Assembly (NCBI GenBank): GCA_046563655.1
Contig: CM102286.1
Span: forward strand, 14,818,001 to 14,882,000
From: Yuukianura sp. NJ FZ-2021
Taxonomy: Eukaryota
Reading direction: 5' to 3'
DNA length: 64,000 nucleotides
Below, in pieces: positions 1 to 64,000 of the stretch; the first letter of the stretch is position 1; each line of letters begins with the position of its first letter. The notes below the pieces were generated by a model. The model saw nothing but the letters and a program-made list of their open reading frames with translations. It was not told where the DNA came from and did no database searches. The translations under genes were made by a program, and so were the position numbers.

Positions 1-2
1 TC

Positions 3-104
3 GCCAATGTCGCTTGGAAGAAACCAGAAATTGCATTGAAAAAAGTCAATGCTAATCTTAAAAGACCATCTTCTTCTTCCTACGCAATGACTCTGAGCAT
101 ATGA
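3..104 (+). CDS. Possible 3' end of a gene entering from upstream (ANVAWKKPEIALKKVNANLKRPSSSSYAMTLSI*)
   Basis: Open frame from the window edge to TGA at 102-104, then AT-rich sequence with AATAAA near 262. No recognisable domain. Confidence 0.3.
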   Translation, partial: ANVAWKKPEIALKKVNANLKRPSSSSYAMTLSI

Positions 105-764
105 AAACTTAAGTTTTTTTTCGGCATCTGGCCTTTGACTAACAAGAAAACAAACAAGGAAGATGATATACTAATAGTTGCATTGTTAAAAACAGAGATT
201 TGGTCTGTGTTGACTAATGAACTTTTTGAAATGAAAGTTAAGCCGTTTTAGAAAGTGTATAAATAAATGGGAATTGGTTAGTTGAAGTTTAAGTTTGAAA
301 AGTAAAAGTGAGTTAGAGCGCATGCGTGTTAGCGGGTGGTGGTCACTCGAGTGCTGTGTGTCAACCAGTGTCCTGCTTACCCAAAAATAGCATCTCAGCA
401 GCAGCCTCATTTCAAATTCACATCCTCATTGTTGATTGAAATAATTTGGAGGTAAGACTAATGAAAATTTAAGACTTGTGCGCATCTTCCTCTGCGCAAC
501 TTAGACTTACTTAAGGCAACACAAGTGTTACAAGGATTAATCAGTCACAATTGACCAATCCCTGTCAAAAGTGGGGGGAGTAACTAATTCTAGCGCGGAG
601 GAACAAAAGTTCGCTTTTTATTGACACAAGGGATATGATACAGTAATAAATATTGATGTTTCATCTTTCCCTTTCATCAGTTACCATCTTCAACTCTCGC
701 GGATCTTTTCAAAGTTTTGAAATTTCGAAATTTTGAATCTTCCCGCCTTGGAGAGTCTTCCATC

Positions 765-1228
765 ATGGGCGGCTTCGTTCTAAGAATAAGGAGAAACCAG
801 GTACAAAACTCACAAAAATTCATCAGAAATTTTCTAAGAAAACTTAAAATTTTTATTAAAGAAATCAAAAAAATATTTATTGTTCATTTTTTTTGTAGGT
901 CAAGCTTCTGGAGTTGGTCTGCGTAGTGATTTTAAATTTCATCTTCACTGCGCATGGTCGGCCACAAGGTCAAGAGCCAAATTTCAATTTGCCCCAAACT
1001 GGACCTGCTCCGAACTTCAACTTTCAAAGTGGAGCGGGAAACGATTTGCCAGTGCTCCCGCCTGTTTTCGTGCCCGGAGGTCAAGGGGGTGGGGGCGGAG
1101 GGGGTGGGGGTCAACGCCCTGCATTCAGAAACCCCCTGGGAGGAGGGGGTGATGGGGGTCCCTTTAGCTCAGTGACCTCCTCTGTCAACTCATTCTTTAA
1201 CAGAATTTTCAGATTTTTCAGAAACTAA
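765..1228 (+). CDS. Small secreted Gly/Pro-rich protein, 2 exons (765-800, 899-1228)
   Basis: ATG 765 and a phase-0 GT-AG intron (801-898) join MGGFVLRIRRNQ to VKLLELVCVVILNFIFTAHG|RPQ. Signal-peptide-like hydrophobic stretch, poly-Gly tract, C-terminus SFFNRIFRFFRN. Confidence 0.7.
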
Positions 1229-1599
1229 GGTCAAAGTTCAAAATTTTAAAAATATTTATAGTATTCGCAACAAAATGGATATATTTTGGAATGTTAAACG
1301 AATCGGGTTCTAAACGTATTGACTTTTTGTGCCAATTTTAAAAGTTGTAAAATGTTGGAATTTGAAAATAAATTTGAGAATAAGGTGAAAGTTACATGAT
1401 CAAATGTTTACTTTTCTCTTATTTGTATTTACTATTCTTGACCTATTGACCTTTCAGAAAATTTTCACAACTTTGACAAAACTTTAACTAAACATTGAGA
1501 ACTTTTAACTGTTGTTACCTTGTTAAACTAACACAACTAACCTTAAATTTGATGCACAGTTGGTTTGCACTGACTGCATATTGAACTACAAAAGAGGAA

Positions 1600-1720
1600 A
1601 AATAAATGAGTGGAATGGGATTTGAACCTGTATCGTATCGTTCCGGGGAATCGCTCTCACCATTGAGCTACCCAGTTACAGTCTCACTCCTCTTCTAAAA
1701 TCCTGCATTTTACCTAACAT
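1600..1720 (-). mobile_element. tRNA-derived SINE-like repeat (diverged copy)
   Basis: Minus strand reads TGTTAGGTA...GGGTAGCTCAATGGTGAGAGCG (A-box)...GGTTCAAATCCC (B-box) then a T-rich tail. Related to copies at 36.5, 44.6, 46.1 and 46.8 kb. Confidence 0.6.
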
Positions 1721-1744
1721 TGACAAAGTTACTGGTCGTGAACG

Positions 1745-3063
1745 TTAGTTGTGAACGTTACCGGTTGTGAACATCAGTGGTTGTGAACTTTTGATGCTAA
1801 TTGCTACAAGTAGGTTTGAAGTGTAGACGACGATTGAGTTGAGTATAGGGAGTATCGCCTTGTTCGTCATTGGTAGAAACACGCCAATTCGAAATTCTAT
1901 TGGTCGACGCGTGCGCAGTACTTTTTGCTCCATTTTGGACCATTGACGGACCGTCTCGCGTTTCATTTCTGCTAAAAATTTGGTTGAAAGTGCCGGAACG
2001 TTTGCCATTTGTCCAAAAAATACCAAAACGACAAGGAGCAGATATACAGCGTAACACAACGCCATGAGTCCAATGATTCCGTGGATTTCAAATTGTGTTA
2101 TGCATATTGACAGACTAACGATAGCTCCTACCATAACGTGACTCAGCAGCATCGAGAACACGATTGGTCCAAGGACAGAGTTCACAACTTTTTCCAGCAC
2201 ACAGGCATGACCATACAATTGACCTGCACGAATCCGGGTATTCGGATTTTTCAAGTCCATTTCCAGTAGAGTTTGGATTGTTTCGTTAAATCTGAGGGTC
2301 GATTCGTGACAAATTACGGTAACGTAGATGATACTTGTACAGGCAAAGTCCATTGTAATGAAATACTGCAAGAAAGCTTCAATCCAAAACTGAAATTCTC
2401 GGAAATTTTTTGAACAGGTCAAAATTTCTTTGAGAAATGCAAAGTTGCAGTCAAGTACGGCTGAGAACGGGGTCATGAGGGTCATGCTGGAGCAAAAGGC
2501 ACCAAAAATCATTACAATTCCAGGGAGTTTTGAAGGGGCGTGGTCAGGATGTGTTGCTAAAAATTCAAAATTTACTCAAATTTTGTCTTTTCCTGAAATC
2601 AAATTAAATTTTTTAAAAAGAACTTACATAAAAATTGTTCGTAGGTTTGAATGGAGAGATTGAGTAGATCTGAGAATCGTTTGTAGTTTGAGTTGAAGAT
2701 AGTGTAGACATGGATTAGTGTGGACAAAATGTTGACGTTGAGCAGGAACATGCGTACTAGAATGTCAAAGGGAGAGGTCAAGTCTCTAACTGCGACTGAA
2801 TGGATGAATTTGAGGAGACAAGTGACCTTGAGTGTCACGGTGAAAGTTGTGGTCATGACCCAGCGTAAATATGCAAACCAGGTCAAGGGAACGACTCTTC
2901 TCTTTGAGTAATCGTAACGATATGGCGTAAAACCATAAAAATAACAAAGGTTTAAGCAGTAACTACGTCCACGATGACTCAATTCTTCACCATCAATTTC
3001 TAGAAGTTCAGCAACATGTTTTTTAAATACCAACCATAACTTCTGCAATAAGTGACACTTCAT
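1745..3063 (-). CDS. Gustatory-receptor-like 7TM chemoreceptor (~415 aa), exons 3063-2628 and 2556-1745
   Basis: A phase-1 GTAAGT..TTAG intron joins the two ORFs in frame. Multiple hydrophobic helices. C-terminal RPIEFRIGVFLPMTNKAILPILNSIVVYTSNLLV resembles the GR/OR TM7 region. Confidence 0.7.
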
Positions 3064-3990
3064 TGTCCTTAAATAATTATTTATATAATAATAATAAGTT
3101 ATTATATAATAGTAATAATAAAGTAATATATACACTTGGTACTTATCTGCTGTCTACTTGTACCTATGAAAAACAATGCCAAGTCAAATCAATTTTTGAC
3201 AATTTCTACAACCGGTGTCAAACTCAAAACCGCAATTTGGAAAGTTTTTTCGGAACATGATTTCAAGTGGTGGAGTGACGCAAGGTCAAGCATGAATTTT
3301 TCAAAATTTTGATCAAATTCTTTTCAAAATTGCATCGCAAATACACATTCTTCCAAAATTCAGTTTTTAACAACAAACATTGCTACATTTTATATAATTC
3401 GAGTGAAAAATTGGGCATGAAAGTACATTTTGTTTTTTGGAAATTTTAACTCGTGCAGAATTGTAAGAGTCATTTACTGTGTAATTTGTGGACGAAATGA
3501 TAACAAAAATATCAAAATTGAATGTTGTTCAAAGCACAGAATCCAAATATTTGCTTTTCTTTCAAAATTGTTTATATTTTTGAAACTTCATATTGTAAAA
3601 ATCATTGGGAATAAAATGTATATGCGAATCATGTTGCCTACTTATTTTGGTTACGTAATTGAGCAATGGAAAAAGTAGACTGAATTTTAAAAACCACATT
3701 TGGAGAGATTAGGTAAAAGAAATTTGCCTCAAAGCCTCAAAGAGGAAATTGATCAAAAGTTGTTTTAATTGTTTTAATCATTAATTTTTAGACCAACTTT
3801 TAGCCAAAGTCAGTTTCAGCGGTTAGCAAAATGACAAGCTCAGTTAGTGCTTCTGTGGGCTTCATCTCGCTACCTCGGACTTCCGTAAGGTAAAAACTTC
3901 CACTGTTGACCTTTGACCTCTACTTTTTTCAAGGTTAAAACTTAGTTAAAACGAGGTTAAAAGTTGTTTTAACCCTGTACAGAGCACAAG

Positions 3991-4862
3991 ATGTCTTCTG
4001 ACAATGGAAAACCAAAGTCGATGCAGGCAGAGTGGGTTAAATCGGATGAAGAGAAACCCCTGCTGACTGACGCTGAGAAGCCCCAGCATGAACCCACGAG
4101 GGAGGAGCTTGAAGCTGCAGCGTGGAAGCGCGTTTTTCTAGTTGTGATGGGCTACGTTACAATGCTGGTGCAGTGTTGCATGTTTTTTAAAACACAGGCA
4201 GAAGCCCAGGCCCATCCACAACAAGATACTTCAACACATCCGAACAGTGATGGAGGCAGAGCGTTTCCGGTGAGTTCAAATTTTTGGAATTCTGGCTGAA
4301 ATTTTTGAAATGGTGGATGAAATTTTTGAAATTGTGTTGCCATAGGTTACGCAGGCGCCAAGGTTGAGTGACATCAAGGAGGCTGACGAAGAAGTGCATG
4401 AGATCGTTGTAGAGGCACATGATGGACTGAGTGACAAAGTAGTAGAGGCCAAAGGTGAAGATGCAGGTGACTACACCCTCAGTATAATTTCATATAGAAC
4501 TCTCCATTCAGTAGGATTCACTTACTTTGTCAAGGTAATCAGGAGTTCAAAATTTAAGAATAAAAATTCAAAATTTAGATTTTTCAAAAGTTAAAGTTTT
4601 ATGGTTTTTCCGAACTCTAGAGTTTTTAGTGTACTGTAGACTTGATTAGCAGTTTAGCTCACCCTATAGCCACATATACTTTGAGTTGTTTTTGGTAACC
4701 TTGACCTTTGACCTGCGTTAAATTTTTTGATTTCAGGTCAGAATAAATGAAGGGCCAGAGTGTTTTCACGCAAGAATTTACAAACCAATTGATGGAGTGG
4801 CGGCGGTGATGGGAGATTTGATTTTTAACAAAACAGCAACAGACAATATTGAATATTTTTAA
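3991..4862 (+). CDS. Stefin/type-1 cystatin-fold protein with N-terminal extension and hydrophobic segment; exons 3991-4269, 4346-4534, 4737-4862
   Basis: Spliced C-terminal domain SIISYRTLHSVGFTYFVK|VRINEGPECFHARIYKP...NKTATDNIEYF* aligns with cystatin B (AVSFKSQVVAGTNYFIK VHVGDEDFVHLRVF...NKAKHDELTYF). Phase-0 intron after YFVK. Confidence 0.8.
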
Positions 4863-5885
4863 AAAGATTTGGAAAATTAACTTCAACAGAAGATAAGGAA
4901 AACTTTCAGAAAAGGTGCTTCAACAAATAGTTCAAAAAAAATTAGTTAAAAAAGTTGAATATTTAAAGCGAAACTTTACACTTGCAGGAAATTGTGGATT
5001 ACAGAGATCAATTTTAAGTGAAGATTAATAAATGTTTATGTCTTTCATAGTGGTTAATAAAATATTTTAGTAGTATATAAAATTATTATTATTTGTCTTC
5101 AATGAAATATTTTAACTACATTCTAACCGCAGCTTTTTAATCCAATACAGCGGTATCTAACTTTGATTTGCATAGCATTTAAACATAACCGCATTTGTTG
5201 TCTCATTTAAGTCGAATCGGAACTCGAATTGTAACTGCTGGAATTGAGAGGCACAAAACTCAAAGATTCATTTCCAAAAACTTTTTTTTTTGCAAATTTT
5301 TATTTTCAAAACAGGAACTGACCTTGAAAACGTTAAAAGTTCAACGTCGATTGAAAAGTTTCTGAAAAAAGTTTTTCGTCGCAAAAATTTAAGTTCAACA
5401 GTTACGTTTCCGTTTACGACCCATGACACCAATGAAAGTTTTCAGTTTCGAGTTCTGCGCATGCTGGGAAATTCAAACTCCATTTTTTCTAGTCTGGAGT
5501 AGATAATTGGCCAAGTTAGTTAAGTTTTCAATTGGGAAATTTAAATTTGGTCAACCGCATGTTAGTTGACGCGTATGGAATCTCACTTTGCGGTATCTCC
5601 AATCCACTTAATTCTTCAGATTGCCAATTTCTGTTCAGTTGCGAACACACTCTTCAGCTTACGTGAGGAAACTGTTGATTGGACGCCTGTTGATGGTGAG
5701 GCTTTAAACTTATGATTTCTTTTTATGTTTCTTCTGTTTTTTACCAAAAATCAACAAAAAAGTTCAAAATTTCAAAAAACTTCAATTAAAAAACATCTAA
5801 AAATGTTGTGGTTTTCAACCACACTATTTTTAGTTTTCTTGTAACCAATTTTGATGAATTCATATTTTTTTTTGTGTGTTTTTAG

Positions 5886-6879
5886 ATGTCAGAAGCAGTG
5901 GACCAAGATGATGTTGAAGTGGAAGTGGAAGAAGTAGAATTTTTTGACTCTTCTTCAAATGAAGGTGACGAACGTCCGAAAACTCCCAAAGTTGAAGTTC
6001 CCGATTCGGATGACGAAAGTCGCAAGGTAAAACCCGAAAAACTAAGATTATAAAAATCATCAAAAGTACAATTTTGAAAAAACTTCAAAATTTTGAAACT
6101 TTTTAGGACAAAGGTCATTCCCATCATCTGGGGGGAGAAGATGCAGATGATGAAGGTGCAAATCCAGCACAGAAGGAAGCTTTGGCTGAGATGCGTCAAG
6201 AAGATGCTCTGGACGAAAAACGGCGACGCAGAAAAGAAGCGCTGAACAAACAGCGTGAACGGGAACAGCGAAGATTGCAAAAAGAGAAAGAAAACACTCC
6301 GGGTTTTTGTGTTTCAATTTTGAAATGGCTGTACAGTCTCATTGCTTGCTGCAATCCACTACTTCCTCCGGTACAAAAACGAACCAGCAGATCCAGATCC
6401 AGTACACAAGAGGTTTGCACTTACCAAATTTTTAAAATTTACAAATTTTCTAAAATTTTTGAAAATTTGAAGCGGGAAGTGCCGAAACTGAGCGAACTGC
6501 GAGATGTGGACGACCACTTTGCTTACCTTTACAATGACGTTGAAGACATTCTGAAGGAGCATTACTTAAGGGCAGTCGGTGGTGGAGATTTTAACGACCT
6601 CAGACTAACTCCCGTTTCGTACAAATTACTCAGAAGTGGAGGATTTCATTATTTTGTTAAGGTAAAAAAAGTTAATAACTTTTTTGAAAGAAAAAGCTTT
6701 TTTTTTAATTTTTATCTTTTTTGAAACACTGTTTTTTGAATTTTTAGCTCAGAGTAAATCGCGGACCTGAATATGTTCACGCTCATATTTTCAAGACGGG
6801 ACGCGGACAGCCAATTGTGATTGGAGACTTGGACTTGGACAAAACAGCTGACGACGAAATTACGCAATTCCAACGCTAA
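5886..6879 (+). CDS. Second stefin-fold protein with long acidic/charged N-terminal extension; exons 5886-6026, 6107-6412, 6473-6661, 6748-6879
   Basis: All introns are GT-AG, phase 0. Domain PVSYKLLRSGGFHYFVK|LRVNRGPEYVHAHIFK...DKTADDEITQFQR* is paralogous to the 3991 gene. Confidence 0.8.
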
Positions 6880-7130
6880 ATTTTGAAAAAACTTTTGAAA
6901 ATTAGCATTTCACTTCGAAAAATTAATGAAACTTTCTTTTTGTTTTGTTGTTGCCCAACGGTGAGTTTTAAAATAAATTAAACTAAGCTCATTTGTCAAA
7001 ACTTTCACCAAAAACGCTTTATTTGCACAATTCAAATTCATTTTTTTTTAAATTGGGCGAAAAATTTACAAAAAATTGCTTAGTGGGAATAAGGTAAATT
7101 AGTTTTTAGAATGAAAGAAAAAACAAGTCA

Positions 7131-7841
7131 TTATTTCTCCGACGCTTGTTTTTGGTACAAAACGTCCGTGCGGACGGTGTATTTGGTTCCTCCTTTGACC
7201 TCTGACCCCTCGTGCAGAATGCCATGTTCAAATACCAGGATCATTCCGGTTTCCGGTACGACCGGAACTCTGTTTCGGTTTGCCAAACCGAACCACGAAC
7301 TTCCCACGCCCAGAAACGTCGTTTCACCCCCATCAAATCCCTCATTTAAATAAATCTGCAGTGTAATGAGCGTCTCTTCTTCGCCTTTTTTCCTAATGTA
7401 GGATCCATCACAGTGTTGTTTGAATTTCCCGCCTTTTTGGTATTTCAAAAACCGCAGGCGTTCGTTGATCTCTAGCAGATTCCACTTCTTGTCTTTGGTT
7501 CCGCGATAATTACATTTTGGCGGCAAAAAAGATTTGATTCTTTGAAACAGAATGGCGCTAAATTGTGGATCGTCGATCATGACTCGTTCTCCATCACGAT
7601 ATCCCGCTGCCACGACAGCTTCACCATCTCGAATGTTGACCATTGCTATTTGGTAGCCGTATTGTTCCGAAAGTTCAATCAGAGCAGTGCACTCTGCAGG
7701 CGTGAATACATGACGCAACAGAAACGCCAGAGCCCCATAGCGTCCAATTGGTTTCAAATCTAACTGTTCAACGGTGATTTTTGACTTGTCGTAGTTTGGA
7801 TCCAACGCAGAAGTAACGGAACCCTTGATAGCACTTGCCAT
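7131..7841 (-). CDS. 2-oxoglutarate/Fe(II)-dependent dioxygenase (prolyl 4-hydroxylase-alpha-like), intronless, 236 aa
   Basis: NERLRFLKY..G.KF..HCDG (HxD), TLQIYLNEGFDGGETTF, HEG (distal His) and KYTVRTDV (2OG-binding basic residues). Confidence 0.9.
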   Translation of the reverse strand: MASAIKGSVTSALDPNYDKSKITVEQLDLKPIGRYGALAFLLRHVFTPAECTALIELSEQYGYQIAMVNIRDGEAVVAAGYRDGERVMIDDPQFSAILFQRIKSFLPPKCNYRGTKDKKWNLLEINERLRFLKYQKGGKFKQHCDGSYIRKKGEEETLITLQIYLNEGFDGGETTFLGVGSSWFGLANRNRVPVVPETGMILVFEHGILHEGSEVKGGTKYTVRTDVLYQKQASEK

Positions 7842-9111
7842 GCTACAATTCCTTAAAACAAGTTTTAAAAAACTGGCAAATTTAAAACAAAAATTGTTGA
7901 AAAGTTAACTCCTTTTGTAGTTGACCACTCTTATCAAAATAGTGGAAAAGACTGATTCCGTTGAAGTACTTTTTTGGTGTAACAGGACGTAGAAAACCAC
8001 GTAGGTTATTATGAGGTGGAAAACTTTGCGAAAAATACACAATTCCTAATTCACTTTTTTCAAACTCAATTCATCCACAAAAAAATCAGAGATACACTTA
8101 TATAATCACTTGTGTAAGTGAAAACAGTTGTTGTGTTATGTTTTGAATTTCAATAAGCAAAAGAGCAACTTATAAAAAAGTTGATTTCTTACGATTGTTG
8201 CCACAAGTAAGAAGGTTATAAAAATTAGTTTTAGAAACCAGTTTAATTTGTTTTCAAAATATAACTAATACATTTTATTATATTAATTACATTAATATTA
8301 ATATATTATACATTTTCTGTTGTACGGTTCGTTTGTAGTTTGGAACAATTTTCACCTCATGGTGTTCGTGTAATCCTTTCGCCGAATTTCATGTTGGTGA
8401 GTCACTTTCACAAAAAAATAATAACAAAACGATTTCAGAACTTTTTTTTGCATATCTGATGAGGACAACGATAAGTGACTAAACGTCAATCGTTACTGAC
8501 GACTCTGTCCACTTTATGGAAGCTTTTTGCACTCTGACTATTTTTTAGAGTAGTGCACCAAATGTTGAAATTTTAGCTTACTTTCTCCAATAGGCAGAAT
8601 GTCCAAGGAGTCTAATATCTAAGGTAATTTCTTGCCATGCTAAAACATGGTTCAAATGGTTTTTTTTTTAATTTCAAACTGCTTAACATTCGAGATAATT
8701 TGTTTTTAAAAGTTAAATTCCGCTGTCTCTTTTTTTTTTAATTTTTACATTGTTCCTGGAACTGGAAACTATAGATTTGACATTAAAATGCTGGGTTTTG
8801 GCATCTTGCCATGTAGTCTTTCGTTTAGATTAGGCTAGATTTAGGTTAAGGTTAGCTTTTTCATTTTCTAAAAAGTCAGATTTAGTCTCCATCCTGTCCA
8901 AATTAATCTAATCAATTTCGAAGCAGAGCCGATGCTTTCCTCTGCTCAAATGAAAATCTTCGTAGTTTTTGCAACTTGAAACTCAAGGTTTTTGGTGGAC
9001 CGAGGAGAAAGTTTTGAGGAAAGTGAAACCAACGCCCACATTTTGCAAATTTCAAAGCCGGATTTTGTTTTAGCAAAATTAGTTTGTTCAGTCTGTGTCC
9101 AGTAGGCGGAC

Positions 9112-10557
9112 ATGGAAGGTCAGCAACTTTGTGTAGCCATTTCCTGCTTCCTTCTTTTCTGGACATACACTGCAGCACAAAATACTCGAGCAGCACAAAG
9201 TACTGCAACAGCACAAAGTACTGGAGCAGCACAAATTCCAGTACAGAAAAAATTACAAAAGTTTACAATTCATAGACAAGAAGATTGTTCCGACGCAGGA
9301 GAAAGTTATAGCAGAAGTGTGCGAAATTTAAAAAGAGTTTCCACTATTGCAGCATGTGGAGCCATGAAATGCTTTTGCAATCACCATGGAATGTAAGAGA
9401 AGAAATTACTTACCTACATGAAAATTTAAAATTTTGAAATTTTTTGCCAACTTTTTAGGTGGAGTTTTAGCACTTACAAAAATTTCAGACGAACTTTTCA
9501 AAATCCACTGAAAACCGGTTCGTCTCTAATGGAGCTCAACGGAACTTCCTGTGAAAGTCGAAAACTGAATTGGAAGTTTGTGCAGTTAGGGTCCATCCGG
9601 CATCTTGGAAATTCCGACACTTCGATACGAACTTTGAGTCTCTTCCGGTACGAATCTTTTCTCGGTCCGGAGCTGCGTATGACCGGTACTCGTCTGTCCC
9701 TCCCTTTCTCTCTAAGAATCAAGTCTTATGGATTTACTGGCGGCAAATGCTGGTCACTTTTTCAAAATTCAAATTTTGGCGGAAATGTTACTTGCCTCCG
9801 AACTCCCCCCAACGCCTCAAGGTCACTTCTAGGTCACAACTCAAACTTTACCTTAAATTTTGGCTCTGTTTACTTTTTATGTCCAAAAAGTTGTAAAAAT
9901 GGAACCAATCAAACAGAATTTAAAATTCCGCGCCCTCAAAAATTTATAATTTTGTTCACAAGGAGTAACGGAAACGAAAGTTTTTGGAACGAAGACAGCG
10001 ACGCCCTCTACTTTTCTGGAACGGAACTCCAACTTCCGTTTCCTCAAGTTTTTGTCGAATTTTCAATTGGTCAAAATTTTGAAAATCAAAATTTGGAAAA
10101 TAGTGGAGACAAATGGACAATTTACGAAGGAGTTGACTTCAATGGCAAGTCCCGTTGCTTAGCAACGTTTGGACAAAGTTCTGGACTTCGTCTGCGTCGC
10201 TACCGCTTTAGACGCTCTACTACGCTTGAGCATGATGAAGATTTTGTGGATTTCGGAGAAACGTGGTTGATTGGTTCAATTCGATTTGGATGTTTCTCGA
10301 ATCTGTTAGCAGATGAACTTTATGTTCAAGATTACGAAGACACAATCTACGATGATGTGGAACGACAAATCAAAACGGAAGTAGATGAAGACGATACAGA
10401 ATTTTTCCGAAACTCAACTCGACAGAACAGTTCGTCGGTACCAGACTTAGGAAGAGGTACAACCTCTGCTTCTAAGCATAAAGTGCGTTTAATTTTCAAT
10501 CTACATTTGGTACCATTTTTAAATCTTGCTTTTCCGCTGCTTCTGTTAAAAGCGTAA
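9112..10557 (+). CDS. Secreted, probably GPI-anchored protein with beta/gamma-crystallin-like (Greek key) repeats; exons 9112-9392, 9459-10557
   Basis: Signal peptide (LCVAISCFLLFWTYTAA). Three motifs of type W-x-x-Y/F-x3-N/D-F-x-G: GMWSFSTYKNF, CWSLFQNSNFGG, KWTIYEGVDFNG. Acidic/Ser-Thr spacer and terminal hydrophobic tail. Confidence 0.65.
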
Positions 10558-10723
10558 AATTTCATATTGTTTAAAAATTGTTATTAATTTCCAAAGAATT
10601 GTAATTTTAAACAGTAGAAATAAAACGCTAGAAGTTATAGGCTGTTCACTACCGAAAATTTTGAAAACATAAAGCATGTTTAAGTCTTGAATTTGAAAAT
10701 TTGTATCTTTTTTTAAAACTTGT

Positions 10724-13700
10724 TCAAACACAGTTTTCAAAACTGTGGTGTTCAAGTTGTGTCGTTGCATTATTGGCGGCAGATTCAATTTCAAGATTTT
10801 TGAAAAAGCTTTTCAAGTAGGTGAACGAAGGTCTCCGTTTTGGTTCAAGCTCCCAACAGGCCATCATTTGAACATAACTGAAATCAAAACATGCAAACAT
10901 GACCTTTGACCTTTGACATGACCTTGACCTGCTTACATTGGATCTGATGCGTATTGTGGTTTAGACATGCGGAGTCCTTGGTAGAGTTGAGTGACGAATT
11001 CGTTGGTCCAGCCGAGTCCCGGAAATGGGACGCCACCTAGCGAGTAAATTTCCCAAAGTGTCACGCCGTACGCCCACACGTCAGAGTGAGTCGAAAACTC
11101 AAAATCACGCAGAGACTCCACAGCCATCCAACGCCACGGCAAGGGCGCCTGAATGCAAAAATATTTTTTTTTAAACTTCATTTCCGAGAAAGTAGAATAT
11201 ATTTTGAAAGATTCAAAAAAGTTACACTGTTTTTCTTGACATAAATTCCGGATTCGTACAAGTTCCTTGCCAGTCCAAAATCACTGATTTTAGCACTCAT
11301 TTCGTTGGTCATGAGCACATTTCTGGTAGCCAAATCTCCGTGAGTGATCTTTGATTTTAAAAGTTCAAAATTTGGGGAAAAAAATCTTGAAGAAAAAATT
11401 TTGAAACTTTTTTTTTGAAAACTGTGCTTACTTTTAATGACGCCAAATGTTCCATGCCATTAGCAATTTCAGAGGACCAACGAGCAAGATCATTAAAGTA
11501 GAACTCATTTTGTTTTCCCTCTAAAACTTGACGGTTTTTGTACCTTTTATAGAAACATTCCGTAAATTAAAACAAAAAACTTCCTTAAAAATTCAATACA
11601 CTTTGATTTTCAAAATTTAGGGTCTGGTGTACCTAGCATTCCAAACATTTTGTTCATATGTTGGCGTTTTCGTGCCATTCTCAGCTGTTTTGTCCTTGAC
11701 AAACGCCGTTCTGTTCTTTTTGAGAAAACCCTTCAGGTCACCGAGTTCGCACAGCTCCACAGCAATAAACAGCACTCCTAAAGGTCAAAAGGTCAAGCAA
11801 GGTCAAGGTAAAGGTCAATGACCTCTTGTGAAAAATTCGACTTACTTTGTTTGATTTCCCGCGTATAAGCTCCGACCAATCCCACAACGTTGTTGTGCGT
11901 TCCTACTCGCGTCATGATTTTCAATTCAGCCAAAAGTGCTTTGAAATTCTCAACGTCCGCACTAGATTTGAAAGTTTTTACCGCCACGGGATGCGAAATT
12001 TTTGAAAGTCTTTCCCCACGAAGCTCTTCAAAAGTTCCGCGGTACACAACTCCTGTTTGACCACTTCCCAGACTATTCTCCCAGTCTAAAATTCCAAAAT
12101 TCAAAATTTTAATTAAAGAATTTTAAAATTTCAATTTAAAATGTCAGCTTTCCTACCAATGATCAACTGTTCCTTTGGAATTTCGTATTTTGATGCATCC
12201 CATGCAAATTTTTGTGGTTGCGGTGCGTCTTCATTGTCTGGTCCATTTGCGTCAAGGTTCCTTGACAACCGAATTGTATTTCCTACCACAACAGGCGTTG
12301 GTTCTAGATTCGGTGGAGCGGCAGCCAATCCGTGTTCAAATTCTGTAACTTCTTCGTCTGTCAAATCTCTTAATTTTTTCTGTGCTAATTTCATCCTCTT
12401 CCAGAGAAAAATGGCAGCAGTTGCCACAACCAAGATGACAACAGCAGCAGTTCCAAGCAGAGCAATCACTACGTGCCAAAAAAAATTTCTGTCAATTTCT
12501 TTTTAGTTTTTGTTATTTTAGATTTTTGAATTCTGTTACGCAAGCTGGGGTCCGATTTTTTCGTGTCCGAATTTGTAGAGTCCGATGTTTTGGTGTCCGA
12601 TTTTGTGGAGTCCAATTTTTTGGTGTCCGATTTTGTGGAGTCCGATTTTGTGGAGTCCGATTTGTTGCAATCGATTTCGTCTTCGCCTTCTTCGCAATCG
12701 ATTACTCCGTCACACACTTTTGATGCGTTGATACATTTTCCATAAGCTCCGCATCCAAACTCATCTACTTTGCAGGAATTGAAACCATCACAAATAATCG
12801 GATCTTCGTCGGAAGAATCGGAACATTCCGGTTTCCGATTACAAATTACTCCATCTAGCGGAATACATTGGCCATTGTTGCAAGTAAAGTTATTCGGACC
12901 GCATCTTTTCAAAAAATAGAAACTCAGAGTAATCGAACCACTTTAAATTTAGGGTTGGATTGTAATCGATTACCTTTGATTATTTTCTATCCATCTGACG
13001 ATTTGAGGAGTCACATGACTAAAGAAGTAGAGAGCACGTGGAGTGCAAAGTCGGTTCTCAGGGTATAAAGTATTGACACGCCCAAGGTAGAAGTAGTGTG
13101 AATCGGATTTCAATTTTCCATAGAATCCAGCACTTGCTTCGACACAAGAAGTGTGGGAGTTATCTGTAAACCAAAAATAGGTTTTGGCGCCTTTTTTTTA
13201 ATTTCTTGGATAACTTACCACTGGAAACATTGGCACAGACTCGGTTAGTGAAAGGCGCGTGACCATTTTCGGGATCGGAAATCCACCATGCGTGGCATAT
13301 GTTTATAGTGTTAGGAGCCATGCGCAGAACAACTCCTTTGGCTTCGCTCATCTTCCAACCAGACAGAACTACGTCACCAGTGCCATCTCGGTTCCAATTT
13401 GTTAAGATTTTGTTGAGTTTTTGTGCAGGTGGGACGCAGACGGCATGCACCGTAGAGTCAAACTGAATTGGATCCTCGAGATGAATCAGAGCAAACTCGT
13501 CGAGGGAGATGTGCCATTCGTGGGTTTTGATGAGGCCGCTAAAACCCGGAAAAATCCGAACGTGTGTTATCTGAAAATGTAAAAAAACACTGTTAGAAAG
13601 CTAAATTTTGTCCAATTCCCGTAGTCCGGGGGGACTAGAGCGTATTTCTATCCTATGAACACTTTGGTCGTTCGCGTGTTCGAGTCCATGGGTCATCGAG

Positions 13701-14263
13701 TTTCTAAAACTAGATTTCAAAACGTACCGCCGAAACTTGCATGTATGTTGTCACGTCCCTAGTGAAAAGTGTCGTATTGGTACGAACACTGTAGTGAGAC
13801 GGTGCATACAATTTCAGTTTTTTGTTACCGCCCAACAGGAATTTATCAGCCCCTGGTCAATCATAATTTAACAAAAAAAAATTTTTTTACCAAAATTTTT
13901 TGATGTAAATTTTTTGAACCTGTTATGACCAATGTTGGTGACAGAATTACTGCGGGAATGCCTTGGCCTAGTAGACTGTCCGTCCTTACATAAACTACGG
14001 CCGTCCAAGGTAGCTTGATATGCTTATCCCAAGGGAGTTGGTTCATTTGTGGTGAAGGAGAGCCACAAGCTATTTCATCTACAAATTATTTCATCAACAT
14101 CGTATTCACTACACACAAATTTTGCCTAATTTATATCAGATATCAAACTGAACTTACTTGCATCTTCAGGTTGTTCCAAACAAGTTGATAAAACTATGAA
14201 CAATGTGCAAAAAGTTGCAAAGAAAATATAAAAACGGCGGCGCGAAAAAGTTTTTTGAAACAT
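10724..14263 (-). CDS. Receptor tyrosine kinase copy 1: signal peptide, trypsin-like pseudo-protease, 2x LDLa, Ser/Thr/Asp/Lys stalk, TM, PVR/VEGFR-class kinase; 13 coding exons
   Basis: All junctions splice in frame. Protease motifs [47 protein letters not shown]. LDLa [15 protein letters not shown] and [19 protein letters not shown]. Kinase [42 protein letters not shown]. Confidence 0.9.
12549..12663 (-). repeat. In-frame 15-bp coding tandem repeat (~8 units of [10 protein letters not shown]) in the stalk of RTK copy 1
   Basis: Repeated gtccgattttgtgga-like units. Copies 2 and 3 have only a single KSDS/QSDS. Confidence 0.85.
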
Positions 14264-14943
14264 GTTTAAAACATTAAATTTTTTGGAAAACCGGCACTGC
14301 CTGCGATGTCAACATTTAAAATGAGAAGTTAGGTCGCTCAACTAAAAATATGTTGGGGTTATAAATTATTTTTCATTTTGAGATTTTTTTTTGCTTTTAC
14401 CACTGAAATATCCTGCACGTCATTTAAATTCCTGCTAAAAACTCTATCATCAATTCAGTTTCCGCTTTTTAAATTCTTTTTTTAAACGAAAGTTGGTGCG
14501 CTACAAACAAAAAGTCATGTATTTTTAGTGTTGCTTAACACGTCATGTTAGAGGCTGTGGTTAGCAAGAAGTTTGAAAAAAAAATTATATTGGGAGCAAT
14601 AAGTTAATTTTTCAAACTAATTTGCGTCATCGCTTTCGTCCTCATCCTCTTGCTCGTTTTGTTTTTCTAAAAATAGTCGTTTTTTAACGTAATGTTTTAT
14701 TTCTACGAAATTCAAACTACATAATTAAAAAAAAATTTCTTCCTAGATTTTGACATCGTTTACTTGGTTTATACTTTTCGATTACTCCGATTTGTTTTAT
14801 TTCAAATTTCGTTTGCGCGTGTCCTCCATCTGTTATCAGAGATCTGAATAATTGTGAAATTTACACCAAGCATATTTAAGTGTTGATTTTGAAAATTTGT
14901 ATTTTTTTAAACCTTGTTCAAACACAGTTTTTAAAACGTGGTG

Positions 14944-17900
14944 TTAAAGTTGTGTCGTTGATTCAATGGCGGCTGACTCAATTTCAAGATTTTGAAAAAA
15001 GTTTTTCAAGTAGGTGAAGGAAGGTCTTCGTTTTGGTTCAAGTTCCCAACAGGCCATCATTTGAGCATAACTGAAAACAAAATACCTCAACATGACCTTT
15101 GACCTTTGACTTTTAACCTTGACCTTTGACCTTTAGCTTTGGCATGACCTTTGACCTGCTTACATTGCATTTGATGCATATTGTGGTTTTGCCATGCGGA
15201 GTCCTTGGTAGAGTTGAGTGACGAATTCGTTGGTCCAGCCGAGTCCAGGAAATGGGACGCCCCCTAGCGAGTAAATTTCCCAAAGTGTCACGCCGTACGC
15301 CCACACGTCAGAGTGAGTCGAAAACTCAAAATCACGCAGAGACTCCACAGCCATCCAACGCCACGGTAAGGGAGCCTTGTTTCAAAACCAAAAAATGAAA
15401 TTTCGAAACAAAAACCAATTTTGAATGTTGAATTTTGCAACAATTTGGTTACGCTGTTTTTCTTGACATAAATTCCGGATTCGTACAAGTTCCTTGCCAG
15501 TCCAAAATCACTGATTTTAGCACTCATTTCGTTTGTCATGAGCACATTTCTGGTAGCCAAATCTCCGTGAGTGATCTAGTGATTTTAAAATTTTCAACAG
15601 CTAAAAAAATCCAAATCTTAAAACTTTTTTTTTGAAAAGTTACTTTTAATGACGCCAAATGTTCCATGCCATTGGCAATTTCATAACACCAGCGAGCAAG
15701 ATCATTAAAATTGAACTCTGTTTGTTTTCCTTCTAAAACTTCTCGGTTTTTGTACCTTTCCAGAAAAAATCATTTCGCAATTAAAAAGAAAGCTTTCTTA
15801 ATATTTTTTACTTAATAATTAGTTCTGATTTTCATGGTTTTGAGTCCAGTCTACCTGTCATTCCAGACGTTCTGTTCATACGTTGTATTTTTCGCGCCGT
15901 TGTTGTCAGCCGATTTGGAATTCACAAATGCCGTTCTGTTCTTTTTGAGAAAACCCTCAAGGTCACCGAGTCCGCACAGCTCCACAGCAATAAACAGAAC
16001 TCCTAAAGGTCAAAAGGGCAAGGTCAATAACCTTGCTAGTCAAGGTCAATGACCTTTCTAGTGAAGTTCGACTTACTTTGCTTGATTTCCCGCGTATAAG
16101 CTCCGACCAACCCCACAACATTGTTGTGCGTCCCCACTCGTGTCATGATTTTCAATTCAGCCAAAAGTGCTTTGAAATTCTCAACGTCCGCACAAGATTT
16201 GAAAGTTTTTACCGCCACGGGATGCGAAATTTTTGAAAATGTTGTGCCACGATGCTCTTCAAAAGTTCCGCGATACACAACTCCTGTTTGACCACTTCCC
16301 AGACTATTCTCCCAATCTAAAATTCAAAATTTGTTTTAAAAAGAGTAAGAATTTGTTGAAAGTTGAAGTTGTGAATTACTCTACCAATGATCAATTGTTC
16401 TTTTGGAATTTCGTATTTTGATGCATCCCAAGCAAATTTTTCTGGTTTGAGAATTTCTTGATGTCCTGGTCCGTTTGCGTAATTATGTCCATGGAACAGG
16501 CGTTGCTGTTGATTCGCTGGAGCGGCAAGCAATCCGTGTTCAAATTCTGCAACTTCTTCGTCTGTCAAGTCTCTTAACTTTTTCTGTGCCAATCGCATCC
16601 TCTTCCAGAAAAAAATTGCAGCCATTACAACAATCAGGATAACAACAGCAGCAGTTCCAAGCAAAGCAACCACTACGCCGCCAAAAAAAATGATTTTTTT
16701 AAAAAAAAAAGTTGAGTTTTTCGTATTTTAGTTTTGTGGTTATATTGATTTTTCGTACGTAAACTGGAGTCCGATTGTTTGCAATCCATTTCATCTTCCC
16801 CTTCTTCGCAATCGATTACTTCGTCACATACTTTTGACACGTTGATACATCTTCCATAAGCTCCGCATCCAAACTCATCTATTTTGCAGTAGTTGAAACC
16901 ACGACAAAGAATCGGATCTTCGTCTGAAGAATCGGAACATTCCGATTTCCGATTACAAATTGCTCCATCTAGTGGAATACAGTCGCCATTGTTGCAAGTG
17001 AAGTTATTAGGACCGCATCTTTTCAAGAAGTCGAAAATCAAAGTAATCAAATCACTTCGTATTTAAACTTCAATTGTAATCGATTACTTTTGATTATCAT
17101 TGATCCATGTTAGGATTCGAGGAGTGACGTGACTAAAGAAGTAGCGAGCACGAGGAGTGCAAACTCGATTGTCACTGTAAAAATTGTTGACACGCCCAAG
17201 GTAGAAGTAGCGTTGATCAGATTTCAATTTCCCATAAAATCCAGCGCTTGCATGAACACAAGATGTATGTGAATTATCTGTAAACAAAAATTATGAGATT
17301 TCATGAAATTATGAAATGAAATTTTTTTTTGAAAAACTTACTGCTAGAGACAGACAGACAGACCGACAGACAAGGTCAATGCGTAATGTAGCTTTCGCTA
17401 CTTTTAATTACAAAATTGCGTGGCGCCTATTTTTTAATGTTTTGAAAAACTTACTGCTGGAGACATTTGCACAGACGCGGTGAGTGAAAGGGGCGTGGCT
17501 AGTTTCGTTTTCAGCAGTCCAAAATCCTTTGCAAGTCTGAATATTGTTAGGAGCCATGCGCAGAACAACTCCTTGAGCTTCGTTTCTCTTCCAACCGGAC
17601 AGAACTACATCTCCAGTGCCATTTTGGTTCCAATTGGCCAAGATATTGTTCAGCTCATGCGCAGTTGGAATGCACACGGCATGCACTTCAGTGTCAAAGT
17701 GAATCGGATTCTGGAGATGAACTAGAGCAAAGTCGTTAGCGGAAGTGGGCCATTCATCTGTATTGGACAAACCGCTAAAACCCGGGAAAATCCGAACGTG
17801 CGTTACCTAAAAAAGGTTAGGTTTTTTTCAAAATTTCAAATTTCAAAAATTTTGAAACTCACTGGTGAGACTTGCATGTGTATTGTAACGTCGCTGGTGA

Positions 17901-18398
17901 AAATTGTTGTATTGGTACGAACAGTATAGTGGGACGGTGCAAACAATTTCAGTTTTTTGTTACCATCAGAAAAGAATTTAGCAGCACCTATTTTGTTCAA
18001 CACGCTTTTCTCAATTTGGCCAAATTCTTTTGAACTAAAATTTGTTGAGGCAATTTTTTGAACCTGTTATGACCATCGTTGGTGACAGAACTACTGCGGC
18101 AATGCTTTGGTCTGTTTGACTTTCCGTCCTTAGATAAACTACGGCCGTCCACGGTATTTTGATATGCGTATCCCAAGAGTCTTGAAGCATTTGTGGTGTA
18201 GGAGAGCCACAGGATATTTCATCTGCAAATTATTTCATCAACATAGTATTTTCTACACAAAAATCTCAAAGTTATACCAGATTTTAAACCGAACTTACTT
18301 GCAACTTCTGGATGTTCCAAACCAGTTGATGAAACTAAGAACATGCAAAAATTTACCACCAAGCTATATAAACGGCGGGAACGGAATTTTTGAAACAT
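14944..18398 (-). CDS. Receptor tyrosine kinase copy 2 (same architecture)
   Basis: Colinear exons paralogous to copy 1. ATG 18398 (MFQKFRSRRLYSLVVNFCMFLV), stop at 14944, kinase motifs intact. Confidence 0.88.
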
Positions 18399-19006
18399 TT
18401 TTAAAATATGGAACTTTTTAGAAAACTTGTAGTTCCTGCAATCTCAACATTTGAAATGAAAATCAAACAAACCTGCTGGTGTTGCAAATTATTTTTCATT
18501 TTGTGATTTTTTTTTTGCTTTACCACTGAAATATCCTGCAGGCCATTCATTTAAATTTTCCTGCTAAAAAAATCCATTGTCAATTGAGTTTCTTTTGTAA
18601 CTTTTTGTAACAAAAGCTCATATGGTAGACGTCAAAGTAATTTTTTGTGCTCCTTAACGCGTCATGTTTACAGGTTGTGGTTAGCCAAAATTTCGAAAAA
18701 AAAAAAAAAAAATCGGACTCGGGAGCATTAAACTAATTCTTTCAAACTAATTTGCGTCACAGTTTCCGTTCTCACGTTCGTTCCTTAATTTTTAAAAAAA
18801 ATTGAGTCGTATTTCAGATATTATTTTTATTTCTACGTGTTTCAAGTCACCAAATAACACAGTAAGTTTTTTTTTTTCAAATTTTGAAGTATACTTGGGT
18901 TATATTTTTCATTACTCGATTGAAATTTACAAAAGCATCTTTCCCAGTCTAGAAAATTGAAAAGTTGAATAAAAATTTTGTTCAGACACAGGCGTTAACT
19001 GTGGCG

Positions 19007-22000
19007 TTAAAGCTGTGTCGTTATTCCATTGGCGGCGGATTCAATTTCAAGGGTTTGGAAAAAGTTTTTCAAGTAAGTGAAGGTTGGTCGGCGTTTTGGT
19101 TCAAGCTCCCAACAGGAAATCATTTGAGCATAACTGAAAACAAAATACCTCAGCATGACCTTTGACCTTTGACTTTTAATCTTGACCTTTGGCATGACCT
19201 TTGACCTGCTTACATTGCATTTGATGCATATTGTGGTTTTGCCATGCGGAGTCCTTGGTAGAGTTGAGTGACGAATTCGTTGGTCCAGCCGAGTCCAGGA
19301 AATGGGACGCCCCCTAGCGAGTAAATTTCCCAAAGTGTCACGCCGTACGCCCACACGTCAGAGTGAGTCGAAAACTCAAAATCACGCAGAGACTCCACAG
19401 CCATCCAACGCCATGGTAAGGGCGCCTATACTCAAAAATATTTTTAAAAAAGTTTGAATTCCAAAAAAAAGAAGCTGAATTTTGAAAGATTCCAAAAAGT
19501 TACGCTGTGTTTCTTGACATAAATTCCAGATTCGTACAAGTTCCTTGCAAGTCCAAAATCACTGATTTTAGCACTCATTTCGTTTGTCATGAGCACATTT
19601 CTGGTAGCCAAATCTCCGTGAGTGATCTAGTGGTTTTCAGCAGTTAAAAAATCCAAATTTTAAAACTTTTTTTTTGAAAAGTTACCTTTAATGACGCCAA
19701 ATGTTCCATGCCATTGGCAATTTCGTAGGACCAACGAGCAAGATCAGTAAAATTGAACTCATTTTGTTTTCCCTCTAAAACTTCACGGTTTTTGTATCTA
19801 TTCAAAAAAAAGAAGCAAAAATTGTTTTTTGAAAATTTTTAAATTTTTTATCAAAATTTTAGGGCTTGCGGTAGTACCTGTCGATCCAGACATTTTGCTC
19901 ATAAGTTCTTGTTTTCCCGTCGTCAGCCGTTTTGGCATTTTCAAACGCCGTTCGGTTCTTTTTAAGAAACCCCTCAAGGTCACCGAGTCCACACAGCTCC
20001 ACAGCAATAAACAGCACTCCTAAAGGTCAAAGGTCAAAGGTCAAAGGTCAATGAACTATTAGGTCAAATTCGACCTACTTTGTTTGATTTCCCTTGTATA
20101 AGCTCCGACCAACCCCACAACGTTGTTATGCGTCCCCACTCGTGTCATGATTTTCAGTTCAGCCAAAAGTGCTTTGAAATTCTCAACGTCCGCACAAGAT
20201 TTGAAAGTTTTTACCGCCACGGGATGCGAAATTTTTGAATATCTTGAGCCGCGACGCTCTTCAAAATTCCCGCGATACACAACTCCAGTCTGTCCACTTC
20301 CTAAGCTGTTTTCCCAATCTAAAATTGAAAAGTCGAAAACTCAACATTTTAAAATTTAGAAGTTAATTTTCAATTCCTCCACCAATGATCAAATGCTCCT
20401 TTGGAATTTCGTATTTTATTGCATCCCAAGCAAATTTCTCTGGTTGGAGATGAGTTTCCTCTTTTCCTGGTCCGTTAGCGTAATTGTGTCCATGGAAAAG
20501 GCGTTGCTGTTGATTCGCTGGAGCGGCAAGCAATCCGTGTTCAAATTCTGCAACTTCTTCATCTGTCAAATCTCTTAATTTTTTCTGTGCCAATTTCATT
20601 CTCTTCCAGAAAAAAATTGCAGCAATTGCGACAACAAAGATCACGACAGCAGCAGTTCCAAGCAGACCAATCACTACAGAAAAAAATGAAATTTTGAAGG
20701 ATGTTTTTTTTTTGAGTTTTTGCTGTTTTAGAAATGTCGAATTCTCTTACTCAAACTGGAATCCGATTTTTTGCAATCGATTTCATCTTCCCCCTCCTCG
20801 CAATCGATTTCTCCGTCACACACTTTTGATACATTGATACATTTTCCATAAGCTCCACATCCAAACTCATCTAGTTTGCAGTAGTTGAAACCACGACAAA
20901 TATTCGGATCTTCGTCGGAGGAATCGGAACATTCCGATTTCCGATTACAAATTGCTCCATCTAGCGGAATGCAGTCGCCATTGTTGCAAGTGAAGTTGTT
21001 TGGACCGCATCTTTTCAAAGAATCAAAGTAATCACTCTAAATTTAATTTTGGATTGTAATCGATTGTTTTTGCATTATAATCGATTACTCTTGATTATTT
21101 TGGATCCATGTCAAGAGTTGAGGAGTCATGGTACTCAAGTAGTAGCGAGCACGGGGAGTGCACATTCTCTTGTCACTGTAAAAATTGTTGACACGCCCAA
21201 GGTAGAAGTAGCGTTCATTGGATTTCGATTTACCAAAAAATCCAGTGCTTGAATGGATACAAGATGTGTGTGAGTTATCTGTAAACCAATTATAAAGTTT
21301 TACAAAATTATAAAATGGAAATTTTTACTTTTTTTTTTTTAGAAAAATTTACTACTGGAGACAGACAGACCAGACCGACAGACAGGCCAACAAGGTGAAT
21401 GCATAAAGTAGCTTTCGGTACTTAATTACAAAATTGTGGCGCCATTTTTTGAATCTTTTGAAAAACTTACTGCTGGAGACATTGGCACAGACGCGATCAG
21501 TGAAAGGGGCGTCGTTAGTTTCATTTTCCGCATTCCAGAACTGCTTACATGTCTTGAGAGTGTTTGGAGCCATGCGCAGTACAACTTCCTGGGCTTCGTT
21601 CCTCTTCCAACCGGACAGCACTACGTCACCAGTGCCATTTTGGTTCCAATTGGTCAAAATTTTGTCCAGTTCATGCGCAGTTGGAACGCACACGGCATGA
21701 ACGGTAGAGTCAAAGTCAATTGGATCCTGGAGATGGACCAGAGCAAACTCGTCAATGGAGGTAGACCAATCGTGTGTTTTGAACAGACCGCTAAAACCCG
21801 GGAAAATCCGAACGTGTGTGACCTAAAAGTTTTTTCATAAAAAAAAAGTAAATTTTGTGCAAGGGCAATTTTGTAAAAACTACATTTTTAAACTTACCCG
21901 GGAAACTTGCATGTCTGTTGTAATGTCGCTAGTGAAAAGTGTCGTGTTGGTACGAACAGTGTAGTGCGACGGGGCAAACAATTGCAGTTTTTTGTTACCA

Positions 22001-22451
22001 GTAGACAAAAATTTATCAGCGCCTAATTTGATCAACATAAATTTGACCAAAACTAAAATTTGTTGAGGAAAATCATTTTGAACTAAAATTTGTTGAGTTA
22101 AATTTTTTTGAACCTGTTATGACCAAATTCGGTGACAGAATAACTGCTGCAATGCTGATGTCTGGTTGGCTATCAGTCGTTAAATAAATTACAGCCGTCC
22201 ACGGTATCTTAATATGCGAATCCCAAGGGTCTTGCAGCATTTGTGGTGTAGGAGAGCCACAGGCTGTTTCATCAACAAATTATTTCATCAACAAGGCATT
22301 CACTACACAAACATTTTCTCAAATTATTTTATATTAAGCCCAACTTACTTCCATCTTCTGCTCGTTCGAAACCAGTTGCTGAAACTATGAACAATGTGCA
22401 AAAAGTTGCAGCGAAAATATAAAAACGGCGATGGGAACGAAATTGAAACAT
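19007..22451 (-). CDS. Receptor tyrosine kinase copy 3 (same architecture)
   Basis: Colinear exons. ATG 22451 ([23 protein letters not shown]), stop 19007. The exon-2 acceptor appears shifted 9 nt but stays in frame. Confidence 0.85.
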
Positions 22452-23068
22452 TTTAAAAATGTTTTAAGTGATATATTTAAAACATGCCAATTTTTAGAAA
22501 ATCTGGACCTCCTGCAATGTCAACATTTGAAATGACAAGTGAGGATTCTCAACTAAAAATCTGTTGGGGTTACAAATTACTTGCATTCTGAGATTTTTTT
22601 TCACTTTTACCACTGAAATCCTGCATTTATTTAAGTTTTCCTGCTAAAAAAAGGTATTGTCAATCCAGTTTCCGCAAATTTGTTTAACAAAAGCTCATAT
22701 GGTACATGCCAGTCAACAACTCATTTATTTTTAGTGCTTGTAACTTCATGTTTACAGGTTGTGGTTAGCCAAAATTTAAAAAAAAAATTTCAGACTCGGA
22801 GCAACGAACTGATTTTTTTAAAAAAATTCCAAACTAATTTCCGTCATCGTTTCCGTTCTCATGCTGGTTTCTTCATTTTTTTAAAATAGTCTTGCTTGAC
22901 ATAACATTTTTTTTCTACGAAATTCACCAATTTAAAAAAAAAACTCAATACCTTTTTTTAATTCTGGAATAGTTTGCTTATTTTCCTTTTTTCGATTCTT
23001 CCGATTTTTTTAATTCTGATTTGCGATTACTGCAAGTTCTACGCGGGAAATTACTGTACTTTCTAAGT

Positions 23069-24756
23069 TTATCCAAAACTAAGGAGGAGAATCATGCAGT
23101 TGATGACATTGGTCGTCATGGATGCAGGCGTATTTTGGTCAATAGCACCGTAAAACCCCGAGTAGAACCCGAACCGTCGAATGGTCAACATCCACCTCTG
23201 CAGACTCTCTCTTTCCACGACACTTACAACGCTATTGTAATTCGGAATGTCCAGAACTGTCGTCCTTATGTCTTCATCGTCCAATTCAGTGGATTCGTCA
23301 CCCTGGTTTCTGCGACTGCGCAGAGTGGGTTGTTTTGTGGAGGGATACAAAAGTACGAGTTGTCGTCCGAGCCAGTGACAAACTTTTTCTGACTGTCTGA
23401 AGATGTTGCCAACTTGTGACATGACCAATAGGAGGAGGATGCAGAAGACGAAAGCGGAGGCTGCGGGGTATGTCCAGTAGATGAACAGAGGAAGATATGT
23501 GTGTCCAGTGAGTGCGACGTAAAGGAGTGCCAAAACGATGAATTGGACGACACCGATGTACCCGGGAAACAGAACCCGGTAATACCCGTTACCGTAGGCA
23601 CAAAACACGACAAGCGACTCGAACCGGTGCAAAAAATAAGCCATTTCGGAATTTCCGAATTTATTGCTCCTAAAATTCAAAACAGAAAGTTCAGGGTACC
23701 GCTATCTTGAATTTTGTAGTAACACGGTACCGTATTGACACTTTATGAAAGAAAGTGGTACTCGGTTAGGGTATAGGAAAACTGAGATTGCGGTACCTAA
23801 AAAGGGGTACGGCGGTACTTTAGACAAAATGGTACCACACTATCTAAAGACCCGCCGTGCTACCGTGGCTCTGTTAAGAAAAGTGGAATTGTGGTGGTCA
23901 AATAAACAGTGTGGTACCGCGGTACTTATTATTTCGGTACCCAAGAGCGAGGTACCAATTCTTTTTAAGCTTACCTGGTAAGTCGACTGAGTTCTTCGAA
24001 CCGTGTGAGGTTGATTTTGAGTGTAACGATGATTGCAATGGTAAGGTAAACCGAAGTAATGGACATGAAACAATCCACATACGAAATGAAAATGACCGCC
24101 ACGCTTTCCGCAATCATGAGTTCCGTACCGAGTTGTCGTTCCGAACTTTTGTAAATTCCCATGACAATCAACACGAACCAAGCCGCATGTCCGGTAAAAG
24201 CCGTCCACCACACTCCCAGAATTCCTTCACTCGAGCAGTACCAGCAGTACTTCTTCCACGAATCAGTCCTCATCCCGTCCTTTTCCGTCTTCTGTCTCTT
24301 GCCGTCCTTTTCCGTCTTCTGTCCAATCTGTTTCATCCTTTCAATGGACATGTCGACTGAATTAAGAAGAAACATGAGGTCATTGACACAGAAGAGACAA
24401 GTGATCTTGAAGACGCCAGAGAAGAACATTGCCGAGAAGAAGAACATGTCGCCCCCAAAGTGAATGTCCATTTTGATCCCGTCTTGGAGCATGGGCCATA
24501 AGAACACAATGATTTTGGTGCCGTTCATACCAAAGTAGAGAGTGGTCATGAAGTAGTAGAGCCAAATGTCGACAGATCCGGGATCGAACCGAACCAGTTT
24601 TACCGGTTTGGTGTTCGAAACGGCCCATTTCTTGCCGGTTTTCCTGTCGCTGTCCAAAATAATATAAAATGGAATCATTCGTAAAAAGGAAAGAACTTTG
24701 AGAGAATTGTAGACAAACTTTTCAGTTTCTTTGCCCAAAGTACTTTTGAATCCCAT
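23069..24756 (-). CDS. Second gustatory-receptor-like multi-TM protein; exons 24756-23975 and 23669-23069
   Basis: A phase-2 intron joins ..SRLT-R-SNKFG.. in frame. Many hydrophobic helices. C-terminal RRFGFYSGFYGAIDQNTPASMTTNVINCMILLL resembles GR TM7. Confidence 0.65.
23693..23958. repeat. Intronic patch built from many GGTAC/GTACC motifs (probable MITE remnant)
   Basis: More than 10 GGTAC/GTACC occurrences in ~265 bp, confined to the intron. Confidence 0.55.
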
Positions 24757-25264
24757 TTTTAAAAATTTTGACTTTTTTTTGGAAAAAAAGTTTTCTCAAT
24801 TTTTTTTTGATTCTGAGTGGAAATGGGGCACAATAGGGACTGACCAGAAAATGATCAAAATCAGTCAAACTATTTAAGAAAATTTATGGCCGAAAATAAT
24901 TGCTTTATTGCAAAAAAAAATCAAAAAGAGCGTCAATTTTGCCTGCCAATTTGAATGTGTAAACAAAACATTTCAATTTTCTTTTCAAGAGCAAAAAGTT
25001 TTTATTGTCTTTTTCATTATCTCATTTTGTAAATCGCTTTCTATTGATCAAAAGATAATGCAATTGGGCAAAAGTCTGCCAAACGCAAGCTAGGTTTTCA
25101 GTAAAATTGAAAAAAGTAGCTAAAATTTCAAATTAGAAAAATCAACAAACGAATAAAAAAGTTAACTCGCCGAATTTTTCCCAACCAGTTTCTTGCATTA
25201 ATTTGTGTACACAGCAGTTTATTATTTTGGATTCAAAAGTTTAATATTTGTGAAAGTTTTTTTT

Positions 25265-26045
25265 TTAAATTTCGAGACCCCAGATATCAAAAATTCCAAA
25301 TATTGAAGACTCTGTGTCTTTTCGTTTCACTTCCACTTCCATCTTGGCACAGAGCAGCATTCTGCCTGACTCGTCTATCATTTCAGTAGTCACGGTAGCT
25401 TGAAACTAAAATCAAAATTTCAGAATTTCGAAAACTTTTGTCAAAATTTTAAAAATGGAAACTAAGCAGTATGTTTACCACTCGTAGTGTTGGAACTGCT
25501 GGAAACTGGATGACAAAAGTTTTGGAGAAGTTGATTGGCTGGCCTTCCTTGGTAATGGGACATGCTGATCCTCTGACGAGATGTTGACATGCGTCGCCCT
25601 CTGACACGTCGTAGTCAAAGATGTTGTTGGCTCTGACCCAGTATGGAAGCGACTTACTTCCATTAACTACAATAGCAAAGGTCAAAGGTCACGCAATAAC
25701 TTTTCGAAATAATTTTGAAAAACATTTTTCCAAAAATGTTTCTGACTTACCTGAAGTAGCATCCACTTCTAGACGATATTCTTCTCCGCTGGTAAAAATA
25801 CAAGGTTGCTTTGTACAGCCACTGATGCGGAGAGCATGTACTTTTACTTTCGTACCTGAAAATCAAAATTCAAAATAATTTTTCAAAATCCAAATTCCAA
25901 AAATTCATTCCTGACTTTGCCGAACGACAAAACTAACCTAACTCAACGTTAATGTTAAAAATTTACCGCAGTCTTCCCATGACAGAGAATATGCAGAGAC
26001 GGAAACACTGGCAGTAAGCACCAGCACAAATAATTCAAAGATCAT
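25265..26045 (-). CDS. NPC2/ML-domain (MD-2-related lipid-recognition) secreted protein, 4 exons
   Basis: Signal peptide, then SWEDCG|..ISGCTKQPCIF..G..Y.LEVD|..DACQHL..SACPITKEG..|..EMIDESGRMLLCAKMEVEV. This is the six-Cys ML pattern. Confidence 0.85.
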
Positions 26046-27050
26046 AATCAACAGAATCAAACCAAGAGACTAATTTTAGTTGACTAAAAGCCAGCCATAA
26101 GTTAACTTCATTCTAGCTTTAATTAGCTCAGTTAACCAGAAAGTCGCTTTCATTTTTACTCCATTTGCTCCAATGAATAATGCATTTAGGATTTAGTGTC
26201 AATTTGTCAATTTTAATTAACAAGGTTCAACATAGCAGACTCCAGTTTGAGCATTGCATTCTACCATTGCATAACAACTGGACTGTTTTAATTCACACAT
26301 TCACTCAATTTCCAAAATTCCGAATTCCTGACTTCCAAAAAACTCAAATTCTGTTAAAATTAACGTTAGAGAAAAATTTCTTCTTACGCAATTTGCTGTT
26401 AGGAAATCTTCGCTTGACGATGGAAGTGCTCTTTGAAGGAGTTCCGTTTCCACCAAGTACTTCTGTTGAAGTTCCGAGTTTTACCGAACGATACTTCCAG
26501 TATTTCCAGCACATCCAGCAGTACAATTGGAGTTTTCCAGACTTCATGGTTCAGTAACCTCTTAGTAGTTGAGTTGTGATAGTTGGTCGACAAGAACTAA
26601 AACAACAATGATACTACAAGAAATATAAATGAAACTTAATGTCCGATTTTTGAAGCAGATGATTCTGTCTCGAGTGCGAAAAGTTGAGTGGCCGATAAAA
26701 AGTTTCAAAAAAAAAACTTCTGAAAAAATGGACAAAAGAGACGGAAGGATGCGAGGGCTTAAAACTCAATTTTTTTTTTCTATTTCAAAAAGTACTAAAA
26801 TAAATTTTCGGCTATTTGTTTTTATTGAACAAAAGAATATAAAAACACAAAAGCAAAATGACCACCCTAAACTTATTTGAAAGAACAAAGAAAAAGGTTA
26901 AAAAATAAGTTTTCGAAAAAAATATATGTTACAATGAAACCAGTTCAAAACATATTTTTAAAATTCAAATTTTAAGAAAAAAATAAATAGGAAAATTTGT
27001 ACAAAATCTAACAAGAAAGAAATCCAGTTTATGATTGAAACTGACAATTT

Positions 27051-27721
27051 TTAGTTCCAAATTGGTCGGTACTGTTGAGGATGAAATTGAATTGGTTCAA
27101 AATTCAAAAAACGGTTGAGGAAATTTTGAAGTGATTGTTGTTCGGTGTTGATTTTCGTCGAAGATTTTTCAAAATTGGAGCTTCGAGCTTGTTCTATGTT
27201 CTGATTGGCCACGATTTGATTCTTGTCACGAATTATAGTTTCGAGGCTGTCGAGCACTTCCTGCTGCTGTTCAATCGTTTGCCGATTTTCCCGAATTTCG
27301 GATTCCGTGGTTTCCAAAATTTTGAGTTTGTTTTGAATGGCTTCGTTCAGAACATCAACAATTTTGCGTCGAGCGACGTAAGCCTCCTCTGCGCTTGCGT
27401 TATGTTCAGCTTCAGTTTGGTTAGAAACGACATTTGGCTCCGAAATTTGAAAACCCGGAACTGCAGGACCTAAAAAATGAAACTTTAAAAAAAATTCTAA
27501 ACTTTTTTTTTGAAAATAATCCAACCTGTTGAATTTTGAACCTCGATGGAAGCCTCATCCAAGAGTTGTTTGCAGTGTCTTCTTGTAGACGAAGTTGGAG
27601 TAATTGCAACCAGTGCAAAAAGTGCTCCCAGAATGAAGAAACAGATCATCATGATAATCAGAATTCTCCTGACAGATTTCCACTGTCTTTCCCTTTCCTC
27701 TTCGTTTGAATCCGCCATCAT
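27051..27721 (-). CDS. Type II single-pass membrane protein with extracellular coiled coil, 2 exons
   Basis: MMADSNEEERERQWKSVRR, TM ILIIMMICFFILGALFALVAI, intron ~27525-27470, then a heptad-rich Q/E/I/L region. Confidence 0.65.
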
Positions 27722-29259
27722 GTTCTTGAAGTTCCAAATTTCAAATGAACTCTCAAGGAAATTGTTTCTTGTTCAAATGGTGTTCAGAACAAAAACTATT
27801 TTTAAAGAACCGGCCTTGAGGGCCTAAGAGTTCAAAAACCTACTTTTCCTTAGGATAATGGAAACCCTACCAACTATTTTGGATTTCACCTTTTTCAAAT
27901 CACTTTCAAAAAGGCGGAGTTTTGAACAAAAGCAAATTTTTGACCCTTCAGTTCAAAAGTTCTAAAATTCTTGTTCGGTAGGGTTCAGCAAATTACTTTT
28001 CTGTTTTTAGAATTGAGGCTAATGGCAACAGAAGAAAAAAAAAATTCAATAGTTTTAAATTGTCTTCAAATTTTCTAATTTTGAAAATTTTTTGAAAACT
28101 CAAAGCTGCAATGCATTCATTTAGCTTCTAAAGAGCAGGAATCGTCAAATCAGAAATCGTAATCGAGTGAATCATTTCTGAATTCTGCGTATTTTCCCGC
28201 ACAGAATCATTTGACTTTGATTATTTTGAGCAAAAAGTTAACAAACTTTGAGTTTATTTTGATAAAAGTTTATTTAGGAAGTTAGGTTGGACAATTGAGT
28301 TCCTCGTGACCTCACTCGAGAGGAGTTGAAGTGGGGTTAGTTCGAGAGGGGGAGAGTGTGAGACTGGCTTCAGTTTTTCCTTGTTAAGTTTTTGCTTAAT
28401 TGTGATTTGATAAAAGTTTAACTGAGGTTAAGTTTAAGTTTAACTGAGATATGTTCGAGTGTCAGCATATTTTTGTTAGGTTGAGGAGAGGGCATGGCTC
28501 CTAATTTTTTACAATTACTTTGGTTTGAACTGGGGGCAAGTTTGTGGTCACACCGGTTTAAACTTAAAATATGCTTCCCTTGTCTATATTCCCCCCAGAG
28601 CTACTCTCTCGTTTTTCAGGATGTCCTCAATCCTAAATTCCTTCATCCTCAATGTCCTCAATGCCCTCAACCACTAAAATTTAACTTTACACAATTGAAA
28701 ATCTTCAATTTTCCATTTTTCTACTCAATTCATACCTAATGCGAACTATTTTTGAAAAAAAAGTCTCACAGAAGTTAAGATTCATGAAATCATGGTTTAA
28801 TTGACTAAAATCCATTTTTCATATATAATGAAATCTGCATAATGTAAGTCCTTCCGTATTTTTTTCCGAAATTTACAAATCTGACTTGGCTGACGGTGCA
28901 GTTGTCTATAAAAATTGTTTATTTGTTTTATTTGAGGAAGTCCTCATTTTAGCCCTCACTACAAAAAAAAATCCTGGAAATGGAGGGAGTAACTATGGTT
29001 GGTAGGAGCGTCTGCCTGAGTGGGGCAAATGGTTGAGCCTCCCTCCTATTAGGATTAGAACTTAAAAACATGTCAGTGGTCCAGAAGCCTCTGTGAATTC
29101 AACTTATTCTGCTACGTAGAACTCCGACTCCTTTAATTACTCAAGTAATTGTGATACTCACCAGAACTTAATTACTCAATTCACACCTAGATCCAGTTGT
29201 CACTCTTAATTACAAGTAATTAAGTAATTACAAGTAATTCAAGTAATTAATTACTTGCA

Positions 29260-29678
29260 ATGGCTACTGTCTGTGACCAAGTTAGTTTCAAGAGTCTCCT
29301 CAAAGAAGTAGAGATGGAGTTGAAACTGAAGATTGTGCAAGTGAAGGGAGAGGGGGCGGTGGGGGACTGGACCTTGACCTTCCACTCAGCATTTGACCCC
29401 CAGCAAGCCACGAAAGAGGAGAAGAAGAGGGCTAGAGCAAACTCTATCCATGGAAACGGAACTTACGTCATCATTAAAGTACGCTTTTTCAAAATTTTGA
29501 ACTTTTTTTCTATGGAATTTGAGGATTTTTGAAATTTTAGGCGGGGATGAGTCACCAAGGAAACCCGGCTGAGGAGTTCCTCCATGCCAAAATCTTTAGT
29601 CCGAACGATGACTCTGGTCCTTATGTGCAAGACCTCCTGTTGGACAAGACCCTTAAGGACAGGGTGGAAGATTTCTAA
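29260..29678 (+). CDS. Third stefin-fold protein with an insertion replacing the QxVxG loop; exons 29260-29478, 29541-29678
   Basis: VKGEGAVGDWTLTFHS..GTYVIIK|AGM..EEFLHAKIF..DLLLDKTLKDRVEDF*. Same phase-0 intron position as the other two stefin-like genes. Confidence 0.7.
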
Positions 29679-30133
29679 AAAAGACGAAGCGTAATACCAT
29701 TTTATAAAATTATGAACTATTTTTGGAATCTGGACTTATTTTATAAAAAGTAAATTTTACTTTTATTATTATAATAAACATTTACTATTATATAAATCCT
29801 AATAAAATGTTTAAGCTTAATTTAATCAGTCCGGTGAAAAATGAACAAAAATAAAGTCTTATTTCTACAATCTCACAAAAACTACCCAATTTTTTTTTAA
29901 ATAGTCCTCACAACAATTTCGAAATTTTGCATTTTTGGAAAAGTAACTTTTTGTTTAAAAAAAAAACGAAAAGTTACTCCCTCCAAAAACACAAACTTTT
30001 GAAAGCACTTTTTCGTGGATCTGCTCTGCAGATATTGAAAAATCGTCGGAACGAACACTGCCGACGACTACGTTTGGCAAAATTTCAAACTAACTGTCGG
30101 CAATTTTTTTCATGTTTAATCGTTCAGGGCCGT

Positions 30134-30879
30134 CTATGTAGGTGGCAGGGCCTGTGTAGCAGTAGTGCTTGAGCAAGAGCCTGATTGGTCGTCACTTGTA
30201 TCACGTGACGGCACTGGAGGTGAATGCACTCTGGGCATGACAATGACCGACGTGAGTTCGTCTTCTGCTGCCGATCGCTGCTCGGAAGCTCTGCGCATGA
30301 CCAAGTACTCATCGTATGTCGGCGGTGGCCCATCGTCTACTTGAATAAATGAAACTGGAGTAGAACATTTGAAGGCATTTTCAAATTTTGGCGGTGGTTT
30401 TCGGCCTCGCAGGGCCGCGAGACGGCCCTGATTCCTCGTTTCCAGAAAGTCTGTAGAAGAATATGAATGATGAGTTAAATTCCGTGACCTGACAAGAGTC
30501 GGAGGGCGCATGCCTATGAACAGAGTTGCGCAAGGACCAACACCTTAAACAATCAAACCCGCCAACTTTCAAAATTCAAAATTTTGAAAATTTTCCCGGG
30601 AAAATTTTTAGACTTACCGATAATCATTGAATTTCCTACACTGTCAGCTCCTCGAGTTTCCTCTGAAATGCTTTCATTTCTTCTACAGGCAGTTATGTAG
30701 CACCGAATAATCTGAGGGTAGTAAAGCAACTATAAATTTAAAAAATTTCGAAAAAATTTCCGAAAAAAAATTTTCGAATGATTTCTAGAATACGTTTGGT
30801 GTCTTACAAGATACTTGAGTAGAAAGACCAAAATAGCTACTCCCACCACAACGAAAATCCCAGTCCAGTCAGCCATCAT
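30134..30879 (-). CDS. Small single-pass membrane protein with a cytoplasmic PPxY motif (paralog A), 3 exons
   Basis: MMADWTGIFVVVGVAILVFLLKYL|LLYYPQIIRC..|..KPPPKFE..DDGPPPTYDEYL. The exact exon-3 acceptor is uncertain. Confidence 0.65.
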
Positions 30880-32910
30880 TGCTTTTCCCTCCACTTTTCA
30901 AAATTTCCAAAAACAAAAACACCCAGTTCAAAAAACTGAAAAACTTCAAAAAAAAATTTTAATGCACAACCACTGGAGTTTGAGAGTCACTTTGCACGTT
31001 TTCGTTGTCCACTTGAGCCAACATGGAAACTTTTGAACTTTTAACTCTTAACAAGTTGAGTCTTTCCTGGTTGATTGAAAAATGTTGATTGTGCTAAATG
31101 ACGTCTCGCTAAAAATTGTGTTTTTGTTGTTTGTTTGTGCAGAGTTTGTGGAGGATTGATTTAGATTTGTGTTGCTACGCATTAAGCCCCACTCACAATC
31201 TCCTTCTTCTTTTCTACTGTTTATGTACACAGATCCTGTCCAAAATAACAATGAACTTGAGACTGCCGTCTACTGTGGTTTTGTGGCATTCGGCATTGAG
31301 GCTGGTAAGGGAAAAACTAACTTATCTCCTCATTTATCCACAAACGCAATTACAACTCAGGAAAAGGAGGTGCACAACTCTAAAAAAAATAACAGGCTTC
31401 TAAAAGGTAAATTTTTAAAAGTCGCCGCGCCCCCAACACAAACACGATTTTCAGCCTTTTTGAGAGTGAAGAAAAAACGAATTTTTGTGAAGAAATTAAT
31501 CTACAGCTGTAGTGGTTTGACTAGGAAATTTTTTTGGTAAATTTTTTGTAGTAAAAATTGTGACGCTGGAAAACTGTCATAACTGAAATGTAAAGAATAG
31601 AGTAGGGCGTGTTAGAATTTGTGAAAGTGAGGCATAAAAGGAGAATTATGTACAAAGGGAGGAGAGGTTTAGCGAATATTTTTGCACATTATGTAGATGA
31701 GTGCAATTTTTTTGGAATGGGAAATTGGCAAAACTTGTTTGCAAAGGCCTTGAGAGTAATAGAGATGGAAAAGGCGCCTACGTTGAGCTCTGGACAAGAG
31801 ATGAAAACAATTTCTGTTTTGCCGGGAGCAGGATTCGATAACAAGCGGACAAAAAATCGAACCCTATTTGAAGAAAACCACTTCATCGAAAAAAAAGTTA
31901 ACAGAAAAAATGTAAATAGAACAATGTCACGTCAATCGTTGGTTAAACAAAATTTTAAATGGAAAATAGTTCGACGTCAAATCATCCACAACTTTGTGGT
32001 GAGCACAATTTAACCCAAGACTTAAAAAATACAGGATTTTTTTCTAAGATTTTTTTTTTAGAAATTAGAAATTTAGAAAGAAATTGCTGAATTTGCAAAC
32101 CGCTTAAGGTTGAAGAAATTTTCTAAATTTTTGTTTGGACAAATTTTGTTTACCGGATTTTGGTGTCGCTAAATTCCCTTTCGACAATTTGTCTCCTGCT
32201 CACAAAACCTGGCCTTTGTTGGAATCACCGTCACTGATTGTTGTTGGTAAACAACTTTTATTGTGTTGTGTAGTTGAATAACAACTTTTTGTTGCTGCGT
32301 GGCTCTTCTTTCTGCCACTTTTTCGTTTGTGTAGCGTGCTAATCACCACGTAAAAGTTCAACTGTTAAGTTGAATCCAGTTCTGTGACATTTGACCTCGG
32401 CCACTACCGCATTGCTCATTTCAATTCTACCGCACAAAAAAGAGCAAGTAATGACCATAGTCATTTCCATAAAAGTCACGCTACCATGCACTACACATTA
32501 ACTTCAGTCTATTTTTAACTTTCCAGTTAACTTAACGTTGCAGTAATTCCTAAGTGAGTTACTTATTTTTATTGGTGCAAATTAGCCACTCACATGCTTC
32601 CACATGCAACGCATAACCTTCACTTAAGCACAAACTTCAAAAGTTACAAAAAATAGAAAGTTACTGTTTCTACATCACTTTAGTTACACACGGTACAAAA
32701 ACTACATTTACACAAAATTACATGTAATTTTAAAATTACACAGCTTCTTCTTCACTCTACTTAAGTAATTAAGTTTACCAATACTTTATCAATGGAACAA
32801 TTACCGTAATTTTCCAAATTTTATACTGGAATGATTTTGTGGCAATTTAAAAAAAATTCGTTTCCTGGTTGAAAGACATCAGTTTTTTGTCAGTTGAGGT
32901 TAAGTTATTA

Positions 32911-33160
32911 GTAAAAAGTTGAAATAAGTTAGTTTAAATTTAAGTTAGTGTTGGTTGAAGTGAACCAGGAGTCAGCTGATCATGGATACAATCAGTCTAT
33001 GTCTGGTTGAATTCAACCTCACGAGGTTGAAGTTAAGGTAAAAAGTTGGAATAAGTTAGGATGAATTTAAGTTAGTGTTGGTTGAAGTGAACCAGGAGTC
33101 AGCTGATCATGGATACAATCAGTCTATGTCTGGTTGAATTCAACCTCACGAGGTTGAAGT
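32911..33160. repeat. 127-bp direct tandem duplication containing a 9-bp inverted repeat (ttcaacctc-ac-gaggttgaa)
   Basis: gtcagctgatcatggatacaatcagtctatgtctggttgaattcaacctcacgaggttgaagtt occurs at ~32971 and ~33098. Confidence 0.9.
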
Positions 33161-33706
33161 TGATGAGCAGTTTTTTGAGGATTGAATTTGAGCAACGCTG
33201 TATTCTGGTGGACATTCGTCGTTCATTTTCAAATAGTCGGAGTACGTCGGTGGCGGCGCATCGTCTGGAATGTGAATGCAAAAAACGGGCGGCGCAGGAG
33301 TCGGATATTGAGTGAGAGCAATTTCATAATTTGGCGGTGGAACTCTCAGATGAATGTTTTCTCTTGTTTGAGCCTGCACTCTTCCTACTGGATCTAAATT
33401 CAAACAAAATTTCAATTTCAAATTTCAAAAAAAAAATTTCAAAGTTTTTTAGTTTCATTTTTTACCGTTTAAGGAGTTTAGTAGTGGATTATTTATTAGC
33501 AGTCTGTTGAGGTTTTCTAGTCGTTGGGCTTCTCGTTTCTGGAAATGGATTTTGTAAAGACGCTTCACCTGAACCACCAAAAATAAAATTTTATAAAAAG
33601 TTCAAAATTTCAAAATTTTCAACTTTTTTGAACTTACTAAATACTTGATGAGAAATACTGAGAGCAGGACTGCCGGAAAGACGAGCGTTGTGTAGTCGAA
33701 CGGCAT
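33146..33706 (-). CDS. Small single-pass membrane protein with three PPxY motifs (paralog B), 3 exons
   Basis: MPFDYTTLVFPAVLLSVFLIKYL|VKRLYKIHF..|DPVGR..PPPNY..DDAPPPTYSDYL..PPEY..*. Exon 1 ends KYL in phase 0, as in paralog A. Confidence 0.75.
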
Positions 33707-35837
33707 GGTGAGCACGCAAGGTGAAAAATTGTGACAATTTTTTCGTCGTCAGTGTGAAAAATCTTTCCAATTTTTTCGTCACTGTGCAAATTCTTGTAAA
33801 TTTTTGGCCTGTGAGTTGCCGGATGCCGGAAGTAGACGATGACACACCTTCGTTAGGACTCGTCACGTCCCATACTTTGACTAACTTTGTGGCCCATCAC
33901 CCTAAACTATGTCTGGTGCTTTGGAGATCCAACAATGGACACAGATTAAGCTTTACGGTGTCCAAAATCTATATTTATCCTCCCACTTCTGTTGAATTGG
34001 AACAAACAAAAGAACAAACTCAAAATCACTCTACAAACTTAACACCAAAAAAAAAAGTTTTGTAAAAGTGGAGCCGCCGAGTCCAAGCCACAAAATGACC
34101 ACCTATTTTTAAAATCCGTGATAACAATACGTCCTTTGTCGTTTTTTTAAAAAGCCTTTTCTTAAATTTGTAATGTTTTTTGAAAATTTTCCACTGAGGT
34201 GAACTTAAGTGAGAAGTACAAAGTTGAAAGTCTAAGGAATTATTGAGAAGTGGGGTAGTTACTTCCTCTGAATTTCGTAGAACTGTAAAATGTTGGTGGT
34301 TTTCATGAAAACAGTTAAGTAAAAGAAAAAACTTGTTCTGCATCTAAGTCTGCCGGTTCTGTTCCATCGTCTTTCGTTTGCATTTTACAGAAAAAAGCGT
34401 TCAAATTGTGCAATGTTGTGCCATTTTGAAATTGGAAATGAAATTTTAAATTTTAATGCTCAAATCAACAGTAGAAAATTTGGAACAGTAGAAGTTCCAA
34501 TGGTCATTTTTCTTTGAAGTTGCATCATTTGTCATTGTAGAAAAAAATGTTTCGTCATTTACGTCAAGTGTAAAAGTAAACTTAATCGTTGCACTTTGAA
34601 TGAGTGTCACGAGTCATGGCAAATCACAAGAAACGTTGTTAGATTGTCCAAATTCAAGAACTCTTTGATGACTTAATGCGGAATTTTGAACTTTTTGGTG
34701 CTAATCTGAAGATATTTGTATAATTTTTGAAATGAATGGAGAACTGGAATTAACGGATACTAAATTTTTCAAGTGCATTTTTCAAGATGATTCATTTTGA
34801 AAAACAAGCTTTTTGGAAGTAAAAAATGACACATTTAAACTTGTGTGTGGTACCGTTAACGTGGCGCTGTGTGTTTTAGATAAAAGAAATTCCTTAAATT
34901 TAAATTTATTGTTGATTTACGATTAGTTTGACTTCCGATGATTAAGTTAGACCTTAAGTTTTCGGTGTGTCATGTTTACAATTTTTGAATTTCGCATTTC
35001 AACTGCAACTTCGCAACTTTTTAATTTTGGCGGAACTTTATTTTCGATTAAATCCAGATTTTGTCGTTTGGTGCTCCGTGCTCCAGAAAAAAAGTTTCTT
35101 CTTCCGTTGCATCGTTTGAAAAACAAATTAGAATTTTGTGTTTTACAAACTTTGAAAAATTGATTTCAAAATTGAACTGCACACTACTTTCGTAGAAGTA
35201 GTAAACCCTAAGCATATAAACGCTTCCACTTTAATTATCATTCGGACTTTGTATTTCAACTGCAACTTTTTCAATTTTGGCTGAGTTTATTTTCGATATG
35301 TCAAAAAATTTATTCCGTTCGTCAAGGGTCTATAATGCATCAGATCGACGTTTTCAAGTTTTTAATTTAACATTTTTTGAAAATTTTTCCATTTTGAATT
35401 ATTGAATTCGCACCATTTCGGTGTGGAGAGTGCTAAAAAACTAAACTACTAAAATTACTAAAAACAAAACTTACTAAACTTTTTTTTAGTAAGTGAATTT
35501 AAGATTATGCTGGTTAGGTAATACTGCACTATTTTCCTAACGAATTTGGAAAATATCTCAATTGCAAATTTAAGTTAATGTAAAGTTAAAAAGCTGCAAG
35601 TACCTGTGATTTGGATTTCAAAATGAAGGGGTTCTTGGCCTGGTTCAAAATATTGACCAAGCAGTTTTGTAATGTTTGAAAGTGACAATGATTATTAGCG
35701 TTAGGTTGGACTAAATTTAGTTGACAAAAACGTATTTAAGGACAGTTGTTATGTAGTCAGTATTCAACTTGTTAAGTTGCAGTAAAGCTTGTTACAATTA
35801 ACTTGCAGCGTACCTCAACAAAGAATTCAGCTTCAAC

Positions 35838-36284
35838 ATGATCAAAATGGTAACTCAAAATTAGATTTAGTTTTAAAAAAAAAAAGGCGGGAGTTGTATT
35901 TGAAACTACTCGCTGGCGACAATTTTTGTTATCTGGGAATTTCTGTTTTAGACTTCGGCATTCCTCGTACTCCTTTTCGCTACTGTTGCGATTAGCGAAC
36001 AACAATATGCTGCCCCGCCAGCTCCGTCTTATGGGGCCCCACCAGCACCAGCACCAGCTCCGTCTTATGGTGCCCCACCAGCACCAGCACCAGCTCCGTC
36101 TTATGGGGCCCCACCAGCTCCAGCTCCAGCACCTTCTTATGGTGCCCCACCAGCACCAGCACCAGCTCCGTCTTATGGTGCCCCACCAGCACCAGCATAC
36201 GGCGCCCCTGCTGCCCCTGCAACCCAAGCACCAAGCGGATACGGATCCTACGTTGCACCAACATTCAGTAGTGGCCCATACTAA
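35838..36284 (+). CDS. Secreted Pro/Ala-rich structural protein with 11-aa APAPAPSYGAP-type repeats (cuticle, resilin or eggshell-like); exons 35838-35849, 35952-36284
   Basis: Micro-exon MIKM plus signal TSAFLVLLFATVAIS, then ~5 copies of a 33-bp repeat encoding PSYGAP. Confidence 0.8.
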
Positions 36285-36519
36285 ACTACTTTTAACTTTC
36301 AAAAACTTTGCTTTTAACACGACTCTAGCTCTACTTTATTCCAGATTTTTACTACTAACTTACAAAAGTTTCTTCAAAACCACGAATAAAATGACATTTA
36401 AAAACTTACTACCGTAGTATGTTCGCACGATTTTGTTAGGACTGACAAACCAATTAAATTTGTTATAAAAATTAAAGTTAATCATGCTACATCTCACACC
36501 ATCTCATCATTATCATCAT

Positions 36520-36597
36520 TTCTAGCACTGTGGGTTAGAGTTATCTTCCTGGATTGAAGAGGTTTGGGTTCGAATCCCACCCGGTTACTTATTTTTT
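36520..36597 (+). mobile_element. tRNA-derived SINE-like repeat
   Basis: GGGTTAGAG..TCTTCCTGGATTGAAGA..GGGTTCGAATCCCACCCGGTT followed by a T-run. Confidence 0.65.
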
Positions 36598-37267
36598 CTA
36601 CACTCTCATCCTTTGTGTCTCAACCCATTTGTTAGCCCTGAACATCACAGTACCCCGCATACTTGTTAAATTGAGTATCTACAGTTTATGTTTATAAGAT
36701 GGGGTTCACTACCTATTGATTATAATAGTGGGGCCCACGCTAAATGTGGGTGAATGGCATATTTCAGTCTCTCCTAGAAAAACAGCGTATCCCTCTGGTT
36801 TCCCGATTTAACATCCCTGATTTCACAGTGGCTCCCTTGGCAGTTAAATTGAATAGATACAACCAACATTTAGTCAATTAACGCCAATTAATTACTGCAT
36901 TCTTTCTACGTCTGTGCTACTTGGGGTTTAGTGGGTGGGCTGGGCCGGAGGAAGATGAGTTTATGAGGCCCCGAGTTAAGTGCTTTGCAGAGACTCCCTT
37001 CCCACTCCATCTCTGATCCCTCTCCCCCGCCCCTCTCTCTCTCTCACCGAAAACAAGAGTTCTCCCACCTCTTCATCTCTTACAAATCTTCCAAATCTCT
37101 CTGGAATGTGACCTTGGACAGGGCGAGGTCTACAGTCTCTCAAACGCAATCTGTGAACATCAGAGTGACCTCTTGGGATATCAATATTCAAAATCTAAAC
37201 GTCCCGGGTCACGTCACATCATCCAGAACTTAATCGCCACTAATCATTGATCATCATCCACTGCGAC

Positions 37268-40200
37268 ATGAATTTCTACTCTACGAGTGCCAAAATACAT
37301 CGGGAGAAGAAGTCACAAATTACTCCAGGTATGCATTTAAATTTAATCAATCGTGACATAATTTGGTCTACCAAAGTTAAGAAGGGGGAGGAGTCCTGGA
37401 GGACAGCCATTAAATTCTTTGTCTATTTTCTTAATACAGAGGTGTACAGTGCCCTGGATGTGCTGACGAAAGTCAAAAATCAGCTGATGGTGGGAAGTGC
37501 TCAGCCGAACTCCCATATTGACGATAGAGTTCTGTCCCAAGTGAACCATGATCTCAATACTCTCCTTTCCGTCTTGGTCAATCCAGTCTTCCAGCGAATA
37601 TGCAAAATACAGGTAAGTTAATCCATTGGAACTTCCCAACCTGCGGCAAATGGGATGAAAGCAGAGATCATTTTCTGGCAGAGTGTGAAGGCCATGTACA
37701 CACAAAGTTGATTCTGTTCGAGAAACCCTTCCTAGACAAGAAAAAACATAAATCGATTAAATCATCAAAAGTTGCTCTTGTAATGGTTTTCTGTTTGGTT
37801 GCAGGACTCCGTTGCCACTTTGGAAGAACAACTTAGTCGCCATCCATCTTGTACAACGAACGATTTTGATATCACGTCAGAAGGGAAGTTAGTGCTCAAA
37901 ATTTCACCGGATGAGAAAAGAGAGCCATTTGACAAAACTCCGTTGCCACAAATTCCGAAAGTAAGTCACCATGTCACCATCACCATCTTAGTTTATGGTT
38001 AGTGTAGCCTTCAACTTATTCGTTAGAACTGTCTTATTTGAAATTTACAGTTACAAGCGGAGAGTCCGCTTGGAACGAATGGCACTCCGCCGCCAATTAC
38101 CACTCCAGTGTATGCTCGTGAATTTGAAAAAGTTATTCAGAATTCGTCGTTGGGTCGTGAGATTCATACTATCAAGGTAAGATTAAAAATCATCACTTAA
38201 TTTTAATAATGTTAATCCTAAACTATGATTTTTTAGTTATTTAAACCAGAGGGCAGCTCGCTCGGATTCAGCGTCGTTGGACTTAAAAGTCAAGACAAAG
38301 GGGAGCTCGGAATTTTCGTCCAGGAAATCCAACCGTACGGAATCGCTGCAAGGTAAGCTTTTTTTAACATTTTGAGGGACTTAGTATATCACTTATGGCA
38401 TTCCAGAAATGGATGCGTAATGGAACGACGTTCCAGAAATGGATTTGTGGAATGAGGTCCCTGGAGAGTTGTGCACCGCTGCAAAGCGATCCACTTAATC
38501 TCAATGTAATCATGGGAAAGTAGAGTGATTTACATTTTGATGTACTTTTTTATTTTCAATCTAAGTTTCCATTTTCATTATGCAAAGTATACCAATTCAT
38601 CTGTGTTTAGCACAAAGTGTACCAATTCATCTGTGTTCAAACCATTTTTCTCCAGGGACAAATTGAGGTTGAAAATGGATTTTTGTGTTAAGTTGTTTCC
38701 GTTTTTTCGAAGGTAGAAAACATCAACTTCCAAAAAGTCAGTTTTCACTTTCGAAATGCGTGATCTGCATCGAAATTGGATTTTTAAACCACACGGGACT
38801 AAACTTTTGTTTTCCGATTTTCAACTTCACGGATTTGAAAACTTTTTTTTTCTCGGTAGTCAAAATCAATTTGAGTTTTCACTTTAGGAGAAAACTGGCT
38901 TAGGATTTTTAAATAACGTCCAAGCGGACTTTATTTTTCAAAAAAGTGAAAGTTTTCAAAATTACTCAACTTTTGAAATCAATTATCGATTTTCCTTCAT
39001 CTTGTGCGTTGCTAAGAAACAAGAATGATTTTTTGAAATCCCCAATCGGATTATAGGTTTGAACGTAGGGACTGGAGAGGAAAACGTAAACTTTCCCCAG
39101 GGACTTTCTCTTGACTAAATTCGAGATCCTTAGAACAGGGTTCTCAGAATTGGCGTGCAGAATTGAAAATGGAAGAGATGAACAATGTACATGAAGAGAG
39201 AAAGCTTTTAAAATGTTACAAGAGTCACTTAAGGGAGCCCTTGAGAGAGTCACTCTTTGAGACAGACTTTAAGGGCCATTCAAACATGAGAACAGAGCCA
39301 GAGGTATGCATATAAATTCCAACTGGGCTAAACGCTGTTCGCTAATGATCATGGCCACTGGAGCAGCAGTGGGCAAGTATATTTTCAGCGATCCGGCAAT
39401 CAGCGACAGCCGCAACGCTCATTATCACGTCATTCTCAAACTCAAAATTTTAGTTTTAAGGTAGCTAAAACCATCGTGCTGCTAATTTCCATAATTAGGA
39501 AGCGGGGAAACGAGGAAATCAAATAATAGGAATGGGGAAGTTGGGGAAAATTGTTATTTCGAAATGGGAAGTTTTAAATTCCAAGTCCCCAACTTGGGGA
39601 AATTCAGCATCATAAATTGGAAGTTGGGGAAATTTGACATTTGAAGTTGGGAAGTCGGGGAAATTATTTTCCCGACAATTATTTTGGACGGGGAAATGTG
39701 AGTTTTTAGCACTCGGGAAAATGTTTGGGCGAAGGGAAAATTAGCGAGTTAAAGTTGGCGGTTTTGAACTGCTGACGTCATTGAAGCCTAGGTTTGTCCA
39801 TGCATGTTATTTTATAGCTCCAGGAGTCGCCTTAAGCCCAATTCCAATTAAACTCAGAATTGCTTTCTTTTTCAAAGTTTCATGTTGAATTTGGAAGTGT
39901 AGAAGTGGAGTGGTTGGAAAGAGAAAGCGTCCATTTGAAATTGTTATTATTAAGCGTAAGCACCGAGGCCAAGGAACTTTCTCTCATCATTTTCTCCTTA
40001 TTTAGCAAGTCCAGCTTTATCCGAGGCCCTTAGAACAGCATGAGACCTAAATCCCCTTGTTTCCGTCTTGGCCAAACGCCGTTTTTATGGGCCTTAAGAC
40101 CATGTGTGAGTTACCGTAAAACTTCTAATAAGCGTCCGGGCGTTTATTGAAAACTTTTACCTTGCATTCCTTTAAGGGAGGCATTATATTTATTATAGAC

Positions 40201-43200
40201 CGGCGTCTATTAGAAGTTTTACGGTAACAGAGAACAGGAAAAATAAAGTTGTGGAAGGCGGTGGAGAAAGTGGACGTTTCTATGCATGGAGGTTTGGAAG
40301 GGAAAGGGAGTTGGTGCCTGGATGCGTGTAGGCAGAAAATCAGCGATTGCGCTGAAATGTACTTGGTATATCGCTTATACCAAAGCGCTGCCAACCACCA
40401 CCAGCGTTGGCCAGAAATCAATGACATGACAACTTTTACTGGTTTACGCTGCTTCGCTCCAAAAAAGTTCCAGCGATGCAGTGCAAGTTCTCCAGCGCTG
40501 GCTGGAACATTTTCAGTCCAAGTTGAGGATTCGAATGGTCGACGACGAAGACGACGACGGTCGTGGTGTGTTGCCGACCGAGTGCCTCTCACAACACACC
40601 TTGGACGAAAAAATATCGGATTCCGACTGTTGCTTTTTTAAGTTTCACGCTTCATTTGGCCAATTTCATGGAGTTTAAACACAAAATTTAAGGTTTTGAT
40701 GTTAAATTTTGGTGGTTTGGACGTTGATGTATTAGCAATGTCAAGTTTTTGAAAGTTGTAACAAAGTAGACTGTTGAGTGATGATGCCTTGAAGTGGACC
40801 TAAATTTTGAAAGTGAATTATACTCACGTTTTAGTGTTTGTTAACTGTGTTAAGTGGTACCCGGAGGACCAAGTTTTGTAGTAAAAAGTAATCGATTAAC
40901 GGCACAAACACGTAACACAAACATATTACTTAAAACGCAAGGAGAAATATGAATATTGACTACGGTGCAGGACAACTCAACGAGTTGAGACATAATCAGG
41001 TTAGGGTTTTAATTAAAACAAAGTTATCTTCGGCTAACCCAAATTTTTTAGCTTAATTTCGGCTAAACAAAATTTCTGACATTATTTTTCGCTAACCGAA
41101 ATTTTTGAGATTATGTTCCACTAACGAAAATTTCGAAATTAAGTTTGCCTAACCGGAATTTCTGTAGTTATGCTGATCTAATTGTAATTTTTGGGCTTAA
41201 GTTTGGCTAACCGAATTTTTTGGGATTAAGTTCGGCTAGCGGAATTAATTGGGGTTATTCTCATCTAATGGTAATTTTTGGGCTTAAGTTTGGCTAACCG
41301 AAATTTTTGAGCTTAAGTTAGGCTAACTTTCTGCTTTCTGTGTCTTCTGTGTGTGAGACACTCATTTTGACATACGTTTGATGTAGGTTATGTTGGGGAA
41401 GGTTAGGCAATTCATTTTTATGTTATGTTGAAGATTATTATTGTTGTCTATTGTGTTGTTTGGAGGGAGTAACTAAGGACGAAAGTTGTGCTGTTTCTCT
41501 CCTGCTGAGTTTTTGGCAACAGGAGGAAATAAAGTGAAAGTTCTGTATTAGGAAAATGGCAGTGAAGAAAAGTGTGCAAGATTTATTTCCTCCTTTTTCA
41601 TTTTAAAAAAAAAGTTTACATTTTATGAAAATTTTGAAAGCTCTCTCTTCCTTTCTCTTTTTTTTCCTTCGGGGGTTTGGAAAAGTTAAAAATTTTTCTC
41701 TTTTTTTTTCTTCTTTTTTTTTTTTTGGATTTGAATGGACCCATTTTCCTGTTCCTGTTTTAGCTTTTGCTTTGTTCGTAGAATATGTCAGCTACAACAT
41801 AACTTTTGTTAGCATACAAAAAAGAAAGCATATTTACCTCATCTAACTTTTAGCAACAAACTTTCTCTTTCGCTTTTTTTGGAAATTGAAGCATCTTGGG
41901 AAAAGACCAAAACTTTTAAATTTATGAGGACGCTGAAGTAAAAAGTAGCTATGGACTTTAAAAAGGAAAGTTTTTGAGTAGCTAATTTTCAAAAAAAGGA
42001 AGGTGATTAGTAAATTAAAATTTGCAAAAGATTTGTGTTTACTTTTTTGAAAAACGAACTTTTTTGGGCTACTTTCCAAAACTTTTTTTTTCTCTCTGGG
42101 AATCCGACAGTTGTCTTTTCTCATTTGGTTCTTGTGTGCTGTAAATTGGAGTAGAACGGAGGGAGTAACTAAAAACAAAAGTTGTATTGAAATTCTGTTT
42201 GAACGAAAGTTACATTTACAGCACTCCTGCTAGCTTTTGTTTATTTTGGCTTGAGGCTCGTGATGAAGTCAGTTTTTGGACGATCAAAAAACACGCGCTG
42301 TTGGCGCGTATTTCAATTTGAACTTGCAAAAAAGGCAGAAAGATTTGAAAGTCATGAGAAAATTTGCTACGCTTCGGCCAAAACTAATGGCTCGATTGAA
42401 CCAACATCAAAGATTGAAAGTTTTGAGTTATTTTGAGCCTTGTTGATCCGAGTTCTTAAGTTTTCCAAAGTTGTGCAAAGTTTTTAACACGCAAAGAGGA
42501 TTTTGGAGTAAAAGGTGGATATTTAACTGAAATATATTTTATTTTATTTTTATTATATTTTATTTATTTATGTATTCATTTATATTTTTTTTTATACAGA
42601 GATGGACGACTATGCGAATCAGACCAAATCCTTGCAATCAACGACTTTGCCTTAGATTCTGCCATCACCCATCAACAGGCCATTGGAATTTTGCAGAAGG
42701 CAAAAGGAGAAGTTGAGATTGTCGTGGCCAGGGCACTTGAGCCCCTCCTCCCACCCGAATCTGGTCAGTTTTTTTTTTTTACAAAAATTTCAAAATTTTG
42801 AAAAATTTAGGAAAACTTATAAGGAGCTTTTGACCTTAAGCCACAAGAATTTGAAAATGAATTTTGCAAAGCGGATTTTCCTCCAAAATGAAGTTTTTGA
42901 AAAGGGGTTTAGTTTTAGCTTTCGCGGTTTCACTTTTGACTCTTGCGGTTTCAATTTCAAAACAAAACAAAGAACGCCTGGAGGCAAACTTGAAAAGTTT
43001 CCACGCGATTCCAGTCTCAAGTGACCCCAAACTGATGCTGGATGCTGGATACTGAATGCTGGATGCTGTTTATGTAACTTGTTGATTTAAGTTGTGCTGT
43101 GTGTTTAGGTAAGGGACTTGGCTCATCGTCACCTCAGCGCCCGTCTACACCATCCGAAGACTCAACTTCCAAGTCACAGGAAATGGTACTCAACACGGAG

Positions 43201-46200
43201 TACTCGCAGGTATTTTACTCAAATACTGGCAGCATTATGCTGAAACAGCATTTTTATGCTGAAACTGATTCCAGTGCTGTTTTTAGGTTGAAGCGATTCA
43301 CCTTGTGAATGATGGAACTGGACTTGGATTTGGAATTATTGGGGGGCGGAGTACCGGCGTTGTCGTGAAGACGATTCTGCCTGGAGGAGTGGCCGATCGT
43401 CAAGGGAGACTCAAAAGTGGAGATCACATTCTACAAATTTCAGGTACATCTTGAGACTAAGATGCTGGATGCTGGAATACTTGTAAGCATCCATCTCTCT
43501 CTTGGATGCTGGAATACTTGCGAGCAGCGTCTTTCCCTTGTGGGTTTTGTAATCTGATTAGAGATAAACTCAAAGTGAATTTCCTGGCACACGCTTTTCA
43601 CTTTCGTTTTTTGTGAATGTAGATGTAAAATTTATAGTGAATGTAGATGCAAAATTTATAGTGAATGTAGATGCAAAACTTTTTTGAAAGTAGATGTAAA
43701 TTTTTTTGAATTAGATGTTAATTTTTTTGGATTTTGTAGATGTGAATTTATGGGGAATGGGATCTGATCAAGTGGCGGCTGTGCTGAGACAATGTGGAAG
43801 TTCCGTTCGCCTGGTGGTCGCTCGACCTTGGTAAGAAAATTAAAAAAAATAAACTTTTTCGAAAATTTTTTTTAGAATTTTTTTTTGAAAAGAGTGACTG
43901 ATAATTTGATTTTTTTTTGGTTGGTAATTTGATTTTGTTGCTTTAGTGAGCCGAACTCTCCAGATTCAATTAGTGGTTCAGCTCTTATTGTTCCGACGAA
44001 GATTCTGGGTGACCCTGAAGAGCTGGAGCGGCATTTGATGCAGGCCAATGGCTATGGCATGGGAACTTCATTTTCAGATGGACGCTACGATGCTATGCTT
44101 CCGGAAGTTGAGATTGTGGATGTAGAATTGGCCAAGGATGCTCATGGACTCGGCATCACTATTGCTGGATACGTTTGTGAGAAAGGTACAGCTCAGGTTT
44201 TGAAGTTTCAATTTCAAAGGTTGATTGGTTTTTGTTGATTTTGCAGAAGAGCTTTCTGGTATTTTTGTGAAATGTATCAGCGAAGGATCTGCGGCTGACG
44301 TTTCTGGTAAAATTTTTATGAATGATCGAATCATTGAAGTGAATGGACGCAGTTTGGAAGGATTCACCAATCACGAAGCAGTAGAAGTTCTACGTCAAAC
44401 GGGAGATGTTGTTCATCTCAAACTAGAAAGATTCAACTATGGCCAGAAATATGAACAGGTCAGAACTTAACATTGAAAAACTTAACTAACTAAACTCAAA
44501 ACTTATCGGGAGGTTCTGGACTCATTACCTTGAAAGACAAAGAAAGACAGTGAGGAAAAAAATACAACCGAGTGGGACTCGAACCCACGTCTTTTCAATC
44601 CTGGAAGAGCTCTAACCATTGAGCTGTCATGCTCTTTGCAAAAAATAGAATTGGAAGGCTACCATAACATTTTTTTTTAAATTTCGTTTCAGCTACAATC
44701 GGCGATTAGCCATTCCGAGCAGAAGCCTCCAACACCTTCGTCAGTCTCCGCTCTTTCTCTTCCGCAGCCTATGGATTCTGTAATTTTTTAGAAATTTTGA
44801 AAATGTTGTGAATTTTTTGAAAAAGTATTTTTTTTTTAAATTTTAGGATGTAGAAGAAGAGGAGGAGATGATTGGACCATGTGAGGAGTTTGACGAGGAA
44901 GATGAAGAGCTTGTAGTAGAAACTGAAGAGAATCCAGAACTGGATTTAGAAGACTTGGAAATTTTGATTGATACGCGCTATGAAGGGGAAATGCTGCCAA
45001 CAGTAGAAGCAGCAATTATGGCAAAGTGGAGTAGAATCATGGGACCCGACTGTGAGTTGACACATTTTCAAAAAGTGGCTTTTCAAAAAAGTGTTTGAAA
45101 AAGTGTTTGAACAACTTTGTGACTTTGTTAGGTGATATCGTGGTAGCTCAAATTTCAAAGGGAAAGGACGGGGGAGGACTCGGAATTAGTTTGGAGGGGA
45201 CAGTAGACGTAGAAGATGGGTAAACACAGCTTTTTGAGAAAAAATGTTTTCAGTTTTTGAAAAGTGTTTTGAATTTCTGTTTTTGAAAAGTGTTTTGAAT
45301 TTCCGTTTTTGAAAATGTGGTTTGTTTGAACTAGACGGGAAGTGAGACCACATCATTACATCAGATCAGTGCTTCCAGGTAAGATCAAATGAAAAATAGA
45401 TTTGTTCAAAGCTTAGCTCAGGCTTAAGTGAATCTTCAAAGGAAATTGTGTCAAAACCACAACAAAGAGTGGAGATGAAAGGCAAACTAAGTAGAATTTG
45501 TTGAAATTTTCAAATTTTGTAGAAATTTCGAAAAGTTGAAATTTTGGAATTTTCAAATTTTGTTGGAATTAGATGGACCAGTGGGGCGGAGCCAAAAACT
45601 AACGAGTGGAGATGAGCTGCTGGAAGTAAGTTTGGAATGCAGTGGAATGTTCAATCTCTCCGAAAAATCGTGCAAAGTGACATCCCTTAATTTTGAAATT
45701 TTCATTTGGATTTGAAATAAGCCAGTTTTTTTTGGCACTTGTTGGAATGCAAAGAAGAACTCAACTTTGACTTTAATGTTTGAGTTTTTACTTTCACTTT
45801 GATGTTTGAGTTTTTTTCTGATTATTTTTTGAAATTTTTGTTTTCAGGTGAATGGAAGGCGTTTGCTGGGGTTGAACCATGTAGAAGTTGTGCATATTTT
45901 AAAAGATCTTCCACTCCATGTTCGGATTGTTTGTGCTCGGCGACCGGGCCACGCCCTTCCCTGTCCCATCGACACTTCACAGGACAAAAATGCCTTTGCT
46001 GCTAGGGTAAGTCAAGTTGAGTGAGAGATTGAGCTGTATGGGGTTTAAATGACTTGAGAGACAAAGAACAACTGTGGGAAAAAATGGAACAGAGTGGGCC
46101 TCGAACCCACGTCTCTTCAATCCAGGAAAAGCTCTAACCATTGGGCTATCAGGCTCTTTGCACAAAATGGAATCAGACGGCTACCTAACACTGCCCTGTC

Positions 46201-49200
46201 CTCCAGTACCGTTCTAGACAGAAAGAGTGCTGGATGACTCTGTTCTTTGATCTGGAAAACCACGGCGACATGCTGGAATGTCAATATTTGATGTTCTAAT
46301 GGAAACATTTTAGAGTAATTGCCTCCGCTTCTCATTTTTTTTGCAGAATCTACTCGGTGGATCCATGCAGGATCTCCTGCTGTCTCAGGTCTCTGAGAGG
46401 CTCATCAAAGCTTCACTGAGGTAACCCTAAAAATAAAATTTTGAAACTTTTGTGAGTAATTGTTTACACAAGTTTGAATTTTTAGTAAATCTGATGGGTC
46501 CCTTGCTTCTACGGACAAGACGGAAGTTTCATTATCAAAAGTGAAGTCACGCTCACTGGAACCCTTGACAGGCCTTGCAATGTGGAGTTCAGATCCGCAT
46601 GTGATTGAATTATTCAAGGGAGACCGTGGCCTGGGATTCTCCATTCTGGACTACCAGGATCCGCTCAATGCTGCTGACACAGTCATTGTCATACGGAGTC
46701 TCGTACCTGGTGGAGTTGCACAACAAGACGGCAGGTAAAAAAATACAGAACCGAGTTGGATTCGAACCAATGTCTCTTCAATCCGGGAAGAGCTCTAACC
46801 CCTGAGCTATCAGGCTCTTATGCTAAAATCTCCTACAGATTGAAGTAATTAGGAGAGTATCTATTTCAGCTCACATCTTCTATTCAAAATCTTAGTTTGA
46901 AGCGTTGTATACAGTGTTGTTCATAAGGAACATAGTGTACAGCGTTGTTCATAATGAATTAGAAAAGTAATTGAAGTGAAAGCAATTACTTTTATGACTG
47001 TCTCTTTGTGGCAACAGGATCATTCCAGGAGATCGACTTTTGGCTGTGAATGAAACTAATTTGGAAAATGCGTCTCTTGACTACGCTGTAAGTTTTAAAC
47101 ACGAATGAAAATGGAGTGAGTGGTTTAGAGAGCATGGCACTAAAAAGACAGTTTTTTGGTCCGTAGGTTCAAACGCTGAAAGCGGCACCCAAAGGAATCG
47201 TAAGAATCGTCGTCGCGAAACCTCTACCACTCGAAGGAGCCACCGCAACGCCAACGACAGATGAAGAAGATGAGGTTAGATTCAGACAATTTTTAAAATT
47301 TTAGAAACAATGATGGAAATTTTGAGAATTGAATGCAAAAGTTGAGATTTTGTTTTTTTAAAAGTTGCTTTTGGTTTGTTAGTTTTTGGAAGCTGCTCCA
47401 CCACCACTTCCGATAACTCGACCGCCCGAATATGAAGATTTAGAAGACATGCAGAGTTCTGCACAGAGAGATCAAGTAAAAATTATTCATATTTTTGATC
47501 CTCCTTCCTCTTCTATGGACTGCTAAAATTTTCCAAAATTTTGCTAAAATTTGGAACTCCCTAAAACTTGTTGATATTTTGATTCCGTCTTGATTTTCTG
47601 TCCAATTTTTTGATTTTCTTTGACTTTTTTATGATTTCGCTTTTCCACAGCGAGTAGTTTAGTTTTCCAATTTTCCAGGAGGAGAAAACTGTTTTTTGAA
47701 AACAATCATTCTAGAGAAATAAAATGGATTTTATTTCCTTCGTTTTTTTCAAAACTTCTTTTTTTTTGCATGAAATCACTTGCATCAACTTTTTTCAGTG
47801 CACAAAAACACGGTGAAGGATTTCCACTTTTTGGAAACTTTTTTTTTCAAATTTTTTTTTCTTGCCTCGCTGCTGCCGTTCTCTTCCATTTCCTCACACA
47901 CTTGCATGGTGATATCCAGCTCTTCTGGAGACGCTTGATTTGAATTCTACGCTCAAAAGGAACGTGACCTTTGCATTTTCACGTTGACCTTTGACCTCGA
48001 CAACTTTTTCAGGTCAAAGTTCCAGTAGTTCCAGTAGCCACGGAGAGACTCATAACACAAAGTGGTTTGGCTGGTGTGAGAGGAACGACGCAGTTTCACG
48101 CAGCCAAACAACCGCCGCCGCCAGTTCAAATCGGGTGAGTCCTCTAATTTTTTTTTCGAGGTGTTGAAATCTTTTTCTTGAAAAAACGAAAACGGCACTT
48201 AAGTTCCAAAATGATGTTATGGTTTTATGGGAAGATATAAATAAAGATGAATGAGGGTGATACTGGATGCTGGAATGCTGGCAGCAGCACTTCTAATTCA
48301 ATTTCCAGTTGGATCGATTTTCTAAGCATCTTGTCTTCTTTTTCAATTTTTTTTTGGCTCCAGGAGCTCTAAAAGCACAAATCCCATTAAGGGCCCTTAC
48401 AAAAACTTTTATCATTTCATTGGCTTCATCTTTTTTTTGTTAGGTTTTAGACGTTAGGTTATAGACGTTAGGTTTTAGACGTTGGGTTTTAGACGTTAGG
48501 TTTTAGACGTTAGAGAAAAAGTCTAGTCACGTTTGAATAATTTTTCTTTGTTACAGTCGAGAGCTGGAGGGATCGAACGCTGGAGGCGTAACGGTACTGG
48601 AAGAACTGCCGTTGAGGTTAGTTAAAAAGACGTTGCTAGATTTCAAAATTACGAAACTTTTTTAGGAACAAAAATTTCAAAAAGTTTGAATTTTTTGAAT
48701 GACAGTAGAAGACCGCCGCTCGACGGAGAAGAAGCGACGACAGACCAAGGTCGACCGGCAGCAAAACAGTTTCGGACAGACGCAACTGAGATTATTAATG
48801 GAGGACCGGTTGTGGTTCCGGCTGTGAGAAGTTTCGGTAAACAAACCGATACTGGAACCGGTACTCCGAGTAATCACGAAACGATGAACGGCAAATCCCT
48901 ACAACAGCCACCTCCTCCCTCTCCAATTGAAATCCAAAAGAGAGTTGTAACGCACATCACAATTTTTCCGTCTCCGCCTTCATCTGCCAAGGAAGTGTTA
49001 CCAGTGCCATTACCACCACCGCCTCCATCTGACGTTCCAGTTCTGGCCCCACCAGCCCCACCGGAAGTATCACCCACCACTCCGATCAAAGAGGTGGAGC
49101 CACCGAAGTTGCCCCTCCCCCCACCGCCCCTAGAATCAAGTTCTTCGGTGGAACTATCAAGTGAGGAGCATAAGTTACCGAAGATGGTGGTGACAAGTGG

Positions 49201-52200
49201 GGGTGGGGAGGTGACCGTGGTGGGGGGTGGGGAGGTGGCTTTGGTGGAGCATGCGATGGCCACGCCCACAACTTCGACTGATTCCGGAAGTGGGAGTGGT
49301 GGGGGGAGTGGAAGCACTGCGGAAGGCAGTTTGTTGTTAGCTAGGCACTGGGGGCCGGAAAAACTGGTAAGATTTTTAGAGAAAAAGTGAAATTTTGACA
49401 AAAATCAAAAATTTTGAACTTTTTTTTTCCTGAAGGTTGAAATTTATCGAGAGCCGAACAAGAGTCTTGGGATAAGCATCGTGGGTGGGAAAGTTGATCT
49501 GTACAATTCTGGTGGGCCGGACAGTCAATCCCCAAGTGCAATTTCTGGAATTTTTATCAAAAATGTTCTTCCGAATAGTCCGGCAGGAAAACCAGGATCT
49601 TTCAAGGTCACTCAAAAAAATGCCGCCAAAAGAAAAAAAAGTCGTAAAATTGAATTTTGTTTACGTAACTTTTGTTTGATCTTTTTGTAAACAGGCTGGT
49701 AGCAGATCTCCGAGATCTCAAGGTCTTTGTGTGGGTGATATGATTTTGGAGGTAAGATTTCGCACAACCAGAAATATTTTCAAAATTTTATATAATTTTT
49801 TAGTTTTTTGAAAAGTTGTTGATGTAATTGTTGTTTAGGTAAATGGAATCAGTTTGAGAGCTGCAAGTCATGAGAAGGCTGTTGACATTATACGAGCAGC
49901 AGGAAATCCTGTTCGATTTTTGGTTCAAAGTCTTGTCCAATGGGTAAGCTGTATTACTAAATTTGGCAAAAATTTGAAATCTTGAAAATGTAAAATTTTG
50001 AAAATTCTTGTTTTCTCTACTAAATTCTTCTTCCTCGCTTAATTCTTCTTCCTCTACTTTGCAATTTGGTTTAAAAACTAACAAAATTTTACTTTTTTCT
50101 TCTTTTTTTCTCTAAAATTGGGCAATTGCAGACGGAAATGGGAAATTCCATTGACGAATCCGAGGCTTCCAGGTCATCTGACACTTCGCATTCCCAAACA
50201 AACCGGTCGCAGTCGCAATCACAGTCGACGACGAGTTCTTGCACGAGTGACTCCACCGTGACGAACAGTGAAACTTCCACAGCATCTTCCAGTAGTTACA
50301 CAACTACGAGATCAGTAGATGGATCCACGGAGTGCTACACTTCCACTGAAGAGAGTGACAAAGTCACGCAGAAACCGAGACATGAAACGATTTCAGAAGT
50401 GGACGATGCAGAACATCAGGAGTTGATGGAGGATGATGGAGAGGTCAAAGGTCAAGGTGATTCGGACATTGAAGAAGAGGAAGTTGTCACTGCTGTAACA
50501 TCCATTCAACATTCACCAACTACGCCTGAGAGGATCATCCAGGTATAAACTTAATTTCACTTCCGTCTGTCGTGTTCAAAACTTTCTTCAACTTTTCACT
50601 TTTGTCATGCATTTTTGAGAGAAAAAAAACTTCTGCTCTCTTCTTCTTTTTAAAATGAGTCGTCTTCGTCGTGAATTTGCCTTGTCGTCATCATGGTCTT
50701 GGCCTTTTTCGCTTGCATGCCAATTTTTGAATTTTTTTAATCTTTGAATTTTTTTCAAATTTTTTTTATCATGAACGATTTTTTAAAACTATTCCAGCTC
50801 GGAATGGTGATTTCAAACTTTCGTTTTCTTCAATTTTCATTTTTTGGTGTGATACAAAATTTTTAGGAAAAAAAATAACGTTGGCGCGTAGTTTTCAAAA
50901 TTTTGGACATTCTACTTCGACTCCGAAACTTCTGAAAATTCTTAAACGATTTTTTTGAGCAAGGCAAAATTTTGGACAAAAAAATTTCCCTAACTGAAAA
51001 AATTTGTTGATTGGTTTGGTTCCTTCTGGACTTGAAAAATTTCATCTTCTTCATTCCGCCACCTCTTTTCGTTCCTATTTTTCTTTGGTTCTGTGTGCAA
51101 ATTTTCCTTTGACCAATTAATGTCAACAGTTTTTTAAAAAGTGAAAAAGAAACAAAAACAGTTTTTGGAAAAACATGAAAGTTGAGACTAACAAGCCTAA
51201 GCGTATTAGATTTATTCTTTTGAATCTTGTTTACTTTTAGCATCCGAAAACAGCTTTTGACACATTTCTTGCTACAAAAAAAAAAGTTTGAGTTTGTTCA
51301 TTTTTTTTTGCTTCTCAATTTTATTTTTTGATTTTGTAGTCTTGAACGCTTGAATGAGAAGATTTGAGTAGAAAATTTGAAAAAATTGAAATACGTTAAA
51401 GTTTAAAGATTTGGAAGTTAGAAAAAGGAATTCCTTAAAATGAAAATATGAAAATGTTTTTTCAATGTGCCAAAACCTGAGAATTTGTAACCTTATTTTC
51501 CTTTTTTGTTTTCTTTTGTGTCTTTGCAGTAGTAAGAGGCGGAAAAAAGAAAATTTGAATTTGGAAGCGAGGGAGAATTTGAATTTCCCGCCTGTTTGCT
51601 CCTCCCTGTCATGTCACTAGTTTCATCCTGTGTCAAGGCAGGACCGCTGGCTGTTTGTTCCCATCTCTGTATTTCTTTCTTTCAAAAACCTCCGTGTCTT
51701 CCTCCAATGCAAGCAACCAAACCAATCAAAATCTTCCAACGAGGTCAAAGGTCACACTCAACTCCACATCGGAATTCCCTTTGTTCTTACCACTTTTGTC
51801 CAAACCTGGCAGAAACCCACAACTATGTCATTTTTTGTGAAATTTTTTAGTTTCTGCCATTTTTAGTGTCATTTTATCCAGTTGGCAAAAAGTCGGCAGA
51901 AACCAAACCGGCAGCAGTGTTGCTGGATATCCACTTTTTTGACGTTTCGTCCAGTGTATAATATATTCATCCGGAAGAAACAGCTGGATAAAATATTTTA
52001 TCCATCCAACAATACTTACTGGCAATCCAGAACTTGGCAAATTTTTCAGTTTCTGCCAGCTTCCAAATTTTACCAACCCGGCAAAAACTGGCTGTTTTGT
52101 TTCTGCCATTTGGTTTCTGCCATCTGCCATGCACATGAACAATAAACTGCCAAAAGTTGTCAAAACCCGTTGTTTAAAAAGTTCAAGGTCAAGGTGCTCT

Positions 52201-55200
52201 CTTCAAAATTTAAAGACAAAAACAAAAAACGTGAATAGAATGTCCATAATTTTAGAAATTAAGTTTTAGTTATTGACGCTCACGACTTTAGGTTAACTTC
52301 TAAGCTTAGACCATAAACTTAAAGTTAAAAACTGGAGAAACGAAATAAACAAAAAAATTTTGGTAGCGGAAAAGTCAGTTTCTTTTGAACTTTTATGAAC
52401 TCTTTTTTTAATTTCCAAAAGTTTGGCATAAATAAATAATTTTTGTTTGAATTGAAGCCGGAACTGTTTGAACAAGCACAAAACGGAGAAGAGGAGGAGA
52501 ATGAAGAGGGGCTTTTGGCAAGCGTCGCAGAGTCTGTTGTCACGGTCAAGTCTTCAGAAGTTGAGGCTTCACCGTTGCCATCACCATCCACCGCCGCGGT
52601 CACAGCCACCGCCGCGGTCACGGCCACTGTTGTTGTTGACACTAGTACAACATCAGACTCACACTCTTCAGAAGACGACGACCAGGCAGCAGGACTCTTG
52701 CAAGGTCGCGTCTTCACCAAAGCTGGAATCGAGGTAACTTTCTTTTTTGAACTTTTTTTATTTTTTTTAAAAGTTTTCATTTTTTTAAAGTTTTCATTTT
52801 TAAAATTCCCCACGGCCTTTGTGATGATTTATTGACTTTTGAAAACTGTCAAGAGTTAGAGAAGGTCTCTCGAGAGCGACTGTAGAAATTTTTTTTTAAA
52901 TTTTGAAAACGACGACGACGGAGTTGTGCTATTGTGCATGTGTCGCTGGCAGTTTGCCAGTTTTAAAAAACTTTTTTTTTGAAAAGTTGGACTCTACATG
53001 AAATCCATTTTAAAAAAACACAATGCCAACACTTCTTATTTTTGTAAGAGTTAGATCGAAAAGGCTCTTTTAAACAGTAAAGTGCATGTGCAAAAACTTT
53101 TGAACAGTTGAGAATTTTTAAGTGTTTTGGCAAACAACTTTCTCTTCCGGACAATGGATTTTCTTGTTTCACTTTTTTGAGTTAAGTGAAACTGAAAAAG
53201 TCAAGTTTCTTGAAGTCTAAAAAAGTTTCAATTTCGAAAAAAAAATTGCGACGAAACTTATTTTGATGAAGACGAATTCGGAACAAAGCGGTTTTTGAGT
53301 GACATGATTACCGTGTCATTTCCAAAGTGACTTGTCCTCTTTCCACACGGTTTCACTTTTTTCAAAAAAATTTTTTTTCCAAAACGCGTTTTGCGACGGT
53401 TTTTTTTTGGATTACTTGGAGTGTTGTGCACGTCTGTGTAAGCAGTTGGGAGGAAGAAGTGGAGGAGGCTCAAGGGCTCCTTGGGCCACTTTCCAGAAAG
53501 TCCAAAATTCACATACTCAGTTCTGAGTTGGAGTTTTTGGTAAATCTCAGATCGATCGTGCCAGTGCTGGAGCGAGAAGGAGAACTAAAGAGGAGATGGG
53601 AACAGATCCAGAAACGGAAGATGAGTTTGGATATACGACAAGTAAGCACAATAACAAAGTCACAACAAAGTTATCCAAAGTTTCTTTTTAGTTTTCTGAA
53701 AAGTGCTAATGGATTTTTGAAATGATTTTGTGTTTAGTGAAAGTGGAGAAACGGTGGAGCGAGTTGACGCGGAACGCAGAGAATGAAGTTTTTCTTGTGG
53801 ATTTGGTCAAAACGTGTTCCCGCTCCCTCGGACTGTCACTGGCAGGACACAAAGACAGGAACAAAATGGCAGTCGTAAGTGACCTTGTTGGCGACATTGA
53901 CATGGCGACATTGACGTGGCGACATTGGCATGGTGACATTGAAATGATGAGGGTGTCAACATGCCAGGAACAGATTGACATTTGTTGACCTTGACATGGT
54001 GACATCAGCGAAAAAGTGGAGCTGAATTATTGAATTTTTTGTCGTTTTCAGTTTATCTGTGGAATCAATCCGCATGGAGAAGCTCACAAGAAAAAAATAC
54101 TCAAAGTGGGGGATGAAGTAAGAGGAACTTTTTTGAAAAAGCTTTTTGAACAAGAATTTTTACATTTTGAAATTTTTAGATTAATAGTTTTTGTATTTTT
54201 TTTAGATTCTAGAGTGCAATGGGCACGTGCTTTATGGACGTTGTCATTTGAACGCCTCCGCTCTCATCAAATCGTTGCCTCACAACCACATCAAGCTCAT
54301 CGTTCTTCGGTAAAAGGAAATATTTTTTTTTATATAAGTTTTTTTTTTGAAAATCAAATCTATGTTTATGAAAATTTGCAAAGTCCTTCACTTAAATTGA
54401 CAGTTGTTGTTGTAATTGAATATGGATTTGAAAACCTGGTTGTGGATTTAACAGTCTAATTTTTTACTCCCAGAAAACCAAATGCCTTGTCTGATCTCTC
54501 CGTGGCTCCTGTGGTCCACTTTCCAATTTCACTCGAGACTGAGGTTAGCCTAACCTAATCGCAAAAGTTAGCCTAACAAAGTTAGTTTTATGCAGAGTGT
54601 GGCACGTTTCAATTGAAAAATGAAGCGTGTTCCTGTGAAAGTGTCTCGTTTAATATGCATTTCTGGGAATGAACAGAGACCGGAGGAACGCTACTCCAGC
54701 TACCGTGGACTCCGAGTCATTACACTGCGGAAGGTAAATACATTACACTTTGTACAAATGTGGCAGACGTGATCCGTGTGCAACTAGACGTGTACGTGTA
54801 CGTGCTCAGTTGTACGTGTACGTGTGCGAACTCAGTCGTACGTGTTTCTTCATTGTAAGTTGCTGTTTCACCTTAAAGTAAATTTGAAATGTCCATTAAG
54901 GAAATCCCTTGGGTAATTTTGGATCATGCTGTACATGGATCACACTTTGCTACTTTTGCTACACTCTTTTGTGTTTGAGCGTGAGAATTGTTAATTGGAC
55001 GGTGGAAATGGACGTGTAATTTGAAACTGTTTGACTTCTTTGCAGACGGGCGGTGGACTGGGCATCATGATAATGGAGGGTAATTTGAACTAATAGAGAG
55101 GAAATGACGATGGACGAGGAGTGTAGAGTGCTAAATGGACAGATTAAGATCTGATGAGATCTTTTGTTTGGTTTCCAGGGAAACACGGGGAACTGGGTCA

Positions 55201-58200
55201 AGGAATCTTCATTTCGGATATCCAGGAAGGAAGTCTGGCGGAACAAAGTGGCTTGTTCGTTGGAGACATGATTTTGGCCGTTAATGGAATGTGAGATCAA
55301 ACAAAAGTTTTCGCTAGTTAGGTTAATAACCTAATTGGTTAACATTATTAGGCGAGTCGGATTAAGGGATTTAAGTTATAATTAGGCTAGTTATAGTTTG
55401 TTAACCTGGTCTTGATTAATGCAATTTTTTACTTTTCTGTGTCTAGGGATTTCGTGGGATTGGACTATGAACATGTAAGAGACGAAAAATTGGAAATTCG
55501 GTTGTTTGCTTAAGCTGTTCAGCCGAAGAACTTTTTTTTAAGACGTTAAAAATTTAGTAGGAAAATCACTCTTTTTAAATAACATAATTGGAAATTCCAA
55601 AACGTTAAAAATTTAGTAGGAAAATCACTCTTTTTAAATAACATAATTGGAAATTCCAAAACGTTAAAAATTTAGTAGGAAAATCACTCTTTTTAAATAA
55701 CATAATTGGAAATTCCAAAACGTTAAAAATTTAGTAGGAAAATCACTCTTTTTAAATAACATAATTCCAAATTTCAAAACGTTAAAAATTTAGTAGGAAA
55801 ATCACTCTTTTTAAATAACATAATTCCAAATTTCAAAACGTTAAAAATTTAGTAGGAAAATCACTCTTTTTAAATAACATAATTCCAAATTTCAAAACGT
55901 TAAAAATTTAGTAGGAAAATCACTCTTTTTAAATAACATAATTCCAAATTTCAAAACGTTAAAAATTTAGTAGGAAAATCACTCTTTTTAAATAACATAA
56001 TTCCAAATTTCAAAACGTTAAAAATTTAGTAGGAAAATCACTCTTTTTAAATAACATAATTCCAAATTTCAAAACGTTAAAAATTTAGTAGGAAAATCAC
56101 TCTTTTTAAATAACATAATTCCAAATTTCAAAACGTTAAAAATTTAGTAGGAAAATCACTCTTTTTAAATAACATAATTCCAAATTTCAAAACGTTAAAA
56201 ATTTAGTAGGAAAATCACTCTTTTTAAATAACATAATTCCAAATTTCAAAACGTTAAAAATTTAGTAGGAAAATCACTCTTTTTAAATAACATAATTCCA
56301 AATTTCAAAACGTTAAAAATTTAGTAGGAAAATCACTCTTTCTAAATAACATAATTCCAAATTCCAAAACGTTAAAAATTTAGTAGGAAAATCACTCTTT
56401 CTAAATAACATAATTCCAAATTCCAAAACGTTAAAAATTTAGTAGGAAAATCACTCTTTCTAAATAACATAATTCCAAATTCCAAAACGTTAAAAATTTA
56501 GTAGGAAAATCACTCTTTCTAAATAACATAATTCCAAATTTCAAAACGTTAAAAATTTAGTAGGAAAATCACTCTTTCTAAATAACATAATTCCAAATTT
56601 CAAAACGTTAAAAATTTAGTAGGAAAATCACACTTTCTAAATAACATAATTCCAAATTTCAAAACGTTAAAAATTTAGTAGGAAAATCACACTTTTTAAA
56701 TAACATAATTCCTTTCAATTTTAAAACACTTTTTTTCAATACTTTTTAGGCAGCTCAAACTCTAAAGAAAACTGAAGGAAATGTAACGCTTGTTGTTTGC
56801 AATGCGACAAAAGCAAAAGAGGAGAAACCGACGGATGATTCAAATCAACTGAAAATTCCTGACGACGTAGCCAAGTTATTGCATCCAGTCGAAATGGACA
56901 AGCCAAGTGAGTTTTAAGAATTTCCAAAAATTTCAAAATTTTTAACTTGTTATTTGAAAAATGTTGCTGGAGGGGTTATAACTGAAATTTCAAAAAGCTT
57001 ATCTATTTTTTCAAAATGAATGCTAAAAACACACTGTTCTGTCTGTCTTTTCTGAACTTCTCTTCTGTGCTGCTGTATTCCATTTTGCATGCTTATTCTC
57101 TCTGCTCTCTGCGCAAACTACACACTTTGCATGTACGCTGAATGGTGCTCTTGGGCCGTAAGTGTTTTGCAAAATTCTATTTCTGGAATTTTCAAAATTT
57201 GGAGGTCTTTACTTGAAGTGAGGACATTCTTGGGAATTTTTATGGAGAAAGTTTGAAATTTGAGTTTCATTTCACCATTTCTGTTTAGAACTGCCGCCAA
57301 AACCGTCAAAAATTCCATCTCCTTCGAAATTTGTGTCGCTTCTGCGGAAATCCACTTCGCCAACTCCTGCTGCTCCGGTGATGCCGAATGTACTGATGAT
57401 CAACGCTCAACCTGCACCTCAACCCATACCAAAATCAACCATTCCATCTCCCACTGCTGTCCATGCTACTCCATTGAACGTCTCTCCCACGACGTCCATG
57501 AATAAATTTGGGACGGATGGACGGCCAAAAGGACGGCACGAGGACGAATCCACTCATCCAGCTACATGTGAAATCCTTCCAGGAAAAGAAACGACAATTG
57601 AAATTAATAAAGACAGGGGATTGGGTAATCAAAACAATAATTCTTAGCCTGCAAAGTCAAAAAGTTGCCTGCAGAGTCAAAAAGTTGCCTGCAAAGTCAA
57701 AAAGTTGCACGCAATTGGCGGGCAGTTTGAAATGAAAAACTTATACTTTATGGTTGCTTTGCAGGAATTTCAATTCTTGGTGGCCAAGATACGCTTTTAG
57801 TAAGATCCAAAATCAAAAATTTTGAGGAGAAAGTTTGTTCAAAATTTTGAGAAAAAAGTTGTTCTTTTTTTAAATTCTTCTTTTTTCATAGGGTTCAGTG
57901 ATAATTCAAGAAGTTTATCCGGATGGGGCAGCAGCGAAGGACGGACGGCTCAAACCAGGAGATCAGTTGCTGTTTGTGAATAATGAAAACTTTCAAAATA
58001 TAACACACAGTAGAGCGTTGGCAGCATTGAGACAAACTCCGCCCAGAATCAAAATGGTCATCTACCGTGACGAAGTGGTGGAAGATGACATGTACGACAT
58101 TCTGGACATTGAGTTGACCAAGAAATCGGGCAAAGGGCTCGGCCTCTCCATTGTTTCTAGAAAAAACGGAAGCGGGGTTTTCATTTCAGATGTCGTTCCA

Positions 58201-59265
58201 GGTACCAATTTTTTCTAAAAAGTCAAAAAATTGAGGAAAATTTTTGATATTTTTATCAATTTTTGAAGGCGGTGCGGCTGAAGCCGATGGACGACTGATG
58301 AAAGGTGATCGAATTCTGGAAGTTTGCGGAAAGGATCTCAAGGAAGCTTCGCAAGAAGAGTAAACAACTTTTTCAAAAAAAAAGTTTTTTTTTAAATTTT
58401 GAATTTGAAAAATTGTTGTTTTTTTTTTTTTTAAATTCCAGTGCGGCCTCTGTACTAAAAACGGCCATGGGTACAATAGGAATGAAGATTGGTCGGTTCA
58501 AAGTTGGTTTAAATAAGAAGCTCATATCCTCAACTCTTCCTTCAAGTATTGATCTTCGGTGAGTTTTTGAATTCAAAATTTTCAAAATTCCAAATTTTGA
58601 AAAAGTATTGAAAACTTTTTCTAAACTTTTATGCTGCAAAAGGCAATAGTTTAATTTGCAAGTATAACAATGGGTAAGTTTTACGAAAACTATCAAGAAC
58701 TGCCAGTTTTTTTAACATTTTTTTTTCGTTTAGGAACACAACTGCTTCCTCTCTGGACAATCCAGTAGCGCCTAATTTGAATAATTCACCGACCCTTGGA
58801 GGAGCCCTTAATTCAAAATCCCATGGGGGCCCTTCAAATGGGGGCCCTTTGCCAAAATCAAGCTCCAGTGGCAGTCTTCTCAAAAGTAGTATTCCAGTAC
58901 CCTGCACCAGCAGCACTCCCGTAAGTACCCACATCAAGCGAATTGTCTTGGAAAAGGGAGAAGACGGCCTCGGATTTTCAATCGTTGGTAAGATTTTTTA
59001 AAAATTTTGAAAAACTAAAACCAGAAGTCAAATTGATTTTTCTAAAAACTTGTTTTAAGGCGGGTATGGGTCCTTGCAAGGAGATTTACCAATTTATATC
59101 AAGACTGTGTTTGAAAAAGGCGCTGCGGCCAAAGAGGGATCGCTGCGCCGCGGTGACCAACTGCTGGCCATTAACGACTGTTCCCTTGAAGGGCTCTACC
59201 ATCAACAAGTAGTGGAAATTTTGAAACAAGCTGAAGGAAAAGTTAAGCTCAGTGTTTTATCCTAA
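37268..59265 (+). CDS. Patj: Patj/MPDZ (MUPP1)-family multi-PDZ scaffold: N-terminal L27 plus ~11 PDZ domains, >40 exons
   Basis: L27 [40 protein letters not shown] resembles Drosophila Patj. PDZ loops [92 protein letters not shown]. Ends KVKLSVLS*. First exon uncertain. Confidence 0.9.
41025..41330. repeat. Degenerate ~40-bp tandem repeat (ggctaaccgaaatttttgagcttaagtt-like, ~8 units) in a Patj intron
   Basis: Recurrent (g)gctaac..aattt..tta motifs at ~40-bp spacing. Confidence 0.7.
44556..44672 (-). mobile_element. tRNA-derived SINE-like repeat in a Patj intron (antisense)
   Basis: Minus strand: TGTTATGGTAGCC..GACAGCTCAATGGTTAGAGCTCTTCCAGGATTGAAAAGACGTGGGTTCGAGTCCCACTCGGTTG then a T-run. 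Confidence 0.75.
46078..46192 (-). mobile_element. tRNA-derived SINE-like repeat in a Patj intron (antisense)
   Basis: Minus strand: TGTTAGGTAGCC..GATAGCCCAATGGTTAGAGC..CTGGATTGAAGAGACGTGGGTTCGAGGCCCAC. Confidence 0.75.
46737..46830 (-). mobile_element. tRNA-derived SINE-like repeat immediately after a splice donor (antisense)
   Basis: Minus strand: GATAGCTCAGGGGTTAGAGCTCTTCCCGGATTGAAGAGACATTGGTTCGAATCCAACTCGG. Confidence 0.72.
48440..48512. repeat. 14-bp tandem repeat (ttaggttttagacg) x~5
   Basis: Directly visible in the sequence; intronic. Confidence 0.85.
55543..56710. repeat. 59-bp minisatellite, ~20 near-identical units, in a Patj intron
   Basis: Unit aaacgttaaaaatttagtaggaaaatcactctttttaaataacataattccaaatttca repeated head-to-tail with no spacers. 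Confidence 0.97.
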
Positions 59266-59735
59266 ACCTAACGTAGGCTAAAAGCCTAACTGATTAGGCT
59301 AAAAACCTAAAGTTAAGTAGTGAAGACCAAACGTATCTTTAAAAGAGAATCATCTCAAGCCTCATTTCCTAAAAACTTAGTATTAAACTACTGTCAGTAT
59401 TTGTTGACTTAAGAGAATGACTATGTTAAATTTTGAAAACTACTATTGTTGTTCTAGATTTTTAGATTTTGGAGTAACCATTTTAAAAAATCCTGTACAA
59501 AACTAAACTGTTACCAGTGTCTTGTTAGAATTCCTGCTCGTTCCTTAGAAACTCACCGTGTTGCTTACAACTTTTAAGACAATCACAGAGAGGACACATC
59601 TATTTTCCAATTTAGAAAACTACTGTTCAATCTCAAAATTTATCAAAAGAGTACAATAAAAAGTTAGGCTCTACTTTTTTTTTAACCAATTTTTATTAAA
59701 TTTTTAGAATAGGATAAAGAATTGGTGGTTTTTGT

Positions 59736-60174
59736 TTAGCACTGCTTGACTGATCGAACAGTTGTGATCAAGTAGGATCCCTCTCCGAGTTGTCGTTTGT
59801 CGCCTTCGATAAGCCGATCCGAAGTTCCGGTACAGCCCCGATCCGAATACAAAATGAAGCAACCGACATTGTCAACAATAGACTGCGCAGTCATTCGGTT
59901 CGGCACGTCTTCACATCCGCCCTCTCCAGTCACACTTCCGCCATCAGAACCTTTTACAACAAAAACTTAATACGTTTTGAAAACTAAAATTTTAAAAATT
60001 GTTTTTTAAAACAGTTTTTACCGATGGCTTCTTGGTAGTCTATGAAATTTTCAGCACTGCAAACGCCACCTTCAACAAGTTAAGAATTAAAGCATATTGA
60101 ATATTTACTTTTGTGAAAACTTTGTTTTAAAACTTACAAAATGCAGCCAAGAGGAAGAAGGCAACAAGTTGCAT
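59736..60174 (-). CDS. Small secreted (~99 aa) single-domain beta/gamma-crystallin-like protein with 4 Cys in the mature part, 3 exons
   Basis: MQLVAFFLLAAF|CGVCSAENFIDYQEAI|GSDGGSVTGEGGCEDVP..GCFILYSDRGCTG..VRSVKQC*. Both phase-1 introns splice in frame. Confidence 0.7.
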
Positions 60175-61282
60175 GTCTATTTTTTTTTCGAAAACTTATT
60201 GCCAATGAAATTATTGAAAAATCAACTGAATCAATGAGGTTACGATAGGTCAGTTTTATAGCATTTTTAAATTGAAGTTAAGTAACTTTGATCAGCAATT
60301 AAGTTCGATTAATTGGGAATATTCGTTTTTGATCATTTTAAATTTCCGTGAGACAATGAGGCCATTCTGTGGTTCTTTTTCATTTTAATTACATCTACAG
60401 TCATTTAGATGAGGCAAAAATATTGAATATTTAACATGTAGGGGCTACAAACAAGTTGTTTTGAGATCAATTAGTTAGTAATTAGAGTTGTAGTTAACTA
60501 TAACTAGATTCAGCTCCTAGGTCAGTACGCATGTCCAGGAAGGGATCCACATTTCAGTTTATTCCTGTAAGAAGAAATGATGATAAATTAGTAGTGACCC
60601 TACGACGTTAGACAAACGTTGATTGAACTGTTTTAGTTTAGTCAGAGGTAGTGACGAAAGAGATGATTAATAATCACAGTTCAATCAGCGCCATTTGCTC
60701 GATACATCATTCCTAATTATAAAGTTAATGACAAAGAACTCAATTTAGAATCTAACCTTTTAGTTTATCCTGGATCATGTACCCATGTCACCCTTCAGTA
60801 ATTCGTAATTAGTAACTGTAATTAGTAGTTAAGTAATTAGTAATTCGTAATTACACAAAGACAAAATCAATCTTCTTCTGCCAACCTTCCTTAAAAAAGT
60901 GAATGGCAAAAAGCAGGTATGACAGCATGCTCAGGAAGCCACGTGTTTTACAAAAAATAAATAAAATAAAAATAAAGTTTTGCCCCGCTCTGTTTCGGGT
61001 GACAGCCATACGCCGGTGGAGTATACTTTAGTCCAACCGATTTGTTTTGACTTTTGACAAGAAGACGCTACAACAGCTGTTGGATTGTCAATAAATACTA
61101 AACTTACCTAATTGGTTTGCACAATTAATTAAATTCTAAACTGACTTGGTAGAGAATCCAGAAATTGCTGGGAAAATAGCGCTAGGAATTGAGGTAATTA
61201 CATTTACTTTTTTTTTATAGAGCTGCTTCTCATTTTTGTTTTGTACAATTTCGGTTGTTAACTAAATATTGGTTAATTATTA

Positions 61283-61682
61283 TTATACGCAGATGACATT
61301 TCCAACATCGGTGTGACATCGCGTGTAAGTGCAGGGATTGGCTTCGTCATCATGACAGTACAGGTCAAGGAATTCACCTCCGCTTCGCTTAATTTCACAT
61401 CCGGTACAAGAAGGGCTAATAGTACAGGAAATGCTGTAGAACCAGGAGGCTCTGCAAATAAATTTCCCATGTGAACAATGAATCTTAACAGCAGGACTCC
61501 GTTTGGCTCGGGACGGTGAGGCTACCTTCAGCAATTACACAAAAATAAGATTAATTTGTCAGAATCTTAATTGAATTCGGTTTTTAGGAATGAAGAAATA
61601 CTCTGTGGACAGATCCTCCATGGACACTAGCAAGAAACAGAACTACAACAAAGAAGACCGATATCACCAAAACGTGTTTCAT
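61283..61682 (-). CDS. Secreted Cys-rich prepropeptide (signal, pro region ending RAKR, 9-Cys mature peptide); exons 61682-61602, 61525-61283
   Basis: MKHVLVISVFFVVVLFLASVHG-GSVHR|VASPSRAKR-SPAVKIHC...VICV*. Phase-0 GT-AG intron. Confidence 0.72.
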
Positions 61683-62115
61683 CGTGATGAGATTGTATTT
61701 GCAATGTGAGATCAACAACGAAATGGAAAGTAGCACTGAACCCAGTAGAAGGCTTTGTTCTGGACTGCAAAAATAGTAAGCTGAACAGATGCTTATTTAT
61801 CTACTGTTTTTGGTAACTCTGACTCATCTGTTTCTATTCATAGCATCAAATACAAAGAAAAATTAGTGAGACACGACACTTCAGAATGGATATCATTTAC
61901 GCTTATTCCAGGAAGTGCGGCGGATGTGGAATTACGTGACTTGGTTTGGACGTGCCAATTTCAATGACATACTGATGACTCACACAAATGACACTAAAAA
62001 CCCGATGAGAAGTTGCGTAAAAGAGTAGTAAATTACTAAATTACTACTTTCAATTCCAAATGCTCTGGAAGTAAACTAAAGTTTATTGAGGTCAATGACC
62101 TTATAGTTTTGTACA

Positions 62116-63000
62116 CTAAATCAGTACCAATGAAGTTCGTATGGAGTAGATTATGCAATTGGTAATTAAGTAAAATTGACCTTGTTGGATTCTGGTCCAG
62201 GTCAAATAGAGAATTAGTAGTAGGGTTATGCCTGATTCTAGTTCGGAGTACAGCATGATGGTGGATTCCCTGTAGTTGTGTCCCAGAAGCTGCCAGAAAA
62301 CGTATTCAATTCGTTCAAGAATAAAGAATGTCGTATTTTCCTGAACATTGAGTACAGAGAATACTGCGGAGATCCAAGTATAGTAAATGGCGGCAAGTTT
62401 TGAGGAAATGTTGACAGTCGTCTTGAGATTTGTCTCTCGTTGTCGATTACAAGCATAGTTTGTAGCAACCAGTAAGATGGAGAACAGAATGCGTGGAGTC
62501 AGAATCACAGCGCATGAGCAGAACATTGCAGATAACGGTGCGTCTATTGCGTAGGTTACAAGCCGGAAGATGGCATGGTAGACTACAATCTTCTGAACTA
62601 AAATATTCGAAATCAAACAGTTGTACTGTACTCACACTCAATTACTAATTGAAATACCTTAAATTACTGTTTACCAGCTCTTAGGAAGATTCCGATGATG
62701 ACGAGTGTACGCCTGAGATGACCTTGGTTTGACCTTTGACCTTCACCGGCAGAGTGAACGGAAGTGAGAATTCGCAGGTAAGTGCGAATTAAAATAGCTC
62801 CGGTAACCAAAACGATTGACGCTACTGCGAAATTTAAAGAAAAAGTTAGCGGCAAACTGATGTTGATTTAAATTGAAACTTTCAAGTTTCAAACTTACAA
62901 AATTTTAACGTCGTTTCCAAAATATTCATTTTGTTCCACTCTCTTTATGTTTTTATGTTTCGTCCGGAAATGACAAAAGTTGTCCAGGCTTAACCCACTG
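62116..63000 (-). CDS. Putative multi-pass membrane protein of unknown function; exon structure uncertain
   Basis: Hydrophobic ORFs 62664-62855 and 62116-62616 with plausible donors at ~62897 and ~62673. Start codon not found. Confidence 0.4.
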
Positions 63001-63595
63001 CTGAATTTTTAGTTTAATTTTTCACTTTCACAACCTAAAACCACATCCTAATTAAAAGTCAATTGAACTTGTAGGAAATGGTTTTTACTTCAACACGGCT
63101 TTTTTGATGAAATGAATAAAGAATTAAGGTCAACTGAATTAATTTTTAGCAATTACTTTTTCAAAATTTCAATTCCAATTTGTAATGTTTACTAAAAAAT
63201 TGATGCGGCTCCATGCTACAAAGGAAGGTATGAAATCCATCCCACTCACGTTTATCTTTTAGTCAAACAAAGTTCCATTTATGGCACAATCTGGATGTTT
63301 TTAGTGTTTTAGTAATCAAATTGTTGATTAGGAATGAGTTCCGTTAAAAAATTATGATTTATGATTAGATCAGACGTTTCATTGCCATGACAACTGAAGG
63401 TCATGATGTTATGTTTGTCAACAATGTTAAATGTGTAAAAGCTTTTAGTAAGATGGCGTGGGATTTGTTGGAAGGGAGTGACTCCCAACGTGAGTGCGAC
63501 CAATTTCACTAATTTTGTAATAAATTTTGTACTTTTCGTTAGGATTTTTTGTAAAGATTTTGAGAATTTTGTAATATTTTGATACACTAAACAGA

Positions 63596-64000
63596 ATGCC
63601 TGAAGAGCTTGATTTGCAAGTGACTGGAGGAGGCCGCAGTGGTGTCAATCCTGCTGACACTTTCACACTCCGTAAAAAAACACAAAAAGTCTAAAGTTTT
63701 TTGTACTTTTCAAAAAAAAAGTTTCAAAATACACTTTGTTTCATTTTCTTCAGGGTACAAGATTCTGGGTGAGGTTGGAGAGGGATCGTATTCAAAAGTG
63801 TTGAAATGTCGCCATCGGGAAAGCGGAGAACTCTTTGCATGCAAACGCCTCAAACAAACCTACAAATCGTAAAAAAATTGCATACATTTCATAAATTGTT
63901 CAAAATTTTGACATTTTTGAAAATTTATTTAGTTGGAATCAAGTAGCCGACGTTCCAGAACTCGTCACTCTCCGAAAACTCATGAAGCATCCCAACATTC
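63596..64000 (+). CDS. MOK: MOK (MAPK/MAK/MRK overlapping kinase)-like CMGC kinase, 5' part, runs off the window
   Basis: YKILGEVGEGSYSKVLKC..FACKRLKQTYKS|WNQVADVPELVTLRKLMKHPNI matches the MOK N-lobe (IGEGTFSEV..YACKQMKQ..LRRLNPHPNI). Confidence 0.75.

Follow-up and report, generated by a model that had tools for sequence, protein, structure and literature searches.

Three tandem paralogs (g1, g2, and g3) on the minus strand of the window, the 64,000-nucleotide stretch of DNA analyzed here, probably each encode a receptor tyrosine kinase (RTK) of type I membrane topology composed of an S1 pseudo-protease domain, a pair of LDLa modules, a single transmembrane (TM) helix, and a kinase with an HGD catalytic loop, with the dead protease-like domain serving as the sensor. 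Judged by their predicted domains, the genes appear to be real, lineage-specific RTKs with a new type of ectodomain, whose mechanism we infer. A previous, sequence-only reading had spoken of a new receptor class; this was too strong, and the proteins are rather domain-shuffled members of the RTK superfamily.

The three genes occupy positions 10724-22451, and nucleotide identity between the loci is 82 to 85%. The models are ab initio and were assembled from coordinates; each has 13 exons and 12 introns, and all 36 introns are GT-AG and 55 to 192 nt long. Gene g1 (14263-10724, minus strand) consists of exons 14263-14158, 14078-13920, 13852-13728, 13570-13219, 13163-12974, 12904-12540, 12468-12157, 12085-11846, 11777-11633, 11543-11432, 11348-11226, 11148-10937, and 10877-10724. 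Gene g2 (18398-14944, minus strand) consists of exons 18398-18299, 18222-18064, 17987-17863, 17806-17455, 17277-17088, 17018-16759, 16672-16385, 16316-16077, 16002-15855, 15755-15644, 15575-15453, 15375-15164, and 15070-14944, and g3 (22451-19007, minus strand) of exons 22451-22349, 22263-22114, 22022-21898, 21822-21471, 21278-21089, 21010-20751, 20673-20383, 20318-20079, 20019-19878, 19797-19686, 19626-19504, 19425-19214, and 19133-19007. In g3, the exon 2 acceptor of g1 and g2 is mutated from AG to TG, and an AG located 9 nt downstream preserves the frame. Once spliced, the genes yield open reading frames of 864, 811, and 808 amino acids, respectively, that are free of in-frame stops. The open frames and canonical introns bear out the previous description of three intact 13-exon genes, the end points of which (10724 and 22451) fall exactly on the stop of g1 and the ATG of g3. 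In all three copies, the order of domains is a signal-like N terminus, the S1 domain, the LDLa pair, a single TM helix, and the tyrosine kinase, so that the gene models together with the domain and hydropathy reads support the previously proposed architecture (signal peptide, S1 pseudo-protease, two LDLa modules, TM helix, and tyrosine kinase) as intact three times over. On the basis of hydropathy, the proteins have the type I topology of RTKs: the N-terminal hydrophobic stretch exceeds a KD value of 1.6 in g1 and g3, whereas that of g2 is weaker, and a single internal TM helix follows the ectodomain in all three.

The S1 (chymotrypsin-fold) domain was assigned from PDB, Pfam matches of relatives, and hhalign to exons 2 to 5 of g1 (12974..14078, minus strand; approximately residues 36 to 311), with the part in exon 5 unconfirmed, and the same domain lies at 17088-18222 in g2 and at 21089-22263 in g3 (both minus strand). 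Exon 4 of g1 matched C1s in PDB with an E value of 0.0022, and all 60 matches listed were S1 proteases. An exhaustive HMMER search with this exon against 1,835,955,588 representative proteins returned five proteins at E ≤ 1e-3, all five of which match Pfam Trypsin, and in the ESM Atlas 30 of 30 matches fell in the Trypsin set. A family profile matched 164 PDB sequences at E ≤ 1e-3, the best being C1s, MASP-3, and protein C at about 2e-10 (1.9e-10), and hhalign gave 95.9% and 96.8% for the domain. Two independent fragmentary relatives, P0002 and P0003, were recovered from this protein set, as ectodomain fragments only; both pass Pfam Trypsin, and both align without gaps over the exon 2/3 and exon 3/4 junctions (g1 residues 17/40-247), with the alignment stopping at the exon 4/5 boundary in each case. 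Single g1 exon pieces gave no Trypsin match in Pfam at E ≤ 0.1, and exon 2 alone and exon 5 alone gave no match in PDB at E ≤ 10. A predicted AlphaFold model of P0003, built from five sequences, had a pLDDT of 43.8 and was unusable.

The evidence for exon 5 is of a different kind. A profile of this exon had no match in PDB, and in the ESM Atlas the exon had no usable match; hhalign in global mode (-glob) produced a degenerate 4-column alignment, with 132 of 200 shuffles scoring at least as high. Needleman-Wunsch alignments of six pairs gave a mixed picture, with the real score reached by 102, 144, 28, 4, 175, and 1 of 1,000 shuffles. The exon is placed in the last third of the S1 domain only by a greedy hhalign alignment of low confidence and by cysteine spacing: six ectodomain cysteines are spaced like C1-C122, C168-C182, and C191-C220. 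Sequence comparison thus establishes homology of the first two-thirds of the domain to S1 peptidases, and a complete chymotrypsin fold that includes the last third with the Ser195 region is likely, though shown only in part. The previous claim of a complete chymotrypsin-fold domain accordingly stands for the first two-thirds (PDB, Pfam, and hhalign) and is unconfirmed for the last third, where exon 5 has no significant match.

None of the three copies has the S1 catalytic triad. In the greedy hhalign alignment, the position of His57 is occupied by D, A, and D in g1, g2, and g3, respectively, and that of Asp102 by E, D, and E; the Ser195 position is S in all three, in an alignment of low confidence. 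In all three copies, the segment that leads from the signal peptide to the PW(T/Q)A(V) strand contains no (R/K)-IVGG activation site. Because His57 is replaced in every copy and the activation site is absent, the S1-like domain of the ectodomain is predicted to be a pseudo-protease.

The two LDLa modules, of six cysteines each, and a stalk are encoded by exon 6 of g1 (12540..12904, minus strand), where Ldl_recept_a (PF00057) scored 61.4 bits (cutoff, 24.1) over two stretches; the corresponding exons are 16759-17018 in g2 and 20751-21010 in g3 (both minus strand). The modules fit the LDLa pattern of approximately 40 residues with six cysteines and an acidic Ca2+ motif: the 12 cysteines form two sets of six, and both modules retain the acidic motif. 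Between the LDLa modules and the TM helix, g1 carries a Ser/Thr/Asp/Lys-rich stalk encoded by a coding tandem repeat found by TRF (12546..12663, minus strand; about eight copies of a 15-nt unit), which appears as a gap in the alignment with g2 and g3, both of which lack the stalk repeat. The TM helix and juxtamembrane region, identified from hydropathy and the translated open reading frames, lie in exon 7 of g1 (12157..12468), at 16385-16672 in g2, and at 20383-20673 in g3, all on the minus strand. No Ig family was found on any ectodomain piece (Pfam, E ≤ 0.1); the S1-like domain, the LDLa modules, and the stalk account for the whole ectodomain, which is therefore not the Ig-like ectodomain of the PVR and PDGFR/VEGFR class.

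The kinase, with an insert of approximately 45 residues, is encoded by exons 8 to 13 of g1 (10724..12085) and by the corresponding regions of g2 (14944-16316) and g3 (19007-20318), all on the minus strand, and was identified by Pfam PF07714, PDB ranking, and motifs. PK_Tyr_Ser-Thr (PF07714) matched four g1 pieces with E values of 1.3e-11, 7.3e-11, 1.3e-19, and 0.0019, the last being below the gathering score. All the catalytic motifs expected of an RTK kinase (one set of 26 protein letters with the activation-loop YxxxxY and another of 23 letters with DFG; letters not shown) are present in all three copies, as is the catalytic loop HGDLATRN, which is non-RD (HGD). Among the PDB matches listed, the top ones for exon 8 were VEGFR1, FLT3, PDGFR, CSF1R, KIT, and VEGFR2, and those for exon 12 were VEGFR1, PDGFRa, KIT, and VEGFR2, followed by TIE2 and MET; the single best PDB row for exon 12 was a two-stretch EGFR construct. 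By this ranking of solved structures for two exons, the predicted kinase is nearest to the PDGFR/VEGFR class, in keeping with the sequence-only reading, which had called it PVR/VEGFR-like. Word-index searches found 0 of 119 candidates for exon 8 at 1e-5, a strict threshold for that database size, and for exon 12 one insulin-receptor-like protein and nothing else. HGDLA is described as a PVR-specific variant of HRDLA in arthropods, and a Drosophila melanogaster record in the supplement shows HGDLA (PMC11024359, in the part of the source available); this and the HGDLA of all three copies agree with the previous remark that HGD is as in Pvr.

The ectodomain is under purifying selection. The dN/dS ratio is 0.27 to 0.40 in the protease-like domain, 0.12 to 0.32 in the LDLa modules, 0.22 to 0.36 in the TM helix and juxtamembrane region, and 0.07 to 0.21 in the kinase, and it is thus below 0.4 in every domain C-terminal of the signal peptide, 0.40 being the top of the protease-like range. 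With a dN of 0.04 to 0.07, the LDLa modules are the most conserved part of the ectodomain, which evolves approximately 5-fold faster (dN 0.12 to 0.19) than the kinase lobes (dN 0.02 to 0.04). The low dS of the kinase C-lobe (0.16 to 0.21, versus approximately 0.45 in the ectodomain) suggests that gene conversion homogenizes the kinase region, and exon 12 contains a stretch with runs of 101 and 54 nt that are identical in all three copies (10966..11136 in g1 coordinates, minus strand).

S1 and LDLa domains occur together in one extracellular polypeptide in the mosaic S1 proteases (matriptase/TMPRSS, corin, enteropeptidase, factor I, insect ModSP/HP14, and Nudel), as they do in g1 to g3, and among solved S1 sequences, the modular proteins C1s, MASP, and protein C are nearest to the domain described here. 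The S1 domain of the mosaic proteases is C-terminal, cleavage-activated, catalytic, and kinase-free, whereas g1 to g3 have an N-terminal S1 domain that lacks both the activation site and His57 and precedes a TM helix and a kinase. The beta chain of HGF/MSP is an S1 pseudo-protease that serves as a ligand of the RTKs MET and RON, and a dead S1 domain would take part in RTK activation in both systems if our proposal for g1 to g3 is correct. However, the S1 domain of HGF/MSP sits on a separate, kringle-bearing, cleavage-activated ligand, whereas that of g1 to g3 lies within the receptor, in which no kringle was found, and the kinase ranks closer to VEGFR/PDGFR than to MET (exon 12 against PDB).

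Drosophila Pvr, crustacean PVR1/2, and vertebrate VEGFR, PDGFR, KIT, FLT3, and CSF1R resemble g1 to g3 in supplying the best solved matches to the kinase N- and C-lobes and in the HGDLA loop, and PVR/PDGFR/VEGFR kinases do so in having two activation-loop tyrosines four residues apart, a kinase insert, and type I topology. The likeness is by structure ranking rather than by a tree, and the insert is shorter in g1 to g3; furthermore, PVR/PDGFR/VEGFR receptors have two to seven Ig-like domains, according to the available part of PMC11024359, in place of the S1-like domain and LDLa modules. An LDLa module in an RTK ectodomain is shared with ALK/LTK, but the MAM domain and Gly-rich region of ALK were not detected in g1 to g3 by Pfam, and ALK was absent among the best 60 solved matches listed for exon 8 and exon 12; g1 to g3 do not belong with ALK/LTK. 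The claim that protease ectodomains are absent from the classical RTK classes finds support in the portions available of two sources: a table of 20 RTK classes lists no protease ectodomain and gives LDLa for ALK only (PMC9953206), LDLa is called unique to ALK among RTKs (PMC8662651), and the main text of neither contains the word "trypsin." A "low-density lipoprotein receptor" outgroup in a crustacean PVR tree was considered and set aside, as it consists of ordinary LRP-type proteins and not of LDLa-bearing kinases (PMC11024359, available part). No full-length relative combining S1, LDLa, TM, and kinase was found among the 1.84 billion representative proteins searched exhaustively with HMMER or in metagenome, viral, and prokaryote contigs: a word-index search with exon 4 gave 0 of 55 candidates, metagenome contigs scanned with A1 and P0002 contained no loci of relatives, and neither did the viral contigs and prokaryote genome contigs scanned. 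A full-text literature search found no paper describing an architecture of S1, LDLa, and tyrosine kinase.

We propose that the dead protease domain would act as a ligand-binding sensor, probably through its vestigial substrate cleft or loops, by analogy with other S1 pseudo-proteases, and that the LDLa pair may form a Ca2+-stabilized second binding module or a spacer. Ligand binding would lead to dimerization and trans-phosphorylation involving the two activation-loop tyrosines and tyrosines of the juxtamembrane region and insert, and the phosphorylated receptor would signal through SH2/PTB proteins as in Pvr/VEGFR. The paralogs may share one output pathway while differing in three ligand specificities, a scheme that fits a converted kinase joined to an ectodomain with an approximately 5-fold-higher dN. 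More tentatively, it is possible that g1 to g3 represent an undescribed kind of RTK in which the dead S1 domain uses its cleft to sense substrate-like ligands or inhibitors of proteases or forms a tethered counterpart of the HGF/MSP beta chain, with the tandem family diversifying the sensor and gene conversion maintaining a PVR-type kinase output. The roles suggested in the previous reading, namely a serpin decoy, a docking site in a protease cascade, and a tethered analog of the HGF beta chain, are speculative.

An unlikely variant is that the dead S1 domain is a bait or trap that captures inhibitors (host serpins or microbial ones) or is cut by foreign proteases, making the receptor an innate-immune sensor of proteolytic or anti-proteolytic activity. 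The apparent retention of Ser195 and of the C191-C220-like pair despite the loss of His57 is what would be expected of a cleft that binds and does not cut, although confidence in the alignment at Ser195 is low. Tandem duplication and the faster ectodomain point in the same direction, but the dN/dS of the protease-like domain gives no sign of positive selection at the domain level. The catalytic loop is non-RD, and non-RD kinases are linked to pattern recognition. However, HGD is simply the PVR state, as given in the available part of PMC11024359.

We consider it improbable that the models fuse a secreted pseudo-protease-LDLa gene (exons 1 to 6) with a separate kinase gene (exons 7 to 13). Prediction errors are often behind novel architectures (PMC3927609, available part), these models are ab initio, P0002 and P0003 were seen only as ectodomain pieces, and in every copy reading exon 6 into intron 6 meets a stop after 7 to 28 added codons, so that intron retention could give rise to a secreted form. 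Against this, exons 6 and 7 are separated by 71 to 86 nt, compared with 608 to 680 nt between genes, and intron 6 lacks AATAAA and has kept phase 1 in every copy. Exon 7 has no in-frame ATG 5' of its conserved TM helix and no upstream signal peptide in any copy, and a stand-alone kinase gene therefore could not translate the TM helix, which together with the juxtamembrane region is nonetheless constrained.

Similarly improbable is that the LDLa pair would be the ligand-binding unit, as in the LDLR family and ALK, with the protease-like domain as a structural or autoinhibitory cap. The LDLa modules have the lowest divergence of the ectodomain and both keep the acidic motif, and ALK is an earlier example of an RTK that carries LDLa (PMC9953206 and PMC8662651, portions available); yet the 275-residue S1 domain is constrained too, and conservation in the distantly related P0002 and P0003 falls in this domain. 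That g1 to g3 are silent or degenerating copies that now lack a function is very hard to credit, since the loss of the ancestral exon 2 acceptor in g3 and the lack of AATAAA within 400 nt past the g1 stop are set against an in-frame substitute acceptor, three frames kept intact at a dS of approximately 0.45, and constraint in all domains past the signal peptide.

Ectodomains define RTK classes, and the class tables, in the portions available, hold no protease fold and give LDLa for ALK only (PMC9953206 and PMC8662651). If expressed as predicted, a family of RTKs with dead S1 sensors would be a clean natural case of exon shuffling producing a new sensor and would tie extracellular protease/inhibitor biology directly to tyrosine kinase signaling. 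Three paralogs whose sensors diverge while their kinases are nearly identical would also make a tractable system for ligand binding by pseudo-proteases. Elsewhere in the window, the multi-pass membrane open reading frames matched no family even at E ≤ 10, Pfam searches of 109 other open reading frames identified only a 2OG-Fe(II) oxygenase and a PDZ domain, and the sole Rfam match was a tRNA.

The minus strand of the window at ~10.7 to 22.5 kb carries one gene in three head-to-tail copies (g1 to g3, in order of increasing coordinates), whose loci share 82 to 85% nucleotide identity and are separated by intergenic spacers of 608 and 680 nt. Splice junctions were picked that join open frames, have GT-AG ends, and are common to all copies in a three-way alignment, and the models were assembled from the coordinates of these junctions. 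The resulting genes, g1 (14263-10724, predicted protein of 864 amino acids [aa]), g2 (18398-14944, 811 aa), and g3 (22451-19007, 808 aa), have 13 predicted exons each, and all 36 introns, 55 to 192 nt long, are GT-AG. These open models bear out the three intact 13-exon genes proposed in the sequence-only reading, whose end points, 10724 and 22451, coincide exactly with the stop of g1 and the start of g3. The exon 2 acceptor of g1 and g2 is mutated from AG to TG in g3, where an AG 9 nt downstream preserves the frame. Searching the window by tblastn with the three proteins gave 88 hits, all within the cluster. Window GC content is ~37%, and introns are short. (TGACCTT)n/(AAAGGTC)n microsatellites of varying length occupy conserved positions in introns 8 and 12 of every copy (15093-15157, 16019-16066, and 20022-20051; homologous g1 sites at ~10900-10930 and ~11790-11830).

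The predicted proteins comprise a putative signal peptide, a probable trypsin-fold (S1) domain (exons 2 to 5), two LDLa repeats (exon 6), a transmembrane (TM) helix with juxtamembrane region (exon 7), and a tyrosine kinase (exons 8 to 13). A Pfam search of ten g1 open reading frame (ORF) pieces returned Ldl_recept_a at 61.4 bits in two stretches and PK_Tyr_Ser-Thr on four pieces (E values of 1.3e-11, 7.3e-11, 1.3e-19, and 0.0019, the last short of the gathering score); none of the three protease-like pieces had a Pfam match at E<=0.1. Read from the sequence, all three copies have a single internal TM helix, 12 LDLa cysteines that fall into two sets of six, the kinase motifs [23 protein letters not shown] and DFG, two activation loop tyrosines four residues apart, and an insert of ~45 residues between the kinase lobes, in agreement with the two repeats, TM helix, and kinase with catalytic motifs noticed earlier. 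The proposed signal peptide held in part: the N terminus is basic and then hydrophobic, and 19-mer hydropathy exceeds 1.6 in g1 and g3, with g2 falling short. Only g1 has a coding repeat (15-nt unit, ~8 copies), which encodes a Ser/Thr/Asp/Lys-rich stalk ahead of the TM helix.

Exon 4 alone (117 aa) had 99 PDB matches at E<=10, the best 60 of which were all S1 proteases, with C1s at the top (E 0.0022) and the query residues DEFALIHL falling on NDIALVRL. A HMMER search of 1,835,955,588 representative proteins with this exon returned five at E<=1e-3, all matching Pfam Trypsin; three are ordinary trypsin-family proteins, and two are true ectodomain relatives: P0002, of 242 aa, matched at E 1.2e-8, and P0003, of 247 aa, at E 1.2e-5. 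Both come from short environmental contigs, are the sole members of their clusters, and score 38.4 and 41.8 bits, respectively, against Pfam Trypsin (gathering cutoff, 20.6). By phmmer, residues 17 to 247 of spliced g1 aligned to P0002 (E 3.7e-26) and residues 40 to 247 to P0003 (E 3.3e-25), as computed in a local five-sequence database. These alignments have no gap at the g1 exon 2/3 and 3/4 junctions, and both relatives terminate exactly at the exon 4/5 boundary, which gives independent support for those junctions and suggests an intron position common to their genes and the g1-g3 family. Since the relatives run straight through the exon 1 to 4 junctions and end at 4/5, their genes seem to lack introns 1 to 3 and to share intron 4. 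A profile of the two relatives and the three exon 4 peptides had 164 PDB matches at E<=1e-3 (led by C1s, MASP-3, protein C, and MASP-1, at ~2e-10), and hhalign, run with the ectodomain family and a single canonical trypsin domain, returned 95.9% across the first 130 residues and, in greedy mode, 96.8% over 217 columns (1-276 versus 3-229). All 30 ESM Atlas hits to exon 4 were Trypsin clusters; because the best (score 0.93) shared only 148 of 256 features, this is treated as a lead only.

Exon 5, the Ser195 region, had no PDB match either as a peptide or as a three-sequence profile and no ESM Atlas match. Its global hhalign alignment was degenerate, with 132 of 200 shuffles reaching or exceeding the real score, and Needleman-Wunsch comparisons with two trypsin C termini were mixed (102, 144, 28, 4, 175, and 1 shuffles per 1,000 reaching the real score in the six pairs). 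The spacing of the six conserved ectodomain cysteines (g1 residues 40, 175, 222, 242, 254, and 287) fits what we take to be the chymotrypsin-numbered disulfides C1-C122, C168-C182, and C191-C220; position, length, and these cysteines speak for a complete fold. The predicted P0003 structure had a pLDDT of only 43.8, too low to inform the fold. The claim of a complete chymotrypsin-fold domain is thus supported over the first two-thirds by the exon 4, profile, and hhalign matches, whereas the exon 5 evidence for the last third is without significance.

In the PDB-match and hhalign alignments, His57 is lost in all three copies (Asp in g1 and g3, Ala in g2), Asp102 is retained in one of three (g2; Glu in g1 and g3), and Ser195 is Ser throughout, at low alignment confidence. 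No (R/K)-IVGG activation site occurs in g1 to g3 from the signal peptide to the first conserved strand. At positions 57 and 102, P0003 has His and Asp and P0002 has Asn and Ser. The ectodomain family thus probably derives from an active protease, and the copies in the window are, by sequence, catalytically dead, in line with the pseudo-protease originally proposed; P0003 may be active.

The kinase class was placed by ranking of solved structures. The N-lobe exon had 160 PDB matches at E<=1e-3 (best E 1.7e-8), the nearest among those listed being VEGFR1, FLT3, PDGFRa/b, CSF1R, KIT, and VEGFR2; the C-lobe exon had 745 at E<=1e-5, headed by a two-stretch EGFR construct and followed, among those listed, by VEGFR1 (6.3e-20), PDGFRa, KIT, VEGFR2, TIE2, and MET. 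Among the crustacean receptor tyrosine kinases (RTKs) studied in PMC11024359, HGDLA in place of HRDLA is reported for PVRs only; the PVR consensus motifs given there resemble the catalytic and activation loops of g1 to g3, and a Drosophila melanogaster record in the supplement has HGDLAARN. Both lines uphold the suggested PVR/VEGFR-like kinase with HGD, and g1 to g3 are, by sequence, members of the RTK superfamily predicted to work like a PVR kinase. They differ from the PVR class in the ectodomain, as the PVRs described in that study carry 2 to 5 Ig-like domains and Pfam found none in the g1 pieces, and from peptidase S1 in the catalytic residues. The "LDL receptor" outgroup of the crustacean PVR tree was rejected as a relative; in the supplement of PMC11024359 it comprises ordinary LRP-type proteins.

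A table of 20 RTK classes in PMC9953206 has no peptidase domain and places LDLa in ALK only, consistent with the earlier statement that no classical class has a serine protease ectodomain; PMC8662651 gives LDLa as unique to ALK, and "trypsin" and "protease" are absent from the main texts of both. A check for prior characterization found no description of the S1-LDLa-TM-kinase architecture in the full-text literature searched, with subscription journals outside its coverage, and the exon 4 HMMER search yielded no full-length relative among 1.84 billion representative proteins.

The architecture and constraint of g1 to g3 are evident in the predicted coding sequences. In such a receptor, a ligand would dimerize the RTK, and the dead S1 domain would be the main binding module, as it is in other pseudo-proteases of the S1 type. 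The LDLa pair would provide a second site or a spacer that depends on Ca2+, and the output of the kinase would be Pvr-like. Pairwise Nei-Gojobori dN/dS among the three genes was calculated by region. For the protease-like domain it was 0.27 to 0.40 (dN 0.12 to 0.19, dS ~0.46); that this domain is instead a trap for an inhibitor or protease seems unlikely. For LDLa it was 0.12 to 0.32. We give still less weight to LDLa as the actual binding unit.

Nor do we think it likely that each unit is two genes rather than one receptor gene. The exon 6-7 gap is only 71 to 86 nt, intron-sized and about one-eighth the length of the intergenic spacers, with phase 1 retained in all three copies and no AATAAA, a signal present 143 and 176 nt after the g2 and g3 stops. 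Exon 7 opens in frame with the TM helix and has no upstream in-frame ATG in any copy, yet the TM and juxtamembrane region is constrained (dN/dS 0.22 to 0.36). We infer that exons 6 and 7 are joined in one gene. Retention of intron 6 in this gene would add 7 to 28 residues and then a stop, so a secreted isoform is conceivable.

Elsewhere, dN/dS was ~1 in the signal peptide, 0.07 to 0.21 in the kinase N-lobe, 0.12 to 0.16 in the insert, and 0.11 to 0.17 in the C-lobe, where dS was only 0.16 to 0.21; exon 12 has runs of 101 and 54 nt without a difference among the copies. The low C-lobe dS and the identical runs fit gene conversion at the kinase end, with divergence at the sensor end. By the dN/dS measure all three genes are functional, and it is very improbable that they are duplicates without expression.

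Around the cluster, ORFs matched Pfam only for a 2OG-Fe(II) oxygenase and PDZ. The former is a single-exon, 257-aa ORF on the minus strand (7134-7904; PF13640, E 2.5e-10), with a weaker match to poxvirus C4/C10. The plus-strand PDZ exons (49418-49687, E 8e-4; 57892-58215, E 2.9e-19) are probably both part of one large gene at ~48-59 kb, which is also predicted to have Pro/Ser-rich low-complexity exons. Long hydrophobic minus-strand ORFs at 1748-3153, 23072-24795, and 62119-62631 are multi-pass-membrane-like, chemoreceptor-like by eye, and had no Pfam match up to an E value of 10. An open frame of 375 aa (9430-10554, plus strand) adjoins the cluster downstream and matched no Pfam family (top match, Crystall, E 0.11). 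A single tRNA match lies at 46747-46816 on the minus strand (Rfam, 29.4 bits; gathering score, 29). A low-complexity repeat at 35775-36414, in the window's most GC-rich 2-kb bin (44% GC), is open on both strands, its plus frame rich in His/Gln/Leu and its minus frame in Trp/Cys/Arg.
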